From positions 1 through 46,221 of the forward strand of contig JAEUSF010000001.1 of the NCBI GenBank assembly GCA_016788665.1: 46,221 nucleotides of DNA. The letters run 5' to 3'. Both the position numbers and the translations under genes were made by a program. The first letter of the stretch is position 1. Each line of letters opens with the position of its first letter. Positions 1 to 46,221 of this stretch are shown here, one piece after another. The stretch comes from Candidatus Doudnabacteria bacterium. Its GTDB lineage: Bacteria; Patescibacteriota; Doudnabacteria; UBA920. The notes beneath the pieces are model-generated. The model did no database searches. It was not told where the DNA came from and saw nothing but the letters and a program-made list of their open reading frames with translations.

Positions 1-82
1 TCATAGACATTTGGTTAATAGTTAACAGGTGTAACCGTTAAGTTTACCAAATGTAACCGATAGGTGTTAACTATACACCCTA

Positions 83-111
83 TTTACTCTTTCCTTTTTC
101 CTCTATATAAT
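83..111 (+). promoter_or_regulatory. sigma70-like promoter TTTACT-17-TATAAT
   Basis: TTTACT at 83-88, a 17-nt spacer and TATAAT at 106-111. No ORF follows before the terminator at 296-326. Confidence 0.35.
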
Positions 112-117
112 GTACTC

Positions 118-326
118 AAAGCCTACATTTCGGCCGTCACCGAAAATTGTATCTATATAGATACCAGGCGTGAAAAGAAAACCTTGATGTATATCAACGT
201 TCTAGAATTCACCGGCGACCACCCGTTAAAATGGTAAATTAAGTCGCCCCCTGGCGAAATTTGAGATGGTACCGCCCTACTAAATTAGGGCTCTCAAGCA
301 TCACTTTTGTGATGTTTTTTGTTTTT
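118..326 (+). ncRNA. candidate ~200-nt small RNA or orphan leader (unclassified)
   Basis: Lies between a promoter-like element and an intrinsic terminator and contains no ORF. Hairpins: 128-133/140-145; a 16-bp palindrome GTATCTATATAGATAC; GGCGAC/GTCGCC; GCCCTA/TAGGGC. Confidence 0.3.
296..326 (+). terminator. rho-independent terminator
   Basis: Stem GCATCAC/GTGATGT with a TTTT loop, followed by TTTTTTGTTTTT. Confidence 0.6.
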
Positions 327-343
327 AAAAACATAACCTTTAT

Positions 344-375
344 GTCCATATATTCACGGCCGTGATATAATGGAC
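344..375. promoter_or_regulatory. palindromic operator candidate GTCC-N8-ACGGCCGT-N8-GGAC overlapping the promoter of the PaaX-like gene
   Basis: GTCC 344-347, ACGGCCGT 356-363, GGAC 372-375. TATAAT at 366-371 lies inside the right arm. TGTCCA at 343-348 sits 17 nt upstream as a weak -35. Confidence 0.5.
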
Positions 376-385
376 ACAAGACTTT

Positions 386-949
386 ATGTTAATAATAGAT
401 TCAAAAAAAATAACATCCGGAAGTAAACTCATTTTAGCACTGCTTCAAGCTGATCAAATGCTCGGGCATTCCATGAGTTTACTTTCTGTTAGAAATGCAG
501 TTTACCCCGAATACGCCGCTCATATTGCAGACAAACGATTAAACAGTCTTCTTTATAAGTTACATAGAAAAGGCTGGCTTAAAACTGAATACAAAGAAGC
601 AAAAAAAATAATTAAGCTAACCAGTAAGGGCGAGATGGAAGCACTTTTTAAAAAAGCACGTTTACCCCAGGAAACAAAAACTTGGGACAATAAATGGCGT
701 CTCATAACTTTTGATATTCCTGAAAATGCAAGACAAATCCGCGACAAACTACGCAAACTTTTAAAACAGTTTGGCTACAAACCTTTACAAGCTAGCGTAT
801 ATATAAGCCCCTATGCGATAAGCGAGGAAAGTGTTCAATATTTAAATCATACGGGACTAATAAGGTATATAAGAATTATGCGAGTAGATAAAATAGACAA
901 CCCAGGAGACCTCCTAAAAACATTCAAACTCAATGTGTCCAAAAAATAA
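386..949 (+). CDS. PaaX-like / Cas2-fold winged-helix transcriptional regulator
   Basis: The C-terminal motif WRLITFDIPENARQIRDKLRKLLKQFGYKPLQASVYISPY is typical of the PaaX C-terminal and Cas2-like ferredoxin fold. The N-terminal part looks like a wHTH. Confidence 0.75.
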   Translation: MLIIDSKKITSGSKLILALLQADQMLGHSMSLLSVRNAVYPEYAAHIADKRLNSLLYKLHRKGWLKTEYKEAKKIIKLTSKGEMEALFKKARLPQETKTWDNKWRLITFDIPENARQIRDKLRKLLKQFGYKPLQASVYISPYAISEESVQYLNHTGLIRYIRIMRVDKIDNPGDLLKTFKLNVSKK

Positions 950-968
950 CGGCCGTAACTTTTCGGAC
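937..968. promoter_or_regulatory. second copy of the GTCC-N8-ACGGCCGT-N8-GGAC palindrome
   Basis: GTCC 937-940, ACGGCCGT 949-956, GGAC 965-968, with the same spacing as the site at 344-375. It spans the stop codon of the regulator and lies 37 nt upstream of the valS ATG. Confidence 0.5.
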
Positions 969-1004
969 ACACACTTACTCCAAAGATTAAACAACATAAC
1001 TTAT

Positions 1005-3185
1005 ATGGAATTAGAAAAATCTTATAACGCAAACGATGTAGAGGAAAAAATTTACAAGATCTGGCAAGAGTCCGGTTACTTTAATCCTGACAAATTACCT
1101 GGGAAAAGAAAAGAACCCTATACCATTATTATGCCCCCGCCCAATGCCAATGCTCCGATGCATTTAGGACACGCATTGTTTGTTACTATTGAAGACATTT
1201 TAATCCGCTTTCAAAGAATGCAAGGCAAAAGAACACTTTGGCAGCCAGGAACAGATCATGCGGGTTTTGAAACTCAGGTCGTATATGAGAAAAAACTCGA
1301 TAAAGAAGGCCGGAGCCGTTTTTCCATGACCCGAGAAGATTTCTATAAAGAGGTCTGGGAATTTGTACAAGGCAACAAGCACATAACCGAAAACAGCTTA
1401 AAGCGCCTTGGAGCTTCCTGCGATTGGGACAGAAACATGTTCACCTTAGACCCGGAAATTATTAAGGTTGTTTACGGTACTTTTGAAAAAATGTATAACG
1501 ACGGACTTATTTACAAATCCGGACGTATTTGCAACTGGTGCCCCAAACACCAGACTGGCCTTGCTGACCTGGAAACCAAATACGAAGAAAGACAAGAACC
1601 TTTTTACTACTTTAAATACGGCCCTTTTACTATTGGTACCAGCAGACCAGAAACTAAGTTTGGGGACAAATACGTTGTAATGCACCCGGAAGATAAAAGA
1701 TACAAACAATATAAGCACGGAGACAAACTAGAACTAGAATGGATAAACGGACCAGTTACCGCTACGGTAATTAAAGATGAAGCAGTAGATATGGAATTCG
1801 GAACTGGCGTTATGACCATAACCCCAGCTCACGACCCTATCGACTTTGAAATTGCCCAAAGGCATAAGTTAGACAGCGAAACTGTTATAGACAAGCGCGG
1901 CAAACTTTTGCCTATCGCCGGCGAATTTGCAGGGTTAAAAATACTCGACGCCCGACCAAAAATTGTAGACAAGCTTAAAGAAAAAGGTTTACTCGAAAAG
2001 GTAGACGAAAACTACAAACACAATGTACAACTTTGCTACAAATGCGGAAATTTAATTGAGCCTCAGGTTGTAGACCAATGGTATATTGCCATGACCAAAT
2101 CCCTACCGGACGGCAGGCCAAGTTTACGGGACATGGCAATAAATGCACTTGAGAAAAAAGAAGTTGAAATCGTCACGGAAAGATTTGAAAAAGTATTTAG
2201 ACATTGGATGGAAAACCTGCGCGATTGGCCTATCTCCCGGCAAATCTGGTGGGGCATACCCATACCTGTTAAATACTGCTCGGACTGCAAAGAGGTAATT
2301 ATTGACATACAAGACAATATTAGCAGTTGTAAAAAGTGTGGGTCTGCCAAGTTAACAAAAGACCCTGACACTTTTGATACCTGGTTTTCTTCTGGACAAT
2401 GGCCATTTGCCACCTTAATGGCTAATGACGCAAAACATGGTACTGAAGACATTAAAAACTTCTTCCCCACTCAAGTCATGGAAACCGGCTGGGATATTTT
2501 GTTCTTTTGGGTTGCGCGTATGGTTATGCTCTCTTACTACAAAACCAACAAGCCACCTTTCCAAAAAGTTTATTTACATGGCTTAGTCCGAGACAAAGAC
2601 AGACAAAAAATGTCCAAAAGCAAAGGCAATGTTATAGACCCACTTGGAATAATAGACACTTACGGCACCGATGCCCTAAGGTTTGCGCTTGTGTTCTCAA
2701 CCGCTGCCGGTAACGACATCCCCCTTGCCGAAGACAAAATAAAAGGCATGAAGCATTTTGGCAATAAACTTTGGAACATCGCCAGGTTCATAATTATGAA
2801 TTTGGAAATTACAAATTACAAATTACAAATTACAAATCCGGAAGGAAGTACAGAAGCAGACAGGGCCATACTCACCAAACTCGAAGCCTTAATTAAATCC
2901 TCCACGAACCATTTAGAAAACTTTAGATTACACGAAGCAGCTCAGGAAATTTACCATTTCACCTGGCACGAATTTGCAGACGTATATATTGAAGCTAGCA
3001 AAGTCCAACTTCAAGACGAAAACCTTAAAGCTTTTACCCTATCCACTCTCCACTACTCACTAACCACTGTTCTAAAACTACTCCACCCTTTCATGCCGTT
3101 TATAACCGAACATATTTGGAAAATCTTACAAGAAAAAAACTTAGCGGAGAAAAATTTACTTATGATTCAAGAGTGGCCAAAGTAA
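1005..3185 (+). CDS. valS: valine--tRNA ligase (short form without a long C-terminal coiled coil)
   Basis: HIGH-type motif PPPNANAPMHLGHA, KMSKS motif QKMSKSKGN and an editing-domain block TGVMTITPAHDPIDFE. The ATG at 1005 (MELEKSYNANDVEEKIY) is preferred over the ORF-track start at 933, which overlaps the upstream gene. Confidence 0.92.
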   Translation: MELEKSYNANDVEEKIYKIWQESGYFNPDKLPGKRKEPYTIIMPPPNANAPMHLGHALFVTIEDILIRFQRMQGKRTLWQPGTDHAGFETQVVYEKKLDKEGRSRFSMTREDFYKEVWEFVQGNKHITENSLKRLGASCDWDRNMFTLDPEIIKVVYGTFEKMYNDGLIYKSGRICNWCPKHQTGLADLETKYEERQEPFYYFKYGPFTIGTSRPETKFGDKYVVMHPEDKRYKQYKHGDKLELEWINGPVTATVIKDEAVDMEFGTGVMTITPAHDPIDFEIAQRHKLDSETVIDKRGKLLPIAGEFAGLKILDARPKIVDKLKEKGLLEKVDENYKHNVQLCYKCGNLIEPQVVDQWYIAMTKSLPDGRPSLRDMAINALEKKEVEIVTERFEKVFRHWMENLRDWPISRQIWWGIPIPVKYCSDCKEVIIDIQDNISSCKKCGSAKLTKDPDTFDTWFSSGQWPFATLMANDAKHGTEDIKNFFPTQVMETGWDILFFWVARMVMLSYYKTNKPPFQKVYLHGLVRDKDRQKMSKSKGNVIDPLGIIDTYGTDALRFALVFSTAAGNDIPLAEDKIKGMKHFGNKLWNIARFIIMNLEITNYKLQITNPEGSTEADRAILTKLEALIKSSTNHLENFRLHEAAQEIYHFTWHEFADVYIEASKVQLQDENLKAFTLSTLHYSLTTVLKLLHPFMPFITEHIWKILQEKNLAEKNLLMIQEWPK
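2806..2837 (+). repeat. heptanucleotide tandem array AAATTAC x4.5 inside valS
   Basis: AAATTAC at 2806, 2813, 2820 and 2827, plus AAAT. It is translated in frame as EITNYKLQITNPE. Confidence 0.9.
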
Positions 3186-3237
3186 ATTTACAAATTAACA
3201 ATTTTAAGGCAAAATGTTTTTAGGAACCGGGGGGTAG

Positions 3238-3744
3238 ATGAAAATCCTAAAGACTGTCTTGACACTAGGAATTTTGCTTTCAGTGCTGCTGAGCCTCAGG
3301 ATCTACTACCTTAGGCCAGTTATAGAAATCACAGGCAGTAAGGCCTGTCTGCCTGAACACCTGCACCACAAAACACACACTGACTGGGAGTTTAAAAAAC
3401 AAACCCCCTGGCACACTAACGTAATCTGTGATCACGGTCCGCCCCTGCAAGTTTGGGGTAACCAGGACTACTGGTCTGTGGCAGAAAACAAAAGAATAGG
3501 CCCAAAACCCATACCACGCCCAGGTGAGTGGCAGCTATCCCGAAAAACTTTTCCGACCCATAAAGGTCCGCGAGACCTGTACTACTTCGCATTCACCGTT
3601 CATATATTTGGCGAATGGTACCACTTCCGGGTAGCGGAATTTAGATGGGACGACGTAGACGGTTACTACATCTTTTTCTCCGCAGCAAGCAAGTTTCTGC
3701 CCATTGCCTGGGAAAGACTCCTGTGGCATCGCCAAAACGGCTAA
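3238..3744 (+). CDS. hypothetical N-terminally membrane-anchored or secreted protein (His/Trp/Pro-rich)
   Basis: 168-aa ORF with the hydrophobic N-terminus MKILKTVLTLGILLSVLLSL. A G-rich SD (CCGGGGGGTAG) sits directly before the ATG. It is visibly more G+C-rich than its neighbours and is followed by a terminator. Confidence 0.6.
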   Translation: MKILKTVLTLGILLSVLLSLRIYYLRPVIEITGSKACLPEHLHHKTHTDWEFKKQTPWHTNVICDHGPPLQVWGNQDYWSVAENKRIGPKPIPRPGEWQLSRKTFPTHKGPRDLYYFAFTVHIFGEWYHFRVAEFRWDDVDGYYIFFSAASKFLPIAWERLLWHRQNG

Positions 3745-3780
3745 CCCCGCTCCTTGCGAACAAAGAGCGGGGTTTTTATT
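3743..3780. terminator. bidirectional rho-independent terminator between the hypothetical gene and rpoC
   Basis: Stem CCCCGCTC/GAGCGGGG (3745-3752/3765-3772), flanked by an A-run and a T-run. Confidence 0.7.
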
Positions 3781-3799
3781 ATCTATCCTATTTATTTAC

Positions 3800-6700
3800 T
3801 TACTCATTTGAGTCAGAAGCAGCGGAAAGAGCTTCTTCGGCCTTCAGGACTTCTTTTGCCAAAGTAGCATTGAAACCTGTACCTGCCGGGATAAGCTTAC
3901 CAATAATTACGTTTTCTTTAAGACCTCTTAAATAGTCAGTCTTACCTGTAACAGCAGCCTCTATAAGCACGCGCGTGGTTTCCTGGAAGGAAGCAGCGGC
4001 CAAGAAAGAGTCTGTATTCAAAGAAACCTTAGTAATACCCATTAAAAGCTGTTCCGCTTTTGCCGGGTTTCTACCGCTCTTTTGCAACTCTTCATTTATG
4101 AAATTTAGCTTTGATTTGTCAGCAATCTCACCTTCGACAAATTCGCTATCACCTGCATTTAGAATGCGCATCTTGCTAAACATCTGTCTAACAATGACCT
4201 CAATATGCTTGTCATGAATTTGTTGACCTTGGGAAGTATATATATCCAACACTTCCTTAACTATATATTTCTGAGCTGGCTGAGCACCCTCTAAAGCCAT
4301 TATTAAATGAGGGTCCAAGTTTCCTTCAGTCAAACGCTGACCTTTGGCTACCAAATCGCCTTCCTTAACCATTAAAGAAAAAGAGGCTGGAATAATATAT
4401 TCTTTTACCAAATCACTTTCGTGAATAATTTCTATAACAGATTTCTCACCTTTTTTGGATATTTTAACAATGCCGCCAACCTTCGCCTTTACAGACTTGC
4501 CATCTTGGTCTATAAACAAAGACTCCCCTTCTTCAATATGACTTCCGTCTTTTATTGCCGAAGGTGCTCCATTTAAGTCATAAGTATCTTTTTCAACATC
4601 AGCCCCCTGTATTCTTAAAATATACTCTTTGTTATTTGGCTTGGTAATATATGCCTGACCATCTACTTCGGAGACAAAAGCCTGTCCTTTTGGCTGTCTA
4701 GCTTCAAAAAGCTCTTCTACACGAGGCAACCCTTGGGTAATATCTTTAACCGCAGCCGAACCACCAGTGTGGAAAGTACGCATAGTAAGCTGGGTACCCG
4801 GTTCACCAATTGCCTGTGCAGCCACAATACCTATTGCAGCACCCAAAGAAACCATTTTATTAAAACCCAAATCAAAACCGTAACACTGCCTGCAAATTCC
4901 TCTAGTAAGCTTGCACTTCAAAACGCTTCGGCACTTAACTTCGGTAATACCAGCCTTAACTATTTCTCTTGCGGTATGGTCATCTATGGCTTCATTTTTA
5001 TGAACCAGAACCTGACCATTCACCATAACATCTTCCGCCGCAACACGACCAAACAATCGTCTGTCAAACGCCTTATTCATTCTTTCACTTTCAACAGCGT
5101 CTATAATACCAAACTCTTCGGTACCGCAATCTTCAGCATTAATAACTATATCTTGCGCAACATCCACCAAACGTCTGGTTAAATAACCAGCGTCAGCAGT
5201 CCTGAGAGCAGTATCGGACATACCTTTACGGCTACCGTGAGTGGAAATAAAATATTCCAAAACTTGCAAACCTTCCTTAAAGCTACCTTTTACAGGAAGC
5301 TCAATAACGTCACCAGCAGGGTTAACCACCAAACCTTTCATACCAGACATCTGTGAAATCTGAGACATGCTACCACGTCCACCGGAAGTAAAAATATAAT
5401 TCACGCTCGAATGTTTGTCTACAGTTTTCGCAACGTCTTTAGAAAGTCTTTCGGAAACCTCAGCCCAAATTTCAATTACCCTATTCTTTCTTTCTTCTTC
5501 AGTTAAGAGACCTTCTCTAAATTGCTGATATGTTTCTTCCACAGATTTTTCTGCTTCCAAAAACATCGCATGCTTAGAAGTCGGAACCCTTAAGTCATCC
5601 ATACCCCAAGAGAGGCCGGACTTTTTCATATAGGTAAACCCAGTTCGCTTAATCTCATCAATAAGTTCTGCGGTTTTGTCGTTACCCAACAGCCTATGAG
5701 CTTCGCGAACAAGTCCTTGCAGGCGCTTCTTATCGAACTGCTCGTTATGAAAACCCATTTCTTTTGGAATGACTTTGTTGAATATAAGCCTGCCTACAGA
5801 AGTTTCAATGATCGTTCCTTCTTCTACGCCAGAGTCAGCCGGCATTCTAACTTTTACCGTAGCTTGTATATTTACATAGCCGTTATTGTAAGCCATTATA
5901 GCTTCCTGCGGATTAGTAAATATCTTACCTTCGCCCTTCAAGCCTTCGCGCATGGCTGTTATATAGTAGCAACCTACAACCACGTCTTTATCCGGAGTCA
6001 TAACAGGATCACCCGAAGCAGGCTTAAGCAAGTTATGAGCAGACACCATAATTTCCCTAGCTTCCTTTTGAGCAGCTTCTGTCAAAGGAACATGTACAGC
6101 CATTTGGTCACCATCAAAGTCAGCATTAAAAGCCGCACATACCATAGGATGGAGTTGTATAGCCTTACCTTCTATAAGCACAGGCTGAAAAGCTTGAAAA
6201 CCTAAACGGTGCAAAGTCGGGGCACGGTTAAGAAGCACATAATGATCTTTAGTCACCTCTTCTAAAATATCCCAAACTTCATTCCTGGCTTGTTCAATAA
6301 GCCTGTTGGCGCTTCGTACGTTATGAGCATATTCACGCGCAATAAGTTTAGAAATAACGAAAGGCTTAAACAATTCGAGTGCCATTACCTTTGGCAAACC
6401 ACACTGGTGAAGTTTAAGTTCTGGACCCACAACAATAACGCTACGTCCAGAATAGTCAACGCGCTTACCTAGCAAGTTCTGTCTAAAACGTCCCTGTTTA
6501 CCTTTAAGCATATCAGCCAAAGAACGGAGTTTTCTTTTTTGCCCAGTAGACGCGGTAACCTCTTTACCATGCCTTACCGAGTTATCTATAAGAGCGTCAA
6601 CTGCTTCCTGCAACATACGCTTTTCATTACGAGTGATAACTTCCGGCGCTTTTATTTCAAGTAATTTCTTTAAACGATTATTTCTGTTAATTACACGCCT

Positions 6701-7717
6701 GTATAAATCGTTCAAATCTGATGCAGCAAAGCGTCCACCATCTAACTGGACCATAGGACGAAGATCAGGAGGAATAACCGGAAGAATATCTATAAGCATC
6801 CACTCTGGCCTTAAGCCGGAGTTGATTAAAGATTTTACCAACTTCATCCTCTTTAAAACCTTTCTTAAAGCCTGTCCTTCCAAATTTGGCAAAACTGAAG
6901 ACAGCTCGGCCGAAAGCTCTTCTAGATTTATTTCTTCCAATAAACCCTTCAAACTTTCCGCACCAATACCTGCAGTGAATACAGGACCATACTTTAAAGA
7001 CAGGTCCCTATACTGTAATTCGCTTATAACTTGGTATTTCTTAATAGACTTCAGCTCGCTCCTTGCCTGATCACGTATATCTTCTAAAGAATCCAGCTCT
7101 TTACTCCAAGCATCCTTAAGTCTTGTTACTTCAGCGTCTATTTCTGCCTGCAAAACATCTGGGTCTTTACCAGCTTTTTGACCCTTCTCAGCTTTCACCT
7201 TACCTATCATTGCCTCATACTTTTCTTCTATGAGCCTCTTTTTGGCTTTAAATTCCTTTTCAATCTGTTCCAACATGGAAGCACGTGCCTCTTCATCAAC
7301 TTTGGTAACTATATAAGAAGCAAAATAAACAACTTTTTCTAGCTCCATAACGCCTAAATCTAAAATTAGGCCAAGCCTGGAAGGCACACCTCTCAAGAAC
7401 CAAATATGAGTAACAGGCACAGAAAGCTTTATATGCCCCATGCGTTCTCGACGCACAGAAGACTTAGTAACCTCAACTCCACACTTATCACACACTATGC
7501 CTTTATATCTTATGCGTTTATACTTTCCGCAATAACATTCCCAATCTTTTATTGGACCAAAAATCTTTTCGTCGAAAAGACCATCTTTTTCTGGACGCTG
7601 AGTTCTATAATTTATAGTTTCCGGTTTGGTAACCTCGCCATGAGACCAGGCTAACATTGTGTCAGGGCTGGCCAATTTTAGCCTAACGCCTTTAAAATCT
7701 TCTGTTTGAGTTAACAT
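3800..7717 (-). CDS. rpoC: DNA-directed RNA polymerase subunit beta'
   Basis: 1305-aa ORF with the zinc-binding CYCGKYKRIRYKGIVCDKCGVEV, the catalytic NADFDGDQM motif and trigger-loop/bridge-helix blocks. Confidence 0.98.
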   Translation of the reverse strand: MLTQTEDFKGVRLKLASPDTMLAWSHGEVTKPETINYRTQRPEKDGLFDEKIFGPIKDWECYCGKYKRIRYKGIVCDKCGVEVTKSSVRRERMGHIKLSVPVTHIWFLRGVPSRLGLILDLGVMELEKVVYFASYIVTKVDEEARASMLEQIEKEFKAKKRLIEEKYEAMIGKVKAEKGQKAGKDPDVLQAEIDAEVTRLKDAWSKELDSLEDIRDQARSELKSIKKYQVISELQYRDLSLKYGPVFTAGIGAESLKGLLEEINLEELSAELSSVLPNLEGQALRKVLKRMKLVKSLINSGLRPEWMLIDILPVIPPDLRPMVQLDGGRFAASDLNDLYRRVINRNNRLKKLLEIKAPEVITRNEKRMLQEAVDALIDNSVRHGKEVTASTGQKRKLRSLADMLKGKQGRFRQNLLGKRVDYSGRSVIVVGPELKLHQCGLPKVMALELFKPFVISKLIAREYAHNVRSANRLIEQARNEVWDILEEVTKDHYVLLNRAPTLHRLGFQAFQPVLIEGKAIQLHPMVCAAFNADFDGDQMAVHVPLTEAAQKEAREIMVSAHNLLKPASGDPVMTPDKDVVVGCYYITAMREGLKGEGKIFTNPQEAIMAYNNGYVNIQATVKVRMPADSGVEEGTIIETSVGRLIFNKVIPKEMGFHNEQFDKKRLQGLVREAHRLLGNDKTAELIDEIKRTGFTYMKKSGLSWGMDDLRVPTSKHAMFLEAEKSVEETYQQFREGLLTEEERKNRVIEIWAEVSERLSKDVAKTVDKHSSVNYIFTSGGRGSMSQISQMSGMKGLVVNPAGDVIELPVKGSFKEGLQVLEYFISTHGSRKGMSDTALRTADAGYLTRRLVDVAQDIVINAEDCGTEEFGIIDAVESERMNKAFDRRLFGRVAAEDVMVNGQVLVHKNEAIDDHTAREIVKAGITEVKCRSVLKCKLTRGICRQCYGFDLGFNKMVSLGAAIGIVAAQAIGEPGTQLTMRTFHTGGSAAVKDITQGLPRVEELFEARQPKGQAFVSEVDGQAYITKPNNKEYILRIQGADVEKDTYDLNGAPSAIKDGSHIEEGESLFIDQDGKSVKAKVGGIVKISKKGEKSVIEIIHESDLVKEYIIPASFSLMVKEGDLVAKGQRLTEGNLDPHLIMALEGAQPAQKYIVKEVLDIYTSQGQQIHDKHIEVIVRQMFSKMRILNAGDSEFVEGEIADKSKLNFINEELQKSGRNPAKAEQLLMGITKVSLNTDSFLAAASFQETTRVLIEAAVTGKTDYLRGLKENVIIGKLIPAGTGFNATLAKEVLKAEEALSAASDSNE

Positions 7718-7720
7718 ATA

Positions 7721-7755
7721 TAAGAATTTAGAATTTTGAATTATGAATTAAGAAG
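7721..7755. repeat. heptamer array (minus-strand sense AATTCWW x4) abutting the rpoC start codon
   Basis: Plus strand: TAAGAAT TTAGAAT TTTGAAT TATGAAT TAAGAAG. Minus strand: CCTTCTT AATTCAT AATTCAA AATTCTA AATTCTT ATAT ATG. Confidence 0.85.
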
Positions 7756-7805
7756 GAAACTTTGTATTTTATCAATAATGCAAAAGCATTAGCGACGACT
7801 ATAAC

Positions 7806-10800
7806 TTATTTCTTTTTCTCTCTTTTCTTTTTTTCCTTCATTTCTTCTTCCTCAAACAAACTTAGGTCAGGAACCGTTACCGCCTGTTTGTTGTCAAAAG
7901 GCGTAACTATAACAGGTTCTTCCGAGGCGGAAGTAACCGTACCATCGGGACCCAGCAATTCTACATCTAAACACAATGATTGAAGCTCTTTTACCAAAAC
8001 CCTAAACGACTCCGGCACATTTGGTTTCTTTATAGGCTCGCCTTTTACAATGGCTTCGTATGTCTTACTCCTACCAACAACATCGTCAGACTTTATAGTA
8101 AGCATTTCTTGCAGAGTATTAGCTGCCCCATAACCTTCCAATGCCCATACTTCCATTTCTCCAAAACGCTGCCCACCAAACTGAGCCTTACCACCAAGAG
8201 GCTGTTGGGTAATAAGCGAGTACGGACCCGTGCTTCTTGCATGCATTTTGTCGTCAACCAAATGGTGAAGCTTCATCATGTATGCCACTCCCACGGTTGT
8301 TTTTTCATCGAAAGATTCGCCGGTCTTGCCGTCAAACAGCTGCACTTTACCATCGGTTGGAATACCAGCCTTTTCAAGCTCCTGTTTAATTATTTCTTCT
8401 GTTATACCATCTAAAACTGGAGTTGCCACCTTATATCCTAAACGTCTAGCGGCCATACCCAAATGAGTCTCCAATATTTGTCCAAGGTTCATACGACTAA
8501 CAACACCAAGCGGATTTAAAATTACATCCACAGATGTACCGTCTTCCATAAAAGGCATGTCTTCGACCGGAATTACACGAGAAATAACACCCTTATTACC
8601 GTGTCTTCCAGCCATTTTGTCACCCACCTGAACTTTTCTTAATACAGCCACTGAAACCTGAATGGAGCGAATAACGCCTGAAGGCAATTTGTCACCCGCA
8701 TCGCGCCTAAACTCTCTTATGTTTACAACTTTCCCGTATTCTCCATGAGGCAGAGTTAAAGAAGTGTCTTTAACATCACGCGACTTTTCACCAAAAATCA
8801 CACGCAAAAGTTTTTCTTCTGCGGTTAAGTCAGTCTCTCCCTTAGGTGTAATTTTACCCACCAAAATATCTCCAGCCTTAACCTGAGCACCAATACGTAT
8901 CACACCGTTTTCATCCAAATCCTTTAACTTTTCTTCACCTACATTAGGAATATCACGGGTAATTTGCTCAGCACCCAATTTTGTATCTCTAACATCTATT
9001 TTAAAATCATCTATGTGGATGGAAGAATATAAATCTCTTTGCACAACGCGTTCTGAAAGCAAGATAGCGTCTTCGTAGTTACCACCTTCCCAAGACATAA
9101 ATGCCACCAAAACATTTTGTCCCAAAGCCAACTCACCATTTTCCGTAGAAGCTCCATCGGCCAAAATGTCTCCTTTTTTTACTCTTTGGCCTTTTGCTAC
9201 TCTCGGCACCTGGTTTATGGCCGTTGCGGAGTTAGTACGAACAAACTTCAAAAGCCTGTATTCCTTTTTCTTACCAGCATCGTTTACAACAGCGATTTTT
9301 TCACCTGTAACAGAAGTTACATCGCCGTCTTCTTCAGAAATAACCACAGTACCGCTGTCACGTGCTGCTTTTTCTTCCATACCAGTTCCCACTACGGGTG
9401 AGGAAGGTCTTATTGTGGAAACCGCCTGACGTTGCATGTTACTACCCATAAGAGCACGGTTCGCGTCATCGTGCTCCAAAAACGGAATTAAAGAAGTAGT
9501 AACAGAGATTATCTGTTTTGGAGAAACATCCACACAGTCAATATCGTCAGTAAAGCCTACCGAAGGCACGCTGCGAATACGTACGCTCGAACGAGGCTCG
9601 ATAAAATAACCATTTTCATCGGTTTCTATTCCGGCCTGAGCAATGGTCAATTGTTCTTCTTCAAAAGCATCTAAATAATCTATTTTATCGGTCAATCTCG
9701 ACTTAATTCGTAGCTCAACTACTTCCTCATTTTTAGCCAACTCCTTTGCATGCGATGCGGAAATTTTTTCTCCTGCCGCAACCACAACATTACCATCCTT
9801 ACCCTTTAAGTCAAAGATGGCAATCTCATCAACCGCGTCCTTACCGTCATTTTTTGCAAACTTTCTTACCATACGATAAGGAGTTTCCAAAAAACCAAAA
9901 TCGTTCATACGAGCATAGGTAGCCATGTGAGCCACCAAGCCAATGTTAGGACCTTCTGGAGTAGTAATAGGACAAAGTCTTCCGTAATGAGAACGATGTA
10001 CATCACGAACTTCAAAACCAGCACGTTCTCTAGAAAGACCTCCAGGACCCATAGCAGACAACCTGCGTTTATGCTCTAGCTCTGAAAGCGGATTTGTCTG
10101 GTCCATAAACTGAGACAACTGAGAAGAAGAGAAAAATTCTTGCATAGTTGCAACGATCGGACGCACATGGATTAACTGTGCCGGAGTAACAGTTTCCACA
10201 TCGGCCAAAGACATCCTGTCTTTTGCAATGCGAGCCATACGCGCCAAACCTACTCTGAATCTTGTTTGTATAAGCTCTCCCACAGCCCTTACGCGCCTGT
10301 TAGAAAGATGGTCGATATCATCAGGAGCTTCTTGGGTATTGTTTAAACGTATAACTTCCTTTACAACAGCAACCAAGTCTTCCAAAGTTAAAAGACCTTC
10401 ATTTTTTCTGTCAGATATATTTAACCTTTGGTTTAACTTATATCGTCCTACAGGAGACAAGTCATATCTTTCAGCCAAAAAGAACATTCCAGAAATAAGC
10501 GAACGAGCATTGTCTACCGTTGCTAAATCTCCAGGGCGAATTCTTTTATAAACTTCTTTAAAACCTTCGTCAGCATTAGTCGAAACATCTTTTTCCAAAG
10601 TGTTCTGAATATATTTTATATCCGGATCAGTATCTGTATCTTTGAACGCTTCCAAAATTTCGTCATTAGACGAGAGCCCAAAAACGCGCATAAGAGCTGT
10701 TATTGGAATACGGCGCTTTCTGTCTATTTTGACTCCAATGACCCCGGCAGCGTCGGTATCTAACTCGAGCCATGCTCCACGGTTAGGAATTATTTTTGCA

Positions 10801-11303
10801 CCATAAAAATTCTTGCCGCGCTGAAAGTCTGCACTAAAAAACGCACCAGGCGACTTTATAAGCTGCGAAACAACAACACGTTCAACACCATTTATTATAA
10901 AAGTACCTCTGGGTGTCATAACCGGAAAATCACCAAAGTATACATCTTGAGTTTTATTCTTTCCGCTTATTTTATTTATAAGCTTAGCCGAAACATACAA
11001 AGGCGCTTCGTAAGAGGTATTCCTCTCTCTGGCAGTAAACTCGTCATGCTTAGGCTTGTCAAAAAAATATTCTCCAAACTGTAACTCAAAAGTCTTGCCG
11101 GTAAAATCTTTTATTGGATTTATTTCACCAAGCAACTCCTTTATACCTTTTTCCAAAAACCACTTATAAGAGTTAAGCTGAACCTCTATTAAGTTAGGCA
11201 GAAGCTTAACTTCATGCCTTTTGGTAAAAAACTTTCGCGGCTTATGAGCTTCTTTGGTCTGCTCATACAAACTGAGGGCTGGGCTTTCGGTCTTTTTGGA
11301 CAT
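7806..11303 (-). CDS. rpoB: DNA-directed RNA polymerase subunit beta
   Basis: Conserved blocks RFGEMEVWALEGYGAA and GRHGNKGVISR. The start at the ATG 11303 (MSKKTESPALS) is preferred over the ORF-track start at 11387. The protein ends in a Lys/Glu-rich tail. Confidence 0.97.
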   Translation of the reverse strand: MSKKTESPALSLYEQTKEAHKPRKFFTKRHEVKLLPNLIEVQLNSYKWFLEKGIKELLGEINPIKDFTGKTFELQFGEYFFDKPKHDEFTARERNTSYEAPLYVSAKLINKISGKNKTQDVYFGDFPVMTPRGTFIINGVERVVVSQLIKSPGAFFSADFQRGKNFYGAKIIPNRGAWLELDTDAAGVIGVKIDRKRRIPITALMRVFGLSSNDEILEAFKDTDTDPDIKYIQNTLEKDVSTNADEGFKEVYKRIRPGDLATVDNARSLISGMFFLAERYDLSPVGRYKLNQRLNISDRKNEGLLTLEDLVAVVKEVIRLNNTQEAPDDIDHLSNRRVRAVGELIQTRFRVGLARMARIAKDRMSLADVETVTPAQLIHVRPIVATMQEFFSSSQLSQFMDQTNPLSELEHKRRLSAMGPGGLSRERAGFEVRDVHRSHYGRLCPITTPEGPNIGLVAHMATYARMNDFGFLETPYRMVRKFAKNDGKDAVDEIAIFDLKGKDGNVVVAAGEKISASHAKELAKNEEVVELRIKSRLTDKIDYLDAFEEEQLTIAQAGIETDENGYFIEPRSSVRIRSVPSVGFTDDIDCVDVSPKQIISVTTSLIPFLEHDDANRALMGSNMQRQAVSTIRPSSPVVGTGMEEKAARDSGTVVISEEDGDVTSVTGEKIAVVNDAGKKKEYRLLKFVRTNSATAINQVPRVAKGQRVKKGDILADGASTENGELALGQNVLVAFMSWEGGNYEDAILLSERVVQRDLYSSIHIDDFKIDVRDTKLGAEQITRDIPNVGEEKLKDLDENGVIRIGAQVKAGDILVGKITPKGETDLTAEEKLLRVIFGEKSRDVKDTSLTLPHGEYGKVVNIREFRRDAGDKLPSGVIRSIQVSVAVLRKVQVGDKMAGRHGNKGVISRVIPVEDMPFMEDGTSVDVILNPLGVVSRMNLGQILETHLGMAARRLGYKVATPVLDGITEEIIKQELEKAGIPTDGKVQLFDGKTGESFDEKTTVGVAYMMKLHHLVDDKMHARSTGPYSLITQQPLGGKAQFGGQRFGEMEVWALEGYGAANTLQEMLTIKSDDVVGRSKTYEAIVKGEPIKKPNVPESFRVLVKELQSLCLDVELLGPDGTVTSASEEPVIVTPFDNKQAVTVPDLSLFEEEEMKEKKKREKKK

Positions 11304-11555
11304 ATTGTGTTCGCTTTCTTCCTCTTTACTTAAAAATGAGGATATCTCAATAAAAAATACGCAAAAATTTACCTTTTTTGACGACATTCAAAAAAGGCCA
11401 ATAAATACGGCTTATTTATTCACTAAATTTTGCATGAAGGGGTGTTCCCCGTCAAATTTAATTGTGTTAAGTGCTTTTTTACGCCCAAAGCGGGTCAAAA
11501 ACACTAAATTTCACAAATACTTCGTTCCCCAATTCGTGATGATATTTGTACTTTT

Positions 11556-11583
11556 ATAATAGCACTGGTAAATAGTTTGTCAA
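11556..11583 (-). promoter_or_regulatory. candidate rpoB promoter TTGACA-16-TATTAT
   Basis: Reverse complement of TGTCAA at 11578-11583 and of ATAATA at 11556-11561. It implies a leader of about 250 nt. Confidence 0.4.
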
Positions 11584-11704
11584 GTTTCTTTAATACACAC
11601 TTTACCGCTAATATAAGCCTTTTTATGTACCGAAGTTGACTAGATACTAATTTTATGTCGTAATAATAGAGTTATTCGGTGTTTTATTGTATAATTTACT
11701 CATT

Positions 11705-12640
11705 ATGGAAAAAATTATAGACGTAGAAAACCTAAAGAAAACGTTTACTAATGGGCGTCAAAAAACGCAAGCAATTAAAGGAATGTCTTTTTTTGTAAAT
11801 AAAGGAGAAATTTTTGGGCTGCTGGGGCCGAATGGGGCCGGAAAAACTACGACTTTGGAAATAATAGAGGGTCTTAAAAAACAAACAGAAGGCACCGTAA
11901 AAGTTTTGGGCTTTGACAACCTCACACAAGCCGAAGAAATCAAAAAACATATCGGTGTCCAACTACAATCCAGTGATTACCTCCCCTATCTAACCTTGGT
12001 TGAATTACTAAATTTATTCGCTTCTTTATACAAAGGCAGTGCAAAACCTAACGATCACATAACTTTACTAAAATCTGTTAATTTAGAAAAAAAGCAAAAT
12101 GAACAAGTAAAAAACCTCTCTGGTGGACAAAAGCAAAGGTTCACCATAGCAACCTCGTTAGTACATAACCCTAAAGTTCTATTTTTAGATGAACCAACCA
12201 CCGGCTTAGACCCAAGCGCCAGAAGAGATTTATGGAAACTAATTAAATACCTAAACGAACAAGGCATTACTATAGTTTTAACCACCCACTACATGGAAGA
12301 GGCGGAATATTTATGCTCTCGAGTTGCCATTATGGATCAAGGCCAAATTTTAGAAACAGACGAACCAAAAAACCTTATAGACAAAATCAGCAAAACCACC
12401 CAGATATCCTTTTTAACTAATAGCCCCTTAAACGAAAATATTTTTAAAAACTTACCCGAAATCGAAAAAATTTACACACACCTGCCAAAAATAATTATAG
12501 AAATAAAATCCTTAGATCATATAAGTACCGTTATAGATATATTAAAAAATAACAAAGTGGAATTTTCAGGCTTTACAGTTAAAACCGCAAGCCTGGAAGA
12601 TGTGTACCTAGACCTAACGGGAAAAGAATATCAACAATAA
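11705..12640 (+). CDS. ABC transporter ATP-binding protein (ABC-2 exporter type)
   Basis: Walker A GPNGAGKTT, signature LSGGQKQR and Walker B LFLDEPTTGLD. The ATG at 11705 is preferred over the TTG at 11687. TATAAT at 11690-11695 would make the mRNA nearly leaderless. Confidence 0.93.
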   Translation: MEKIIDVENLKKTFTNGRQKTQAIKGMSFFVNKGEIFGLLGPNGAGKTTTLEIIEGLKKQTEGTVKVLGFDNLTQAEEIKKHIGVQLQSSDYLPYLTLVELLNLFASLYKGSAKPNDHITLLKSVNLEKKQNEQVKNLSGGQKQRFTIATSLVHNPKVLFLDEPTTGLDPSARRDLWKLIKYLNEQGITIVLTTHYMEEAEYLCSRVAIMDQGQILETDEPKNLIDKISKTTQISFLTNSPLNENIFKNLPEIEKIYTHLPKIIIEIKSLDHISTVIDILKNNKVEFSGFTVKTASLEDVYLDLTGKEYQQ

Positions 12641-12661
12641 ATTCCAAATTTCAAATATCAA
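12641..12661. repeat. heptamer array ATTCCAA ATTTCAA ATATCAA
   Basis: Period-7 repeats immediately after the stop codon of the ABC ATPase gene. They contain a 17-mer (12646-12662) that is identical to the reverse complement of 28479-28495 inside polA. Confidence 0.8.
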
Positions 12662-12716
12662 AACCTGTCTTTGCTAATAAAATTTAATTTTTAAAGCGCT
12701 TATTATTTATTTGAAA

Positions 12717-12744
12717 TCTTAATTCAATTTTCAAAATTCATTCA
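12717..12744. repeat. heptamer array abutting the permease start codon
   Basis: TCTTAAT TCAATTT TCAAAAT TCATTCA followed by the ATG at 12745. Re-phased it reads AATTCAA TTTTCAA AATTCAT, the same unit type as upstream of rpoC. Confidence 0.75.
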
Positions 12745-13485
12745 ATGCCTTCTTTCTTTCAATTATTTATCGCCAATCTCAAAATAATATACCGCAACCG
12801 AAGCGGAGTGTTTTGGACATTAGCCGTACCATTGGGCATATATGTTGCGCTAGCCGCGCTGCCTCTGCCAAAAACGGGCGAGGGTTTATTGTATAAAAAT
12901 TTTGCACTGCCAGGTGTAATTGCTTATGTAATTATGCAAGCTGGTATATACACGCTGGCTTATTGGATGGTGGACCTGAAGGGACGCGGAGTAATAAAAA
13001 GATTTTTAGCGACTCCTATAAAAACCAGCCATCTGGTTTCTGCTTTAATTTTAGCCCGCTTAAGCGTAATAGTTGCCCAAGCCACACTAATAACCTTTGT
13101 GGGACTCGTGTTCTTTGAAGCGGCTTTTATGGGCAATATTTTATCTACGCTTATACTCATAATCCTTGGTGGGGGCATATTTTTATGCATTGGTCTTCTA
13201 ATCTCCCATTTCTCCAACTCGTACGAAACCGCAGCGCCTTTAACCGCATCTTTAGGCATGCCAATGGCTTTTTTAGGTAATTTATTTTTTCCGGTGGAAC
13301 TGCTACCAAACACTCTTCAAATAGTTTCAAAAATTTTGCCCATAACTTACCTAGCCGAAGGCCTAAGACAAGCCTATCTTTATCCTTTTAACTTCGAGTC
13401 CATAAGCAAAAGCATACTTGTACTTACTATATGGCTAGGGTGCTTACTGGCGCTAACGATAAAAATTTTCAAACTGAAAGAATAA
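12745..13485 (+). CDS. ABC-2 type transporter permease
   Basis: 246-aa ORF with about 6 hydrophobic segments, downstream of the ABC ATPase gene. Confidence 0.85.
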   Translation: MPSFFQLFIANLKIIYRNRSGVFWTLAVPLGIYVALAALPLPKTGEGLLYKNFALPGVIAYVIMQAGIYTLAYWMVDLKGRGVIKRFLATPIKTSHLVSALILARLSVIVAQATLITFVGLVFFEAAFMGNILSTLILIILGGGIFLCIGLLISHFSNSYETAAPLTASLGMPMAFLGNLFFPVELLPNTLQIVSKILPITYLAEGLRQAYLYPFNFESISKSILVLTIWLGCLLALTIKIFKLKE

Positions 13486-13497
13486 AATTTAATATTT

Positions 13498-13531
13498 AAA
13501 AACACCCTGTTATTTATTCAGGGTGTTTTTA
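13498..13531. terminator. bidirectional terminator
   Basis: Stem AACACCCTG/CAGGGTGTT flanked by an A-run and a T-run. It overlaps the 3' end of the convergent tsaB-like ORF. Confidence 0.65.
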
Positions 13532-13812
13532 ACTTTTATAGGTACATTCCATGCCAAGCCTAGGCCTTGTGCGACAGCCGTACCTATCCTCAAGCCCGTA
13601 AAGGAACCGCCTCCCTTATAAACTATTATGTTTCTGATTTCAGATTCGGGATTCTTGATTTTTGAACTTTTTAAAAATTCTTCCAATTTTTCCAGAATGT
13701 ACCCGCTCTCGTGAGGCTTAACAAAAAATTCTTGCTGAGCATGCGTTTGTTTTTTTTCTACTAAACCAAGTTTTACTTTTCCATACTCAGCTGTATTTAT
13801 ATGTAAATCCAT
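13510..13812 (-). CDS. tsaB: short TsaB/YeaZ-like protein (N-terminal domain only, 100 aa)
   Basis: The motif YKGGGSFTGLRIGTAVAQGLGLAWNVP matches the GPGSFTGLRIG block of TsaB. Confidence 0.7.
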   Translation of the reverse strand: MDLHINTAEYGKVKLGLVEKKQTHAQQEFFVKPHESGYILEKLEEFLKSSKIKNPESEIRNIIVYKGGGSFTGLRIGTAVAQGLGLAWNVPIKVKNTLNK

Positions 13813-13827
13813 AAAATGTTTATTTAC

Positions 13828-15150
13828 TTAAATAATCTCGGTATTTTTTAACACATCCTTTACCACAACTACATCGTCCCACTCTACACGCTTATTGCCT
13901 GGCAAAATTAAAAATTGTTCACTGCCCTTACCGGTAATTAAAAGTATGTCGTTAGCTTTTGCCATTTTTATAGCATCGGTAATTGCGTACCTACGGTCCA
14001 AATGTTTTATGACCTGCTTTGCTTTTAGAGCATCGCCATTAACCTGCCTTACCCCTTCCTCGATGTCTTCCGCAATCTTTTCTGGATCACTTTCATAGAC
14101 ATCGTCATTTGTAATGACAATCACATCGGCTAGTTGAGCTGAAATCTGTCCAAATAAAAAACGCTTTTGAATATCACGGTGACCGCCCGTCGAACCAAAC
14201 ACGTGAATAATCCGGTTATGAGGCATTGCATTTACTGCGCCCAAAGCCGCCCTAATAGAAACTGGCTCGCAGCCATAGTCAACAAATATTTTAAAGCCTT
14301 TTTCATTTTTTACTTCTTCCATTCGGCCCCGGATTCCAATAAAATTGCTTAACACCTTAGATGAAAATTCCAAACCCACACCTAACTTATGCGCCGCCAC
14401 CACAGCCAACAAAGCATTGTACAAATTAAATTCTCCTGGCAATTTGACCTCAAAATTTACGTCATTTAAAACAAAACCTCCGCTTATTTGTTTAGCATTA
14501 TAAACAGCAACCGGCTTTTCTGAAACAAACTTATTAAAACCTGCTGCGATTTTATGTTTTGCCTCGAACCCCAAAAACCATTCAGCATTTTCATCGTCTG
14601 AATTTACCAAACTAATTTGCATACCCCTCGGACTTAAAGCGGAAAAAAGCTTGCCTTTTGCTGACCGATAACCTAAAAATCCACCATGCGCCTCCAAATG
14701 AGCTTGCGACAAATTTGTAAGCACCACAACGTCGAACTTAATACCCAAATGCCTATTCTGCATAAGCCCTTCGGAAGTACACTCTACAACGGCAAACTGG
14801 CAGCCGTTCTCTACAATCTGTTTAAGTTGCTTCTGCAATAGCCACCCACCAGGCATAGAAAGTCCGTGCCGATTTATAAGCTCATTGTCCCCGTCAAAAA
14901 AACTCACAGTTGTAACAAACCCACACTTATACTTGTCGCCACCCTCTTGTTTATTGGTATTGTTTAAAATATGTGCGAGTATTTGCACAGTTGTCGACTT
15001 ACCGGCCGTACCAGTAACCCCCACTACTTTAAGTTTTAAACTAGGCCGACCAAAATACCAGCTTGCAATATAAGCGACACAGCCGTGGTAAAGCGGCCTT
15101 AAAAATTTAAACAAATTAGCGGGAATAATTTTTTTAATTAAATTCTTCAT
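13828..15150 (-). CDS. Mur ligase family protein (MurE-like UDP-N-acetylmuramoyl-tripeptide synthetase)
   Basis: P-loop VVGVTGTAGKSTT, central-domain and C-terminal blocks DYGCEP and ITGKGSEQ. Confidence 0.85.
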   Translation of the reverse strand: MKNLIKKIIPANLFKFLRPLYHGCVAYIASWYFGRPSLKLKVVGVTGTAGKSTTVQILAHILNNTNKQEGGDKYKCGFVTTVSFFDGDNELINRHGLSMPGGWLLQKQLKQIVENGCQFAVVECTSEGLMQNRHLGIKFDVVVLTNLSQAHLEAHGGFLGYRSAKGKLFSALSPRGMQISLVNSDDENAEWFLGFEAKHKIAAGFNKFVSEKPVAVYNAKQISGGFVLNDVNFEVKLPGEFNLYNALLAVVAAHKLGVGLEFSSKVLSNFIGIRGRMEEVKNEKGFKIFVDYGCEPVSIRAALGAVNAMPHNRIIHVFGSTGGHRDIQKRFLFGQISAQLADVIVITNDDVYESDPEKIAEDIEEGVRQVNGDALKAKQVIKHLDRRYAITDAIKMAKANDILLITGKGSEQFLILPGNKRVEWDDVVVVKDVLKNTEII

Positions 15151-15214
15151 TTGACTTATTATACAGAAAAATCAAAATATCGTATAATTAACAAAAGCAA
15201 ACTCCTGAAACAAA

Positions 15215-15550
15215 ATGCAAAATTTTCCTTTAAATATTTTAAGCTTACCTGTTTGGTGGTATAGCATAGGACTAAAAATTGCTCTAAAAAATGCTGAGCA
15301 GAATTTTAGCTTTGGTGTAAAAAAAAGCGGAATAATTTTATTTGCCCGCCATATAGGAGAACCCTTGTATGGCGACTACACCCGAACCGGCAGAATAGTC
15401 AGCTTCTTTTTACGCTTAGCACTAACCTTCTTTAAACTAGCTTCCATTTCGCTACGAGGAATGATTATTTTAATTTTTCTCTTGAGCTATCTTGTAATTT
15501 TGCCTTTTTCTATACTAATACTAGTTTGGCAATTTTTGCCCGCAAAATAA
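15215..15550 (+). CDS. small integral membrane protein
   Basis: 111 aa with hydrophobic segments. Its TAA stop is directly followed by the ATG of the next gene (TAAATG), which suggests translational coupling. Confidence 0.6.
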   Translation: MQNFPLNILSLPVWWYSIGLKIALKNAEQNFSFGVKKSGIILFARHIGEPLYGDYTRTGRIVSFFLRLALTFFKLASISLRGMIILIFLLSYLVILPFSILILVWQFLPAK

Positions 15551-18166
15551 ATGTCAATAAACATTTCAAAAAATAAAACTCCTTGGGGCACGCCTAATGA
15601 CTTTGAAGGTATTAATTTAAATTTTTCTGCCGCATACAACCTTTCGTCCATAAATAATTTTTATCAAGCTTTAAAAATTGAACAGTACTCTCGTTTTACT
15701 CTTTGGAGTTTGGTATTTATTGGGATTACCGCACTTTTATTTCAGCTTATTTTAAGTTTTTATAATCAAGACTGGTCTTTCTTTTTTGTTCCTCAGCTAC
15801 TAAATATTCCAACTGCTCTTGCCCTTTTCTCTTCGCTGTACCTATGGGCAAAACAAAAAGAGCAACAAGCTAAAGATCATTCTCTCAACTTGTTATACTT
15901 AAATCCTGTGTGGCAAATAGAAAATTCCCGCAAGAATACCGCGACGGTAGATATATTTGAAATTTTTAATCTCCAAGCAAAACTGGCTTGGCAAAAAGCC
16001 TCAGAACTTTCCCTACAGGAAAACCTTTCAGTGCCTTCTTTAAACCATATCCTTTCCTGCCTACTCGAATCCCTGGATTTGAAGGAGGCTTGTTTACGTT
16101 TAGGAATAAATTCAAAAGATTTAATAAAATTTATAAATAAAAATCCTACTATCTCTTCACGCACACCAGAACTTCCTTTTATAAGTTTTGAAATCGCCCT
16201 AAAACTTCACAACAAATCCATAGACCCTCTTATGCTATTTTGCGCCTGTGTAAAAATTTTAGAAGAAAACAGCGCACTCTCGAAACTTTTCACCAAACTT
16301 GAAATTAGCCAGGAGAAATGGGAAGCGGTTTCAGCCTGGATTTTTACCTTAAGAATTTTGCAAGATGACATACGTTTGTTTAAGAAGCTTTCCAAATTAA
16401 AACCCACCGGAGATATGAACGTAGGGCTAACAGCAGTTCCAACCCCTTTTCTTGACCGCTTCAGTACCGACCTTACATGGCAAGCTAGATTGGGCAGGCT
16501 GCCAATTTCAGTAGGCCGACATGAAGATTTAGAAGAACTTTTTCAACTGTTTGCACAAAATAACAAGTATATCCTTATAAAAGGAGAAGAAGGCACAGGT
16601 CGCAGTGCTTTAGTAAACGAACTGGCCTTTAAAATGGAAACCGAACAAGTTCCTGCTTCGCTGCAGGATAAGCGCCTAGTACGCTTGGAAATTTCAGGCA
16701 TTTTAGGCAACCCTCAAAAAAGCGAGGTAATATTAGAAGAGCTTTTAAACGAAGCTGCAAAATCTGGCAACATTGTTCTTGTGGTGGAAGACATAGAACA
16801 AATGTCCAAGGCGAGAACAATCTCCGGACTTAGCCTACTGGAACTTTTTACAGACTCACTGCAAAGTCTGTCTTTACAAGCAATTGTCACGTGTGACCCG
16901 GAAGCTTATGTTGACTTCCTGCAAAAAACACCCAACTTCACCCAAATTTTTACCGAACATGAGTTAAAGACTCTAACACCTGACCAAATTCTTTTAGCGG
17001 CCTGTGTAAAAGCAAGCCTAATTGAAAGCCATCATAATTGCATATTTTTATTTCAAGCAATAGAAAAATCTATTGCTTTAAGCAACGAACTCTTGCGCGG
17101 GGTTGGTCAACCGCAAAAAGCCGTTCAACTACTTACAGAAACCGCCAGCAAATCTAAATCTAAAAACAAAGAACCCATACTCATAACTGCTGAAGAGATT
17201 GAGAAAATAATTAGCGACAAAACACACATCCCGCAAAATACAATAAACGGTGATGAAGCTCAAAAACTACTTACTCTGGAAGTAGTTTTAAGTCAAAGCA
17301 TAATTGGCCAAACCCAGGCAATAAAAGCTGTGTGCGAAAGTTTAAAAAGAGCGCGAAGTGGCCTAGCCTCCGACACACGTCCACTCGCTTCCTTCCTTTT
17401 CCTCGGACCCACCGGTGTTGGTAAAACAGAAGTTGCCAAAACCTTAGCCCGCGAATACTTTGGCAAAGAAGAATTTTTACTAAGGTTAGACATGTCAGAA
17501 TTCGCAGGTGGAGACGCTATGTACAAACTACTTGGCGCTAAAGGTGAGGAATTTGACCCTCCCCTCATAAAACATTTAAAAAATTATCCCTACTGCCTTC
17601 TCCTATTAGACGAGTTTGAAAAAGCGCGTACAGAAATCCATAACCTATTTTTACAAATTTTAGACGATGGCAGATTAACAACAGCCAAAGGCGAGCTAAT
17701 TAGCCTAAGCCATTGTCTAATTATCGCAACTTCAAATGCAGGAACAAAAAATATTCAAGATGGGTTTAAGTCCGGCAAAAATTTAGAAGAAATAAAAACC
17801 GAGCTTTTCCAGAACGCTTTGTTAAAAACTTTTGCCCCGGAACTTTTAAACCGCTTTGACTCAACCGTAGTATTCAGCCCACTTTCACCCCAAGACACAA
17901 AGGCAATAGCCAGACTACAACTTAAGGACTTGCAAAAGAAATTGGATGCCAAAGGAATTAAAATAACATTTACTGAAAATGTTATTGAGGACATTGCAAA
18001 AAATGCTTTTGACCCCCTTTTGGGAGGAAGACCCGTACGTCGCTATATTCAAGATCATGTTGAGAACTTTATAGCGGACCTACTATTAAACAAAAAGTTA
18101 AACAAGGGCCATAAGGGCTCTATAGATATAACAGAAGACGGTTTCAAACTAAAAAGCCAACCATAG
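15551..18166 (+). CDS. membrane-anchored ClpA/B/C-family AAA+ ATPase with a degenerate first nucleotide-binding domain
   Basis: Two N-terminal hydrophobic helices and a Clp_N-like region. In D1, Walker A reads GEEGTGRS (Lys to Arg) and Walker B reads VLVVEDIEQ. D2 is canonical: GPTGVGKTE and LLLLDEFEKA. Confidence 0.85.
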   Translation: MSINISKNKTPWGTPNDFEGINLNFSAAYNLSSINNFYQALKIEQYSRFTLWSLVFIGITALLFQLILSFYNQDWSFFFVPQLLNIPTALALFSSLYLWAKQKEQQAKDHSLNLLYLNPVWQIENSRKNTATVDIFEIFNLQAKLAWQKASELSLQENLSVPSLNHILSCLLESLDLKEACLRLGINSKDLIKFINKNPTISSRTPELPFISFEIALKLHNKSIDPLMLFCACVKILEENSALSKLFTKLEISQEKWEAVSAWIFTLRILQDDIRLFKKLSKLKPTGDMNVGLTAVPTPFLDRFSTDLTWQARLGRLPISVGRHEDLEELFQLFAQNNKYILIKGEEGTGRSALVNELAFKMETEQVPASLQDKRLVRLEISGILGNPQKSEVILEELLNEAAKSGNIVLVVEDIEQMSKARTISGLSLLELFTDSLQSLSLQAIVTCDPEAYVDFLQKTPNFTQIFTEHELKTLTPDQILLAACVKASLIESHHNCIFLFQAIEKSIALSNELLRGVGQPQKAVQLLTETASKSKSKNKEPILITAEEIEKIISDKTHIPQNTINGDEAQKLLTLEVVLSQSIIGQTQAIKAVCESLKRARSGLASDTRPLASFLFLGPTGVGKTEVAKTLAREYFGKEEFLLRLDMSEFAGGDAMYKLLGAKGEEFDPPLIKHLKNYPYCLLLLDEFEKARTEIHNLFLQILDDGRLTTAKGELISLSHCLIIATSNAGTKNIQDGFKSGKNLEEIKTELFQNALLKTFAPELLNRFDSTVVFSPLSPQDTKAIARLQLKDLQKKLDAKGIKITFTENVIEDIAKNAFDPLLGGRPVRRYIQDHVENFIADLLLNKKLNKGHKGSIDITEDGFKLKSQP

Positions 18167-18180
18167 ACGGTTGGCTTTTT
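18155..18180 (+). terminator. rho-independent terminator
   Basis: Stem AGCCAACC/GGTTGGCT followed by TTTTT. It overlaps the stop codon. Confidence 0.65.
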
Positions 18181-19207
18181 AGTTTAGCAATCTATTTATA
18201 TGTCTTATGACTTTATATATTTTATATGCAAACACATTTATTACAACGTCCCACGCTCCCGCATACACAACAACCCCCTTACTTGAATTATTAAACCCCA
18301 TTTTAAACTTTACAAACCCAGGAGAGTCTCCTTTGGAAGTCTCAATGCCCCAGAAATCGTATTCCGTCAGGCCATTTTTTTTAGCATCTCGCATGGCAGT
18401 AAAATGAAGTAGATACGGGGCCATTAAATTCTTTTTATTTTCAGATGACCCTCCAAACAAATAAGTACGTCTATTACCAAAGTCCAAGATTATTGCGCTA
18501 GCCAGAAGACAGTTTTCATGCAAAGCTTTATATATATGGAGCTTAATGTCTCCTGTGTTGTTCTGGATAGCAAAATAATTTACCAGTTTTTTAAAATAGT
18601 CCTCCCCTTGAGACTTATAGCCTTGCCGTTTAGCGGTGTTAAAAATTAATTCAACTGCCTCCTTGGCAAAAATACCTTTACCATTTACTAAGTGGAACTC
18701 GTCGACTATTTTAACATTATGTTTTTCCGCAAGACGAATATTATAACGTGTTTTATGATGCATATTAGCCAAAATTTGTTCTTCTGTTTGGCTTAAGTCT
18801 ATTACCAAAGTCTTGCCTGGCTGAATGTTGGCACTCTTAGTGACGGGTGATGGGTAACGGGTAACAGGTAAAGAAACCTTAGGCTCAATTCGTACAAAAA
18901 CCGCATCTTTAAATTTACTTCTGATTTCATGTAGTAACTCGTCACTCTTCACTAGTAACTCGTCACTATCTATTGGTCCATAAGGACAATACCAATAAGC
19001 CCTACCAAAAGGTAGCGGCATTTTTATCAGCTGCATCATGCCGACCACCTTACCTTCTTCCACAATCTTAAACCGAACAACCTGACGCCCTAAAACAGAC
19101 TGCCAATCGCCCCAACTCCAAGACTGTAAAAAAGAACCAGCTTCATTGTTGGCGACAAATTGATTATAAAAATTTTTTTCTTCTAAATTAACTTCTTCTA
19201 GCTCCAT
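18179..19207 (-). CDS. FemAB-family peptidoglycan interpeptide-bridge aminoacyltransferase
   Basis: N-terminal FLQSWSWGDWQ motif and the overall length typical of FemX/FemAB-family proteins. Confidence 0.85.
   Translation of the reverse strand: MELEEVNLEEKNFYNQFVANNEAGSFLQSWSWGDWQSVLGRQVVRFKIVEEGKVVGMMQLIKMPLPFGRAYWYCPYGPIDSDELLVKSDELLHEIRSKFKDAVFVRIEPKVSLPVTRYPSPVTKSANIQPGKTLVIDLSQTEEQILANMHHKTRYNIRLAEKHNVKIVDEFHLVNGKGIFAKEAVELIFNTAKRQGYKSQGEDYFKKLVNYFAIQNNTGDIKLHIYKALHENCLLASAIILDFGNRRTYLFGGSSENKKNLMAPYLLHFTAMRDAKKNGLTEYDFWGIETSKGDSPGFVKFKMGFNNSSKGVVVYAGAWDVVINVFAYKIYKVIRHINRLLN
18840..18874. repeat. heptamer array GTGACGG GTGATGG GTAACGG GTAACAG GTAAAGA inside the FemAB-like gene
   Basis: Five period-7 units, translated on the minus strand as SLPVTRYPSPVTKS. 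Confidence 0.85.
18931..18972. repeat. 21-bp direct repeat x2 inside the FemAB-like gene
   Basis: AGTAACTCGTCACT occurs at 18933-18946 and 18954-18967. It is translated as DSDELLV KSDELLH. Confidence 0.85.
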
Positions 19208-19338
19208 TTTCTACAAATTTCTAATTGACGAACCAATCCCGTCTGCCAACTTTTTAATAGTATATTTAATAACAAACCTCTTTATATAAATATTGCTCGA
19301 AGCAGGCAAATAATTATTCTAAATAATAATTTTTTAGG

Positions 19339-19899
19339 CTATTTCCCAAGTAATTTAAGAGCCTCTTTTATTTGTTCACCCGTTGACTTTGACGCATCTA
19401 GTTTGTGTATTATGGTCCTAATTTCGCCCTGCTTATAGCCTAATGCAATAAGAGCGTCAAAAACCTCACCCGTTGTCCCCGACGAAGAATCAAGAGAAGA
19501 AAACTTCCCAACTTTGCTTTTTAATTCCAAAATAATTTTTTCTGCAGTTTTAGTACCAACACCCGAAATTCTGGTAAACACACCCACATCCTGATTTGCA
19601 ACCGCCGACTGCACCGCCTCTGCTCTAGAGGCTGAAAGTATAGCTAAGGCCATTTTTGGTCCTACGCCGCTAACTGTTATTAACATTTCGAAGAACTGCA
19701 AAGTTTTAAAGTCAGGCAAACCAAAAAGACTCTGTTCATTTTCGGCCACTTTTAAGTAAGTAAATATTTCAAGCGGTTCCCCAATCTTTTTTTCCAAAAT
19801 ATCAGGAGTAACAAAAACTTTATAGCCCAACCCTTGATTTTCCAGTATTAAAAAACTGGAAGTTTTTTCAATTACCCGGCCTTTTATGTAAGCAATCAT
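19339..19899 (-). CDS. ruvA: Holliday junction branch migration complex subunit RuvA
   Basis: N-terminal MIAYIKGRV, HhH motifs SGVGPKMAL and ISGVGTKTAEKI, and a C-terminal domain III. Confidence 0.93.
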   Translation of the reverse strand: MIAYIKGRVIEKTSSFLILENQGLGYKVFVTPDILEKKIGEPLEIFTYLKVAENEQSLFGLPDFKTLQFFEMLITVSGVGPKMALAILSASRAEAVQSAVANQDVGVFTRISGVGTKTAEKIILELKSKVGKFSSLDSSSGTTGEVFDALIALGYKQGEIRTIIHKLDASKSTGEQIKEALKLLGK

Positions 19900-19931
19900 G
19901 TTACCAATAAATAAATTCTTTAATCAAACGT

Positions 19932-19960
19932 ATTTTAGCAGTGCGTGGAGATATTGACAA
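19932..19960 (-). promoter_or_regulatory. candidate ruvA promoter TTGTCA-17-TAAAAT
   Basis: Reverse complement of TGACAA at 19955-19960 and of ATTTTA at 19932-19937. Confidence 0.45.
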
Positions 19961-19980
19961 AAACCCTCGTATAATATAGA

Positions 19981-20392
19981 ATGTTGGAACTTTGGAAACC
20001 TGCACGAGAGACAACGTTCAAAAGACGAGCGCAGGTTTCCATGAAGGGCGGGATCGTCCTCCGCTTTCCCGCCCTTCTGCAAAGATTTCAGTTCGGGAGC
20101 CGCGACTGGTCCTTTATCCCTTCGAGGACCATAAACCGCGGCCTCCCAGCCGAAGAAGTCCTCGAGCCCAGCTCGGACACTTCGGCACCCAGAGCCGCTT
20201 CGGCGACAACATGCACATTTCCCTTTCGCTCTCTTTAGGGGAACAGCACGTCGCCGAAGCGGCCACAACTTAAACGAGGAATTCATCTTTCAAAAAAAAG
20301 ATCTGTTAGCGTCCCTTCATCCAGATGAATCCCTCTCCTTGCGGAGGTCGGACATGGCTTAAAACCAATTCCGACCTCCGCTTCTTTCGTTA
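19981..20392. ncRNA. G+C-rich, helix-dense non-coding element (unclassified structured RNA or uvrB leader)
   Basis: Contains at least 9 perfect or near-perfect inverted repeats of 6-14 bp. The only ORFs are mutually overlapping and not protein-like. There is a sharp G+C jump relative to the flanks. The terminal hairpin 20341-20352/20370-20381 is followed by TTCTTTCGTT on the plus strand. Confidence 0.6.
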
Positions 20393-20419
20393 ATAAGTCA
20401 ATGTTATAAAATGTTAGCC

Positions 20420-22471
20420 ATGCAATTTAAGTTAATTTCAAAATTTAAGCCTTCTGGAGACCAGCCTCGCGCAATCGATGGACTGCTTAAGTCTATAAAA
20501 GAAAAAAACCGCTACCAAACTCTTCTTGGAGTAACCGGTAGCGGCAAGACTTTTACCATGGCCAATATTATAGAAAAATTACAAAGACCGGCTTTAATAA
20601 TTTCTCACAACAAAACTTTAGCCGCTCAACTTGCCAGCGAGTTTCAAGAATTTTTTCCAGATAACGCTGTGCACTATTTTGTTTCCTATTATGACTACTA
20701 CCAGCCGGAAGCCTACCTACCCCGCTCCGACACATTTATTGAAAAAGAAACCCAAATTAACGAAGAAATTGACCGCCTAAGAAATGCCGCAACCCAAAAC
20801 CTGCTTTCCCGCAAAGACGTCATTATTTGCGCTTCAGTTTCCTGTATATATGGCCTTGGAAACCCGGCTGACTACTTAGACTTGTCTATTTATATAAAAA
20901 AGGGCGAAGACTATAAGCGAGACAAGCTTATAAGAAGACTTACTGACTTACAGTACAAAAGAAACGACCTGGAATTACAAAGAGGTACTTATAGAGCACA
21001 AGGCGATGTATTAGAAATAATACTCTCTTCCGAAGACACAATAGTTCGTATGGACTTTTTTGGCGACACCTTAGAAAGAATAGAAAGACTCGATGCGGTT
21101 TCCGGACACTTAATAGAACCTCTGGAAGAATTTACAATTTTTCCCGCTAAACACTTTGTTACTCCGGAAGATAAATTAAAAAATGCTGCCGAAAGCATTC
21201 GTAACGAACTTATAGATAGGTTAAGGCTATTTAAGTCTCAAGGTAAACTTCTAGAAGCACAACGTCTAGAACAAAGAACCAATTTTGATTTGGAAATGCT
21301 GCAGAATACTGGCTTCGTCTCAGGAATAGAAAACTATTCAAGACACATGGATGGACGAGCTGCCGGCGATCCACCCTCAACTCTAATAGACTACTTCCCA
21401 GACGATTTTTTACTGTTTATAGACGAATCACACCAAACCATTCCTCAAATTGGAGCCATGTACGAGGGGGATAAATCTCGTAAAACAACTTTGGTTGACT
21501 ATGGTTTTAGACTCCCTTCAGCATTGGACAACAGGCCTCTTAAGTTTAACGAATTTATTGGCAAAATTAACCAATGTGTTTTTGTCTCAGCCACTCCTGC
21601 GCCCTTTGAAATACTTACAACGGCAAACCAAAAAACTCCCAAGCCATCCCCCGACCTTAAATTAGAGGTTGCTAAAATCAAACCAACAAAATCTATAGTT
21701 GAGCAGCTTATCCGTCCAACAGGACTCCTTGACCCGACCATAGAAATAAAACCCATAAAAAACCAAGTAGATGACCTGGTAGAGCGCATAAAAGAAAGAA
21801 TATCAAACCACCAGCGTATTTTGGTTGCAACCCTAACCAAACGCATGGCAGAAGAATTAACCGAATATTTAAAAGAAGAAGGCATAAAAGTCCAGTATGT
21901 TCATAGCGACGTTGACACCTTCGATCGACTGGAAATTTTGCGTGACTTAAGATTGGGTATTTTTGACGTGCTTGTCGGAATCAATCTTTTACGCGAAGGA
22001 CTAGACTTACCCGAAGTATCTTTGGTTGCCATTCTAGATGCAGACAAAGAAGGCTTTTTAAGAAGCGAAACCTTTTTTATGCAAATGATGGGCAGAGCCG
22101 CCAGACACTTAGAAGGCCATGTTGTTATGTACGCTGACCGCATAACAGGCTCCATGCAAAGAGCTATAGAAGAAACCACACGTAGACGCAAGGTCCAAGA
22201 AGCTTATAACAAAAAACATGGCATAACTCCAAGCGGAGTAAAAAAAGCTATCGCAGACTCTAGGCTCGCCGGCAGTAAACACGAAGTTTTGGACACAACA
22301 AATAGGGACCGTGACCCTATGAAAATGAACAAAGAAGAGCTCAGGTTTTACATAAACGAGCTTGAAGAACAAATGGATTTGGCTTCAAAAAATTTGGAAT
22401 TTGAAACCGCTGCTAAAATAAGAGACAGGCTAGCTGAAATAAAAACCCTAAAAAGAATAAAGAAAAGTTAA
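20420..22471 (+). CDS. uvrB: excinuclease ABC subunit B
   Basis: N-terminus [19 protein letters not shown], Walker A GVTGSGKT and the C-terminal UVR domain ([23 protein letters not shown]). An alternative ATG lies at 20411. Confidence 0.96.
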
Positions 22472-22557
22472 GACAACCAGATAAAGTTTATTTTATTTTA
22501 AGGTTCAAAATTTGATTATTCTCAAACCCCTTAACCCCATGTCAAGTCCCCTATGTC

Positions 22558-22585
22558 TTGACATAACGCTTATGTAAGCTAAAAT
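22558..22585 (+). promoter_or_regulatory. promoter TTGACA-16-TAAAAT
   Basis: TTGACA at 22558-22563 and TAAAAT at 22580-22585. The -35 lies in the inverted repeat ATGTCAAG/CTTGACAT. Confidence 0.5.
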
Positions 22586-22660
22586 ATTTTGGTAACATTA
22601 CCGTCCTTCCTATGGGCCGGTTTTTGTTTCTAAAACATCTACAACTACAAGGAGAGGGAA

Positions 22661-23314
22661 ATGCTCTGGATGACTCTGGTTATGAGCTTTTGCGCCTTCG
22701 GCCAGGAGCCAACAAACCACGGAAGCGCGCCGGTCTCAAACTCTTTCTTCCGCTGGCAGGCGCCGGCGGTTGCAGTGGAAGTGTTGGGATCAAGTGCATT
22801 TAGCCGGCTGTCGGCTTACGCGCAGTTCGGCAAACTGCGTCTGACAGGCGCCACGGTGCGCTCGGAAGGCCATAGCTTTCAGCAGATAACCACAGGCTGG
22901 GTCTTCGCTCCTCTAAAGAGCGAGGAAACCGAGTTCTTTATTGAACCCTTCGTGGGTTCCGCCTTGACTCGGGAAGGTTCCAGGCTGGCAGCAGGAGGGA
23001 GGTTCGTATACCTCTCTAAAAATTGGTTCCTCGAAAACTGGACCACCAAGTACGGTGGTCACAACGGCTGGACTAACTGCGAACCCCTCATGGACGTCAT
23101 GAGACACGTGGGAAAAGGGTTCTATGTGGGAGCAGCTTCCAGCTGCTACGTTGGAACCGAACACCACGAAGAAAAAGCCGAGCGTCATGCTCACTTTTTT
23201 GCGGGACCCGGCATGCTATACCGGCGAGGGAACCTTGACGTGGGAGCTTCGTACGAGTTTCAACTAAGAGGCAACCAGAAATTCTGGGCGGTATTTGGCA
23301 CCTACACATTTTAG
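22661..23314 (+). CDS. secreted beta-barrel-like protein, G+C-rich (paralog of 39329-39862)
   Basis: SD AAGGAGAGGGAA before the ATG. Signal peptide MLWMTLVMSFCAFGQE. Alternating hydrophobic pattern and a C-terminus ...FWAVFGTYTF that ends in Phe. Confidence 0.7.
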   Translation: MLWMTLVMSFCAFGQEPTNHGSAPVSNSFFRWQAPAVAVEVLGSSAFSRLSAYAQFGKLRLTGATVRSEGHSFQQITTGWVFAPLKSEETEFFIEPFVGSALTREGSRLAAGGRFVYLSKNWFLENWTTKYGGHNGWTNCEPLMDVMRHVGKGFYVGAASSCYVGTEHHEEKAERHAHFFAGPGMLYRRGNLDVGASYEFQLRGNQKFWAVFGTYTF

Positions 23315-23499
23315 TGAGCCAACCGCTCGCTTAAGGACTTTAAAGTTTGAAACATAACTTAGAAGTCCTTTTTTATTTGGGCTTGTTTTTTTTAGTGAAT
23401 TTTGCTAAAATCATTTTATCTTACAAACCAATTCGGGTGTCGCTGAGTTGGCCAAAAAAGACAACTAACCACTAAATACTAGCTCCCAGCAACTAAACC

Positions 23500-23772
23500 A
23501 TGCCAAATACTAAATCTGCCATAAAAGCAGCTCGCCAAAACATAAAACGGCGTGCTCAAAACGTCTTAAAAAAAGACGCGTTAAAAGCCGCGGTTAAAGA
23601 AGTTAGAAAACTTATAGCCGCTGGCAAACAGTCCGAGGCTGCCGCTGCCATGAAAAAAGCCATGAAAGCTTTAGACAAAGGCGCCAAAGGCCGAGTCATT
23701 CACAAAAATAAATCCTCCAGACTAAAAAGTCGCTTGGCAAAAGCGATTACAAAAATAAAAACCGTCGCGTAA
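23500..23772 (+). CDS. rpsT: 30S ribosomal protein S20
   Basis: MPNTKSAIKAARQNIKRRAQN is a typical S20 N-terminus. The protein is 90 aa and basic. Confidence 0.95.
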   Translation: MPNTKSAIKAARQNIKRRAQNVLKKDALKAAVKEVRKLIAAGKQSEAAAAMKKAMKALDKGAKGRVIHKNKSSRLKSRLAKAITKIKTVA

Positions 23773-23790
23773 GCGATGGTTTTTATTTTT
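23761..23790 (+). terminator. rho-independent terminator of rpsT
   Basis: Stem ACCGTCGC/GCGATGGT followed by TTTTTATTTTT. Confidence 0.7.
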
Positions 23791-23802
23791 GTATATTACA
23801 GA

Positions 23803-24810
23803 TTACTTAATTAGATTCACAACCAATCCCACCATAACTTCTTTTTCTTTTGGATCACTCTCAGCAATAAGCAAAGCCAGTGCAGTTAAAGTATTATCAT
23901 TTATTTTTCTCTCACCCCTTTTGTCGTACAAAAAATTATTTTCCACCAAATAAAGCAAAAAAGTTAAGGCGCCAATCCGCTTGTTTCCGTCAACAAAAGG
24001 ATGGTCCTTAATTAAAAAATATAAAAGATGCGCGGCTTTTTCTTCCACAGAAGGATACAGGTCTTTCCCCGTAAAAGTTTGGTTTATATTGCCCAAAACT
24101 GCCTTAAATTTGTTCCCCACTTCCTGACCAAATAAACTCCCCGCTTCCTTTTGACTTACAAGCCTCTGCTTAAATTTAGAAATAGAGCCGAGCAAAGTTT
24201 CGTAATTCAAAGCCGGGCCTGCTCTTTTACTTAAACCTTCCAAACTTAGCTCGCCTTTGTCATAAGCATTTAGCAAAAACCACGTATCGGCATAGTCAGA
24301 AATTATGCTAAGCAGCTCTTTTTCATAACCCTCTAGTCGTTTTGAAGCAACAGCTTTTTGAATAAGCTTATGAGCACTCTCTAGCTCTTTTAGCTTTACT
24401 TTTAAGTTTTTTAAATCCTTCAGGCGTTCTTCATTTATAGCAAAGCCTTTTAATAAGTAATCCTTAAGTCTTTTAGTAGCCCAAATACGAAACTGGGTTG
24501 CCCGAGCAGAGTTTACCCTATACCCAATAGAGATAACCATATCCAAGTTATAGTATTCTACTCTTCTCTTCACGTCTCTAAGCCCCTCTTTTTGAACTAT
24601 TTCCAAAATGGAAACAGTTGATTTTTGGCTTAGTTCAGCGGACTCATAGATATTTTTTACGTGCTTTGAAATTGCTGCTTTTTGAACACTAAAAAGCGCA
24701 GCTATCTGATTTTGAGTCATCCAAACTGTTTCTCCGTCAATTTGTAAAGACAGCTCGGGTCCACTAACAGCCTTATATATTATAATTTCACCTTTTTTTG
24801 TTTCTTCCAT
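23803..24810 (-). CDS. RhuM-like N-terminal domain fused to a Fic/Doc domain
   Basis: The N-terminal block QNQIAALFSVQKAAISKHVKNIY...ISIGYRVNSARATQFRIWATK resembles RhuM-family virulence proteins. The C-terminal Fic/Doc motif is HPFVDGNKRIGA. Confidence 0.85.
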   Translation of the reverse strand: MEETKKGEIIIYKAVSGPELSLQIDGETVWMTQNQIAALFSVQKAAISKHVKNIYESAELSQKSTVSILEIVQKEGLRDVKRRVEYYNLDMVISIGYRVNSARATQFRIWATKRLKDYLLKGFAINEERLKDLKNLKVKLKELESAHKLIQKAVASKRLEGYEKELLSIISDYADTWFLLNAYDKGELSLEGLSKRAGPALNYETLLGSISKFKQRLVSQKEAGSLFGQEVGNKFKAVLGNINQTFTGKDLYPSVEEKAAHLLYFLIKDHPFVDGNKRIGALTFLLYLVENNFLYDKRGERKINDNTLTALALLIAESDPKEKEVMVGLVVNLIK

Positions 24811-24827
24811 ATATTTTTATATTAAAA

Positions 24828-24855
24828 ATATAACTATACGTTTGTATAGTTATAT
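24828..24855. promoter_or_regulatory. 12-bp-arm perfect palindrome upstream of the Fic/Doc gene
   Basis: ATATAACTATAC GTTT GTATAGTTATAT. TATACGTTT is also directly repeated, at 24835-24843 and 24858-24866. Confidence 0.45.
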
Positions 24856-24883
24856 GGTATACGTTTATTCACCCAAAGTCAAT

Positions 24884-25219
24884 TTATTTTGCAGATAATT
24901 TAGCCAAAATCTTCTCTTTCAATTCTTCCATAGTGGAAATATGATTAAGCTCGTAAGCGTCCATAATCCTTTGCAAACCATGCGGATGTTTTATAAAAAC
25001 TGCCGGCAGCTCAGTTCCAGCGGTTTCAGGAAACTCTAAGAAAAAATCTGGCCGATGATAAAAATCTATATCATAAGGCAAATCTTGGACTAAATCTTTA
25101 TGCTCACTTTCAAGCTCAGCCAAAGAAGGATTTTTTTGGTATCTATGCAAACGTTGCGCAGCAAGCTCAAAAACCGTAGCGTTACCATTGTAAACAAAAA
25201 TTAATTTAGGGTTTTCCAT
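24884..25219 (-). CDS. hypothetical 111-aa protein, translationally coupled to the upstream HD-domain gene
   Basis: ORF with a 2-nt gap to the HD gene stop codon. No motif was recognised. Confidence 0.55.
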   Translation of the reverse strand: MENPKLIFVYNGNATVFELAAQRLHRYQKNPSLAELESEHKDLVQDLPYDIDFYHRPDFFLEFPETAGTELPAVFIKHPHGLQRIMDAYELNHISTMEELKEKILAKLSAK

Positions 25220-25221
25220 AT

Positions 25222-25887
25222 TTAAAATTTATATTTTTTTAATTCTATCACAACCGGAGCCAAACTCTCTTCTGTAATATACTCGGGCAGAGTTTTAGTG
25301 GTTGTAAAAATTTGTTTTTCAATTTCGCGCAGCAATTGCTCAAACTTAAGCCGGTCATTTTCTGTCCCACCAACAGCCAATCTCTTGGCTTCATATCTGG
25401 ACCGCAAGTCGGCAAACCTTTCCTCCAAACTCGCCACCCCTCTGGGTGTTACCCGCATATCTGCATAAGCACATATTTGTTTACCCAAATCACCCGAATT
25501 TAAATTACTTTCTGCTTGGTTAAAGCCCACGCAATCAACTAATTCTTCAATCCTTTTTTCTACACCCAACTCCTTTACAATTTGGATAGTCGCGCTATGC
25601 TCATCTTTTCCGTAAATACTTATGTACTCTGTCTTAACTTTTTGCCAATAGTCTAAATCGATACCAGTATTTACAAGCGACACAGTTTGAGCAAAGTCGA
25701 ATTTTATAATATTTCCCATATCATGGAGCAAACACGCGAGCACTACATCCGCTTTTTGCTGGCCTGAAAACACCCCCAATTCAACAAGTTTGCCAGAAAT
25801 TATACTAGCCACTGCCGCCACCCTAAACTGATGATCGGCCAATTGCGGCATAATTTTGTATTTTTTATATACTTCTAAAATTTCCAT
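25222..25887 (-). CDS. HD-domain phosphohydrolase family protein
   Basis: H...RVA at the N-terminus and the LLHDMGN motif. Confidence 0.75.
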   Translation of the reverse strand: MEILEVYKKYKIMPQLADHQFRVAAVASIISGKLVELGVFSGQQKADVVLACLLHDMGNIIKFDFAQTVSLVNTGIDLDYWQKVKTEYISIYGKDEHSATIQIVKELGVEKRIEELVDCVGFNQAESNLNSGDLGKQICAYADMRVTPRGVASLEERFADLRSRYEAKRLAVGGTENDRLKFEQLLREIEKQIFTTTKTLPEYITEESLAPVVIELKKYKF

Positions 25888-25923
25888 AAAACGTTAAAAA
25901 TTTAAATCAGCTTATATTATAGC

Positions 25924-25948
25924 AAAAACCCGCCCTTAAGGCGGGTTT
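25924..25948 (-). terminator. rho-independent terminator after the 90-aa ORF
   Basis: Stem ACCCGCC/GGCGGGT, followed by a U-run in the minus-strand sense (AAACCCGCCTTAAGGGCGGGTTTTTGC). Confidence 0.65.
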
Positions 25949-26002
25949 AAATATAAAACACGTTTTTAAATTTTTTCACTTTTTTCCCTAAGTTTTAATT
26001 TT

Positions 26003-26275
26003 TCAAGCGAATCGTAATTCCAGTCCACGCTGCTCTTTTATTTTTTCTAGTTGATATCTAAAAGGTTTGTACATAAAAAGCTGGAATTTACCCAAGTATT
26101 TTTTTAAATCCGCCCTTACATCATCCGAGCTTTTAATATGTTTAACTTCTATTTTTTTGTTAAACCCCATATTGCCTAGCACAAAAACCCCTGGGGTTTT
26201 TGGCGTGACTAACTTTTCTATGTTGGAAGGATTAAGAATATAAGGCTTAAACCAACCTTTATTTTGCTTTTGCAT
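26003..26275 (-). CDS. hypothetical 90-aa protein (weak GIY-YIG-like N-terminal pattern)
   Basis: Strong SD GAGAGGGGGTGTGGA before the ATG, with its own promoter-like TTGACA...TATACT and its own terminator. The pattern PGVFVLG...VKHIKSSDDVRADLKKYL is only loosely GIY-YIG-like. Confidence 0.5.
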   Translation of the reverse strand: MQKQNKGWFKPYILNPSNIEKLVTPKTPGVFVLGNMGFNKKIEVKHIKSSDDVRADLKKYLGKFQLFMYKPFRYQLEKIKEQRGLELRFA

Positions 26276-26345
26276 TCCACACCCCCTCTCTGTTTCTTAC
26301 TTATAAAGTATAATTTTAGAGTATACAATCGTACACCTTTTGTCA

Positions 26346-26390
26346 AGCAAAAAATACCTCTAAAAGCTTTACCAAAGAGGTATTTTTTGT
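26346..26390 (-). terminator. rho-independent terminator of polA
   Basis: Stem ATACCTCT/AGAGGTAT with a T-run on each side. Confidence 0.65.
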
Positions 26391-26414
26391 TTTATTTACT
26401 ACATAACAGTTTTT

Positions 26415-29267
26415 TTAAACCGAAACAGGCTCCATATTACCCCAGCTATCCCCCACTTTGGCTTCCACTTTTATGGGAATAGAAAGACTAAGAGCCTCTT
26501 CCATAAAAACTTTCAACATCTTAGCATAATGCATAACCATGTCTTCTTTCACCTCAAACACAAGTTCATCATGCACCTGTAGCAGCATTTTAATATCTAA
26601 TTCACTGTTTTTCTTACTCTCTAACTCTCTATGTATGTTAATCATTGCAACTTTTATAACATCCGCCGCTAAAGACTGAATAGGAAAATTAATTGCGGCT
26701 CTTTCCGCTGCCGCACGAATAAAGAACTGCGAAGAACGTATTTCCGGAAATTTTCTCATGCGACCGAGTTCGTTTTTTACAAACGCTGTCTGGTTTACCT
26801 GGAGTTTAACATTTTCCATATACTCCTCTACTTGAGGGTAAGCTGCAAAATATTTTTCAATAAACCTCTTAGCCTCCGCTCTGTTAACTTCACCTATTCT
26901 AGAAGACAAGCCAAAGCTGGACACCCCGTACAAAATACCAAAATTTATAGTTTTTGCATCTCTACGCATATCTTTAGTCACTTTGTCAGCCGGCACATTA
27001 AAAATTTCCACAGCGGTTTTGGAATGAATATCTTCGTCTTTTTGAAAAACTTCCAGCATTTTTTTGTCCTTAGCCAAATGAGCAACTATACGGAGCTCTA
27101 TCTGTGAATAATCCAAAGACAAGAGCTTAAAACCTTTTTCTGCAACAAAAGCCTTCCTCACCTGGCTACCCAAACCATCCCCTTTGACCGGAATGTTTTG
27201 CAAGTTAGGGTCTGTGGAAGAAAGTCGCCCGGTTGCTGCGATGGTTTGGTTATAACTAGTATGAAGTCGCCCGGTCTTTTTAGAAACTTGGCCAGGCAAA
27301 GTAGTTAAGTAAGTGCTATAAAGCTTTGTCACTTCCCTATATTCCAAAATTTTTGGCACTATTTCATGTTGCCCAAGCATTTTTTCCAAATTACCTGCGG
27401 CAGTGGAAATACCAGTTTTGGTTTTTCGGTTTTCTATAGGCTCAAGCCCTAACTTCTCAAACAATATTTTCTTTAATTGCAACGGCGAATTTATATTAAA
27501 TTCTTCTCCAGCTAGTTTATGAATTTTTTTCTCCAGGTCTTTTATATCTATTTCAGCTTCGCTTGCTAATTTGTTTAAAAATTTAGTATCAAGCTTTATA
27601 CCATTTAGCTCCATATCTCTTAAAACGGAAACAAGAGGCATCTCAATATCGTAAAAAACTTTTTCCAAACCCTGTTTTTTTAGTTCCGGCTCAAAAATAC
27701 CTTTTAGCCTCAACGTCATATCTACATCTTCGCAGCAATACCAAGAAACCTTTTCAGGCGCGACCTTATCCATGGTAATTTGGTTTTTACCCTTGCCAAT
27801 AAGTTCTTCTATAGGCTGCATTTGGTAGCCTAATTCGTTAAAAGCCAAAGCATCCAAGCCATGCTGGCGGGTACCAGCATTTAGCAAATAGGAAGCCAAC
27901 ATGGTGTCAAAAGTAGCACGTAGCTGGTAACTGGTAGCGAGTAGGACCTGAAGGTCGTATTTAATATTGTGCCCAACTAGTTTTACTTTTTCAGAAGTTA
28001 AAATATTTCTAAGCTCTTCAGAAGCTATAAAAATCTGACTTGGCAAATAAAAAGCCTTACCCGCTGCCACACAAATTCCAACTCCAACTAATTTTGCCTC
28101 GGTCACATTTAGACTTGTGGTTTCTGTGTCTATACAAATTTCTTTCGCACCAGAAATTTCTTTAAGCATTTTGTGAAGCTTCTCTTCTGTGTCCACCAGT
28201 TCATAGTCCTGCTTACCAATCTCCCCAGAAAACTCTCTTACCCGCTCTCCTACTTCCTGACTCATACTTCCTGACTCCTCCCCTTTGGGTAACTTCGCCA
28301 ACAAACTCTTAAACTCTAACCTCTGAAAAGTTTTAACAGTCTGCTGTAAATTATCACCTTCTAAAACATAAGGCTTAATGTCTTCGTGTATCCCCGGAAC
28401 ATCGCATACAATCTGCGAAAGCTCGTAAGACAAACGGGCTTCTTTTTCCTGTTCAACCAGCAGACTTATAATTCTTGGTTTGATATTTGAAATTTTATAT
28501 TTATTTGGTATTTGAAACCCGCCTTGACCGACAGTTCGGGCAGGTTTAGGATTTGTAATTTCTGTTCCTATTTCCTTAAGCTCCTTGTGTAAGGTTTGAT
28601 ACAAATTATCTATGCTTCCAAATTCTTTTATAATATTAGCCGCGGTTTTCTCCCCTATTCCCTTAACGCCTGGAATATTGTCAGAAGGGTCACCCCTTAA
28701 AGCCTTATAGTCCACCATTTGGCTGGGTAAAAGGCCGTAGCGTTCACGCACGGCGCGTGCGTCGTAAACCACGGTGTCTGTTAAACCTTTTCTCGGTGTG
28801 TAAACTTTTACCTTGCTATTTACCAGCTGCAAAGTGTCCATGTCTCCGGTCAATATAAATATTTCTGCGTTGTCATGCGAGCTGTCATGAAGCTGTTTAG
28901 AAAGCGTGCCTAAAACATCGTCCGCCTCATACCCCTGTTTTTCGTAAATTGGTACATTCATGCCACGTAAAACTTCTTTTATAACCGGGATTTGGTCATA
29001 AAGCTCCTGAGCTGCTTTAACACGAGTACCTTTATACTCTTTATACTTTTCATGTCTAAACGTAGGCCCGGCTAAGTCAAAAGTCGCAGCTACATGCGTG
29101 GCTTTTATATCCTTCATGGCCTTTAAAAATATGGTCAAAAAACCAAACACGGCCCCGGTCGGTTTTCCGTCTTTGGTAGTAAGTCCAGGCAGTGCGTGGA
29201 ACGCTCTGTGCACCAAGGCATTGCCGTCTATAAGCAAATATCTGATTTTGGCCTTTTGTTCCGTCAT
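26415..29267 (-). CDS. polA: DNA polymerase I (5'-nuclease, 3'-5' exonuclease and polymerase domains)
   Basis: 5'-nuclease N-terminus LLIDGNALVHRAFHA, Exo I motif ICIDTETTSL, and polymerase motifs DYSQIELR, RRDAKTINFGILYG and QVHDELVFE. Confidence 0.97.
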   Translation of the reverse strand: MTEQKAKIRYLLIDGNALVHRAFHALPGLTTKDGKPTGAVFGFLTIFLKAMKDIKATHVAATFDLAGPTFRHEKYKEYKGTRVKAAQELYDQIPVIKEVLRGMNVPIYEKQGYEADDVLGTLSKQLHDSSHDNAEIFILTGDMDTLQLVNSKVKVYTPRKGLTDTVVYDARAVRERYGLLPSQMVDYKALRGDPSDNIPGVKGIGEKTAANIIKEFGSIDNLYQTLHKELKEIGTEITNPKPARTVGQGGFQIPNKYKISNIKPRIISLLVEQEKEARLSYELSQIVCDVPGIHEDIKPYVLEGDNLQQTVKTFQRLEFKSLLAKLPKGEESGSMSQEVGERVREFSGEIGKQDYELVDTEEKLHKMLKEISGAKEICIDTETTSLNVTEAKLVGVGICVAAGKAFYLPSQIFIASEELRNILTSEKVKLVGHNIKYDLQVLLATSYQLRATFDTMLASYLLNAGTRQHGLDALAFNELGYQMQPIEELIGKGKNQITMDKVAPEKVSWYCCEDVDMTLRLKGIFEPELKKQGLEKVFYDIEMPLVSVLRDMELNGIKLDTKFLNKLASEAEIDIKDLEKKIHKLAGEEFNINSPLQLKKILFEKLGLEPIENRKTKTGISTAAGNLEKMLGQHEIVPKILEYREVTKLYSTYLTTLPGQVSKKTGRLHTSYNQTIAATGRLSSTDPNLQNIPVKGDGLGSQVRKAFVAEKGFKLLSLDYSQIELRIVAHLAKDKKMLEVFQKDEDIHSKTAVEIFNVPADKVTKDMRRDAKTINFGILYGVSSFGLSSRIGEVNRAEAKRFIEKYFAAYPQVEEYMENVKLQVNQTAFVKNELGRMRKFPEIRSSQFFIRAAAERAAINFPIQSLAADVIKVAMINIHRELESKKNSELDIKMLLQVHDELVFEVKEDMVMHYAKMLKVFMEEALSLSIPIKVEAKVGDSWGNMEPVSV
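27913..27947. repeat. heptamer array GTAGCAC GTAGCTG GTAACTG GTAGCGA GTAGGAC inside polA
   Basis: Five period-7 units, translated on the minus strand as VLLATSYQLRATF. Confidence 0.8.
28251..28278. repeat. 14-bp direct repeat x2 inside polA
   Basis: TACTTCCTGACTC occurs at 28251-28263 and 28265-28277. It is translated as EESGSMSQEVG. Confidence 0.85.
28476..28562 (-). mobile_element. in-frame repeat-derived insertion in polA, with an internal hairpin
   Basis: Encodes EITNPKPARTVGQGGFQIPNKYKISNIKP in the linker after the 5'-nuclease domain. It shares GAAATTAC..AAATCC with the valS array and a 17-mer with 12646-12662. The hairpin 28515-28523/28539-28547 has a G.U pair in the mRNA sense. Confidence 0.55.
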
Positions 29268-29320
29268 GTAAAATTTCTATTTAAACTTTATAAGGGCATT
29301 ATACAAGAATATAAGACAAA

Positions 29321-29349
29321 TAAAAAAGGGCACAACTTTACGTTGTGCC
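29321..29349 (-). terminator. rho-independent terminator of the small ORF
   Basis: Stem GGCACAAC/GUUGUGCC followed by CUUUUUUAUUU in the minus-strand sense. Confidence 0.75.
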
Positions 29350-29361
29350 ATGACCGTTGGA

Positions 29362-29490
29362 TTAGTGGGTCAAGTGCGGCCCCGGCGGAAAGGGCTCGAA
29401 GTCGTGCTCCAAGCCTGGGCATCCGCACCCAGGCCCGCACGCCAGGGCCAACATGGCCCCTAAAAAAAACACCGTCAACATTTTTTTCAT
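29362..29490 (-). CDS. 42-aa secreted or lipoprotein-like Cys/Gly/Pro-rich peptide (not in the ORF track)
   Basis: My translation is MKKMLTVFFLGAMLALACGPGCGCPGLEHDFEPFPPGPHLTH. The SD AAAGGTGAT sits 5 nt before the ATG and a strong terminator lies just downstream. The ORF is G+C-rich. Confidence 0.6.
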   Translation of the reverse strand: MKKMLTVFFLGAMLALACGPGCGCPGLEHDFEPFPPGPHLTH

Positions 29491-29637
29491 TGTATCACCT
29501 TTTGGTGGTATCCTAAGTTGCAACTACCTTAGGGGAAATTAAATACTAACTATAATAATCAATTTTCCCTAAGCTAGAACTTAAAACTATTTCATCCTTT
29601 AAATTCCTACAGATTTTATCTTATTCATAAGAAAAAG

Positions 29638-30213
29638 TCAAGCATTCCACTCATGGTCCCGCATAGCCTTTAGCATATGTCCGGCAAATGTTTTTACGGA
29701 TAAATCGGACTTTGTAAGTTCCTCTAGAATACTTTCAAACTGCCGCCATTTTAAGTATGGCACGGTTTCCAAAGTGGTTACAAAAATTTCTTTCTTGCTT
29801 TCCTGCATGGCCTTAACCAAAACCTTAAAACACTCCGGATTAAAATCTTCAAAAGCAAAAACATAACCCAGCTTTTTTATGGCTTGAATTTTTTCTGTTT
29901 CGTTTTCACTTTGGGCAAATTTTAGAATATCTTCCTTATTTTCCAAAGGTAAAATATTTTGTAAATATTCTAGAGCATCACTCATAATCACCGCCCTAAC
30001 TTCCAAATAGTTTACACCAATTCTTTCGTCTACCACGTAAAGCAAATACAAGTCCAAAGGTTTATGCTGCCAATGGATTTGATACGGCTCACCCGAACTT
30101 GCTAAAACTTCCTTTGTTTCTACCCAATCCTCTTTTTGGGCAATTTGTTTTAAATCTTCCAAGCTAAAATCTTCTGTAAAAACCAAATTTTTTCTTGTGT
30201 AAATATTTCGCAT
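29638..30213 (-). CDS. hypothetical cytoplasmic protein
   Basis: ORF of 191 aa counted from the ATG at 30213 (the ORF track starts at the TTG at 30219). AT-rich, native-like composition. No motif was recognised. Confidence 0.6.
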   Translation of the reverse strand: MRNIYTRKNLVFTEDFSLEDLKQIAQKEDWVETKEVLASSGEPYQIHWQHKPLDLYLLYVVDERIGVNYLEVRAVIMSDALEYLQNILPLENKEDILKFAQSENETEKIQAIKKLGYVFAFEDFNPECFKVLVKAMQESKKEIFVTTLETVPYLKWRQFESILEELTKSDLSVKTFAGHMLKAMRDHEWNA

Positions 30214-30267
30214 ACCCAAATTCTAACGCAGAGGGCCGTCCTCTGTAAATGGTTAGGGATTACTGAG

Positions 30268-30300
30268 TTATGGATTACGGATGGGTACTGATATACGGAT
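30268..30300 (+). repeat. solo copy of the 33-nt repeat module that flanks the GxxExxY ORF
   Basis: TTATGGATTACGGATGGGTACTGATATACGGAT compared with 31521-31553 TTATAGATTACAAATTGGTACAGATATACAGAT: 27/33 identical by my alignment. Confidence 0.75.
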
Positions 30301-30312
30301 AAAAATTTTGCA

Positions 30313-30356
30313 ATAAAAAAAAGCCGCCAAGTCACAATTAAGTGAGCCTTGGCGGC
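30313..30356 (-). terminator. rho-independent terminator of the 282-aa secreted-protein gene
   Basis: Stem GCCGCCAAG/CTTGGCGGC (9 bp) followed by UUUUUUUUAUUG in the minus-strand sense. Confidence 0.8.
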
Positions 30357-30411
30357 CATGTAATCCTCGCAGTCAGAGTTTACGAGCCTGCTGAGGAAGA
30401 AAAGTTGGACC

Positions 30412-31260
30412 TTATGGAAAAACGGATGAGGAGGACCCGTTTCCAATTATCCCACGCCTCAAGGTAAACGTCTCCTTCAGACCCCCGAAGTTTACCACAA
30501 TGTCATACGCCGCCGCTGTAGGGTTGCCCAAGGGGAAAGGAAAATAAATCCTGCTGAGAGTACCGTTTCCAGCCTGAACCTTCAACACAGCTGGAATAAA
30601 AGCGTAAAAGAAGTTAGGCTGCCCAAACGCCACCATAGTGGAGTCGTCGGGAAACACCCCTTCCAAAACAACCGTTTGTGTGTTTCCGCTTTCAACAACC
30701 TTTGCGCTGTCGAGGTGATAGGGTGTACGCCCCCTGTATCCCGCCGTTACAACATAGTAACGGCAGAATATTTGTTGTAAAATCTGGCCGCCGGGCGAGC
30801 GAGCTATCACAACGTCAAATAGCACGCTATGGCCTTGCTGCTGCTCGGGCGACACCCGCCCGGTATACACAGGAATGGCTGGGAGCGTGGGAAGTTTTTC
30901 AAAGTGCCCGAAAAGCCCACCCTCAACACTAAACCAGGCTTCGCTCATAAGCGAACCGTCTAGGTTGAAATGCCGGCGACGTCCGTAAACGTCCACCGAC
31001 CCTTCCGGAATTCTGCCCGGGGCTAAATCCAAAAATAACCTCACCTCCTCACCCGGCTGCGCGAACTCCCCAACACTACTTCGAAGGAGCGCAAAATTTA
31101 ACGGTACAACACTAAGCCCTCGGCCGTTTTTCGCGGCCTCAGGCCGTTCGCATTCCTGCCCGCAGTTCTTGTAGAACTGCTCAGCAGTCATACGATCCTG
31201 CCCAAACATCGCGCTGGCCAAGGCCAGCGAAAAAAGAACAAGCGTGATAACGAGGCGCAT
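30412..31260 (-). CDS. secreted hypothetical protein, G+C-rich
   Basis: SD AGGGGGGTG 6-7 nt before the ATG. Signal peptide MRLVITLVLFSLALASAMFGQD. 282 aa and rich in beta-strand-type sequence. Confidence 0.7.
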   Translation of the reverse strand: MRLVITLVLFSLALASAMFGQDRMTAEQFYKNCGQECERPEAAKNGRGLSVVPLNFALLRSSVGEFAQPGEEVRLFLDLAPGRIPEGSVDVYGRRRHFNLDGSLMSEAWFSVEGGLFGHFEKLPTLPAIPVYTGRVSPEQQQGHSVLFDVVIARSPGGQILQQIFCRYYVVTAGYRGRTPYHLDSAKVVESGNTQTVVLEGVFPDDSTMVAFGQPNFFYAFIPAVLKVQAGNGTLSRIYFPFPLGNPTAAAYDIVVNFGGLKETFTLRRGIIGNGSSSSVFP

Positions 31261-31295
31261 TTTAGCACCCCCCTAAGCAAAGGTTCCCAAACGAC

Positions 31296-31384
31296 TTCTT
31301 TGGGTCAAGCTAGGCATTAAAACATGTTACTTGTTACGTGTTACATGTCACGTGTCACGCTGACACCCAACTCGACCCAAAGAA
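31296..31384 (-). promoter_or_regulatory. long-range 11-bp stem in the 5' UTR, enclosing a heptamer array
   Basis: TTCTTTGGGTC at 31296-31306 pairs perfectly with GACCCAAAGAA at 31374-31384. Confidence 0.5.
31324..31365. repeat. heptamer array ATGTTAC TTGTTAC GTGTTAC ATGTCAC GTGTCAC GCTGACA
   Basis: Five to six period-7 units. In the minus-strand sense they read GTGACAC GTGACAT GTAACAC GTAACAA GTAACAT. Confidence 0.9.
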
Positions 31385-31458
31385 TCTAACTCTTCTTTAA
31401 AATCCCCCTTAAAATACATAAAAAGAACGGTTACGCCTAATATAAAACGTAACCGCAC

Positions 31459-31487
31459 ATTATACACTATTTTCTTAAAAATGTCAA
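31459..31487 (-). promoter_or_regulatory. promoter TTGACA-17-TATAAT for the 282-aa gene
   Basis: Reverse complement of TGTCAA at 31482-31487 and of ATTATA at 31459-31464. It implies a 5' UTR of about 190 nt. Confidence 0.55.
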
Positions 31488-31520
31488 TAAGTTTTTACAA
31501 AAAGCTCTCAAATGTAAGGA

Positions 31521-31987
31521 TTATAGATTACAAATTGGTACAGATATACAGATAAATACAAGCAATAACCTAGTATAAATTTACAATGCGTTTAAACCTT
31601 ACCCCTTCTTTACCAAAATACACCAATAGCCCTAACTGCAAATTTAAGGCTTCTAAATATTTGAAGGTCTGCTCAATATTGGCCCTAGAAAAATGAACAT
31701 CTCGTTTTATTTCTAAAACTAATTTTTCTTCAATAAAAAAATCCAAATAGTACTTGCCTACTTGGATATCTTTATAATTCAAAACTACCGGAAATTGCTC
31801 AACAAAATTTATTTTTCTTTGCCGAAATTCGACCGCCAAAGCTTTCTGATAATGCTTTTCCAGCAAACCAGACCCTAGATTATTATGCACTTCAAACAAT
31901 GACCCTATTATCTGCTTTGTCAGGTCGGCATAAATTAATTTTTCTGTATCCATATCTGTATATTTGTAATTAATCCGTAATCTATAA
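31521..31987. mobile_element. 467-bp cassette: a GxxExxY-type ORF bounded by ~33-nt imperfect terminal inverted repeats
   Basis: The left repeat is 31521-31553. The reverse complement of the right repeat, 31954-31987, matches it at 28 of 34 aligned columns. The shared blocks are TTATAGATTAC and ATATACAGAT. Confidence 0.55.
31570..31953 (-). CDS. GxxExxY-family (PD-(D/E)XK-like) protein
   Basis: 127 aa with GSGLLEKHYQKAL (GxxExxY) and the D...E.K-like block YLDFFIEEKLVLEIK. Confidence 0.8.
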   Translation of the reverse strand: MDTEKLIYADLTKQIIGSLFEVHNNLGSGLLEKHYQKALAVEFRQRKINFVEQFPVVLNYKDIQVGKYYLDFFIEEKLVLEIKRDVHFSRANIEQTFKYLEALNLQLGLLVYFGKEGVRFKRIVNLY

Positions 31988-31991
31988 ACCC

Positions 31992-33635
31992 CTACTCCCC
32001 CGCGACTCGAAAGACTTCTTCCACGTCCGTAATCCCTTCCAAGGCTTTAAGCAGACCGTCCTGTGCCATAGTAAGCATCCCTTGCTCATGCGCGGCTTTT
32101 TTAAAATCTGACATAGAAGCTTCTTTTAAAATTAATTCCTGAACTTTTTCGGTTACTTCTAAAACTTCATAAATACCAACCCTGCCCTTGTAACCTATTT
32201 TATTGCAAACAGAACAGCCCGTTGAATGAAAAAATTCCAAATCTTCTGGCTGTTTAAAGCCGTGAGGCAAAGCAGATAAAATTATTTTTACTCTTTCCAC
32301 AAGTTGCGGACTTAAGGCAATTTTAGTTTTACAATTCTGGCAAATACGTCTAACAAGCCTTTGTGCCATTACACAAGAGAGCGCTGGCGCCACAACAAAC
32401 GGTTTTACTCCCATATTAATAAGTCGAGGTATCGCGCCCGATGAGTCATTTGTATGCAAGGTCGAAAAAACCAAGTGCCCAGTCAGCGCTGCCTGCATGG
32501 CAACTTCTGCTGTTTCTTGGTCACGAATTTCCCCTACCATAACAATGTCCGGATCCTGCCTAAGTATTGCCCTAAGACCTTTGGCAAAATTAAAGTCCAC
32601 ATTGTGGTCTATGGGGGTCTGAACTACGCCTTCCAGCTTATATTCAACAGGGTCTTCCAAAGTAATTATTTTAACCCCCGGTTCGTTAAGTTCGTTTAAA
32701 AATGCATACAAAGAAGTAGTTTTACCGCTACCCGTAGGTCCGGTGGTTATTATCATGCCATTTGGTTTTTGCAAAACCTTTTCCACTACTTTTAACTGCT
32801 CAGACCTAAAGCCCAAAGAGTTTACCTTAAGCTCTGAATTATTGTTACCCAAGAGTCTCATAACTATTTCTTCACCATACGCGGAAGGTAAAACTGAAAC
32901 ACGCACATCAACGGGCTTATTCTCAAAATAAAAAGTTAATCGCCCGTCCTGTGCCTGATTTTCTATGTTCAGCTTTAATTTAGCCAGAACCTTTATACGT
33001 GCGGTAACTTGTTTTTGTAAAGATTTGTTTATATGCAAAACATCTTGCAAAACCCCATCCATTCTAAACCTCAATTTAAAAAAATGCTCTTCTGGCTCCA
33101 GATGAATATCGGAAGCACCCAAAGCTACAGCGGCCCCAAAAAATATTTCCAACATTTCGCTGGCAGTGGTTTTTTGCTGCAAACTCTCGTCAGCCAAACT
33201 TTTTAATTTCTCGTGCAAATTCTTATTTTCTATAACCTTCACAGACTGATCTGCAGCTACTTTAGGTCGCAAAACCTTAGTATAAAATTTTAATGTCTTT
33301 TCCAAACTTCTTTTTGACACCATATACAAAGTCACCTTCGCATGCGAAGACAGCTCCTTAAGCTTTTCTATCAAATGAGGATGCCTTGGATTAACCGTGC
33401 CTATTCTTAAATCTTTTTGGTCTTTATAAAAAGGTACAGCGCCCATCTCCTTCGCCTCTGCTTCGTCGAAAATAGCCAAGACTCCCAAGTCAACCGGAAA
33501 ATTATGCAAATCAATATACGGGAGCCCTAAGGCAGCAGCCTGGCCTTGTGCCTGCTGCTCTTCCATTCGCCTATTTACATCGTCCATGCTTCGAATTAAA
33601 TCCGCTTGCGTAGGAGATAAAAAACTTTTTGACAT
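31992..33635 (-). CDS. pilB: type II/IV secretion system ATPase (PilB/GspE family)
   Basis: Walker A GPTGSGKTT, Asp box, Walker B IVMVGEIRD, His box and a C-terminal tetracysteine motif (CQNC...CSVC). Confidence 0.93.
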   Translation of the reverse strand: MSKSFLSPTQADLIRSMDDVNRRMEEQQAQGQAAALGLPYIDLHNFPVDLGVLAIFDEAEAKEMGAVPFYKDQKDLRIGTVNPRHPHLIEKLKELSSHAKVTLYMVSKRSLEKTLKFYTKVLRPKVAADQSVKVIENKNLHEKLKSLADESLQQKTTASEMLEIFFGAAVALGASDIHLEPEEHFFKLRFRMDGVLQDVLHINKSLQKQVTARIKVLAKLKLNIENQAQDGRLTFYFENKPVDVRVSVLPSAYGEEIVMRLLGNNNSELKVNSLGFRSEQLKVVEKVLQKPNGMIITTGPTGSGKTTSLYAFLNELNEPGVKIITLEDPVEYKLEGVVQTPIDHNVDFNFAKGLRAILRQDPDIVMVGEIRDQETAEVAMQAALTGHLVFSTLHTNDSSGAIPRLINMGVKPFVVAPALSCVMAQRLVRRICQNCKTKIALSPQLVERVKIILSALPHGFKQPEDLEFFHSTGCSVCNKIGYKGRVGIYEVLEVTEKVQELILKEASMSDFKKAAHEQGMLTMAQDGLLKALEGITDVEEVFRVAGE

Positions 33636-33694
33636 TTTGTTTCTTTTATTTTGAACAGCTTAACTGAATAAATTATACCATTATTTGTATTTAA

Positions 33695-33720
33695 AAACAC
33701 CCTCTAAAAGGGTGTTTTTA
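33695..33720 (-). terminator. terminator overlapping the stop codon of the DHH-like gene
   Basis: Stem AACACCCT/AGGGTGTT flanked by an A-run and a T-run. Confidence 0.6.
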
Positions 33721-34866
33721 AATCAGTTCCGAAATTTTTATAAACCTACTTTCTATATCTGCCAAAGTCGCATTTGGTAATACAAATTCCCACAGCCCAA
33801 AGGCAAGAGGTGGTATGTCTTGTTTTAAAGAAGGCAGTCCAAACTCTTCAATAAATTTAGTTTCAGAAATAAGCTTATGTAGAGCAAGGCTCAGCCTAAC
33901 ACCACCCGAAGTATTTTCCGAAATTACACCCATAATTTTTTTGTCAGAAATATTACCAATTAAGTCGGAAATTATTTTCGTTATAAAATCCTGCCCCGCC
34001 GAAGACTTTTCAAAATCTTGCGAATTTAACACGGCGTACATATACACAGCACCCTCTGCGCCCTTAAGTTTTGCCAAAGTGCGTCCCCATAACCTTAAAA
34101 AGTTTAAAGGCTTAGTTTTATAAATAGCCTGAACTATTTCCTGCTGCCTAGCACCCAATTCAACTAACTTAGAAGAAACCAAAAAGGACCTTGGTGTGGT
34201 CTTTACGTGCTGAAATGAATCAGTTTCCGAAATTATTCCTGCCATAAGACACGTTGAAATATTTTCGTCCACCACTTTTTCTTCATTTTTCTCTAAAAGC
34301 CCAAAAAGCATTTCACATATAGACGTGGAGGCTAAATCAACCCAGTTGACTGCACCAAAAAGCTCATTTCCTGCCTTATTGTCTATATTAACTTTAGGAA
34401 TTTCATAAAAAACCGAAGATTTTTGTTCAAATAAATCGCCCAACTCACCTAAATTGGCAGCCCCTATAACAAGAACCAGGTCGTAAGCCGGCCTTTCCTT
34501 TTCAAAAACCAAATCTTCGGGAGAAAAAGGCTGCCCAGCCGACTTCAAATATATACTAACTTGATTATCGGCCGTATCATAGGAAATCTCTTGAAGCTTT
34601 TTCTCTGAAGTATTTAACCGTATAACCAAATTTTTGTCTGAAGAAAGAGAGTTTTTCAGCCCGTCTGTCCCTGGCAAGAAAACCAATTTCGGGTCCAAGG
34701 CACCAGAACTTATTAAGTCGTTTTCTTTTTTTAACTTCTCTAAAACGCTTTTAAAGGCCAGCCCGGCAGATAAATGATCTATGCTAAAATTCTGCGGCAA
34801 CGCAATAAGAATGCGAGACGATTTTTTAATCTGTTCAAAAATTTGCTGATATATGCTTAATTCCAT
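33718..34866 (-). CDS. DHH/DHHA1-family (NrnA-like) protein with degenerate catalytic motifs
   Basis: Architecture and length are those of NrnA. The start at the ATG 34866 (MELSIYQQIFEQIKK) is preferred, because the ORF-track start at 34992 overlaps tsaE. I did not see DHH or GGGH motifs. Confidence 0.7.
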   Translation of the reverse strand: MELSIYQQIFEQIKKSSRILIALPQNFSIDHLSAGLAFKSVLEKLKKENDLISSGALDPKLVFLPGTDGLKNSLSSDKNLVIRLNTSEKKLQEISYDTADNQVSIYLKSAGQPFSPEDLVFEKERPAYDLVLVIGAANLGELGDLFEQKSSVFYEIPKVNIDNKAGNELFGAVNWVDLASTSICEMLFGLLEKNEEKVVDENISTCLMAGIISETDSFQHVKTTPRSFLVSSKLVELGARQQEIVQAIYKTKPLNFLRLWGRTLAKLKGAEGAVYMYAVLNSQDFEKSSAGQDFITKIISDLIGNISDKKIMGVISENTSGGVRLSLALHKLISETKFIEEFGLPSLKQDIPPLAFGLWEFVLPNATLADIESRFIKISELI

Positions 34867-34974
34867 ACGATTAGTTATTTTAGTCAATTTAAGCAGCCGC
34901 GTCAACCAAGAGCCCCTATAACAAAACATGCCTCGAAGTATTGAAAAAGTAACCAAGTCACGATAAAATAACTT

Positions 34975-35373
34975 ATGCGAAAAATCTGGCACATAAAAAC
35001 CTTGTTCGAACTAAAAAAACTGGCAAAAGAAATAGCAGCTTCTGTAACGGGCGGGGAAATTTTTGCGCTTAATGGCAACCTAGGAAGCGGCAAAACAACT
35101 TTTACAAAGGCCTTGGCACGGGCTTTAAAAATTAAAAAGCATGTTACGAGCCCAACTTTCGTTATTATGAAAGCCTACCCATTTAAAAAAACTTCAAGAA
35201 AACTTCATCTATACCACTTAGACTTATACAGAACCGAGACAAATATTGTCGAGAACTTGGGCTTGAAAGAAATTTGGAAAGACAAAAATTCCATAACGGT
35301 TATAGAATGGGCTAACAAAATAAAAAAACACTTACCTAAAGCTACTCATCAAATATTCTTCCATCATACCTAA
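34975..35373 (+). CDS. tsaE: tRNA threonylcarbamoyladenosine biosynthesis protein TsaE
   Basis: P-loop GNLGSGKTTFTKALARAL, SPTF motif and HLDLYR motif. Confidence 0.9.
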   Translation: MRKIWHIKTLFELKKLAKEIAASVTGGEIFALNGNLGSGKTTFTKALARALKIKKHVTSPTFVIMKAYPFKKTSRKLHLYHLDLYRTETNIVENLGLKEIWKDKNSITVIEWANKIKKHLPKATHQIFFHHT

Positions 35374-36560
35374 TGAAATTTTATAAATATTATATCCTGT
35401 TAAGTTTTTTTCTTCTCTGTAAAAATCCCTTGTCCGCCGCAGCACAATCTTTGTTGCCAACGGAAAGTTTTAAACTTGGATTTAAAGACCAAGTTTTTGA
35501 ACTAAAAACCGAAACTTTAAAAAGCTCGTCAGGTAATTTTTCCCTGCCTCAAAGTTCCAACATAGTTGAGCCCAAAAGAACTCAGGAGGATTTAGAAAAT
35601 TTAATGATAAAAAAAACAGGGCCTAAGCAAAATTTCAGCCTTCGTTTTGACCATGACCCTGCGGCAATATTTAATTTTGTGGAAAACACGGCAAATGCTG
35701 TAGAAAAACCAGTTACAGAACCAATTCTAAAGATAGAAAAAAACTTTGTAACAGAATTTGTTCCACCTTCTGACGGCGTATCGGTAGACAGAGTTCAAGC
35801 GACGCTGGAGATACTAAAAAGCTTAAAACAAAAAACCGCATCTTCGAGTCTGGTTTACTTTTCTACCAGTCCAACCAAAAAACTTTCAGAAATTAACAAT
35901 CTAGGAATTCAAGAGCTCATTGCCCAAGGAACATCTAATTTTAAAGGCAGTCCAAAAAACCGCAAACACAATATAAAAGTAGGTGTGGAAAAATTTAAAG
36001 GCTTAATTATAAAACAAGGCGAAGAATTCAGCTTTAACAAATATCTAGGTCCTGTTGAGAAAGAGGCCGGCTTCTTACCAGAGCTAGTCATAAAAAAAAG
36101 CGGTACCGTGCCCGAACTTGGTGGAGGGCTTTGCCAGGTTTCTTCTACCACCTTTAGAGCTGCTATGGAAGCAGGCCTGCCTATAACCCAAAGAAAAAAC
36201 CATTCATACGCTGTGCAATACTATGCCCCACAAGGGACAGATGCAACTATATACCCAGGCGTTATTGACCTCAAATTTAAAAACGATACCCCTGGAGACA
36301 TTTTGGTTTGGCCTTATTTTCTTGAAGGAGATATATTAAAATTTGATTTTTACGGAACAAAGGATTCTCGCACCGTAACTTTAAACAAGCCTTATCAATA
36401 CGACCGAAAAACAGACGGCTCAATGAAAGCAGAGTGGACACGCATAGTAACCAAAGACGGCACAACCAGTACGTCAACTTTTAAATCTGTATACCTGTCC
36501 CCCGCCCTTTTTCACAAAGAAGAACAATTTGTAACCGCCCCAACACCAGCCAACCCATAA
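35373..36560 (+). CDS. VanW-family protein with an N-terminal signal or anchor
   Basis: VanW-domain block GGGLCQVSSTTFRAAMEAGLPITQRKNHSY. The start overlaps the tsaE stop (TAATG). Confidence 0.85.
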   Translation: MKFYKYYILLSFFLLCKNPLSAAAQSLLPTESFKLGFKDQVFELKTETLKSSSGNFSLPQSSNIVEPKRTQEDLENLMIKKTGPKQNFSLRFDHDPAAIFNFVENTANAVEKPVTEPILKIEKNFVTEFVPPSDGVSVDRVQATLEILKSLKQKTASSSLVYFSTSPTKKLSEINNLGIQELIAQGTSNFKGSPKNRKHNIKVGVEKFKGLIIKQGEEFSFNKYLGPVEKEAGFLPELVIKKSGTVPELGGGLCQVSSTTFRAAMEAGLPITQRKNHSYAVQYYAPQGTDATIYPGVIDLKFKNDTPGDILVWPYFLEGDILKFDFYGTKDSRTVTLNKPYQYDRKTDGSMKAEWTRIVTKDGTTSTSTFKSVYLSPALFHKEEQFVTAPTPANP

Positions 36561-36570
36561 AAATTTGCAA

Positions 36571-36915
36571 ATGAGGAAATTTCCAGAAAAATTTACCGCC
36601 CCAAACAATCAAATTGGAGAAAACAAAATAAGAAGGACCGCGGCCGAAATAAAAGACATGTCAGGAAATTTGCCCACCCTGGACCTGCACGGAAAGAACA
36701 TCTCCGAAGCAGAACAACTTACTCTAAATTCCATTTATATGTGGGCTAACTCCGATGAGATTTCGTGCCTTATAATACATGGTAAAGGAACAGGCGTCCT
36801 AGACAAAGCAATTACAAACTTACTAACAGACCTTAAAAACTCAAAAATTATAGAAGACTTTTTTCCTTCCTCAAAATACCCAGGGGCAGCAAAAGTTGTG
36901 GTATTTTTTACTTAA
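36571..36915 (+). CDS. Smr-domain protein
   Basis: LDLHGKNISEAEQ...IIHGKGTGVL are typical Smr motifs. The ATG at 36571 is preferred over the TTG at 36565. Confidence 0.8.
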   Translation: MRKFPEKFTAPNNQIGENKIRRTAAEIKDMSGNLPTLDLHGKNISEAEQLTLNSIYMWANSDEISCLIIHGKGTGVLDKAITNLLTDLKNSKIIEDFFPSSKYPGAAKVVVFFT

Positions 36916-36920
36916 AATAT

Positions 36921-36950
36921 ACCGTCACATAAGTGGCGGTTTTTGTTTAT
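36921..36950 (+). terminator. rho-independent terminator
   Basis: Stem ACCGTCAC/GTGGCGGT (one wobble pair) followed by TTTTGTTTATTTTT. Confidence 0.55.
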
Positions 36951-37061
36951 TTTTCTTTAAATATATGTTTAAATACCTATACAGCAACCTCTTTAAAATC
37001 AAAGACCTTGAACAAGCTATAAAAGGCAGCTAAAATTTTATTTTTACCCTATTTACCCCAT

Positions 37062-38105
37062 ATGTCTATTAAATCTTCAAACAACCAAAGTGCGGAGCTG
37101 GATGCCGAGACGCATGAAATAGAAGACGTTGCCCTGGACACCAATTTAAGACCACAGGCTCTAGAAGAATATATTGGCCAACAAGAAGTAAAAGATAACT
37201 TAAACATTCTTTTACAGGCAGCAAAACAGCGCGGAGAAAAAGTAGAACACATGCTATTTTACGGTCCACCCGGTTTAGGAAAAACCACTCTTGCTAACAT
37301 AGTTGCACGCGAAATGAATTCTCAAATCAAAATAACTTCGGGTCCGGCTATCGAAAGAGCTGGAGATTTAGCCGCGCTCTTAACTAACTTAAATGCTGGC
37401 GACGTTTTATTTATAGACGAAATCCACCGACTAAACAAAGTTGTAGAAGAAGTACTCTATCCCGCCATGGAAGATTTTGCTCTCGATATAGTTCTGGGCA
37501 AAGGACCCGGAGCAAGATCCATACGAATGGAATTGCCAAAATTCACTCTTATAGGCGCAACTACTCGTGTAGGAATGCTATCTGCTCCCTTAAGAGACCG
37601 CTTTGGCGCAATTTTCCGACTTGAGTATTATTCCACAGAAGAATTAAAGAAAATAATAGCGCGAAATGCCAAAATCCTCGGCGCCAAAATGGAAAACGGG
37701 GCAATAGACGAACTCGCGATGCGTTGCCGTTTTACTCCACGCATAGCAAATCGTCTGTTAAAAAGAGTACGTGACTTTTCTCAAGTTCACGGCCATGATA
37801 CAATTACACAAAAAGCGGCCAATGGTGCGCTCGAACTTTTAAAAGTTGACCACTTAGGCCTGGACAAAAACGACCTCCGTATTCTGGAAGCTTTAATTAC
37901 AAAATTCAAAGGACAGCCTGTAGGATTAGCTACGCTTGCTGCCTCTACTGGAGAAGAGGAAGACACTATTACTGACATTCACGAACCCTTTCTTTTAAGA
38001 CTAGGTCTTATAAACAAAACTCCCCGCGGCAGACAAGCGACCGAAATGGCATACAAACACCTTGGTCTAACTCCACCAAAAACAACGCAGCAAACTATTA
38101 TTTAA
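37062..38105 (+). CDS. ruvB: Holliday junction branch migration DNA helicase RuvB
   Basis: [12 protein letters not shown], Walker [10 protein letters not shown], Walker [10 protein letters not shown] and the sensor region. Confidence 0.97.
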
Positions 38106-38110
38106 CAACC

Positions 38111-38320
38111 ATGAATTTTTCCGCCCTTGGTCCGATTGTAATACAAATCACATATTACGTAATAGTTGGCATAGCGTCATTTTTGTCTGCTTTTGCGGCA
38201 TATATAATTATTCGCTACGGTGAGTCAAGAACATTCTCAGTTATACTGGCCTTAGTATTTATTTTCTTTTATATCACCGCACTCGGCCAATCTTACTCAA
38301 CTTTAATTTCAATTATTTAA
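38111..38320 (+). CDS. small membrane protein (2 predicted TM helices)
   Basis: 69-aa hydrophobic ORF packed tightly between ruvB and the next gene. Confidence 0.5.
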   Translation: MNFSALGPIVIQITYYVIVGIASFLSAFAAYIIIRYGESRTFSVILALVFIFFYITALGQSYSTLISII

Positions 38321-38322
38321 CC

Positions 38323-38847
38323 GTGCATAAACTTTTTCCCAGCCAACTTGAAGAAGAAAAAATTTATTTAGTAATTAGAGAGCACTGGTTCAGGCTGCTT
38401 TTAAAGCTTTTGGTTTGGACTTTTGGCGCAATGGTGCTGGTTTCTTTTCAGATTGCAGGGCCAAATATTTTACCAGGTCTTTTCGAAGGCCAAAGCGGAC
38501 AAATTGTTAAACTTTTTGAACAAATTTACTTTTTAATTTTGCTCCTTTCCTTGTTTTTAATAGTAATTTTACACTATTTAAACACGCACATTGTCACAAA
38601 CATACGGGTTGTCGACATTGACCAAGTCGGACTCTTTTCCCATGTAATATCTGAGCTTCATATAGACAAGCTAGAAGATATAACCAGCGAAACCAATGGT
38701 GTCTTTGGTACACTCTTTAACTACGGAAACGTTTATATACAAACCGCCGGAGCCAGGGAACGATTTGAATTCGACAACGTACCCAGACCCGCCTCAATAG
38801 AAAAACTTATTTTGGATTTATACGAGCAAAATTCTAAAAACGAATAA
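38323..38847 (+). CDS. membrane protein with a bacterial PH (YdbS/YdbT-like) domain
   Basis: GTG start. A two-TM hairpin is followed by a beta-rich C-terminal region (YGNVYIQTAG...FEFDNVPRP). Confidence 0.6.
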   Translation: MHKLFPSQLEEEKIYLVIREHWFRLLLKLLVWTFGAMVLVSFQIAGPNILPGLFEGQSGQIVKLFEQIYFLILLLSLFLIVILHYLNTHIVTNIRVVDIDQVGLFSHVISELHIDKLEDITSETNGVFGTLFNYGNVYIQTAGARERFEFDNVPRPASIEKLILDLYEQNSKNE

Positions 38848-38851
38848 CTTT

Positions 38852-39295
38852 ATGAAAACCGTAGCAGTTTCTGGAGGTTTTGATCCAATTCATATTGGCC
38901 ATGTAGAAATGTTTCAGGAAGCAAAGGCTCTTGGCGAAAAACTAATTGTCATAGTTAACAATGACAATTGGTTAATGAAGAAAAAAGGTTTCGTCTTCAT
39001 GCCAGAAAAGGAGCGCGTAGAAATAATAAAATCAATCAGGTACGTTGACGAAGTTATTTTAACCAAACACGAACCCGGCCCTAAAGACATGTCTGTATGC
39101 CAAGCGCTGGAAGAACTCAGGCCTGATATATTCGCCAATGGGGGAGACAGAAAACCAGACGGCGACCCTGTGCCTGAAGTCGAACTTTGTAATAGGCTTG
39201 GCATAGAACTTGTATACAATATTGGCAAAAGCGGAAAAATTCAAAGCTCAAGCGAGCTTGTAAAAAAAGCCAAAGAAAAGACCACTGCAAAATAA
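38852..39295 (+). CDS. cytidylyltransferase-family nucleotidyltransferase (RfaE domain II / TagD-like)
   Basis: The block VAVSGGFDPIHIGHVEMFQEAKALG contains the HxGH-type motif. Confidence 0.85.
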   Translation: MKTVAVSGGFDPIHIGHVEMFQEAKALGEKLIVIVNNDNWLMKKKGFVFMPEKERVEIIKSIRYVDEVILTKHEPGPKDMSVCQALEELRPDIFANGGDRKPDGDPVPEVELCNRLGIELVYNIGKSGKIQSSSELVKKAKEKTTAK

Positions 39296-39328
39296 TGCAG
39301 TGGTTTTAAAATATTTAGCTTGCCCTCT

Positions 39329-39862
39329 TTATCTAAAAATCCAGCGAACGCCCATTACGCCAATTAGTTTTTTGGTACAAAAAAAATCGGACCACAAAAC
39401 CAAAGGCATTTTTTTTAGCCGGTATTCTACCCTGAGCCCCGAACCCTTATTAACTTGGCTTAAAACCCCTAAGCCAAATCCTTTGCCCAAAGGATACCCC
39501 GCCTCCACTCTCCAAAAAAAACCGCTGCCCCCGGTCTCCAAGATAAGCAAACCCTTGCCCCCTTTACGATTCACAGCCGCGAAGCCGCCTATCCTTAAAG
39601 GGTCACTGTTTTGCTCGAGCCCAGCCCCAGCAGCCACCTGCAGCCACTCTGTTGGCAAGTAGGTAAGCCCTGCGTAACTTTGGCTGTACTCTTTATCGGC
39701 CTGAAACCAAACAAAGGTTCCGGTTTTTGGCGTTAGTGCTGACGTATAAATTCCGGCCAGCCGGCTTTTCAAAGAATGCGAGGAAATGTGCACTCTCTCC
39801 TCTACCCACCCCTGCCCAAAACACAACCCGCTTGCAAGCCAAATTGCAAATAAACTAATCAT
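39329..39862 (-). CDS. secreted beta-barrel-like protein, G+C-rich (paralog of 22661-23314)
   Basis: The start at the ATG 39862 follows the SD GAAGGGGGAGAG. Signal peptide MISLFAIWLASGLCFGQG. Motifs are colinear with the paralog: SRL, G.GL...L..GGF, LE., GKGF, and Y.[FL] near the C-terminus. Confidence 0.65.
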   Translation of the reverse strand: MISLFAIWLASGLCFGQGWVEERVHISSHSLKSRLAGIYTSALTPKTGTFVWFQADKEYSQSYAGLTYLPTEWLQVAAGAGLEQNSDPLRIGGFAAVNRKGGKGLLILETGGSGFFWRVEAGYPLGKGFGLGVLSQVNKGSGLRVEYRLKKMPLVLWSDFFCTKKLIGVMGVRWIFR

Positions 39863-40025
39863 CTCTCCCCCTTCACCCATAAACTTATTCTGAACATATA
39901 ATAATATCAAATCTTATTTGCTTGTCAATTATATTTCAACAATTTAATAAATATTTTTAAAATTTCCTTTACTTATTGACATATTTTATGTTGACAATTT
40001 TTCAACAACAGGCTAACCTAAGCTT

Positions 40026-40796
40026 ATGATAGAAAAATTGCTTAAAAACTTAGGCTTTGGAGACAAAGAAATAAAAGTATATTTAACCCTTCTTCATTAT
40101 GGCAAAATCACACCTGCCTCATTAGCGAAGCTCGTAAATCTAAACCGAACTACTGTATATAGCCTGGCAAAGGAACTGGTACAAAAAGGGGTAATAAGCG
40201 AAGACTTAGGCGGACCAGCATTGTATTTGGTAGCCAAACCGCCCCACGACCTTATAAATATAGTTCAAATAGAGGAAAAACATTTAGAAGAAAAAAAGGC
40301 GGTTATAAAAAATGCAGTCGAAGAACTACAAAAAATAAGTCGGGGCACGGAGTACTCCATACCTAAAATAGTCTTTAAGACCCAAGACGAAATAGAACAA
40401 TATCTGTATAGCCAAACTCCCGCATGGGACGAGAGTATATTAAAATACGACGGAACCTGGTGGGGTTTTCAGGACCACACCTTTGTACAACACTACGAAA
40501 AATGGATAGACTGGTATTGGCAAACCGGCTCAAACCCGGCTACCAAGCTTAAACTTTTAAGCAACGAACTAGCTGAAGAAATAAAAAAAACAAAATACGA
40601 ACGAAGACAAATAAACTTTTGGGAACAAAGTCACAACTTTAAAACCACTACTTGGATTTTGGGTGATTATGTAGTAATGATAGTAACCAATCAGCGGCCA
40701 CATTATTTAGTAGAAATATACGACAGGGTGCTAGCCCATGACCAAAGAGAAATATTTAAAGGTATTTGGAAAACACTTATACAAAACCGCCCCTAG
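40026..40796 (+). CDS. TrmB-family transcriptional regulator
   Basis: N-terminal LGFGDKEIKVYLTLLHYGKITPASLAKLVNLNRTTVYSLAKELVQKGV is typical of the TrmB wHTH. Confidence 0.85.
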   Translation: MIEKLLKNLGFGDKEIKVYLTLLHYGKITPASLAKLVNLNRTTVYSLAKELVQKGVISEDLGGPALYLVAKPPHDLINIVQIEEKHLEEKKAVIKNAVEELQKISRGTEYSIPKIVFKTQDEIEQYLYSQTPAWDESILKYDGTWWGFQDHTFVQHYEKWIDWYWQTGSNPATKLKLLSNELAEEIKKTKYERRQINFWEQSHNFKTTTWILGDYVVMIVTNQRPHYLVEIYDRVLAHDQREIFKGIWKTLIQNRP

Positions 40797-40808
40797 GGGC
40801 GGTTTTGT
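40784..40808. terminator. bidirectional terminator
   Basis: Stem AAACCGCCCC/GGGGCGGTTT overlapping the TAG stop codon. Confidence 0.65.
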
Positions 40809-40847
40809 ATAACCTATAAAACAGACGCTTGCGCAAAAACAAAGATC

Positions 40848-41570
40848 CTAATAATTCAGAACTACGGACAAAGAGGCCAAAGCCGCGGTTTCTGCCCGCA
40901 ACGTAGATTCTCCAAGAGAAACCGCGTGTATTCCTGGCAACGTTTTTAAAAATCTTAACTCATCTTCGGTGAAACCACCCTCTGGACCAATGACCACCGA
41001 ACAAGTTTTTACGGATTTTAACGGCTCATTAAAAGCGTTAATTTTTTCCCCATCTTTGTCCAAGACTAAACTTATTTCAAATTTTTTCAACTCTTCTGAA
41101 AGCAAGCCCGTGTTCTCCAAATAAATAATTTCTGGCGGAGCTTGCCTATCAGACTGCTTGGCGGCCTCCCACAAAATCTTACCCCATCGACTTTTCCTTT
41201 TTTCAAAAAGTTCCGGGGTTATTTTCACAGCTGTGTTCTGAGAATTAAATAAAATAATTTTTTCCGCCCCTATTTCTGTGGATTTTTGCAAAATAAAATC
41301 GAGAGCCTTCTCATTTATAAAACTTTGGAACAAAACTGTTTTCAGCCTAGGTTCAGCAGGCACACTGACCCGCTCTTCTACCAAAACTTTTAAGCTGGAT
41401 TTACCTGCCTCTGTTATAACAACCTTATAACGAAACCTTTCCTTGTCCTGAAGGTTTAACACATCGCCTTTTTTCATTCGGCGAGAAAGCAATATATGAC
41501 GCGCCTCCTCTTCAGACAAATCTGACAGGCTTCCAATTTTTAATTTTTGGTTTGTTAAAAAATATGACAC
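40848..41570 (-). CDS. rsmE: 16S rRNA (uracil1498-N3)-methyltransferase RsmE
   Basis: PUA-like N-terminus and the C-terminal IGPEGGFTEDE motif. Confidence 0.88.
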   Translation of the reverse strand: MSYFLTNQKLKIGSLSDLSEEEARHILLSRRMKKGDVLNLQDKERFRYKVVITEAGKSSLKVLVEERVSVPAEPRLKTVLFQSFINEKALDFILQKSTEIGAEKIILFNSQNTAVKITPELFEKRKSRWGKILWEAAKQSDRQAPPEIIYLENTGLLSEELKKFEISLVLDKDGEKINAFNEPLKSVKTCSVVIGPEGGFTEDELRFLKTLPGIHAVSLGESTLRAETAALASLSVVLNY

Positions 41571-41578
41571 AGTATAAT

Positions 41579-41878
41579 TTATAATTCTATTCGGATAGCA
41601 TAAACAGTTCGCGTGCCCAAAACCTCATTTAAAGCTTCTATTATTTTAGCAGCCAGCACTTTTACCTGGTAAGCCGCCTCGGTACTTAAAGAAGCGACAG
41701 TTAAAACCCCTTTTTTAAAATCTATGGCTTTGGTATATCTGCCACCCTGCATAACAAAAGCTTCTACAATATCTGACCATATTTTTAACAACTTATGTTT
41801 ATAGACCGCCTCTTCAAGTTGATAGTTTTTTTGTGCTGATTTTAATACCGTACTTATTTTAACGAACCTTTTATTCAT
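41579..41878 (-). CDS. DUF721 / DciA-like protein
   Basis: 99 aa with the pattern W..IV.......T....FK.GVL.V. Its position directly downstream of recF is typical for DciA. Confidence 0.75.
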   Translation of the reverse strand: MNKRFVKISTVLKSAQKNYQLEEAVYKHKLLKIWSDIVEAFVMQGGRYTKAIDFKKGVLTVASLSTEAAYQVKVLAAKIIEALNEVLGTRTVYAIRIEL

Positions 41879-41898
41879 AATTTTATTTTTATATATTT

Positions 41899-42981
41899 TT
41901 ACTCAGCTTCTAACGCAGGTGTCAGTGTTACATGTTGGGCAGGCATCTCAAGCGGATGCGTGGTGGTAATAAAAGTTTGAAATTTATTTTGTAAAAATTT
42001 TAAAAGAAATGTACGGCGGGTCTCGTCTAATTCAGACAAGACATCGTCTAAAAGCAAAACTGGTTTTTCTTCACCTTGGCTCAAATACTCAAGCTCCAAA
42101 ATTTTTAGCGCCAAAACCTGGCTTCTAAGCTCTCCCCTGGAAGAAAAAGGGCTAAGGTATAAACCATCACTCTGTAATGAAAAATCGTCCTTATGGGGCC
42201 CTACAAGCGAAACAGCGGCAGCTTTTTCTCTGGGCGCGTACTTTTCTAACTTTTCACGGTACGCACTTTCTATTTCCTCTAACGTATCCCCCGGTAAAGA
42301 ACTATATACCACCTCCACGGGACGATGAAATCCTGAAATTGCAGAGTAGACCTCCGAAATACGGTCGTTTAAATATTCACAAAACTTTCTTCTTTCCATA
42401 ATAATACCGCTACCAATTTTAACCAACTGACTGTTCCAGGAACTAAGCTCCTCTGAATTCGTCGACAATCCTGACTTCAAATTTTGCAAAAGTTTGTTTT
42501 TATAAAAAATTGCTTTTTTATACTCCCCAAGCTCTTCCATGTGACGCGGGGCTTTTTGTGACAAAACCATATTTAGATATTTACGCCTGCCTTCGGGCTG
42601 TTTAGTAAACATATCTACATCTGTGGGTTCAAATATCACAACCTTCAGAAAACCCTGGGCTTCGGTCCTTCTTTTCTTTACACCATTCAATAAAAAATTA
42701 GCATAAATCTTATCACGCTTTTCTAAAAATATTTTAAGGTTGTGGGTTTCGGAACCTTTTTCTATAACAAACTCAATCTCGGAAGCTTGGGTGTCTTTTA
42801 AAAATATAAATTCGTTATCATCCCTAAAAGACTTAAAAAGCGAAGCAAAGTATACAGACTCTAAAAGATTTGTTTTACCTACAGCATTAGGACCAGATAA
42901 TACAACAGTATTTCCGTTTATTGCCAAATCTAGGTCTGGATAATTTCTAAAGTTTTTTAATTTTATATTCGTAATCTTCAT
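41899..42981 (-). CDS. recF: DNA replication and repair protein RecF
   Basis: N-terminal LKNFRNY, Walker A GPNAVGKTNLLE, and the signature/Walker B region LLLDDVLSELD. Confidence 0.95.
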   Translation of the reverse strand: MKITNIKLKNFRNYPDLDLAINGNTVVLSGPNAVGKTNLLESVYFASLFKSFRDDNEFIFLKDTQASEIEFVIEKGSETHNLKIFLEKRDKIYANFLLNGVKKRRTEAQGFLKVVIFEPTDVDMFTKQPEGRRKYLNMVLSQKAPRHMEELGEYKKAIFYKNKLLQNLKSGLSTNSEELSSWNSQLVKIGSGIIMERRKFCEYLNDRISEVYSAISGFHRPVEVVYSSLPGDTLEEIESAYREKLEKYAPREKAAAVSLVGPHKDDFSLQSDGLYLSPFSSRGELRSQVLALKILELEYLSQGEEKPVLLLDDVLSELDETRRTFLLKFLQNKFQTFITTTHPLEMPAQHVTLTPALEAE

Positions 42982-43085
42982 ATATTCACAGATGCACGGA
43001 TTTCACAAATATCACGGATTCTAAACACCACAGCAGGGTATTTTATTGTATCTATATTATCCGGGCTATCTGTATATCCATAAAC
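42982..43085. repeat. repeat-module-rich recF-dnaN spacer
   Basis: CACAGAT GCACGGAT ... ATCACGGAT lies at the left end. ATCTGTATATCCATAAAC (43068-43085) at the right end resembles the right terminal repeat at 31954-31987. Confidence 0.6.
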
Positions 43086-44183
43086 TTAATTTTTTATTGG
43101 CATAACTAAATAAATATAATTAACATCATCTTCTGGCACAATAAGAGCAGGCGAATTATCATCAATTATTTTTAGCTGTATTTTTTCGCTCTGTATGGAA
43201 TTTAAACAATCCAGAACGTAATGAAAGTTTAAAAGCAAGCTTCCTGCCTCACCTTTAATTTCAGCCGGTATCTCCACTTTGCTTTTACCAACCTCTGAAG
43301 ATTCTGATTCTAATGAAATATTACCATTCTCCGTGTTCATAAACAGCGCCACGCTGTTTGTACTATGGCTAAATATTCCACCCGCCTTTAGGGCACCAAT
43401 AAGTTTTTTGCGGTCTACTAAGGCATGCGCCTTAAACTCTGTTGGTATTATTTCCTTATATTCAGGATACTGCCCATCAACTAACCGGCTAATTATTTGA
43501 GTAGAATTAATAGTAAAACCTATTTGGCTTGTGCTTAAATTTATTTCCACATCTTCTGTTTGTCCACCAATGATTCTACAAATTTCTTGGGCAGTTTTTT
43601 GGGGTAAAATAACGTCTTGGGTAAAGCCTGGTTTTTGAGAAACCATCATCTTTTTCTCTGCAAGTCTATATCTGTCGGTAGCAACAAGCTTTATACCTTC
43701 CCCCACAGATACCAAAACACCGGCTATTTCTGGCTGGGTTTGGTTTGTCGAAGCTGCGAACATAACCTCCTCCAAAGCCTTTTTAAATTCCTGACCAGGA
43801 ATAACAATATTATTATTTTTTTCGATTTGAGGAATTAAAGGAAAATCTTCTGCCGGCAATGTTTTTATGTGTGTATGGTAATTATCCGCTTCGATTTGTA
43901 TTTCTCCATTTTTTGTTTCCAAACTTATATTTGTATTTGGCAGATTATTCACCAACTCAGTAAAAGTTTTAGAAAAAACTGTTACTTCGCCTTCTTCTTC
44001 AATTTTGCACCTTATTTGTGTAGTTATAGCAACCTCTAGGTTGGTAGAAGATATTTTCAGAAGACCATTCTCAGTTTTTAACAGAAAGTTATTTAGTATT
44101 GGTAATGTGTTGTTTGGAGATATTATTCTGCCTACTGTGGTTAACCCCCATTTTAGATTTTCTTGAGTGCAGATTATTTTCAT
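43086..44183 (-). CDS. dnaN: DNA polymerase III subunit beta (sliding clamp)
   Basis: 365 aa with the typical N-terminus MKIICTQENL...L, located between dnaA and recF. Confidence 0.95.
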   Translation of the reverse strand: MKIICTQENLKWGLTTVGRIISPNNTLPILNNFLLKTENGLLKISSTNLEVAITTQIRCKIEEEGEVTVFSKTFTELVNNLPNTNISLETKNGEIQIEADNYHTHIKTLPAEDFPLIPQIEKNNNIVIPGQEFKKALEEVMFAASTNQTQPEIAGVLVSVGEGIKLVATDRYRLAEKKMMVSQKPGFTQDVILPQKTAQEICRIIGGQTEDVEINLSTSQIGFTINSTQIISRLVDGQYPEYKEIIPTEFKAHALVDRKKLIGALKAGGIFSHSTNSVALFMNTENGNISLESESSEVGKSKVEIPAEIKGEAGSLLLNFHYVLDCLNSIQSEKIQLKIIDDNSPALIVPEDDVNYIYLVMPIKN

Positions 44184-44396
44184 ATATATAATATTTATAA
44201 ATAAAACTAATAGTAATAATAAGCCTTGTGGATATGGGGATAAAACCTTATCTTCTTTGTTTACAGTATTAACGCAAGCAATTAAAACTTTTTTCTTTGT
44301 GGAAATGTGTGTGGAAAAAAGTTGATAACTTAACTAGGGGTTTTGTTGTAAGAATCCGTAGGGGTTTTATCTGGTAGTTTTCCACTACTTATATAC
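44184..44396. other. candidate oriC segment (DnaA-box cluster plus an AT-rich stretch)
   Basis: DnaA-box-like 9-mers: TGTGGATAT 44227-44235, TGTGGAAAT 44298-44306, TGTGGAAAA 44310-44318 and TTTTCCACT 44378-44386. The stretch 44184-44222 is almost pure A+T. Confidence 0.6.
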
Positions 44397-45746
44397 TTAC
44401 ATAAACAACTTATCCATAACTAAATTAATTTCTTGTTTGAATGCATCTTTTTCAGTAATCATCTGATTAATTTTTTCTACCGCATGCATTACAGTGGTAT
44501 GGTCCCTACCGCCAAAAAAGTCGCCAATCGAAGGAAAAGAACTATCTAATTCTTTTCGGATAATATACATAGCTATCTGCCTTGGTTTTACAAACTCTTT
44601 CTTTCTAGACTGCTTTATTAGGTCGTCCATCCCAATATTGTAAAACTCTGCTACAACTTCTGCTATTTTTCGTGGAGATGTTATTCTTTTCTTGCTTCCA
44701 ACTATACTGCCCAAAATACTCTTTGCTTGCTCGAGAACAAGGCCCCTATTTTGCATTTGTTGATAAACCGAAAGTTTATTTAAGGCTCCCTCTAATTCTC
44801 GCACGTTATTCTGAATATTCTCAGCAATATAAAATAAAATTTGTTCGTCTAGGCTGGTGCCACGTTTTTCCATTTTCGTTCGTAGTATGGCCATTCTCGT
44901 TTCTAGATCGGGCACTTGTATGTCGGCAATCATGCCCCACTCGAACCTGGAAACTAAACGTTGTTCTATGGCAGGGATTTCTTTCGGAGGCCGGTCAGAG
45001 GTTATAATTATTTGTTTGCCCTTATCCCGTAAGTCGTTAAAGGTGTGAAAAAATTCCTCTTGGGTGCCCTCCTTCCCTGCTATAAATTGAATATCGTCTA
45101 TAAGTAAAGCGTCTAAATTTCTATAAAACTTTTTAAATTCTTCTATTCTTTTTTCTTTTAAGGCATCAATGTAATCATTAGTGAATTTTTCACTCGAGGC
45201 ATAGAAGATTTTTGCTTTCGAATTGTTTTTTATAATGCTGTGCCCAACTGCGTGCATAAGGTGTGTTTTTCCCAAGCCCACTCCCCCATAAATAAACAGT
45301 GGGTTATATTGTGAGCCAGGATTTTTCGCTACAGCCCAGCTGGCAGCATGTGCAAGTTCGCTGTTTTTGCCAACCACGAAAGTCTCAAATGTGTATTTTT
45401 GGTTTAAACTCGAAACGTTTTGGGGTGTTTCTTGGTTTGAAGTGGTAGAAATTTCGCTTAGCTTAACTGTTTTTCCTGAAATTGGGCTGGTCACAGAGTT
45501 TATGGAGCCAACATGGTAGCGAATTTCTTTGATTTCTGGAGAAATGGTCTTCAGCGCTTTTAACATTTCAGGGTGATATTTATTTTGTATCCAATTTTTG
45601 TGGAATAAATCAGGAACATTAACAACTATAAAATTGTTTTCTTTTTCGATAATGCTGGTATTTTTGAACCAAGTGTTAAAATTGGCTTTACTAAGCGATA
45701 TTTCTAAATGTCCCAGTATTGCTTGCCAGAGCTGTTGATTATTCAT
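44397..45746 (-). CDS. dnaA: chromosomal replication initiator protein DnaA
   Basis: Walker A GGVGLGKTHLMHA, Walker B LLIDDIQF, and the domain IV block DHTTVMHA. Confidence 0.97.
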   Translation of the reverse strand: MNNQQLWQAILGHLEISLSKANFNTWFKNTSIIEKENNFIVVNVPDLFHKNWIQNKYHPEMLKALKTISPEIKEIRYHVGSINSVTSPISGKTVKLSEISTTSNQETPQNVSSLNQKYTFETFVVGKNSELAHAASWAVAKNPGSQYNPLFIYGGVGLGKTHLMHAVGHSIIKNNSKAKIFYASSEKFTNDYIDALKEKRIEEFKKFYRNLDALLIDDIQFIAGKEGTQEEFFHTFNDLRDKGKQIIITSDRPPKEIPAIEQRLVSRFEWGMIADIQVPDLETRMAILRTKMEKRGTSLDEQILFYIAENIQNNVRELEGALNKLSVYQQMQNRGLVLEQAKSILGSIVGSKKRITSPRKIAEVVAEFYNIGMDDLIKQSRKKEFVKPRQIAMYIIRKELDSSFPSIGDFFGGRDHTTVMHAVEKINQMITEKDAFKQEINLVMDKLFM

Positions 45747-46065
45747 GTTTTGTTGTATTTTTGTGTAAATTAGCTACTTTTGAATTTTACCAGTGAGTTA
45801 TCAACATGTAAAATTTTCTATATCCAGCTCAAGTAAGCCATAAATAAAAGTTCGTGTTAATAAGGTGTGGAAAACGTGTGTTTTCAGCTTTTCGTGCTTT
45901 GGGTCTTATTATCGAAGTGTAGTCTTTTGTCACAAATTTATTGTTAAAAATCTAAAGTGGTCAGATATATAGGTAAAAATGTAAATATTGACTAAAATGC
46001 GTATTTTAAGTAGAATTATATAGATTTTAACTAAAAATTATTAGATTGGTTCCAATAAAAAAACA
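45747..46065. other. dnaA-rpmH intergenic region with DnaA boxes and the rpmH promoter
   Basis: TTATCAACA at 45798-45806 and TGTGGAAAA at 45866-45874. The promoter is TTGACT-17-TAGAAT at 45988-46016. Confidence 0.55.
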
Positions 46066-46200
46066 ATGAAAAGGACATATCAGCCAAAAAAGCTCCGCAG
46101 GGTAAAAAGACATGGTTTTAGAGGCAAAATGAAAACCAATGCAGGAAGAAATGTTTTAAAGAGTCGTCGTTTAAAAGGACGAAAGCGTTTAGCTCTATAA
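46066..46200 (+). CDS. rpmH: 50S ribosomal protein L34
   Basis: My translation is [44 protein letters not shown] (44 aa). It has the classic L34 N-terminus and the position divergent from dnaA. Confidence 0.93.
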
Positions 46201-46221
46201 AACCCCTAAATTTAATGTTTA

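Follow-up and report, generated by a model that had tools for sequence, protein, structure and literature searches.

Protein-sponge RNAs, such as CsrB/RsmZ and CrcZ, are 0.35-0.4 kb in length and have many hairpins, a strong promoter and a terminator, with very poor primary-sequence conservation between genera. REP/BIME elements are G+C-rich, near-perfect palindromes, which cluster in intergenic gaps and are strain-variable. In the case of RNAIII, UCCC-containing hairpin loops pair with the Shine-Dalgarno (SD) regions of target mRNAs (PMC4615179). The cuckoo RNAs comprise modular, adjacent hairpins, the stems of which vary freely while the loops carry an anti-SD-like motif; they show no sequence conservation beyond the genus, with the genomic neighbourhood being kept (PMC4615179).

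The DNA analysed here, referred to as the window, is a stretch of 46,221 nt from Candidatus Doudnabacteria bacterium (GCA_016788665.1, contig JAEUSF010000001.1, positions 1-46,221, forward strand). Between ruvA and uvrB it contains an element of ~400 nt with a G+C content of 54-60%, compared with a mean of 39% over the 46-kb window (0.55-0.60 in 200-nt windows within 20000-20299, versus the overall 0.39). A preliminary description of this spacer as G+C-rich and packed with inverted repeats is confirmed by its composition, by inspection of the stems and by folding against shuffled sequences. All 11 stems listed in that description are present, i.e. 19994-20003/20031-20040 (10 bp), 20043-20053/20067-20077 (11 bp), 20095-20104/20137-20147 (the unequal arm lengths of which give a 1-nt bulge), 20107-20112/20126-20131, 20149-20155/20180-20186 with the nested 20158-20161/20175-20178 and 20164-20167/20171-20174, 20194-20207/20250-20263 (14 bp), 20219-20223/20239-20243, 20276-20288/20323-20335 and 20341-20352/20370-20381 (12 bp). 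The Watson-Crick arms are perfect in 10 of the 11 stems, and the single imperfect pair in 20276-20288/20323-20335 is, as had been described, A.C on the plus strand; the main stems contain no G.U pairs.

When folded as RNA, the plus strand of 19988-20395 has a predicted energy of -178.2 kcal/mol compared with -116.2 +/- 5.7 kcal/mol for dinucleotide shuffles (z = -10.8), the value for the minus strand of the element region being z = -7.8. Perfect inverted repeats with arms of 10 bp or more and loops no longer than 60 nt number four in the element, compared with 0.013 expected; shuffled versions of the element contain at most one perfect inverted repeat of at least 10 bp (300 shuffles), and no other 408-nt stretch of the 46-kb window reaches three. 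The hairpin density of the element is far above that of any coding region of the window.

On the basis of its sequence, the element is most likely a stand-alone plus-strand gene for a ~400-nt non-coding RNA (ncRNA) of no known family, with the following predicted features.

19932-19960, minus strand: ruvA promoter, with -35 TTGTCA (19960-19955), a 17-nt spacer and a TG-extended -10 TAAAAT (19937-19932)
19954-19982, plus strand: RNA-gene promoter, with TTGACA, a 17-nt spacer and TAGAAT, matching 11 of 12 consensus positions
19989-20391, plus strand: predicted ncRNA, ~400 nt, 54% G+C, with seven main hairpins (H1-H7)
19993-20041, plus strand: H1, 11-bp perfect stem with a 27-nt loop
20043-20077, plus strand: H2, 11-bp perfect stem with the 13-nt loop UCGUCCUCCGCUU at 20054-20066
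20094-20147, plus strand: H3, 10-bp stem with a 1-nt bulge and an inner 6-7 bp hairpin with the loop UUUAUCCCUUCG
20149-20186, plus strand: H4, stacked stems of 7, 4 and 4 bp
20194-20263, plus strand: H5, 14-bp perfect stem around a 5-7 bp hairpin with a C/U-rich loop
20276-20335, plus strand: H6, 13-bp stem interrupted by one A.C mismatch (20280/20331), loop of 34 nt
20341-20391, plus strand: H7, terminator-like, 12-bp G+C-rich stem (extended by 3 bp in the minimum-free-energy fold) with the U-rich tail CUUCUUUCGUU
20403-20422, plus strand: uvrB extended -10 promoter TGTTATAAA (20403-20410) and start codon ATG at 20420

The near-consensus sigma-70 promoter at 19954 would drive synthesis of a ~400-nt plus-strand RNA, with a predicted start at ~19989 and ending at H7. 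Its -35 hexamer overlaps, back to back and on the opposite strand, with that of the ruvA promoter, a motif of which (TATTTTAGCA, i.e. TGCTAAAATA on the minus strand) is kept beside ruvA in relatives; TTGACAAAA and a -10 element occur at the place equivalent to the RNA-gene promoter in ~20 relatives. The preliminary description had not chosen between the strands; in silico we call the transcribed strand as plus, because of the 11/12 promoter at 19954-19982, the terminator-like H7 and the matching promoter/terminator layout in ~20 syntenic relatives. The asymmetry in wobble pairs across related elements (7 G.U versus 4 A.C) is not decisive for the strand. The element thus has, in silico, its own promoter and a Rho-independent terminator, as would an independent ncRNA gene, and it is from such features that we infer its transcription, strand and termination.

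Comparison with related genomes reveals that the uvrB<->ruvA->femAB arrangement is conserved, with ruvA-uvrB spacers of 33-1414 nt. In ~25 related Patescibacteria the site is occupied by a similar unit, in which a promoter is followed by G+C-rich hairpins over 0.4-0.65 kb and then by a terminator; in other relatives it comprises merely 33-270 nt. Every long spacer contains G+C-rich hairpins flanked by a promoter and a U7-8 terminator that are oriented as uvrB is, and the window RNA is typical of this class with respect to its length, G+C content, minimum free energy (MFE) per nt and helix lengths. The element interiors are mostly unrelated, even where the RuvA proteins are 93-97% identical. 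We are more confident of what the element is than of how it works: it would be a stand-alone ncRNA gene and one case of a lineage-specific class in Doudnabacteria-like Patescibacteria, the interiors of which turn over extremely fast and the whole unit of which is missing from some genomes.

No homologue of the window element was found among ~40 syntenic spacers by nhmmer or blastn, and neither phage and plasmid collections (BLAST) nor viral contigs (pattern scan) gave a match to it. In the syntenic counterparts an SD-like motif recurs at a central position, and a MAFFT alignment of 18 elements anchored on it gave nothing alignable beyond the motif. The nearest relative identified via the open reading frame (ORF) at 22661 (86% protein identity and ~75% nucleotide identity; L178) is represented by a sampled contig without the ruvA-uvrB locus.

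Within the class, one type of RNA, defined in this analysis and termed L002-type, comprises L002, L166, L167, L169, L085, L086, L170, L172 and L176. RNA identity within the L002 cluster is 94%, compared with 78% at 4-fold sites. The wider L002-type family has compensatory changes in 16 of 31 pairs, with 89% of cells being paired compared with 30-46% in slid controls; none of 500 shuffles reached the observed values. The alignment of ruvA-uvrB spacers from relatives that was proposed in the preliminary description hence gives covariation for this subclade, but not for the window element, for which no homologue was found and the fold of which is consequently without comparative support. A covariance model of the L002-type RNA (R1; 201 positions, 31 pairs) scores its members at 60-166 bits and the window at 2.0 bits at best, with filters off; iterating an nhmmer profile from the L002 cluster brought in L085 and L086, not the window. 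The window element lies where the L002-type RNAs lie, i.e. in the ruvA-uvrB gap, in the uvrB orientation and with its own promoter and terminator, and it is like them in size, G+C content, stability and the presence of CCUCCG hairpin loops, with one loop of L167 sharing the 10-mer UCGUCCUCCG with the window H2 loop. However, the conserved core of the L002-type RNA, comprising UAAAGAGGG, an AAGCG...GCUU domain, a CGGGUGG...CCACCCG helix and CUUGGGUGCC...CCCAAG, is absent from the window.

On the plus strands of 24 elements CCUCCG occurs 23 times, compared with five times for CGGAGG, and CCUCC is the only non-A/U 5-mer that is prominent in predicted unpaired regions, with 19 loop occurrences in 10 of 21 folded elements, including the window H2 loop; about half of the class members have no CCUCC in any predicted loop.

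A possible, although doubtful, alternative is that the element is a cluster of palindromes at the DNA level, generated and maintained as perfect repeats by template-switching or by small mobile palindromes (REP/BIME- or MITE-like) accumulating in a permissive gap between divergent promoters, with transcription being incidental and the RNA functionless. The perfect Watson-Crick nature of the window stems, in which G.U pairs are absent and the sole mismatch is A.C on the plus strand, is what such a process would be consistent with, as are the five long perfect stems (60 bp) of the window compared with 0-3 in the syntenic counterparts, the varying presence of the unit among close relatives, the unrelated interiors of genomes with 93-97% identical RuvA and the lack of a homologue of the window element in our searches. 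REP families, however, have many similar copies per genome, whereas the window hairpins are each unique in sequence, with none recurring in the 46-kb window; the element contains no direct-repeat families and has no match of more than 12 nt elsewhere in the window, and neither terminal inverted repeats nor target duplications were observed. In ~20 genomes the unit lies, in a constant orientation, between a strong promoter and a terminator, CCUCCG has the strand asymmetry (23 versus 5) described above, and a syntenic subfamily is under purifying selection, with covariation that includes G.U pairs. Selection at the RNA level is thus seen only for the syntenic family of a subclade, which the window does not match, and not for the window RNA, the stems of which are perfect palindromes without G.U pairs and for which our searches gave no homologue.

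The preliminary description had proposed that the U-rich tail following the last hairpin would fit either a plus-strand RNA or a very long uvrB leader/attenuator. The first option stands; the second, in which transcripts initiated at the 19954 promoter would extend through the structured region, with conditional termination or release at H7 setting uvrB expression, we consider to be improbable. It is compatible with the position of the element, which adjoins uvrB in the same orientation, and with the interrupted U-tract of H7 (UUCUUUCGUU), at which a simple terminator scan made no call and which is sufficiently weak that read-through is plausible. As read from the sequence, the H2 loop also contains CCUCCGC, a duplicate of the H7 3' arm and a possible competitor for GCGGAGG, the 5' arm. 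But a conserved extended -10 promoter of uvrB itself lies downstream of the terminator, which makes a leader unlikely and argues that the element is a separate gene. This promoter sits between the terminator-like H7 (~20 nt upstream) and the uvrB start codon, which is ATG 20420 (from which the N terminus aligns with those of relatives) rather than the first ATG at 20411, such that the uvrB mRNA is predicted to be leaderless or nearly so; it is conserved (TGTTATAAA here, TGKTATGAT in relatives) with both long and short spacers, and thus also where the element is missing. In L091, from which the element is absent, the same TTGACA directly serves uvrB. Further, the units of relatives end in strong stems and U7-8 runs at the position matching H7, some of them contain tRNA-like genes, and there is no riboswitch or T-box match.

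It is very unlikely that the element is a highly diverged form of a known RNA (RNase P, tmRNA, SRP, 6S or OLE/GOLLD/ROOL/raiA/HEARO) that is missed by covariance models, although RNase P RNA and tmRNA are of comparable length and stability and tRNA-like genes are present at the site in several relatives. The search with Infernal that the preliminary description had suggested matched no known family: at the gathering score the Rfam 15 models (including those for RNase P, tmRNA, SRP, 6S, riboswitches, T-box, OLE, GOLLD, ROOL, raiA, HEARO, RNAIII, ar14 and the rest) gave zero matches in the whole window, and at E<=10 with relaxed filters only single-hairpin, chance miRNA/lncRNA matches of 11-24 bits (cut-offs 31-60) in 19850-20500. 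Rfam searches on 36 related loci gave only tRNA-like matches, in L003, L088 and L093, and none for the element. ARAGORN found no tRNA or tmRNA genes in the window, and the T-loop motif is absent from the window spacer; the earlier observation that hallmarks of RNase P, tmRNA, SRP and the cobalamin riboswitch are lacking is therefore borne out. A search of the literature on structured RNAs of the Candidate Phyla Radiation (CPR) gave nothing relevant. Bacterial RNase P RNA was considered specifically: loose RNase P-like words, GAAGAAGUCC, AGAUGAAU and GGCUUA, are present in the window, ordered like CR-I, CR-IV and CR-V, but these words are absent from all the syntenic counterparts. We rejected RNase P because the word pattern is inconsistent across the class; the set of CR-I to CR-V, with GAGGAAAGUCC ... 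ACAGAANCCGGCUUA forming P4, is not present in the window, and there is no covariance-model match. An essential ribozyme is incompatible with a unit that is missing from this site in several relatives and the interior of which is not conserved even within a genus-level cluster.

The element is non-coding. Its ORFs (19981-20238 and 19992-20273 on the plus strand, 19924-20286 on the minus strand and two shorter ones) overlap with one another and have no Pfam match, no SD sequence and no plausible start codon; no relative of the 120-aa minus-strand ORF was found in a word search of 5.8 billion proteins, nor any of the 93-aa plus-strand ORF in a full HMMER scan of 1.84 billion representatives. The view that none of the ORFs is protein-like thus holds. 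A small ORF following the SD-like motif was considered as a candidate and rejected, the frames and lengths being variable. A remnant of one of the G+C-rich accessory genes for small secreted proteins that occur in the window, or a micropeptide gene, is hence highly improbable, since, although protein genes that encode signal peptides account for other G+C-rich islands of the window and an SD-like motif lies mid-element in the syntenic elements (GAGGAA, 20276-20281, in the 5' arm of H6 in the window), this motif has no start codon at a suitable spacing, the frames following it are unconserved even within the L002 cluster, the overlapping ORFs are Arg/Pro/Ser-rich and without homologues and the hairpin density is beyond that of coding regions.

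The best explanation as a whole, in which we have moderate confidence, is that the element is a stand-alone ncRNA gene of a lineage-specific class, the product of which may act in trans on ribosome-binding sites. With respect to mechanism, our best guess, made by analogy and with low confidence, is that the RNA may be an RNAIII-like or cuckoo-like trans-acting regulator that works via exposed C/U-rich segments. The stable hairpins would serve as a scaffold presenting short, C/U-rich, single-stranded segments, i.e. the H2 loop with its anti-SD-like CCUCCG, the loops of H3 and H6, both of which contain UCCC, and the UCCUU linker that joins H6 to H7 (20336-20340) and is predicted to be unpaired. 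These segments could pair in trans with G-rich ribosome-binding sites, in the manner of RNAIII or cuckoo/ar14. In this genome, housekeeping genes are without SD sequences, and only the G+C-rich accessory genes for secreted proteins carry G-rich ones. The top predicted target is ORF 22661-23314, a genuine gene, conserved together with its 5' UTR, that lies directly downstream of uvrB and for which the candidate antisense feature is as follows.

20319-20353, plus strand: candidate antisense segment to the translation-initiation region of ORF 22661-23314 (22637-22670), a lead only

The antisense core, UCCCUCUCCUUG (20330-20341), is perfectly complementary to CAAGGAGAGGGA at 22648-22659. The predicted RNA duplex with the initiation region has an energy of -34.9 kcal/mol, which is the top value among 34 initiation regions tested and was reached by none of 600 dinucleotide shuffles. 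By BLAST the 12-nt core is at chance level (E = 0.9), with all four 12-nt matches lying within or beside G+C-rich islands; seven of its 12 bases lie in predicted paired regions of H6 or H7, and it is incompletely conserved in the ribosome-binding site of the nearest relative.

A more elaborate possibility, which we consider to be unlikely, is that the ruvA-uvrB gap of Doudnabacteria-like Patescibacteria is a dedicated 'RNA slot', in which a fixed promoter and terminator enclose a long hairpin-array RNA. Replacement or diversification of its interior would outpace that of synonymous sites, with only short motifs (the SD-like block and CCUCCG loops) persisting; the window RNA would then be an allele-like variant tuned, via antisense pairing, to the G-rich ribosome-binding sites of equally variable, G+C-rich accessory secreted-protein genes. 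If true, this would constitute a rapidly co-evolving RNA regulator of surface/secreted proteins in an episymbiont with otherwise SD-free translation.

The genomes of Patescibacteria (CPR) are tiny and contain very little non-coding DNA and, to our knowledge, almost nothing is known about their regulatory RNAs. Because a strongly promoted, terminator-bounded and extremely structured unit of 0.4-0.65 kb at the same address across genera is costly in a tiny genome, it is probably functional. If the class is real, it would represent a new family, or families, of large bacterial ncRNAs outside of Rfam, as well as a case of an RNA-gene interior that diverges faster than synonymous sites inside a conserved frame, and it would provide a testable RNA link to the few SD-bearing accessory secreted-protein genes in an SD-less/leaderless genome. 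If, alternatively, the palindromes are DNA-level products, the locus would illustrate, in a natural setting, how quasi-palindromes are perfected in a minimal genome.

Comparison with the known systems helps to place the predicted RNA. CsrB/RsmZ and CrcZ have a defined motif (GGA, or A-rich CA) that is repeated many times, whereas no motif recurs more than 3-4 times within the window RNA. The cuckoo/ar14 RNAs of Alphaproteobacteria (RSs0680, NfeR1; RF02344) have 2-4 hairpins over ~100-200 nt, each with CCUCCUCCC; the window RNA, in contrast, is ~400 nt in length and has the full CCUCC in just one hairpin loop (H2, UCCUCCG), its other loops having UCCC or CU-rich runs. In the window the ar14 model has no match at E<=10, which places the element outside of the cuckoo family; the syntenic relative L002 has a sub-threshold ar14 match through CUCCUCC loops. 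With respect to Staphylococcus aureus RNAIII (RF00503), the window RNA belongs to a different phylum, has no sequence or covariance-model similarity and no hld-like ORF, and its target pairing is predicted only, in a genome most genes of which are without SD sequences. The resemblance lies in RNAIII being a stand-alone regulatory RNA of ~0.5 kb with many stable hairpins and its own promoter and terminator; in the window RNA, the H2, H3 and H6 loops contain UCCC or CCUCC, and antisense complementarity to a ribosome-binding site is predicted.

The interval 19989-20391 between ruvA and uvrB is best read as a separate gene for a non-coding RNA on the plus strand, belonging to a class that is lineage-specific and turns over fast. 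Its G+C content reaches 0.55-0.60 in 200-nt windows over 20000-20299, compared with ~39% for the whole window, and all eleven stems claimed in the preliminary description were recovered at their positions. The arms are perfectly Watson-Crick in 10 of the 11, including 20095-20104/20137-20147, whose arms of unequal length confirm the 1-nt bulge ascribed to it; 20276-20288/20323-20335 has, as reported, one imperfect pair, an A.C on the plus strand. Within 408 nt there are four perfect inverted repeats with stems of 10 bp or longer, against 0.013 expected, and the inverted-repeat density of the element is unapproached anywhere else in the 46 kb. For 19988-20395, the minimum free energy (MFE) on the plus strand is -178.2 kcal/mol, whereas dinucleotide shuffles average -116.2 +/- 5.7 (z = -10.8); for the minus strand, z is -7.8. 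The features that frame the element are as follows.

19339-19899, minus strand: ruvA, divergent from uvrB
19954-19982, directed to uvrB: predicted RNA-gene promoter TTGACA-17-TAGAAT, 11 of 12 consensus positions
H7, the last hairpin module: 12-bp G+C-rich stem, then the U-rich tail UUCUUUCGUU
~20 nt past H7 and 9 nt upstream of the uvrB ATG: uvrB extended -10 element TGTTATAAA
20420, plus strand: ATG, the true uvrB start by alignment with relatives

The predicted transcription start of the RNA gene is at ~19989, followed by seven hairpin modules (H1-H7). The strand, which the preliminary description had left undecided, is assigned in silico to plus, from the direction of this promoter and from uvrB's own -10 element. 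The position of the latter between H7 and the uvrB ATG suggests that uvrB is transcribed on its own, with an mRNA that would be leaderless or nearly so, and opposes the earlier option of a very long uvrB leader. On the opposite strand, ruvA has a TG-extended promoter whose -35 (TTGTCA) overlaps that of the RNA promoter; since the divergent hexamers lie in the same 7 bp (19954-19960; TTGACAA or TTGTCAA by strand), the two promoters may compete for RNA polymerase.

The proposal that the element is non-coding was borne out, in that its overlapping ORFs have no Pfam domain, no relatives among 5.8 billion proteins searched or among 1.84 billion representatives scanned in full with HMMER, and no plausible ribosome-binding site. 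Likewise, no known RNA family was matched: Rfam 15 gave no hit at the gathering score over the whole window, with matches at E<=10 being chance ones to single hairpins only, and ARAGORN found neither tRNA nor tmRNA in the window. RNase P RNA was rejected as a candidate, because the window's words that loosely resemble it are absent from every syntenic counterpart.

By its RuvA, the organism belongs to the Patescibacteria and groups with MAGs that carry the label Doudnabacteria or 'Saccharibacteria'; the nearest RuvA is only 70% identical. The gene order uvrB<->ruvA->femAB is conserved, with spacer lengths of 33-1414 nt. Long spacers with a common layout occur in ~20-25 genomes; they have the promoter TTGACAAAA adjoining the ruvA -10 element, then an interior of 0.4-0.65 kb (49-59% G+C, no credible ORF, MFE per nt between roughly -0.35 and -0.49 kcal/mol), a strong stem with a U7-8 terminator, and the uvrB extended -10 TGKTATGAT. 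The unit is absent in the short-spacer genomes (loci L005, L007, L083, L084, L091 and L100); in L091, the same TTGACA serves as the -35 of the uvrB promoter. The window's RNA is typical of the class on every global measure and exceeds any other member in long perfect stems.

Some relatives carry additional features at this locus. Low-scoring tRNA-like genes lie inside the unit in L003 (1047-1141, minus), L088 (2164-2236, minus) and L093 (2286-2429, minus), and in the same transcription unit in L162 (spacer ~598-675); their aberrant traits include odd anticodon loops, an encoded CCA and a truncated copy of the acceptor and T arms only, and ARAGORN returned 'tRNA-???' or missed them. The L011 spacer (1-1085) apparently has two tandem promoter-hairpins-terminator units, the second with its promoter at ~738 and terminator at ~1050. 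In L001 (~2494-2600), L088, L090, L092, L006, L162 and L103, the first 10-13 uvrB codons (e.g. MQFKLKSKFQ) are repeated ~100 nt upstream of the true start, with a conserved G+C-rich palindrome (CCTTCGCTAAAGCTTCGGCGGACC, 'PPSLKLRRT') after the repeat; this arrangement, absent from the window, has the appearance of a small insertion that entered the 5' end of uvrB and duplicated or regenerated its start.

Spacer interiors have no similarity across genera, and the relatives compared yielded no orthologue of the element in the window, the nearest genome (GCA_964523855.1, locus L178) being represented by a contig without the ruvA-uvrB locus. In the cluster of loci L002, L166, L169 and L167, the RNA is conserved above synonymous sites (94% identity versus 78% at 4-fold sites; 67% versus 56%). 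This family was widened to L085, L086, L170, L172 and L176, at 60-166 bits, by iterating a profile and by building a covariance model (R1; 201 positions, 31 pairs). Compensatory changes affect 16 of the 31 pairs, and 89% of cells are paired versus 30-46% with partners slid, values reached by 0 of 500 shuffles, although somewhat inflated because the alignment was fitted to the model. These changes and the pairing show that some lineages have a genuinely selected structured RNA at the ruvA-uvrB address. The covariation proposed as a check is strong in the L002-type RNAs and does not carry over to the window, where R1 finds no match (2 bits with filters off); most other spacers are also unmatched. 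RNAs of this type (in L002 at 3154-3330, minus), a family outside Rfam, have a conserved block, UAAAGAGGG, and two to three CCUCCG hairpin loops. Among L001, L161 and L162, RuvA is 93-97% identical, 4-fold sites 50-65% and flanks 83-86%; what is conserved is a 25-nt block (AAUUAAGGAGGAAAAAAUUUUUUG) together with the flanks and terminator. That the interiors (~170-770) are unrelated despite the close RuvA and flanks (Smith-Waterman z <=3.1 versus >50 in simulated neutral divergence) points to cassette replacement or to diversification faster than at neutral (4-fold) sites.

Nearly all elements have an SD-like block with A/U flanks (AAGGAGGA/AAAGAGGG), weaker in the window (ACGAGGAAUUC, 20274-20284), with no conservation across elements of the reading frames downstream. 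CCUCC is enriched (40 observed versus 15 +/- 3.8 expected) and is the sole non-A/U 5-mer prominent in predicted unpaired regions; CCUCCG occurs 23 times on the plus strand versus 5 for its complement, an asymmetry that fits a motif shown in the loops of plus-strand RNAs. The window's H2 loop is UCGUCCUCCGCUU, and it has the 10-mer UCGUCCUCCG in common with an L167 hairpin loop. The main rival reading, a cluster of palindromes arising at the DNA level and with no function as RNA, would account for the perfection of the stems and for the failure to find a homologue of the window's element, but it sits poorly with a unit framed by promoter and terminator, the absence of repeated copies, the strand asymmetry of the motif and the RNA-level selection in syntenic relatives.

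A possible target of the putative RNA lies in the gene after uvrB, ORF 22661-23314. Housekeeping genes in the window lack a Shine-Dalgarno sequence, as seen in the 25 nt preceding each of 24 large ORFs (e.g. 13828-15150, 43086-44183, 20420), and several look leaderless, with a TATAAT-like box 6-10 nt upstream of the ATG, which suggests that leaderless mRNAs or SD-independent initiation are widespread in this organism. G-rich Shine-Dalgarno sequences occur at a few G+C-rich ORFs for small secreted or lipoprotein-like proteins. RNA segment 20319-20353 is a predicted antisense match to the region where translation of ORF 22661 starts, with a perfect 12-nt core (UCCCUCUCCUUG with CAAGGAGAGGGA) and flanking pairs over codons 2-4. 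The predicted duplex energy of -34.9 kcal/mol, which leaves out intramolecular structure, is the best among 34 initiation regions and was reached by 0 of 600 dinucleotide shuffles (null -22.3 +/- 2.5). The 12-mer match is at chance level (E = 0.9), all four such matches being in or adjoining G+C-rich islands; the predicted fold of the RNA pairs 7 of the 12 core bases, and the closest relative's ribosome-binding site differs at the core (AAAGAGAGGGAAAAAUG).

ORF 22661 is itself a real gene; its 5' UTR is conserved above its coding region, and a search of 5.8 billion proteins gave just two relatives, at 86% and 53% identity. Its C terminus (...GTYTF) resembles that of beta-barrel outer-membrane proteins, an unexpected trait in a member of the Patescibacteria. 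The G+C-rich (52-63%) islands are 22661-23314 (plus), 3238-3744 (plus), 30412-31260 (minus), ~39329-39862 (minus) and a 44-codon ORF at ~29350-29485 (minus); the small proteins encoded there have no Pfam domain, and their N termini resemble signal peptides or lipoboxes, while the ORFs have G-rich Shine-Dalgarno sequences. In L178, the closest relative found (~75% nucleotide identity over window positions 22539-32681), positions 1-2709, compared with window 20420-22538, have a gene of the TrmB family and an ORF of 176 aa in uvrB's place upstream of the ORF 22661 homologue, so the uvrB/ORF 22661 junction appears to be a rearrangement point.

We propose, with low confidence, that the hairpin scaffold displays C/U-rich segments and, equally tentatively, that these base-pair with accessory-gene ribosome-binding sites that are G-rich. 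The ar14/cuckoo model matches L002 below threshold, through its CCUCC-type loops. The proposed mechanism resembles that of RNAIII and the cuckoo RNAs (PMC4615179), with the pairing in the window being a predicted one.

Follow-up and report, generated by a model that had tools for sequence, protein, structure and literature searches.

Two orphan families of predicted 12-stranded outer-membrane-type beta-barrels in a Saccharibacteria-like CPR lineage

Transmembrane beta-barrels are regarded as a hallmark of diderm envelopes and of organelles, and arguments over how the outer membrane arose and was lost use Patescibacteria as a monoderm reference. Among the closest structural counterparts of the two proteins reported here, the members of the KdgM/NanC family (PDB 4fqe, 4pr7, 2wjq, and 8xua) have about 160 to 200 mature residues in 12 antiparallel strands, with short turns and a polar lumen, and occur in Proteobacteria that possess LPS and BAM. 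Patescibacteria and Saccharibacteria, in turn, are described as monoderm (PMC12857230; PMC8871954; bioRxiv 10.64898/2026.03.03.709456). In the full-text literature we found no description of OMP-type barrels in either group, and Wang et al. 2023 (PMC10633639) mention neither barrels nor porins. Here, from a computational analysis, we report two genes, A and B, from a Saccharibacteria-like genome whose products are predicted to share the size, strand number, short turns, and polar lumen of KdgM and NanC, which are among their best structural matches (TM 0.51 to 0.63).

The window, by which we mean the whole stretch of 46,221 nucleotides that was analyzed, contains genes for FemAB, VanW, a Mur ligase, PilB (T2SSE), TsaE, and a truncated TsaB-like ORF, as well as TrmB, PaaX_M, and DnaA/DnaN/RecF. 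The CPR-like gene context that had been noted from the sequence was borne out: the window has FemAB, VanW, TsaE, a short TsaB-like ORF, and PilB and shows no outer-membrane genes. The nearest genome, titled "uncultured Candidatus Saccharibacteria bacterium," was the sole hit in a collection of 185,579 species; its contig is colinear with the window and encodes orthologues with 86% (A) and 60% (B) identity. Gene content and the label of this relative would fit a phylogenetic placement of the contig as Patescibacteria/Saccharibacteria. No gene for BamA/Omp85, Lpt, Lol, Tol, or a secretin was detected in the window or in the related loci L001 to L007 (about 100 kb, roughly 10% of a genome). Reads with this sequence came from bioreactor and sludge metagenomes and from some groundwater or freshwater metagenomes.

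Both ORFs singled out in the original prediction are present at the coordinates given there. Gene A (22661 to 23314, plus strand) has a GC content of 55% (GC3, 63%), and its ORF translates into 217 amino acids. It is preceded by a sigma-70-like promoter (22558 to 22585, plus strand; TTGACA-16-TAAAAT, 11 of 12 consensus matches) and by a Shine-Dalgarno sequence, AGGAG, read from the sequence 6 nt 5' of the ATG (22650 to 22654, plus strand). A possible terminator, recognized by eye and by MFE folding, lies downstream of the gene (23333 to 23375, plus strand; AAGGACTT ... AAGTCCTT and then a T-run); its long loop kept it out of the results of the consensus scan. Sequence features point to a Sec-type signal peptide at residues 1 to 14 with probable cleavage between AFG and Q, and this is followed by a variable linker (residues 15 to 35) and a predicted 12-stranded beta-barrel (residues 36 to 216). 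Two family-conserved motifs, GWTNCEPL with Cys140 and SSCY with Cys162 (23078 to 23146, plus strand), place their cysteines on neighboring strands in the model, and a disulfide is therefore possible. The longest loop, between strands 9 and 10, is the His-rich EHHEEKAERHAH (23159 to 23194, plus strand); its length differs among family members, and its His-richness is kept. In the predicted fold, the conserved charges R49, E69, R114, E125, and E199 of the A family face the lumen. One may speculate that these charges, together with GWTNCEPL/SSCY and the His-rich loop, confer metal or solute selectivity. The protein closes with the strand end AVFGTYTF (23288 to 23311, plus strand), which places aromatic residues at positions 0 and -2 and resembles an OMP beta-signal. 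This C-terminus is as the original prediction had described it, and Y-x-F-COOH is kept in most A-family members.

Gene B (39329 to 39862, minus strand; 49% GC) encodes 177 amino acids from its ATG, and an alternative TTG start at 39910 would give 193 amino acids. A sigma-70-like promoter (39901 to 39928, minus strand; TTGACA-16-TATTAT with TG, 11 of 12 consensus matches) precedes the gene, and a Shine-Dalgarno sequence, GGGGGAG, can be read on the minus strand just 5' of the ATG. Sequence features suggest a signal peptide at residues 1 to 16 with probable cleavage between CFG and Q, and the predicted 12-stranded beta-barrel, with very short loops, spans residues 16 to 176. Near its end lies G-V-R-W-I-F (39335 to 39352, minus strand), a beta-signal-like motif of the form G-x-x-aromatic-x-hydrophobic, and six of the seven B-family members have G[VIL]RW near the C-terminus. 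It had been proposed that the last 16 residues of B were added by a stop-codon shift. However, these residues are conserved in the family as FFC.KK....G[VIL]RW.. (the orthologue P0004 ends in FFCSKKPVLVVGVRWVFN) and build strand 12 in the AlphaFold2 model, and the stop-codon shift is thereby refuted. Downstream of B, 25 nt past the stop, lies an intrinsic terminator with a 9-bp stem and a T-run (39281 to 39304, minus strand, the strand of B itself); it overlaps the 3' end of the cytidylyltransferase gene that converges on B. The coding sequence of B contains three homopolymers, A8 (39409 to 39416), T8 (39379 to 39386), and A6 (39368 to 39373). These runs probably lay behind the idea of a shifted stop; they are potential sites of slippage or sequencing error, and the orthologue confirms the frame.

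The signal-peptide-like N-terminal segments that had been seen in both proteins are present. A, B, and nearly all of their family members begin with a hydrophobic N-terminal helix that leads to a small-x-small site followed by Gln, and from these features we judge that both proteins are probably exported via Sec. At the other end, both proteins have an OMP beta-signal-like sequence, F-G-T-Y-T-F-COOH in A and G-V-R-W-I-F-R in B. The B-family consensus G-[VIL]-R-W-x-[FLI], followed by 0 or 1 residue, fits the beta-signal, while the A-family consensus F-G-[ST]-Y-[TS]-F-COOH has aromatic residues at 0 and -2 and its Gly shifted by one; in both cases the motif is short. A lipoprotein reading was discarded for lack of a lipobox and of a conserved Cys in the signal peptide. 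The Gln-start pattern recalls the "Q-rule" of Bacteroidetes, that is, pyroglutamate N-termini. In the signal peptides of A (22661 to 22705), B (39815 to 39862), a further ORF at 30412 to 31260, and the family members, nearly all sites read small-x-[GA] and then Gln, so that the mature proteins of A, B, and this third ORF would begin with Gln.

Orthologues of A share 86% (P0001) and 53% (P0002) identity with it, and when all 1.84 billion representatives were searched with HMMER, the A family came to only 10 clusters at 50% identity. For B, BLASTP found orthologues at 60% (P0004) and 41 to 44% identity, P0007 shares 38% in the multiple alignment, and P0009 is a distant relative at 32%; the family recovered by profile search has 7 proteins. 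Each family amounts to about 10 clusters among billions of proteins, and a genome scan across a 185,579-species collection and a metagenome scan each returned one locus. Orthologues of A lie upstream of rpsT and a RhuM/Fic gene, in an order kept in independent assemblies. Those of B, also in independent assemblies, have a TrmB regulator gene on one side and a cytidylyltransferase gene on the other, and recF-dnaN-dnaA is a few kilobases away. The orthologues with these gene orders are those at 86%, 53%, and 60% identity and one at 41% by multiple alignment. The neighborhoods of A and B are kept in four lineages. The dN/dS of gene A (Nei-Gojobori) is 0.07 to 0.2, with dS above 1 or saturated, and comes close to that of neighboring genes: 0.07 against L001 (dS, 1.26) and 0.10 against L002, with 0.03 to 0.09 in the neighbors. 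For gene B, pN is 0.29 to 0.44, and no dN/dS ratio can be given because its synonymous sites are saturated. A and B are protein-coding genes under purifying selection. No donor homologue outside the clade was found for either gene in sequence searches that included the 1.84 billion representatives, and the best explanation is that A and B are vertically inherited core genes of a Saccharibacteria-like (CPR) clade. Separately, locus L007 (GCA_030704715.1), whose contig has 51% GC and carries pyrF, gyrA, and a response regulator gene, contains a B-family fragment (P0008), so that this family is also present in a higher-GC genome.

We then turned to the fold of the two proteins. AlphaFold2 was run on the family alignments, which are shallow (13 sequences for A and 7 for B). 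For A, the best model reached a pLDDT of 83.1 and a pTM of 0.74, with all five models at 80 to 83, and for B the best model reached 76.9 and 0.68, with the other four at only 53 to 65. Both models show an N-terminal helix, corresponding to the signal peptide, and then 12 antiparallel strands joined by short hairpins, rather than the approximately 8 strands that had been expected. When the models were compared with the PDB by Foldseek, all of the 50 matches listed per model were transmembrane beta-barrels, nearly all of them natural outer-membrane proteins and a few designed; 46 of those listed for A and 26 for B had an E value of ≤1e-3. They include KdgM, NanC, VhGalP, intimin/invasin beta-domains, OmpG, FapF, OMPLA, PcoB, and TMB10/12, and the 12-stranded ones (KdgM, NanC, intimin/invasin, PcoB, FapF, and designed TMB) align at TM 0.5 to 0.65. 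From these alignments we infer that A and B would each form a closed antiparallel barrel. The alternating hydrophobic/polar pattern that had been noticed by eye was confirmed by strand-face analysis. Averaged over the family, one face has a KD value of +1.1 (A) and +1.5 (B) and is 0 to 10% charged on nearly every strand, and the opposite face has values of -0.6 and -0.9 and is mostly 20 to 50% charged, a pattern that agrees with barrels whose outside faces lipid and whose lumen is filled with water. The longer loops of A (L4 to L6; 5, 8, and 5 residues) all lie on one side, as in OMPs; with a periplasmic N-terminus, this would be the extracellular side. We predict with fair to good confidence that A and B are 12-stranded outer-membrane-type barrels. 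In the viral structure library BFVD, too, the best matches were mainly OMP-type barrels. A phage or plasmid origin was considered and rejected, given that the B family had no match in viral contigs and that the BFVD folds were mainly generic OMP-like barrels.

By sequence, neither protein could be assigned to a described family. Pfam returned none at E ≤ 10 (OmpA_membrane, OmpW, OMP_b-brl, and KdgM included), NCBIfam gave no match, and sequence-profile searches of the PDB yielded only noise. By these searches, A and B are orphan families without sequence relatives in Pfam, NCBIfam, or the PDB. What would be new, on the predicted folds, is that a lineage not expected to make OMP-type barrels has them, and in novel sequence families. 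The central claim of the original prediction, OMP-like barrels with signal peptides in a Patescibacteria-type genome, is supported by the fold prediction, the fold search, the strand faces, and the label of the relative, while its paralogy, its eight strands, and its shifted stop fall away.

The reading that we favor, with confidence slightly better than even, is that A and B are two functional, Sec-exported 12-stranded outer-membrane-type barrels of different families and core genes of a Saccharibacteria-like clade of sludge and bioreactors. Sec would export both precursors, the probable cleavage site lying directly in front of Gln, and each mature protein would fold as a monomeric, antiparallel beta-barrel of 12 strands, hydrophobic outside and polar and charged in the lumen. 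The barrels would sit in a lipid layer outside the cytoplasmic membrane of the cell and, as we infer, work as small, passive channels comparable to KdgM and NanC. Our single best guess at their destination, and a tentative one, is the outer membrane of a host at the epibiont-host contact site, where they might serve as a nutrient conduit; it is the best guess because Patescibacteria are described as monoderm. Insertion into a host would fit the epibiotic lifestyle as well as the monoderm description. It faces a kinetic barrier (spontaneous insertion into native membranes is slow), and no monomeric OMP-type barrel is known to be delivered into the membrane of another cell. Close behind, and likewise doubtful, comes an unrecognized outer lipid layer of the bacterium itself, with an Omp85-type insertase. 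This destination would suit both the C-termini, which resemble a beta-signal, and the location of the genes, which is like that of housekeeping genes, and stands against all current descriptions of the phylum. That a clade of Saccharibacteria (CPR), a phylum regarded as monoderm and BAM-less, makes genuine OMP-type barrels, be it as feeding channels inserted into the outer membrane of the host or in a second membrane with an unrecognized insertion route, strikes us as a little short of an even chance. If either were true, views of the CPR cell envelope, or of the way in which epibionts draw on their hosts, would have to change.

The alternative that survives best, although we regard it as unlikely, is that A and B are ordinary OMPs and that the lineage or clade has an outer membrane of its own with an Omp85/BAM insertase. 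The signal peptides, the even number of strands, and C-termini of the form Y-x-F or G-x-x-W-x-hydrophobic would all fit BAM substrates. A and B also look like constitutive core genes, near oriC and outside effector or pilus islands, and at least two separate barrel families occur in one genome. Against this stand the Saccharibacteria label of the relative, the description of the phylum as monoderm (PMC12857230; PMC8871954), the absence of BamA, Lpt, Lol, Tol, and secretin genes from the window and from L001 to L007, and the fit of FemAB and VanW with a Gram-positive-type wall.

Slightly less likely again is that A and B are not membrane barrels at all but secreted or wall-associated beta-rich sandwiches or soluble barrels, with AlphaFold2 over-predicting the fold. 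The shallow alignments, the low confidence of the other four models of B, the lack of a sequence match to any OMP family, and an organism that presumably has no outer membrane would agree with such proteins. It is harder to reconcile them with the agreement among all five models of A (pLDDT, 80 to 83) or with the finding that every structural neighbor among the matches listed is an outer-membrane barrel. Over 12 strands, moreover, one face is nearly free of charge and hydrophobic and the opposite face is heavily charged, a pattern ill-suited to a 12-stranded soluble barrel with a hydrophobic core.

The original prediction had taken A and B for paralogues that align colinearly, and the short motifs on which it relied (FGQ, SRL, GKGF, FLEN/ILET, and GG[RF]) are found in both sequences. 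The colinear similarity itself did not rise above chance by BLASTP, shuffling, or hhalign. BLASTP of A against B gave a best E value of 6.9, global and local BLOSUM62 scores had z values of -0.8 to +0.3 relative to 500 shuffles, and hhalign of small family profiles returned a probability of 0.07%. With deeper profiles (13 and 7 sequences), hhalign produced a colinear alignment of 147 columns that pairs the GKGF motifs, but at a probability of only 0.9% (P = 0.06). Judged in this way, A and B appear to come from different sequence families, and very remote homology is not shown. We consider it improbable that they are diverged paralogues of one ancestral barrel gene that was duplicated within the lineage. 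The identical predicted fold and strand number, the signal peptides that both end in FG before Q, and the 147-column alignment with paired GKGF motifs at P = 0.06 speak for such a duplication; they are set against a BLASTP E value of 6.9, shuffle z values near 0, hhalign probabilities of 0.07 to 0.9%, and the expectation that chance alone yields short Gly-rich motifs in beta-hairpin proteins.

Both ORFs coincide with sharp GC islands (55 to 61% for A and 50 to 56% for B; window mean, 39%), and in AT-rich genomes a GC island is frequently a structured RNA. Rfam had nothing that reached gathering score anywhere in the window, and on the A and B regions its matches at E ≤ 10 were only noise; ARAGORN gave no match. 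Hidden RNA genes at A and B were rejected on these negative searches, the conservation of the ORFs, and the low dN/dS. The GC3 of A is 0.63, compared with approximately 0.33 to 0.38 in its neighbors, and lies at 0.60 to 0.62 in orthologues of three other lineages (L001 2701 to 3357, L002 7081 to 7758, and L008 551 to 1240). In these four lineages, the background GC3 is about 0.33. The high GC3 of A has been kept despite saturated synonymous sites, and the GC content is therefore maintained rather than a fading trace of recent transfer. In three orthologues, the A coding sequence folds more tightly than synonymous-codon shuffles (z, -3.2 to -4.6; controls, -0.5 to -2.9), which is only suggestive of an over-structured mRNA in the A family. 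That the islands are structured RNA genes or relics of recent transfer with nonfunctional ORFs is hardly credible: although both ORFs lie on sharp GC islands (55 to 61% against 39%), the A transcript has folding z values of -5.8 (dinucleotide shuffles) and -3.2 to -4.6 (synonymous-codon shuffles), and stop codons are scarce in GC-rich DNA, there is no Rfam match, the ORFs are intact at 41 to 53% protein identity with a dN/dS of 0.07 to 0.2 for A at saturated dS, the neighborhood is kept in four lineages, each gene has its own promoter and Shine-Dalgarno sequence, and no donor homologue was found.

Other GC-rich features were observed in the window and in related loci. Two GC-rich ORFs encode exported proteins, as A does. 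The first (30412 to 31260, minus strand; GC3, 0.57 to 0.60) is a third GC-rich gene and encodes a 282-amino-acid beta-rich exported protein whose signal peptide ends in MFG before Q; the protein is matched by neither Pfam nor NCBIfam, has orthologues at L001 10856 to 11872 and L005 15847 to 16932, and is kept between pilB and polA in relatives. The second (3238 to 3744, plus strand) encodes 168 amino acids with an N-terminal hydrophobic anchor, is rich in Trp and His, and has no family match. Between ruvA and uvrB lies a GC-rich island of about 400 nt (19954 to 20392, plus strand) with its own promoter (TTGACA-17-TAGAAT, 19954 to 19982) and a strong terminal hairpin with a T-run (about 20341 to 20392). 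Its MFE is -178 kcal/mol, compared with -117 ± 6 kcal/mol in shuffles (z = -10), and the ORFs on either strand look spurious. Rfam gave nothing at E ≤ 1 except hairpin noise, and no tmRNA was found, making the island a candidate for a large structured RNA of no known family. A short GC-rich island directly upstream of the polA start (29270 to 29460, minus strand) is 80.5% identical to L001 9723 to 9912, which holds the same position in the contig of the relative; it has no Rfam match and may represent a small RNA or a leader that is conserved. In L002, two tandem modules (4183 to 6957) directly precede the A orthologue, each with a small PEP-utilizers-domain protein (108 and 113 amino acids) and then a protein of about 310 to 345 amino acids without a family, and L002 2550 to 4089 contains two GC-rich genes without matches.

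If the favored reading holds, the A and B barrels would offer a testable handle on membrane location, on insertion without a known BAM, and on the use that epibionts make of such proteins on their hosts. They would also add two compact natural 12-stranded families of about 160 to 190 residues, possibly of interest for nanopore and membrane-protein-folding work.

A comparison with described barrels places A and B as follows. Small 8-stranded OMPs (OmpA_membrane, OmpW, OmpX, and OMP_b-brl) resemble them in size, signal peptide, and aromatic C-terminus, whereas A and B are predicted to have 12 strands, have no Pfam match, and do not count these OMPs among their best structural matches. Intimin/invasin, autotransporter beta-domains, FapF, OMPLA, and PcoB share the 12-stranded barrel with the A and B models (TM 0.5 to 0.65), and the copper protein PcoB offers a loose parallel to the His-rich loop of A. 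Unlike this group, A and B carry no passenger, plug, or periplasmic domain and show no sequence similarity to it, and a catalytic triad could not be assigned in either. KdgM and NanC, so similar in architecture, differ from A and B in sequence (identity of 8 to 12%, no sequence similarity, and no Pfam match at E ≤ 10) and in host, being proteins of Proteobacteria with LPS and BAM rather than of a Saccharibacteria-like genome. The designed barrels TMB12 (PDB 9fdg) and TMB10 (PDB 8uzl) are, like the model of B, minimal barrels with loops of 2 to 5 residues at both ends; in contrast to these designs, A and B are of natural origin, are conserved, and evolve under purifying selection.

Follow-up and report, generated by a model that had tools for sequence, protein, structure and literature searches.

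The polA gene of this Candidatus Doudnabacteria bacterium (minus strand, 26415-29267) lies in the 46,221-nt stretch of DNA analysed here, called the window below, and raises the question of what kind of DNA encodes the additional peptide found in its product and how this peptide has been accommodated in a core replication enzyme. The ORF encodes a DNA polymerase I of 950 aa, whose homologs contain the Pfam domains 5_3_exonuc_N, 5_3_exonuc, DNA_pol_A_exo1 and DNA_pol_A; in the PDB it matches M. smegmatis Pol1 and Taq Pol I. The reading frame is intact across the insert, with no stop codon, and the extra peptide is KEIGTEITNPKPARTVGQGGFQIPNKYKISNIKPRII. A first-pass annotation of the window had described the extra DNA as a single 87-nt palindrome-containing repeat, inserted after the manner of the Rickettsia palindromic elements (RPEs) into a linker about 26 aa longer than expected, and had named an alignment of PolA orthologs and a structure model as checks.

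The alignment, made with 23 orthologs, bears out the estimated length. Relative to the closest ortholog, P0001 (77-80% identity), which does not contain it, the insert measures 26 aa (I233-K258, IGTEITNPKPARTVGQGGFQIPNKYK; about 28494-28571, minus strand, the boundaries being ambiguous by a few residues). Query residues from about 229 to 258 also have no counterpart in Taq Pol I, and the window enzyme is ~30 aa longer there. In the 43 orthologs, among the best 120 matches, in which both anchor motifs were findable, the median anchor-to-anchor distance over the region is 83 residues; in the window enzyme this distance is ~112, as inferred from the 86 residues of P0001 plus the 26-aa insert. The insert is missing from P0001, from Taq and from all the other examined orthologs but one.

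The AF2 model of the 5'-nuclease domain resembles FEN-type 5' nucleases (target-normalised TM-scores of 0.76-0.85) and is confident throughout except at residues 238-248, where pLDDT falls below 50. This stretch is flanked by the helices 219-236 and 258-272, and the model places the insert in a loop of low confidence that joins them, in line with the surface loop anticipated by the first-pass annotation. The C-terminal part of the insert is more confident (block 251-260, mean pLDDT of 86). The loop is predicted by the model to be permissive, floppy and at the surface; its neutrality is assumed.

Dissection of the insert DNA revealed two nested components, a tandem array of AAATTNC-type heptamers and a separate palindrome of 27 nt, and did not support a single 87-nt element. 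The palindrome (CCTGCCCGAACTGTCGGTCAAGGCGGG; 28518-28544, minus strand), as delimited by phase analysis, MAFFT alignment and GC content, comprises nine codons translated as PARTVGQGG and sits within one heptamer unit, AAA|TTTC. On its left are the units GAAATTAC and AAATCCT (28548-28562, minus strand), which by sequence, by a match to 2805-2839 and by phase analysis equal the valS array described below minus three units. On its right runs the tract TTTC AAATACC AAATAAA TAT AAAATTTC AAATATC AAA (28479-28517, minus strand), as evident from a TRF call of period 7 at 28479-28502, a shared 17-mer and phase; this tract carries a second sub-array, shifted in phase by 4 nt relative to the first. When 28518-28544 are taken out, five in-phase units are restored (AAATTAC AAATCCT AAATTTC AAATACC AAATAAA), and MAFFT alignment with the corresponding locus of the ortholog P0005 opens one 27-column gap, which covers the palindrome core and is the sole large gap. 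The GC content of the core is 0.70, as compared to 0.13 and 0.22 in its flanks. Only two loci in 46 kb pass a filter for a 70% GC core in low-GC flanks, and that of polA is the only palindrome.

The whole hairpin spans 33 nt (28515-28547, minus strand) and consists of a 9-bp stem, AAACCUGCC (28539-28547) and GGCGGGUUU (28515-28523), with a 15-nt loop. Its arms pair as the first-pass annotation had proposed, with a single U.G in the mRNA sense, which is C.A on the other strand, and the outer AAA and UUU of the stem derive from the split heptamer unit. As 43 hairpins with at least 8 pairs occur in the window, the polA stem alone is statistically unremarkable, and the fold of 101 nt around it gives a z of −1.4 against shuffles.

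The heptamer family itself is dispersed over the window. An array of (AAATTAC) x 4.6 (2806-2837, plus strand; TRF, 100% matches) is in frame in valS and encodes EITNYKLQITNPEG. In the ABC-transporter spacer, AAATTCC AAATTTC AAATATC AAA (12639-12662, plus strand; TRF, 3.4 copies, and the 17-mer match) begins at the stop codon of the ATPase gene, the permease gene being next. The rpoC leader contains TAATTCA TAATTCA AAATTCT AAATTCT (7721-7754, minus strand; TRF, period 7, 4.9 copies), which stops 5 nt ahead of the rpoC start codon; an AAATTCT unit likewise stops 2 nt ahead of the ftsA ATG in the relative L020. Head-to-tail 7-nt units in at least three copies were thus found at valS, polA, the ABC-transporter spacer and the rpoC leader. 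As had been claimed, 12646-12662 repeats the 17-mer of 28479-28495 without a mismatch; the match extends as inverted-repeat pair I4 to 27 nt at 89%, and with up to 3 mismatches the 17-mer has 9 matches as compared to 1.25 expected, a number reached in 0 of 100 shuffles. Runs of at least three AAANNNC units number 2, against 0.1 expected. The claimed likeness of GAAATTACAAATCC (28549-28562, minus strand) to the ends of the valS array is real, with 1-2 mismatches, but weak when taken alone (3 matches as compared to 0.79 expected). The earlier proposal that the extra DNA is built from repeat material present elsewhere in the window is thereby upheld; this material is, however, a tandem heptamer family and does not represent the ends of an element.

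Heptamer arrays also occur in the relatives L001, L017-L020 and L024, those of L018 and L020 having been met incidentally. The valS loop of four orthologs (67-75% identity) contains about four units each, of the type AAATTAC, AAATTTC, CAATTCC or AAGCTAC; apart from that of the window, the arrays in this one loop are (AAATTTC)4, (CAATTCC)3 plus CAATTTC, and (AAGCTAC)4. Further valS orthologs display heptamer-type or hairpin-type peptides in that loop, and the valS of L023 contains an in-frame double hairpin of about 60 nt. Since the unit sequence changes freely between orthologs, the encoded peptide changes too. The heptamer array changes fast between related genomes, as seen at the valS loop and at the polA site. 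The valS array has kept its length with all of its units replaced, which simple one-unit slippage fails to explain and for which there is no obvious mechanism.

The one further PolA ortholog with the array, P0005, is 62% identical to the window enzyme and belongs to another clade. Its polA array, of 60 nt, shares 75% identity with that of the window, of 57 nt. Among the examined PolA orthologs the array is thus confined to two members of two clades, the near relatives of P0005 being without the segment; it could have been present in an ancestor and lost several times, instead of having been gained repeatedly. The peptide of P0005 at this site, FQFPNNFKISNFK, resembles that of the window, FQIPNKYKISNIK, because both are encoded by related heptamer DNA.

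The distribution of the palindrome is narrower. The 27-nt core is single-copy in the 46-kb window, and a stem-anchored pattern search returned no copy of it from the GTDB genomes (596 Gb), JGI metagenomes and IMG/VR, collections to which the source genome does not belong. The 15-mer of the hairpin loop has no match among the compared loci, a peptide comparison with 1.84 billion representative proteins gave only a spurious match and no true relative, and there is no Rfam family match in the window. With a single known copy, the core is at most a candidate for a repeated, mobile element. Small palindromes are nevertheless seen in the YbeY loop of other Patescibacteria. This loop is empty in L020, where it reads AAAAGTT, and in L011 it contains the 21-nt CCTGCCCGTCCGGAAGGCGGG between AAAA and TTT, with flanks nearly identical to those of L020. 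The L011 hairpin has the same arms as that of polA and a U.G on the sense strand, a resemblance that is partly built in, as the hairpin came from a search pattern fixing 22 stem bases, the U.G included. The same loop contains an unrelated perfect 30-nt palindrome in L024. The loop being either empty or filled by unrelated palindromes, small in-frame palindromes evidently come and go in this group. A further relative of the stem lies outside the insert and 2.6 kb away from it: the intrinsic-terminator-type hairpin AAACCCGCC CTTAA GGCGGGTTT (25926-25948, minus strand), which is intergenic. It lies on the 3' side of the minus-strand ORF 26003-26275, and a T run follows it on that strand. Its stem equals the 9-bp polA stem except at one G.U position, and it is possibly the source, or else a chance relative, of the polA hairpin.

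The reading preferred here, to which a probability of roughly 60% is assigned, is that the insert is non-functional repeat DNA of two layers, fixed in a permissive 5'-nuclease loop of Pol I. The first layer would be a short AAATTNC-type array of a simple-sequence family scattered over this genome and related Patescibacteria. Such arrays probably originate by replication slippage and/or by conversion from one array to another, and turn over in the same ways; within genes they would survive only in sense orientation and at lengths that keep the frame; in sense orientation, three of the four heptamer units checked have no stop in any frame. We infer that the second layer came later, in the lineage of the window, when the 27-nt CCTGCC...GGCGGG palindrome was inserted at AAA|TTTC. 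The flanking AAA and TTT would have lengthened its stem to 9 bp, and its nine codons would have preserved the frame, the outcome being a mostly low-confidence loop of ~26 aa that the enzyme presumably tolerates. The palindrome may have arrived as a tiny non-autonomous mobile hairpin of the REP or SDR kind, mobilised in trans. Alternatively, template switching or illegitimate recombination may have captured a copy of one of the genome's terminator-type hairpins. Tolerance of in-frame repeat or palindromic DNA in a CPR housekeeping gene is supported by the polA insert and also by the valS and YbeY of relatives.

An RPE-kind origin of the whole ~87-nt segment, as one mobile element with many genomic copies inserted in frame, would account for an in-frame insert in a disordered loop of an essential gene, for the hairpin, for the resemblance of both ends to other sequences of the window, and for relatives with other in-frame hairpins such as the ~60-nt double one in the valS of L023. 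It is nonetheless improbable. The shared parts are heptamers which exist hairpin-free at the other three loci of the window (valS, rpoC leader, ABC-transporter spacer), the polA array of P0005 lacks the core, and none of the searches turned up another copy of this core. The segment is also smaller than the ~100-150 bp of RPEs, and neither terminal inverted repeats nor a target duplication are visible. It is likewise improbable that the segment serves Pol I as a functional, lineage-specific extension, such as a loop that binds a partner or contacts DNA, with repeat features that are incidental. The closest ortholog (80% identity) and the near relatives of P0005 do without the segment, the hairpin-encoded part has a pLDDT below 50, and the like peptide in valS varies freely between orthologs. 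Frame-keeping without stops and the better-modelled C-terminal part of the insert (251-260, mean pLDDT of 86) speak for such a function, as does the similar peptide at the equivalent place in P0005, a likeness that nevertheless follows from the repeat DNA.

It is very improbable that the hairpin works at the level of the nucleic acid, pausing transcription or translation, or being cut by an RNase or bound by a protein, and has been kept for this. The sole imperfect pair, which is U.G in the mRNA but C.A on the opposite strand, suggests the mRNA as the acting strand, and the arrays directly before the rpoC and ftsA (L020) starts hint that some arrays act on mRNA; the L011 YbeY hairpin with the same arms and a sense-strand U.G would fit as well, were this U.G not imposed by the search pattern. 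Against this role, the polA hairpin is known as a single sequence, it folds no better than shuffles (z = −1.4), no U-run terminator was called at the site on either strand, there is no Rfam match, and the closest ortholog does without the hairpin. As metagenome assemblers can err at short repeats and hairpins, an assembly or binning artefact, by a chimeric join or a collapsed repeat in polA, was considered too. Such an artefact is extremely improbable, since the frame is exactly kept with both flanks following one polA ortholog alignment, an equivalent array recurs at this codon position in an independent MAG, and comparable in-frame valS arrays are found in independent assemblies.

A more far-reaching proposal, rather unlikely at present, is that the clade possesses a genome-specific heptamer 'dialect', which would be actively rewritten, via master-copy conversion or templated writing rather than passive slippage, and read by a co-evolving nucleic-acid-binding factor. 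If true, it would explain both the valS array keeping its length while its units change together between lineages and the units directly before the rpoC and ftsA start codons, and the arrays would be landing pads for tiny palindromes (21-30 nt) that move; outside Nostocaceae, no smaller mobile element would then be known.

The two-layer reading has consequences of its own. It would show that ultra-small CPR genomes, thought to be streamlined, accumulate simple-sequence and palindromic DNA within core genes of replication, translation and RNA processing, with a few permissive loops as recurrent hot spots. These loops would offer natural filled and empty pairs for studying the spread of tiny palindromes and heptamer arrays, and the insert DNA would account for some of the unusual low-complexity peptides seen in CPR proteins. 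Because insert peptides such as ITNYKLQITN and KPAR..GGF reflect repeat DNA and not protein homology, they also call for caution in annotation and phylogeny.

Compared with known repeat systems, the insert shares with RPEs the occurrence of palindrome-containing repeat DNA in frame in a housekeeping gene, in a fold-compatible loop and in a small host-dependent genome. RPEs measure ~100-150 bp and make up about ten families; they are present in dozens of copies, and each codes for a peptide that is conserved (Ogata et al. 2000, reviewed in PMC10969869). The polA insert is in frame and fold-compatible as RPEs are. Its length falls short of theirs, however, with a core of 27 nt and a composite whole of 78-87 nt, and its size and copy number do not support membership: the palindrome is single-copy as far as seen and embedded in a separate simple-sequence array. 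Of the RPE pattern drawn by the first-pass annotation, in-frame palindromic repeat DNA tolerated in a loop has stood, and the single-element form has not.

REPs are extragenic, have copy numbers in the tens to hundreds and go together with a RAYT (Y1) transposase. The polA hairpin resembles REP/REPIN and SPRITE-like hairpins in being a short, imperfect and GC-rich palindrome whose stem has A/T flanks, but it is intragenic and single-copy in the window, where no transposase-like gene was found by scanning 36 ORFs against Pfam. The MITE type was likewise set aside, as no duplicated target is seen, the polA core lying between AAA and TTT and the YbeY loop reading AAAA[21 nt]TTT as compared to AAAAGTT. 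The likeness to terminator-like hairpins lies in the stem shared with the genuine terminator-type hairpin at 25926-25948; the polA stem is followed by UUUCAAAU in the mRNA sense, with no U run, and a scan called no intrinsic terminator at 28515-28547 on either strand.

The small dispersed repeats (SDRs) of Nostocaceae, reportedly described by Elhai and co-workers in 2008, are said to be 21-27 nt long, in part hairpin-forming and often nested in tandem heptamers; filled and empty sites reportedly led to their being regarded as mobile. A high number of almost identical copies in each genome defines an SDR. The polA insert resembles them in several respects: a 27-nt palindrome is nested in a heptamer array that is restored by its removal, a 21-nt relative has a filled/empty YbeY pair, and the P0005 polA locus represents the 'empty' array. 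The comparison, made by description only, differs in the one known copy of the polA core and in the host, a member of the Patescibacteria. That host lies outside the range reported for SDRs, the Nostocaceae (PMC5861425).

The heptamer arrays resemble the heptanucleotide long simple-sequence repeats (LSSRs) known from prokaryotes, among them the cyanobacterial STRR heptamers, (TTTTGAA)n in Nostoc PCC 7120 (Mrazek et al. 2007, via PMC4679880; bioRxiv 10.1101/2022.06.06.494920). The TAACTGA direct repeats of Beggiatoaceae, Cyanobacteria and Bacteroidetes belong here too; many of their arrays are located shortly before start codons or at the ends of genes, and an action on the mRNA level has been proposed for them (PMC4679880); in the Beggiatoa genome, repeats within ORFs are mostly at protein ends. 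A search of a full-text article collection for heptamer arrays in Patescibacteria (CPR) returned nothing relevant. With these systems the present arrays share head-to-tail 7-nt units in 3-5 copies per array, one unit family at many loci and occasional ORF-internal arrays in a stop-free orientation; the arrays near the start codons of rpoC in the window and ftsA in L020 recall those of TAACTGA. They differ in their AAATTNC-type units, which vary between related genomes, in their host, the Patescibacteria (CPR), and in their occurrence inside catalytic-core genes (valS and polA), in loops that correspond between orthologs and where the length is kept and the units are replaced.

The ORF that bears the insert (26415-29267, minus strand, 950 aa) encodes DNA polymerase I. 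Its homologs contain 5'-3' exonuclease, 3'-5' exonuclease and DNA_pol_A domains; M. smegmatis Pol1 and Taq Pol I are matched by the N-terminal part of the window's protein. The best PolA and ValRS matches come from Patescibacteria, Parcubacteria or Paceibacterota, in agreement with the CPR-like host proposed in the first-pass annotation. The extra ~26 aa reported there is borne out by an alignment of 23 orthologs, in which I233-K258 are absent from the closest relative, P0001 (77-80% identity). Among the 43 orthologs with both anchor motifs in the top 120 matches, the anchor-to-anchor spacing has a median of 83 residues; it is 86 in P0001 and ~112 in the window (derived from P0001 plus the insert), and P0005, with 101, is the only other clearly longer protein. 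Nothing in Taq Pol I stands opposite query residues about 229-258. The possibility that the ISNIKPR end is repeat-derived merely by alignment coincidence was rejected. In P0001 the counterpart ISKIKPR is written in unrelated codons, which leaves the right-hand end of the insert uncertain by a few residues.

An AlphaFold2 model spanning PolA residues 1-402 has a mean pLDDT of 86, drops below 50 at residues 238-248, which are flanked by helices 219-236 and 258-272, and superposes on FEN-type 5' nucleases. The insert is therefore a loop, mostly of low confidence, on a domain that is otherwise well formed.

The mRNA-sense segment reads ...GGAACA GAAATTAC AAATCCT AAA CCTGCCCGAACTGTCGGTCAAGGCGGG TTTC AAATACC AAATAAA TAT AAAATTTC AAATATC AAACC AAGA... 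and its peptide is KEIGTEITNPKPARTVGQGGFQIPNKYKISNIKPRII. The insert consists of two nested things, tandem heptamers and a 27-nt block, and is not a single element. The block, or core (CCTGCCCGAACTGTCGGTCAAGGCGGG, plus strand 28518-28544), has a GC content of 70% against 13% and 22% in its flanks, and it sits within one heptamer, AAA|TTTC. Deletion of the core in silico restores five in-phase units (AAATTAC AAATCCT AAATTTC AAATACC AAATAAA), and a second short sub-array, AAATTTC AAATATC AAACC, follows downstream, 4 nt out of phase with the first. The 9-bp hairpin stem described earlier is present, the palindrome arms being extended to 9 bp by the flanking AAA and TTT. The reading frame is kept because the 27-nt core equals nine codons.

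The P0005 gene, from the Patescibacteria MAG GCA_028870105.1, gives independent support for this nested anatomy. At exactly the polA insert site it carries (CAATTTC)4 followed by CAAACAATTTTAAAATTTCTAATTTCAAAAC, with no GC-rich block, and MAFFT alignment of the two loci opens one 27-column gap, over the core. The core-less arrays, 57 nt in the window and 60 nt in P0005, are 75% identical, against 59-65% for the coding DNA on either side. The single ~87-nt element proposed in the first-pass annotation thus gives way to a heptamer array with a separate 27-nt palindrome inside it. P0005 groups with the PolA proteins P0002, P0003 and P0006 (69-71% identity), and the window with P0001 (80%) in a different clade; the polA-loop array therefore calls for two gains or more, or else for several losses. 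Within the window's lineage the core appears to have been added later.

At least four heptamer arrays occur in the window. That of the valS loop (2806-2837) is a perfect, in-frame (AAATTAC) x 4.6 (EITNYKLQITNPEG); that of the rpoC leader (7721-7754, minus strand) reads TAATTCA TAATTCA AAATTCT AAATTCT, its last unit lying 5 nt before the ATG; that of the ABC-transporter spacer (12639-12662) begins at the ATPase-gene stop codon; and that of polA (28479-28562, minus strand) has its units split around the core. The claim that the insert is built from repeat material found elsewhere in the window holds: the 17-mer common to polA and the spacer matches 9 times at ≤3 mismatches where 1.25 would be expected, and AAANNNC runs of at least three units number 2 against 0.1 expected. 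These statistics support the arrays of the window as one family. Genic arrays lie in sense orientation, and AAATTAC, AAATTTC and AAGCTAC, as read from the sequences, give a stop codon on the opposite strand only; this orientation fits survival under selection. The family recurs in relatives: (AAATTCT) x 3.9 spans the ybeY stop codon (L020 and L024), and AAATCAT repeats stand at a gene end (L018). The L020 array (1803-1829) ends 2 nt before the ftsA ATG, and by analogy with the TAACTGA repeats of Beggiatoaceae, which lie close to start codons, the AAATTCT arrays before the ATG of rpoC in the window and of ftsA in L020 hint at a role in translation initiation.

In valS, a single orthologous site shows turnover of the units. 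The ValRS loop between the conserved NKLWNIARF..N and T.ADK.IL motifs comprises 16 aa, or about four heptamers, in four orthologs that are 67-75% identical; the repeated heptamer is AAATTAC in the window (2806-2837), AAATTTC in L017 (1005-1037), CAATTCC in L018 (5299-5326) and AAGCTAC in L019 (784-815). More heptamer-type peptides occupy this loop in further orthologs, and in L023 (about 779-840) it holds an in-frame double hairpin of ~60 nt, GTCATTCCGGCCTCCGAGCCGGAATCCAG TGAG TGGATCCTGAAACAAGTTCAGGATGAC, encoding VIPASEPESSEWILKQVQDDK. Peptides similar to this product occur in the protein P0183, and P0128 has MDPRLREDD; the L023-type double hairpin looks like a widespread repeat family. The valS loop is thus a long-lived hot spot in which the array length stays constant and all units are replaced together. 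Since slippage by one unit would put an essential gene through frameshifts, we infer that the change must involve conversion between arrays or three-unit steps, and we regard it as unexplained.

Direct evidence that the polA core is repeated or mobile is lacking. The window holds no second copy at ≤3 mismatches and encodes no transposase, and the loop 15-mer has no other match in the window or the compared loci. For the 37-aa insert peptide, phmmer against 1.84 billion representative proteins returned no true relative; the sole match, a leucine-rich-repeat protein, is spurious. An exact-protein look-up gave no record for the window's PolA. A stem-anchored gapped pattern, AAACCTGCCCGN{5,25}AAGGCGGGTTT, was scanned by exact matching, which copies more than ~10% diverged would escape, through GTDB genomes (596 Gb), JGI metagenomes and IMG/VR, collections that do not include the window's genome. 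It matched at 8 places in the GTDB genomes, at 6 in the JGI metagenomes and at none in IMG/VR, and in none of these matches was the window's loop or element found. The matches are of three kinds: terminators, GTAGGGGCGGGTTT/AAACCCGCCCCTAC-type palindromes of cyanobacteria and other phyla, and a hairpin in the YbeY (rRNA-maturation RNase) gene of Azambacteria. Tandem palindromes GTAG(A/G)GGC(A/G)GGTTT ... AAACC(C/T)GCCC(C/G)TAC were seen in L003 (7752-7788), L010 (41-77), L006, L007 and L012, from Scytonema, Rhizonema, a proteobacterium, a Desulfobacteraceae MAG and a metagenome contig; they look like a widespread dispersed family unrelated to the polA core. Within the window, the stem of the polA hairpin recurs at a distance of 2.6 kb in a terminator-type hairpin (25926-25948); for a 9-mer, this could be chance. 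A second GC island picked by the composition filter (42526-42552, in recF) proved to be ordinary coding sequence with no palindrome.

The YbeY hairpin is the only informative match of the scan, and the evidence it gives is indirect. In Candidatus Azambacteria (L004 3837-3857, L011 1113-1133) the site reads GGGAAAA[CCTGCCCGTCCGGAAGGCGGG]TTTGATTTGCAG, an in-frame 21-nt CCTGCC...GGCGGG palindrome encoding KPARPEGGF. The site is empty in L020 (about 1500; GGGAAAAGTTGATTTGCAG), which is 73% identical with nearly identical flanks, and is filled in L022 (364-393) by a variant of this hairpin plus 9 nt, in L021 (10232-10251) by CCTGCCTGCTGGCAGGCAGG after GGAAAA, and in L024 (ybeY 530-1096) by CTCCGTAACTCATCATGATGAGTTACGGAG, an unrelated perfect 30-nt palindrome; all of these fillings keep the frame. 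The same orthologous codon position is therefore found empty and also occupied by palindromes of 21-30 nt, of which at least two are unrelated and all have lengths divisible by three. In-frame gain or loss of small palindromes is thereby shown for this bacterial group, and a preference for A-run|T-run sites is suggested. It is no proof that the polA core has a family, since those 22 stem bases were prescribed by the search pattern itself.

Three steps make up the account that is best supported. A permissive loop would gain a heptamer array, presumably by slippage or ectopic conversion; heptamers are the commonest long simple-sequence repeats in prokaryotes according to Mrazek (2007), as summarised in PMC4679880. 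A GC-rich mini-palindrome would then enter at AAA|TTT, either as a hairpin element mobilised in trans or through a template switch to a hairpin of the genome, for instance a terminator. Selection would remove frame-breaking or stop-introducing variants, and the nested array and palindrome would persist in a floppy loop.

Four rivals stand against this account: one element like the Rickettsia palindromic elements (RPE), a protein loop with a function, a hairpin that works as RNA or DNA, and an artefact of assembly. The insert shares with RPE the in-frame, fold-compatible outcome, but the element itself is not alike, and its size speaks against RPE membership. The 101-nt region shows no significant fold, whether treated as RNA (z = -1.4) or DNA (z = -1.2), and a promoter-like match inside the core (plus strand 28524-28552) is at chance level (7 found against 8.4 expected).

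Rfam at the gathering threshold, over the window and four loci, gave only one tRNA, in L013, and ARAGORN found no tRNA in the window. Between the ORF 29638-30219 and polA, the minus strand at 29320-29480 has a GC-rich stretch of ~110 nt whose fold is far better than that of shuffles (-75 kcal/mol, z = -4.3), and a U-run hairpin comes after it (29349-29329); the stretch matches no Rfam family even at E ≤1 and may be an unannotated small RNA. The GC-rich ruvA-uvrB interval (19900-20410) contains hairpins at 20043-20077 (11-bp perfect stem) and 20341-20381 (12-bp stem), and a 120-aa ORF (19924-20286, minus strand) that matches no Pfam family and whose Arg/Cys/Gly-rich translation is implausible. 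Rfam matches there are at chance level only, and the interval is probably no gene but a structured non-coding RNA. The GC island 30400-31300 (0.49-0.55 against 0.39 for the window), with a 282-aa ORF (30412-31260, minus strand) that matches no Pfam family and whose N-terminus looks hydrophobic, like a signal peptide, may be horizontally acquired. Beside polA, an ORF with a RhuM-family N-terminal region and a Fic/DOC domain (23803-24810, minus strand) adjoins three small ORFs (24884-25887, 26003-26275) that match no Pfam family, and the region may be a toxin-like or mobile cassette. The 100-aa ORF 13510-13812 (minus strand), covering only the first ~85 of 264 TsaD/TsaB profile positions, is a tsaB-like gene that has been truncated or split; L018 has a similar gene, apparently also in two pieces (1139-1693 and 1805-2326). 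Within 41899-46221, recF, dnaN and dnaA follow one another on the minus strand; the AT-rich region upstream of dnaA contains a 21-nt tandem repeat (46003-46047), and the replication origin probably lies here.

Overall, the earlier observation is confirmed and its interpretation is partly supported. The polA locus alone is probably ordinary tolerated repeat DNA, and the known kinds combined here are heptamer simple-sequence arrays and very small palindromes, inside core genes of a CPR lineage. Unexpected are the loops that recur as hot spots, the way in which the heptamer units of an essential gene change in concert, and the palindrome sites found both filled and empty. A full-text search of a limited literature collection found no description of heptanucleotide tandem repeats in Patescibacteria or of in-frame palindromic repeats in CPR.

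Among known systems, the polA core falls outside the definitions of REP/RAYT and MITE, and the polA hairpin outside that of an intrinsic terminator. The small dispersed repeats (SDR) of Nostocaceae, reportedly described by Elhai in 2008, are said to be 21-27 nt long and often to lie inside heptamer repeats. By these features, SDR are the closest in design to a 27-nt palindrome nested in heptamers. SDR are defined by many copies, whereas the polA core is known here from one, and PMC5861425 reports them from Nostocaceae only. The array component shows all the features tested for heptanucleotide repeat arrays, and the arrays before start codons parallel the TAACTGA repeats of Beggiatoaceae, as given in PMC4679880, and the (TTTTGAA)n repeats of Nostoc.
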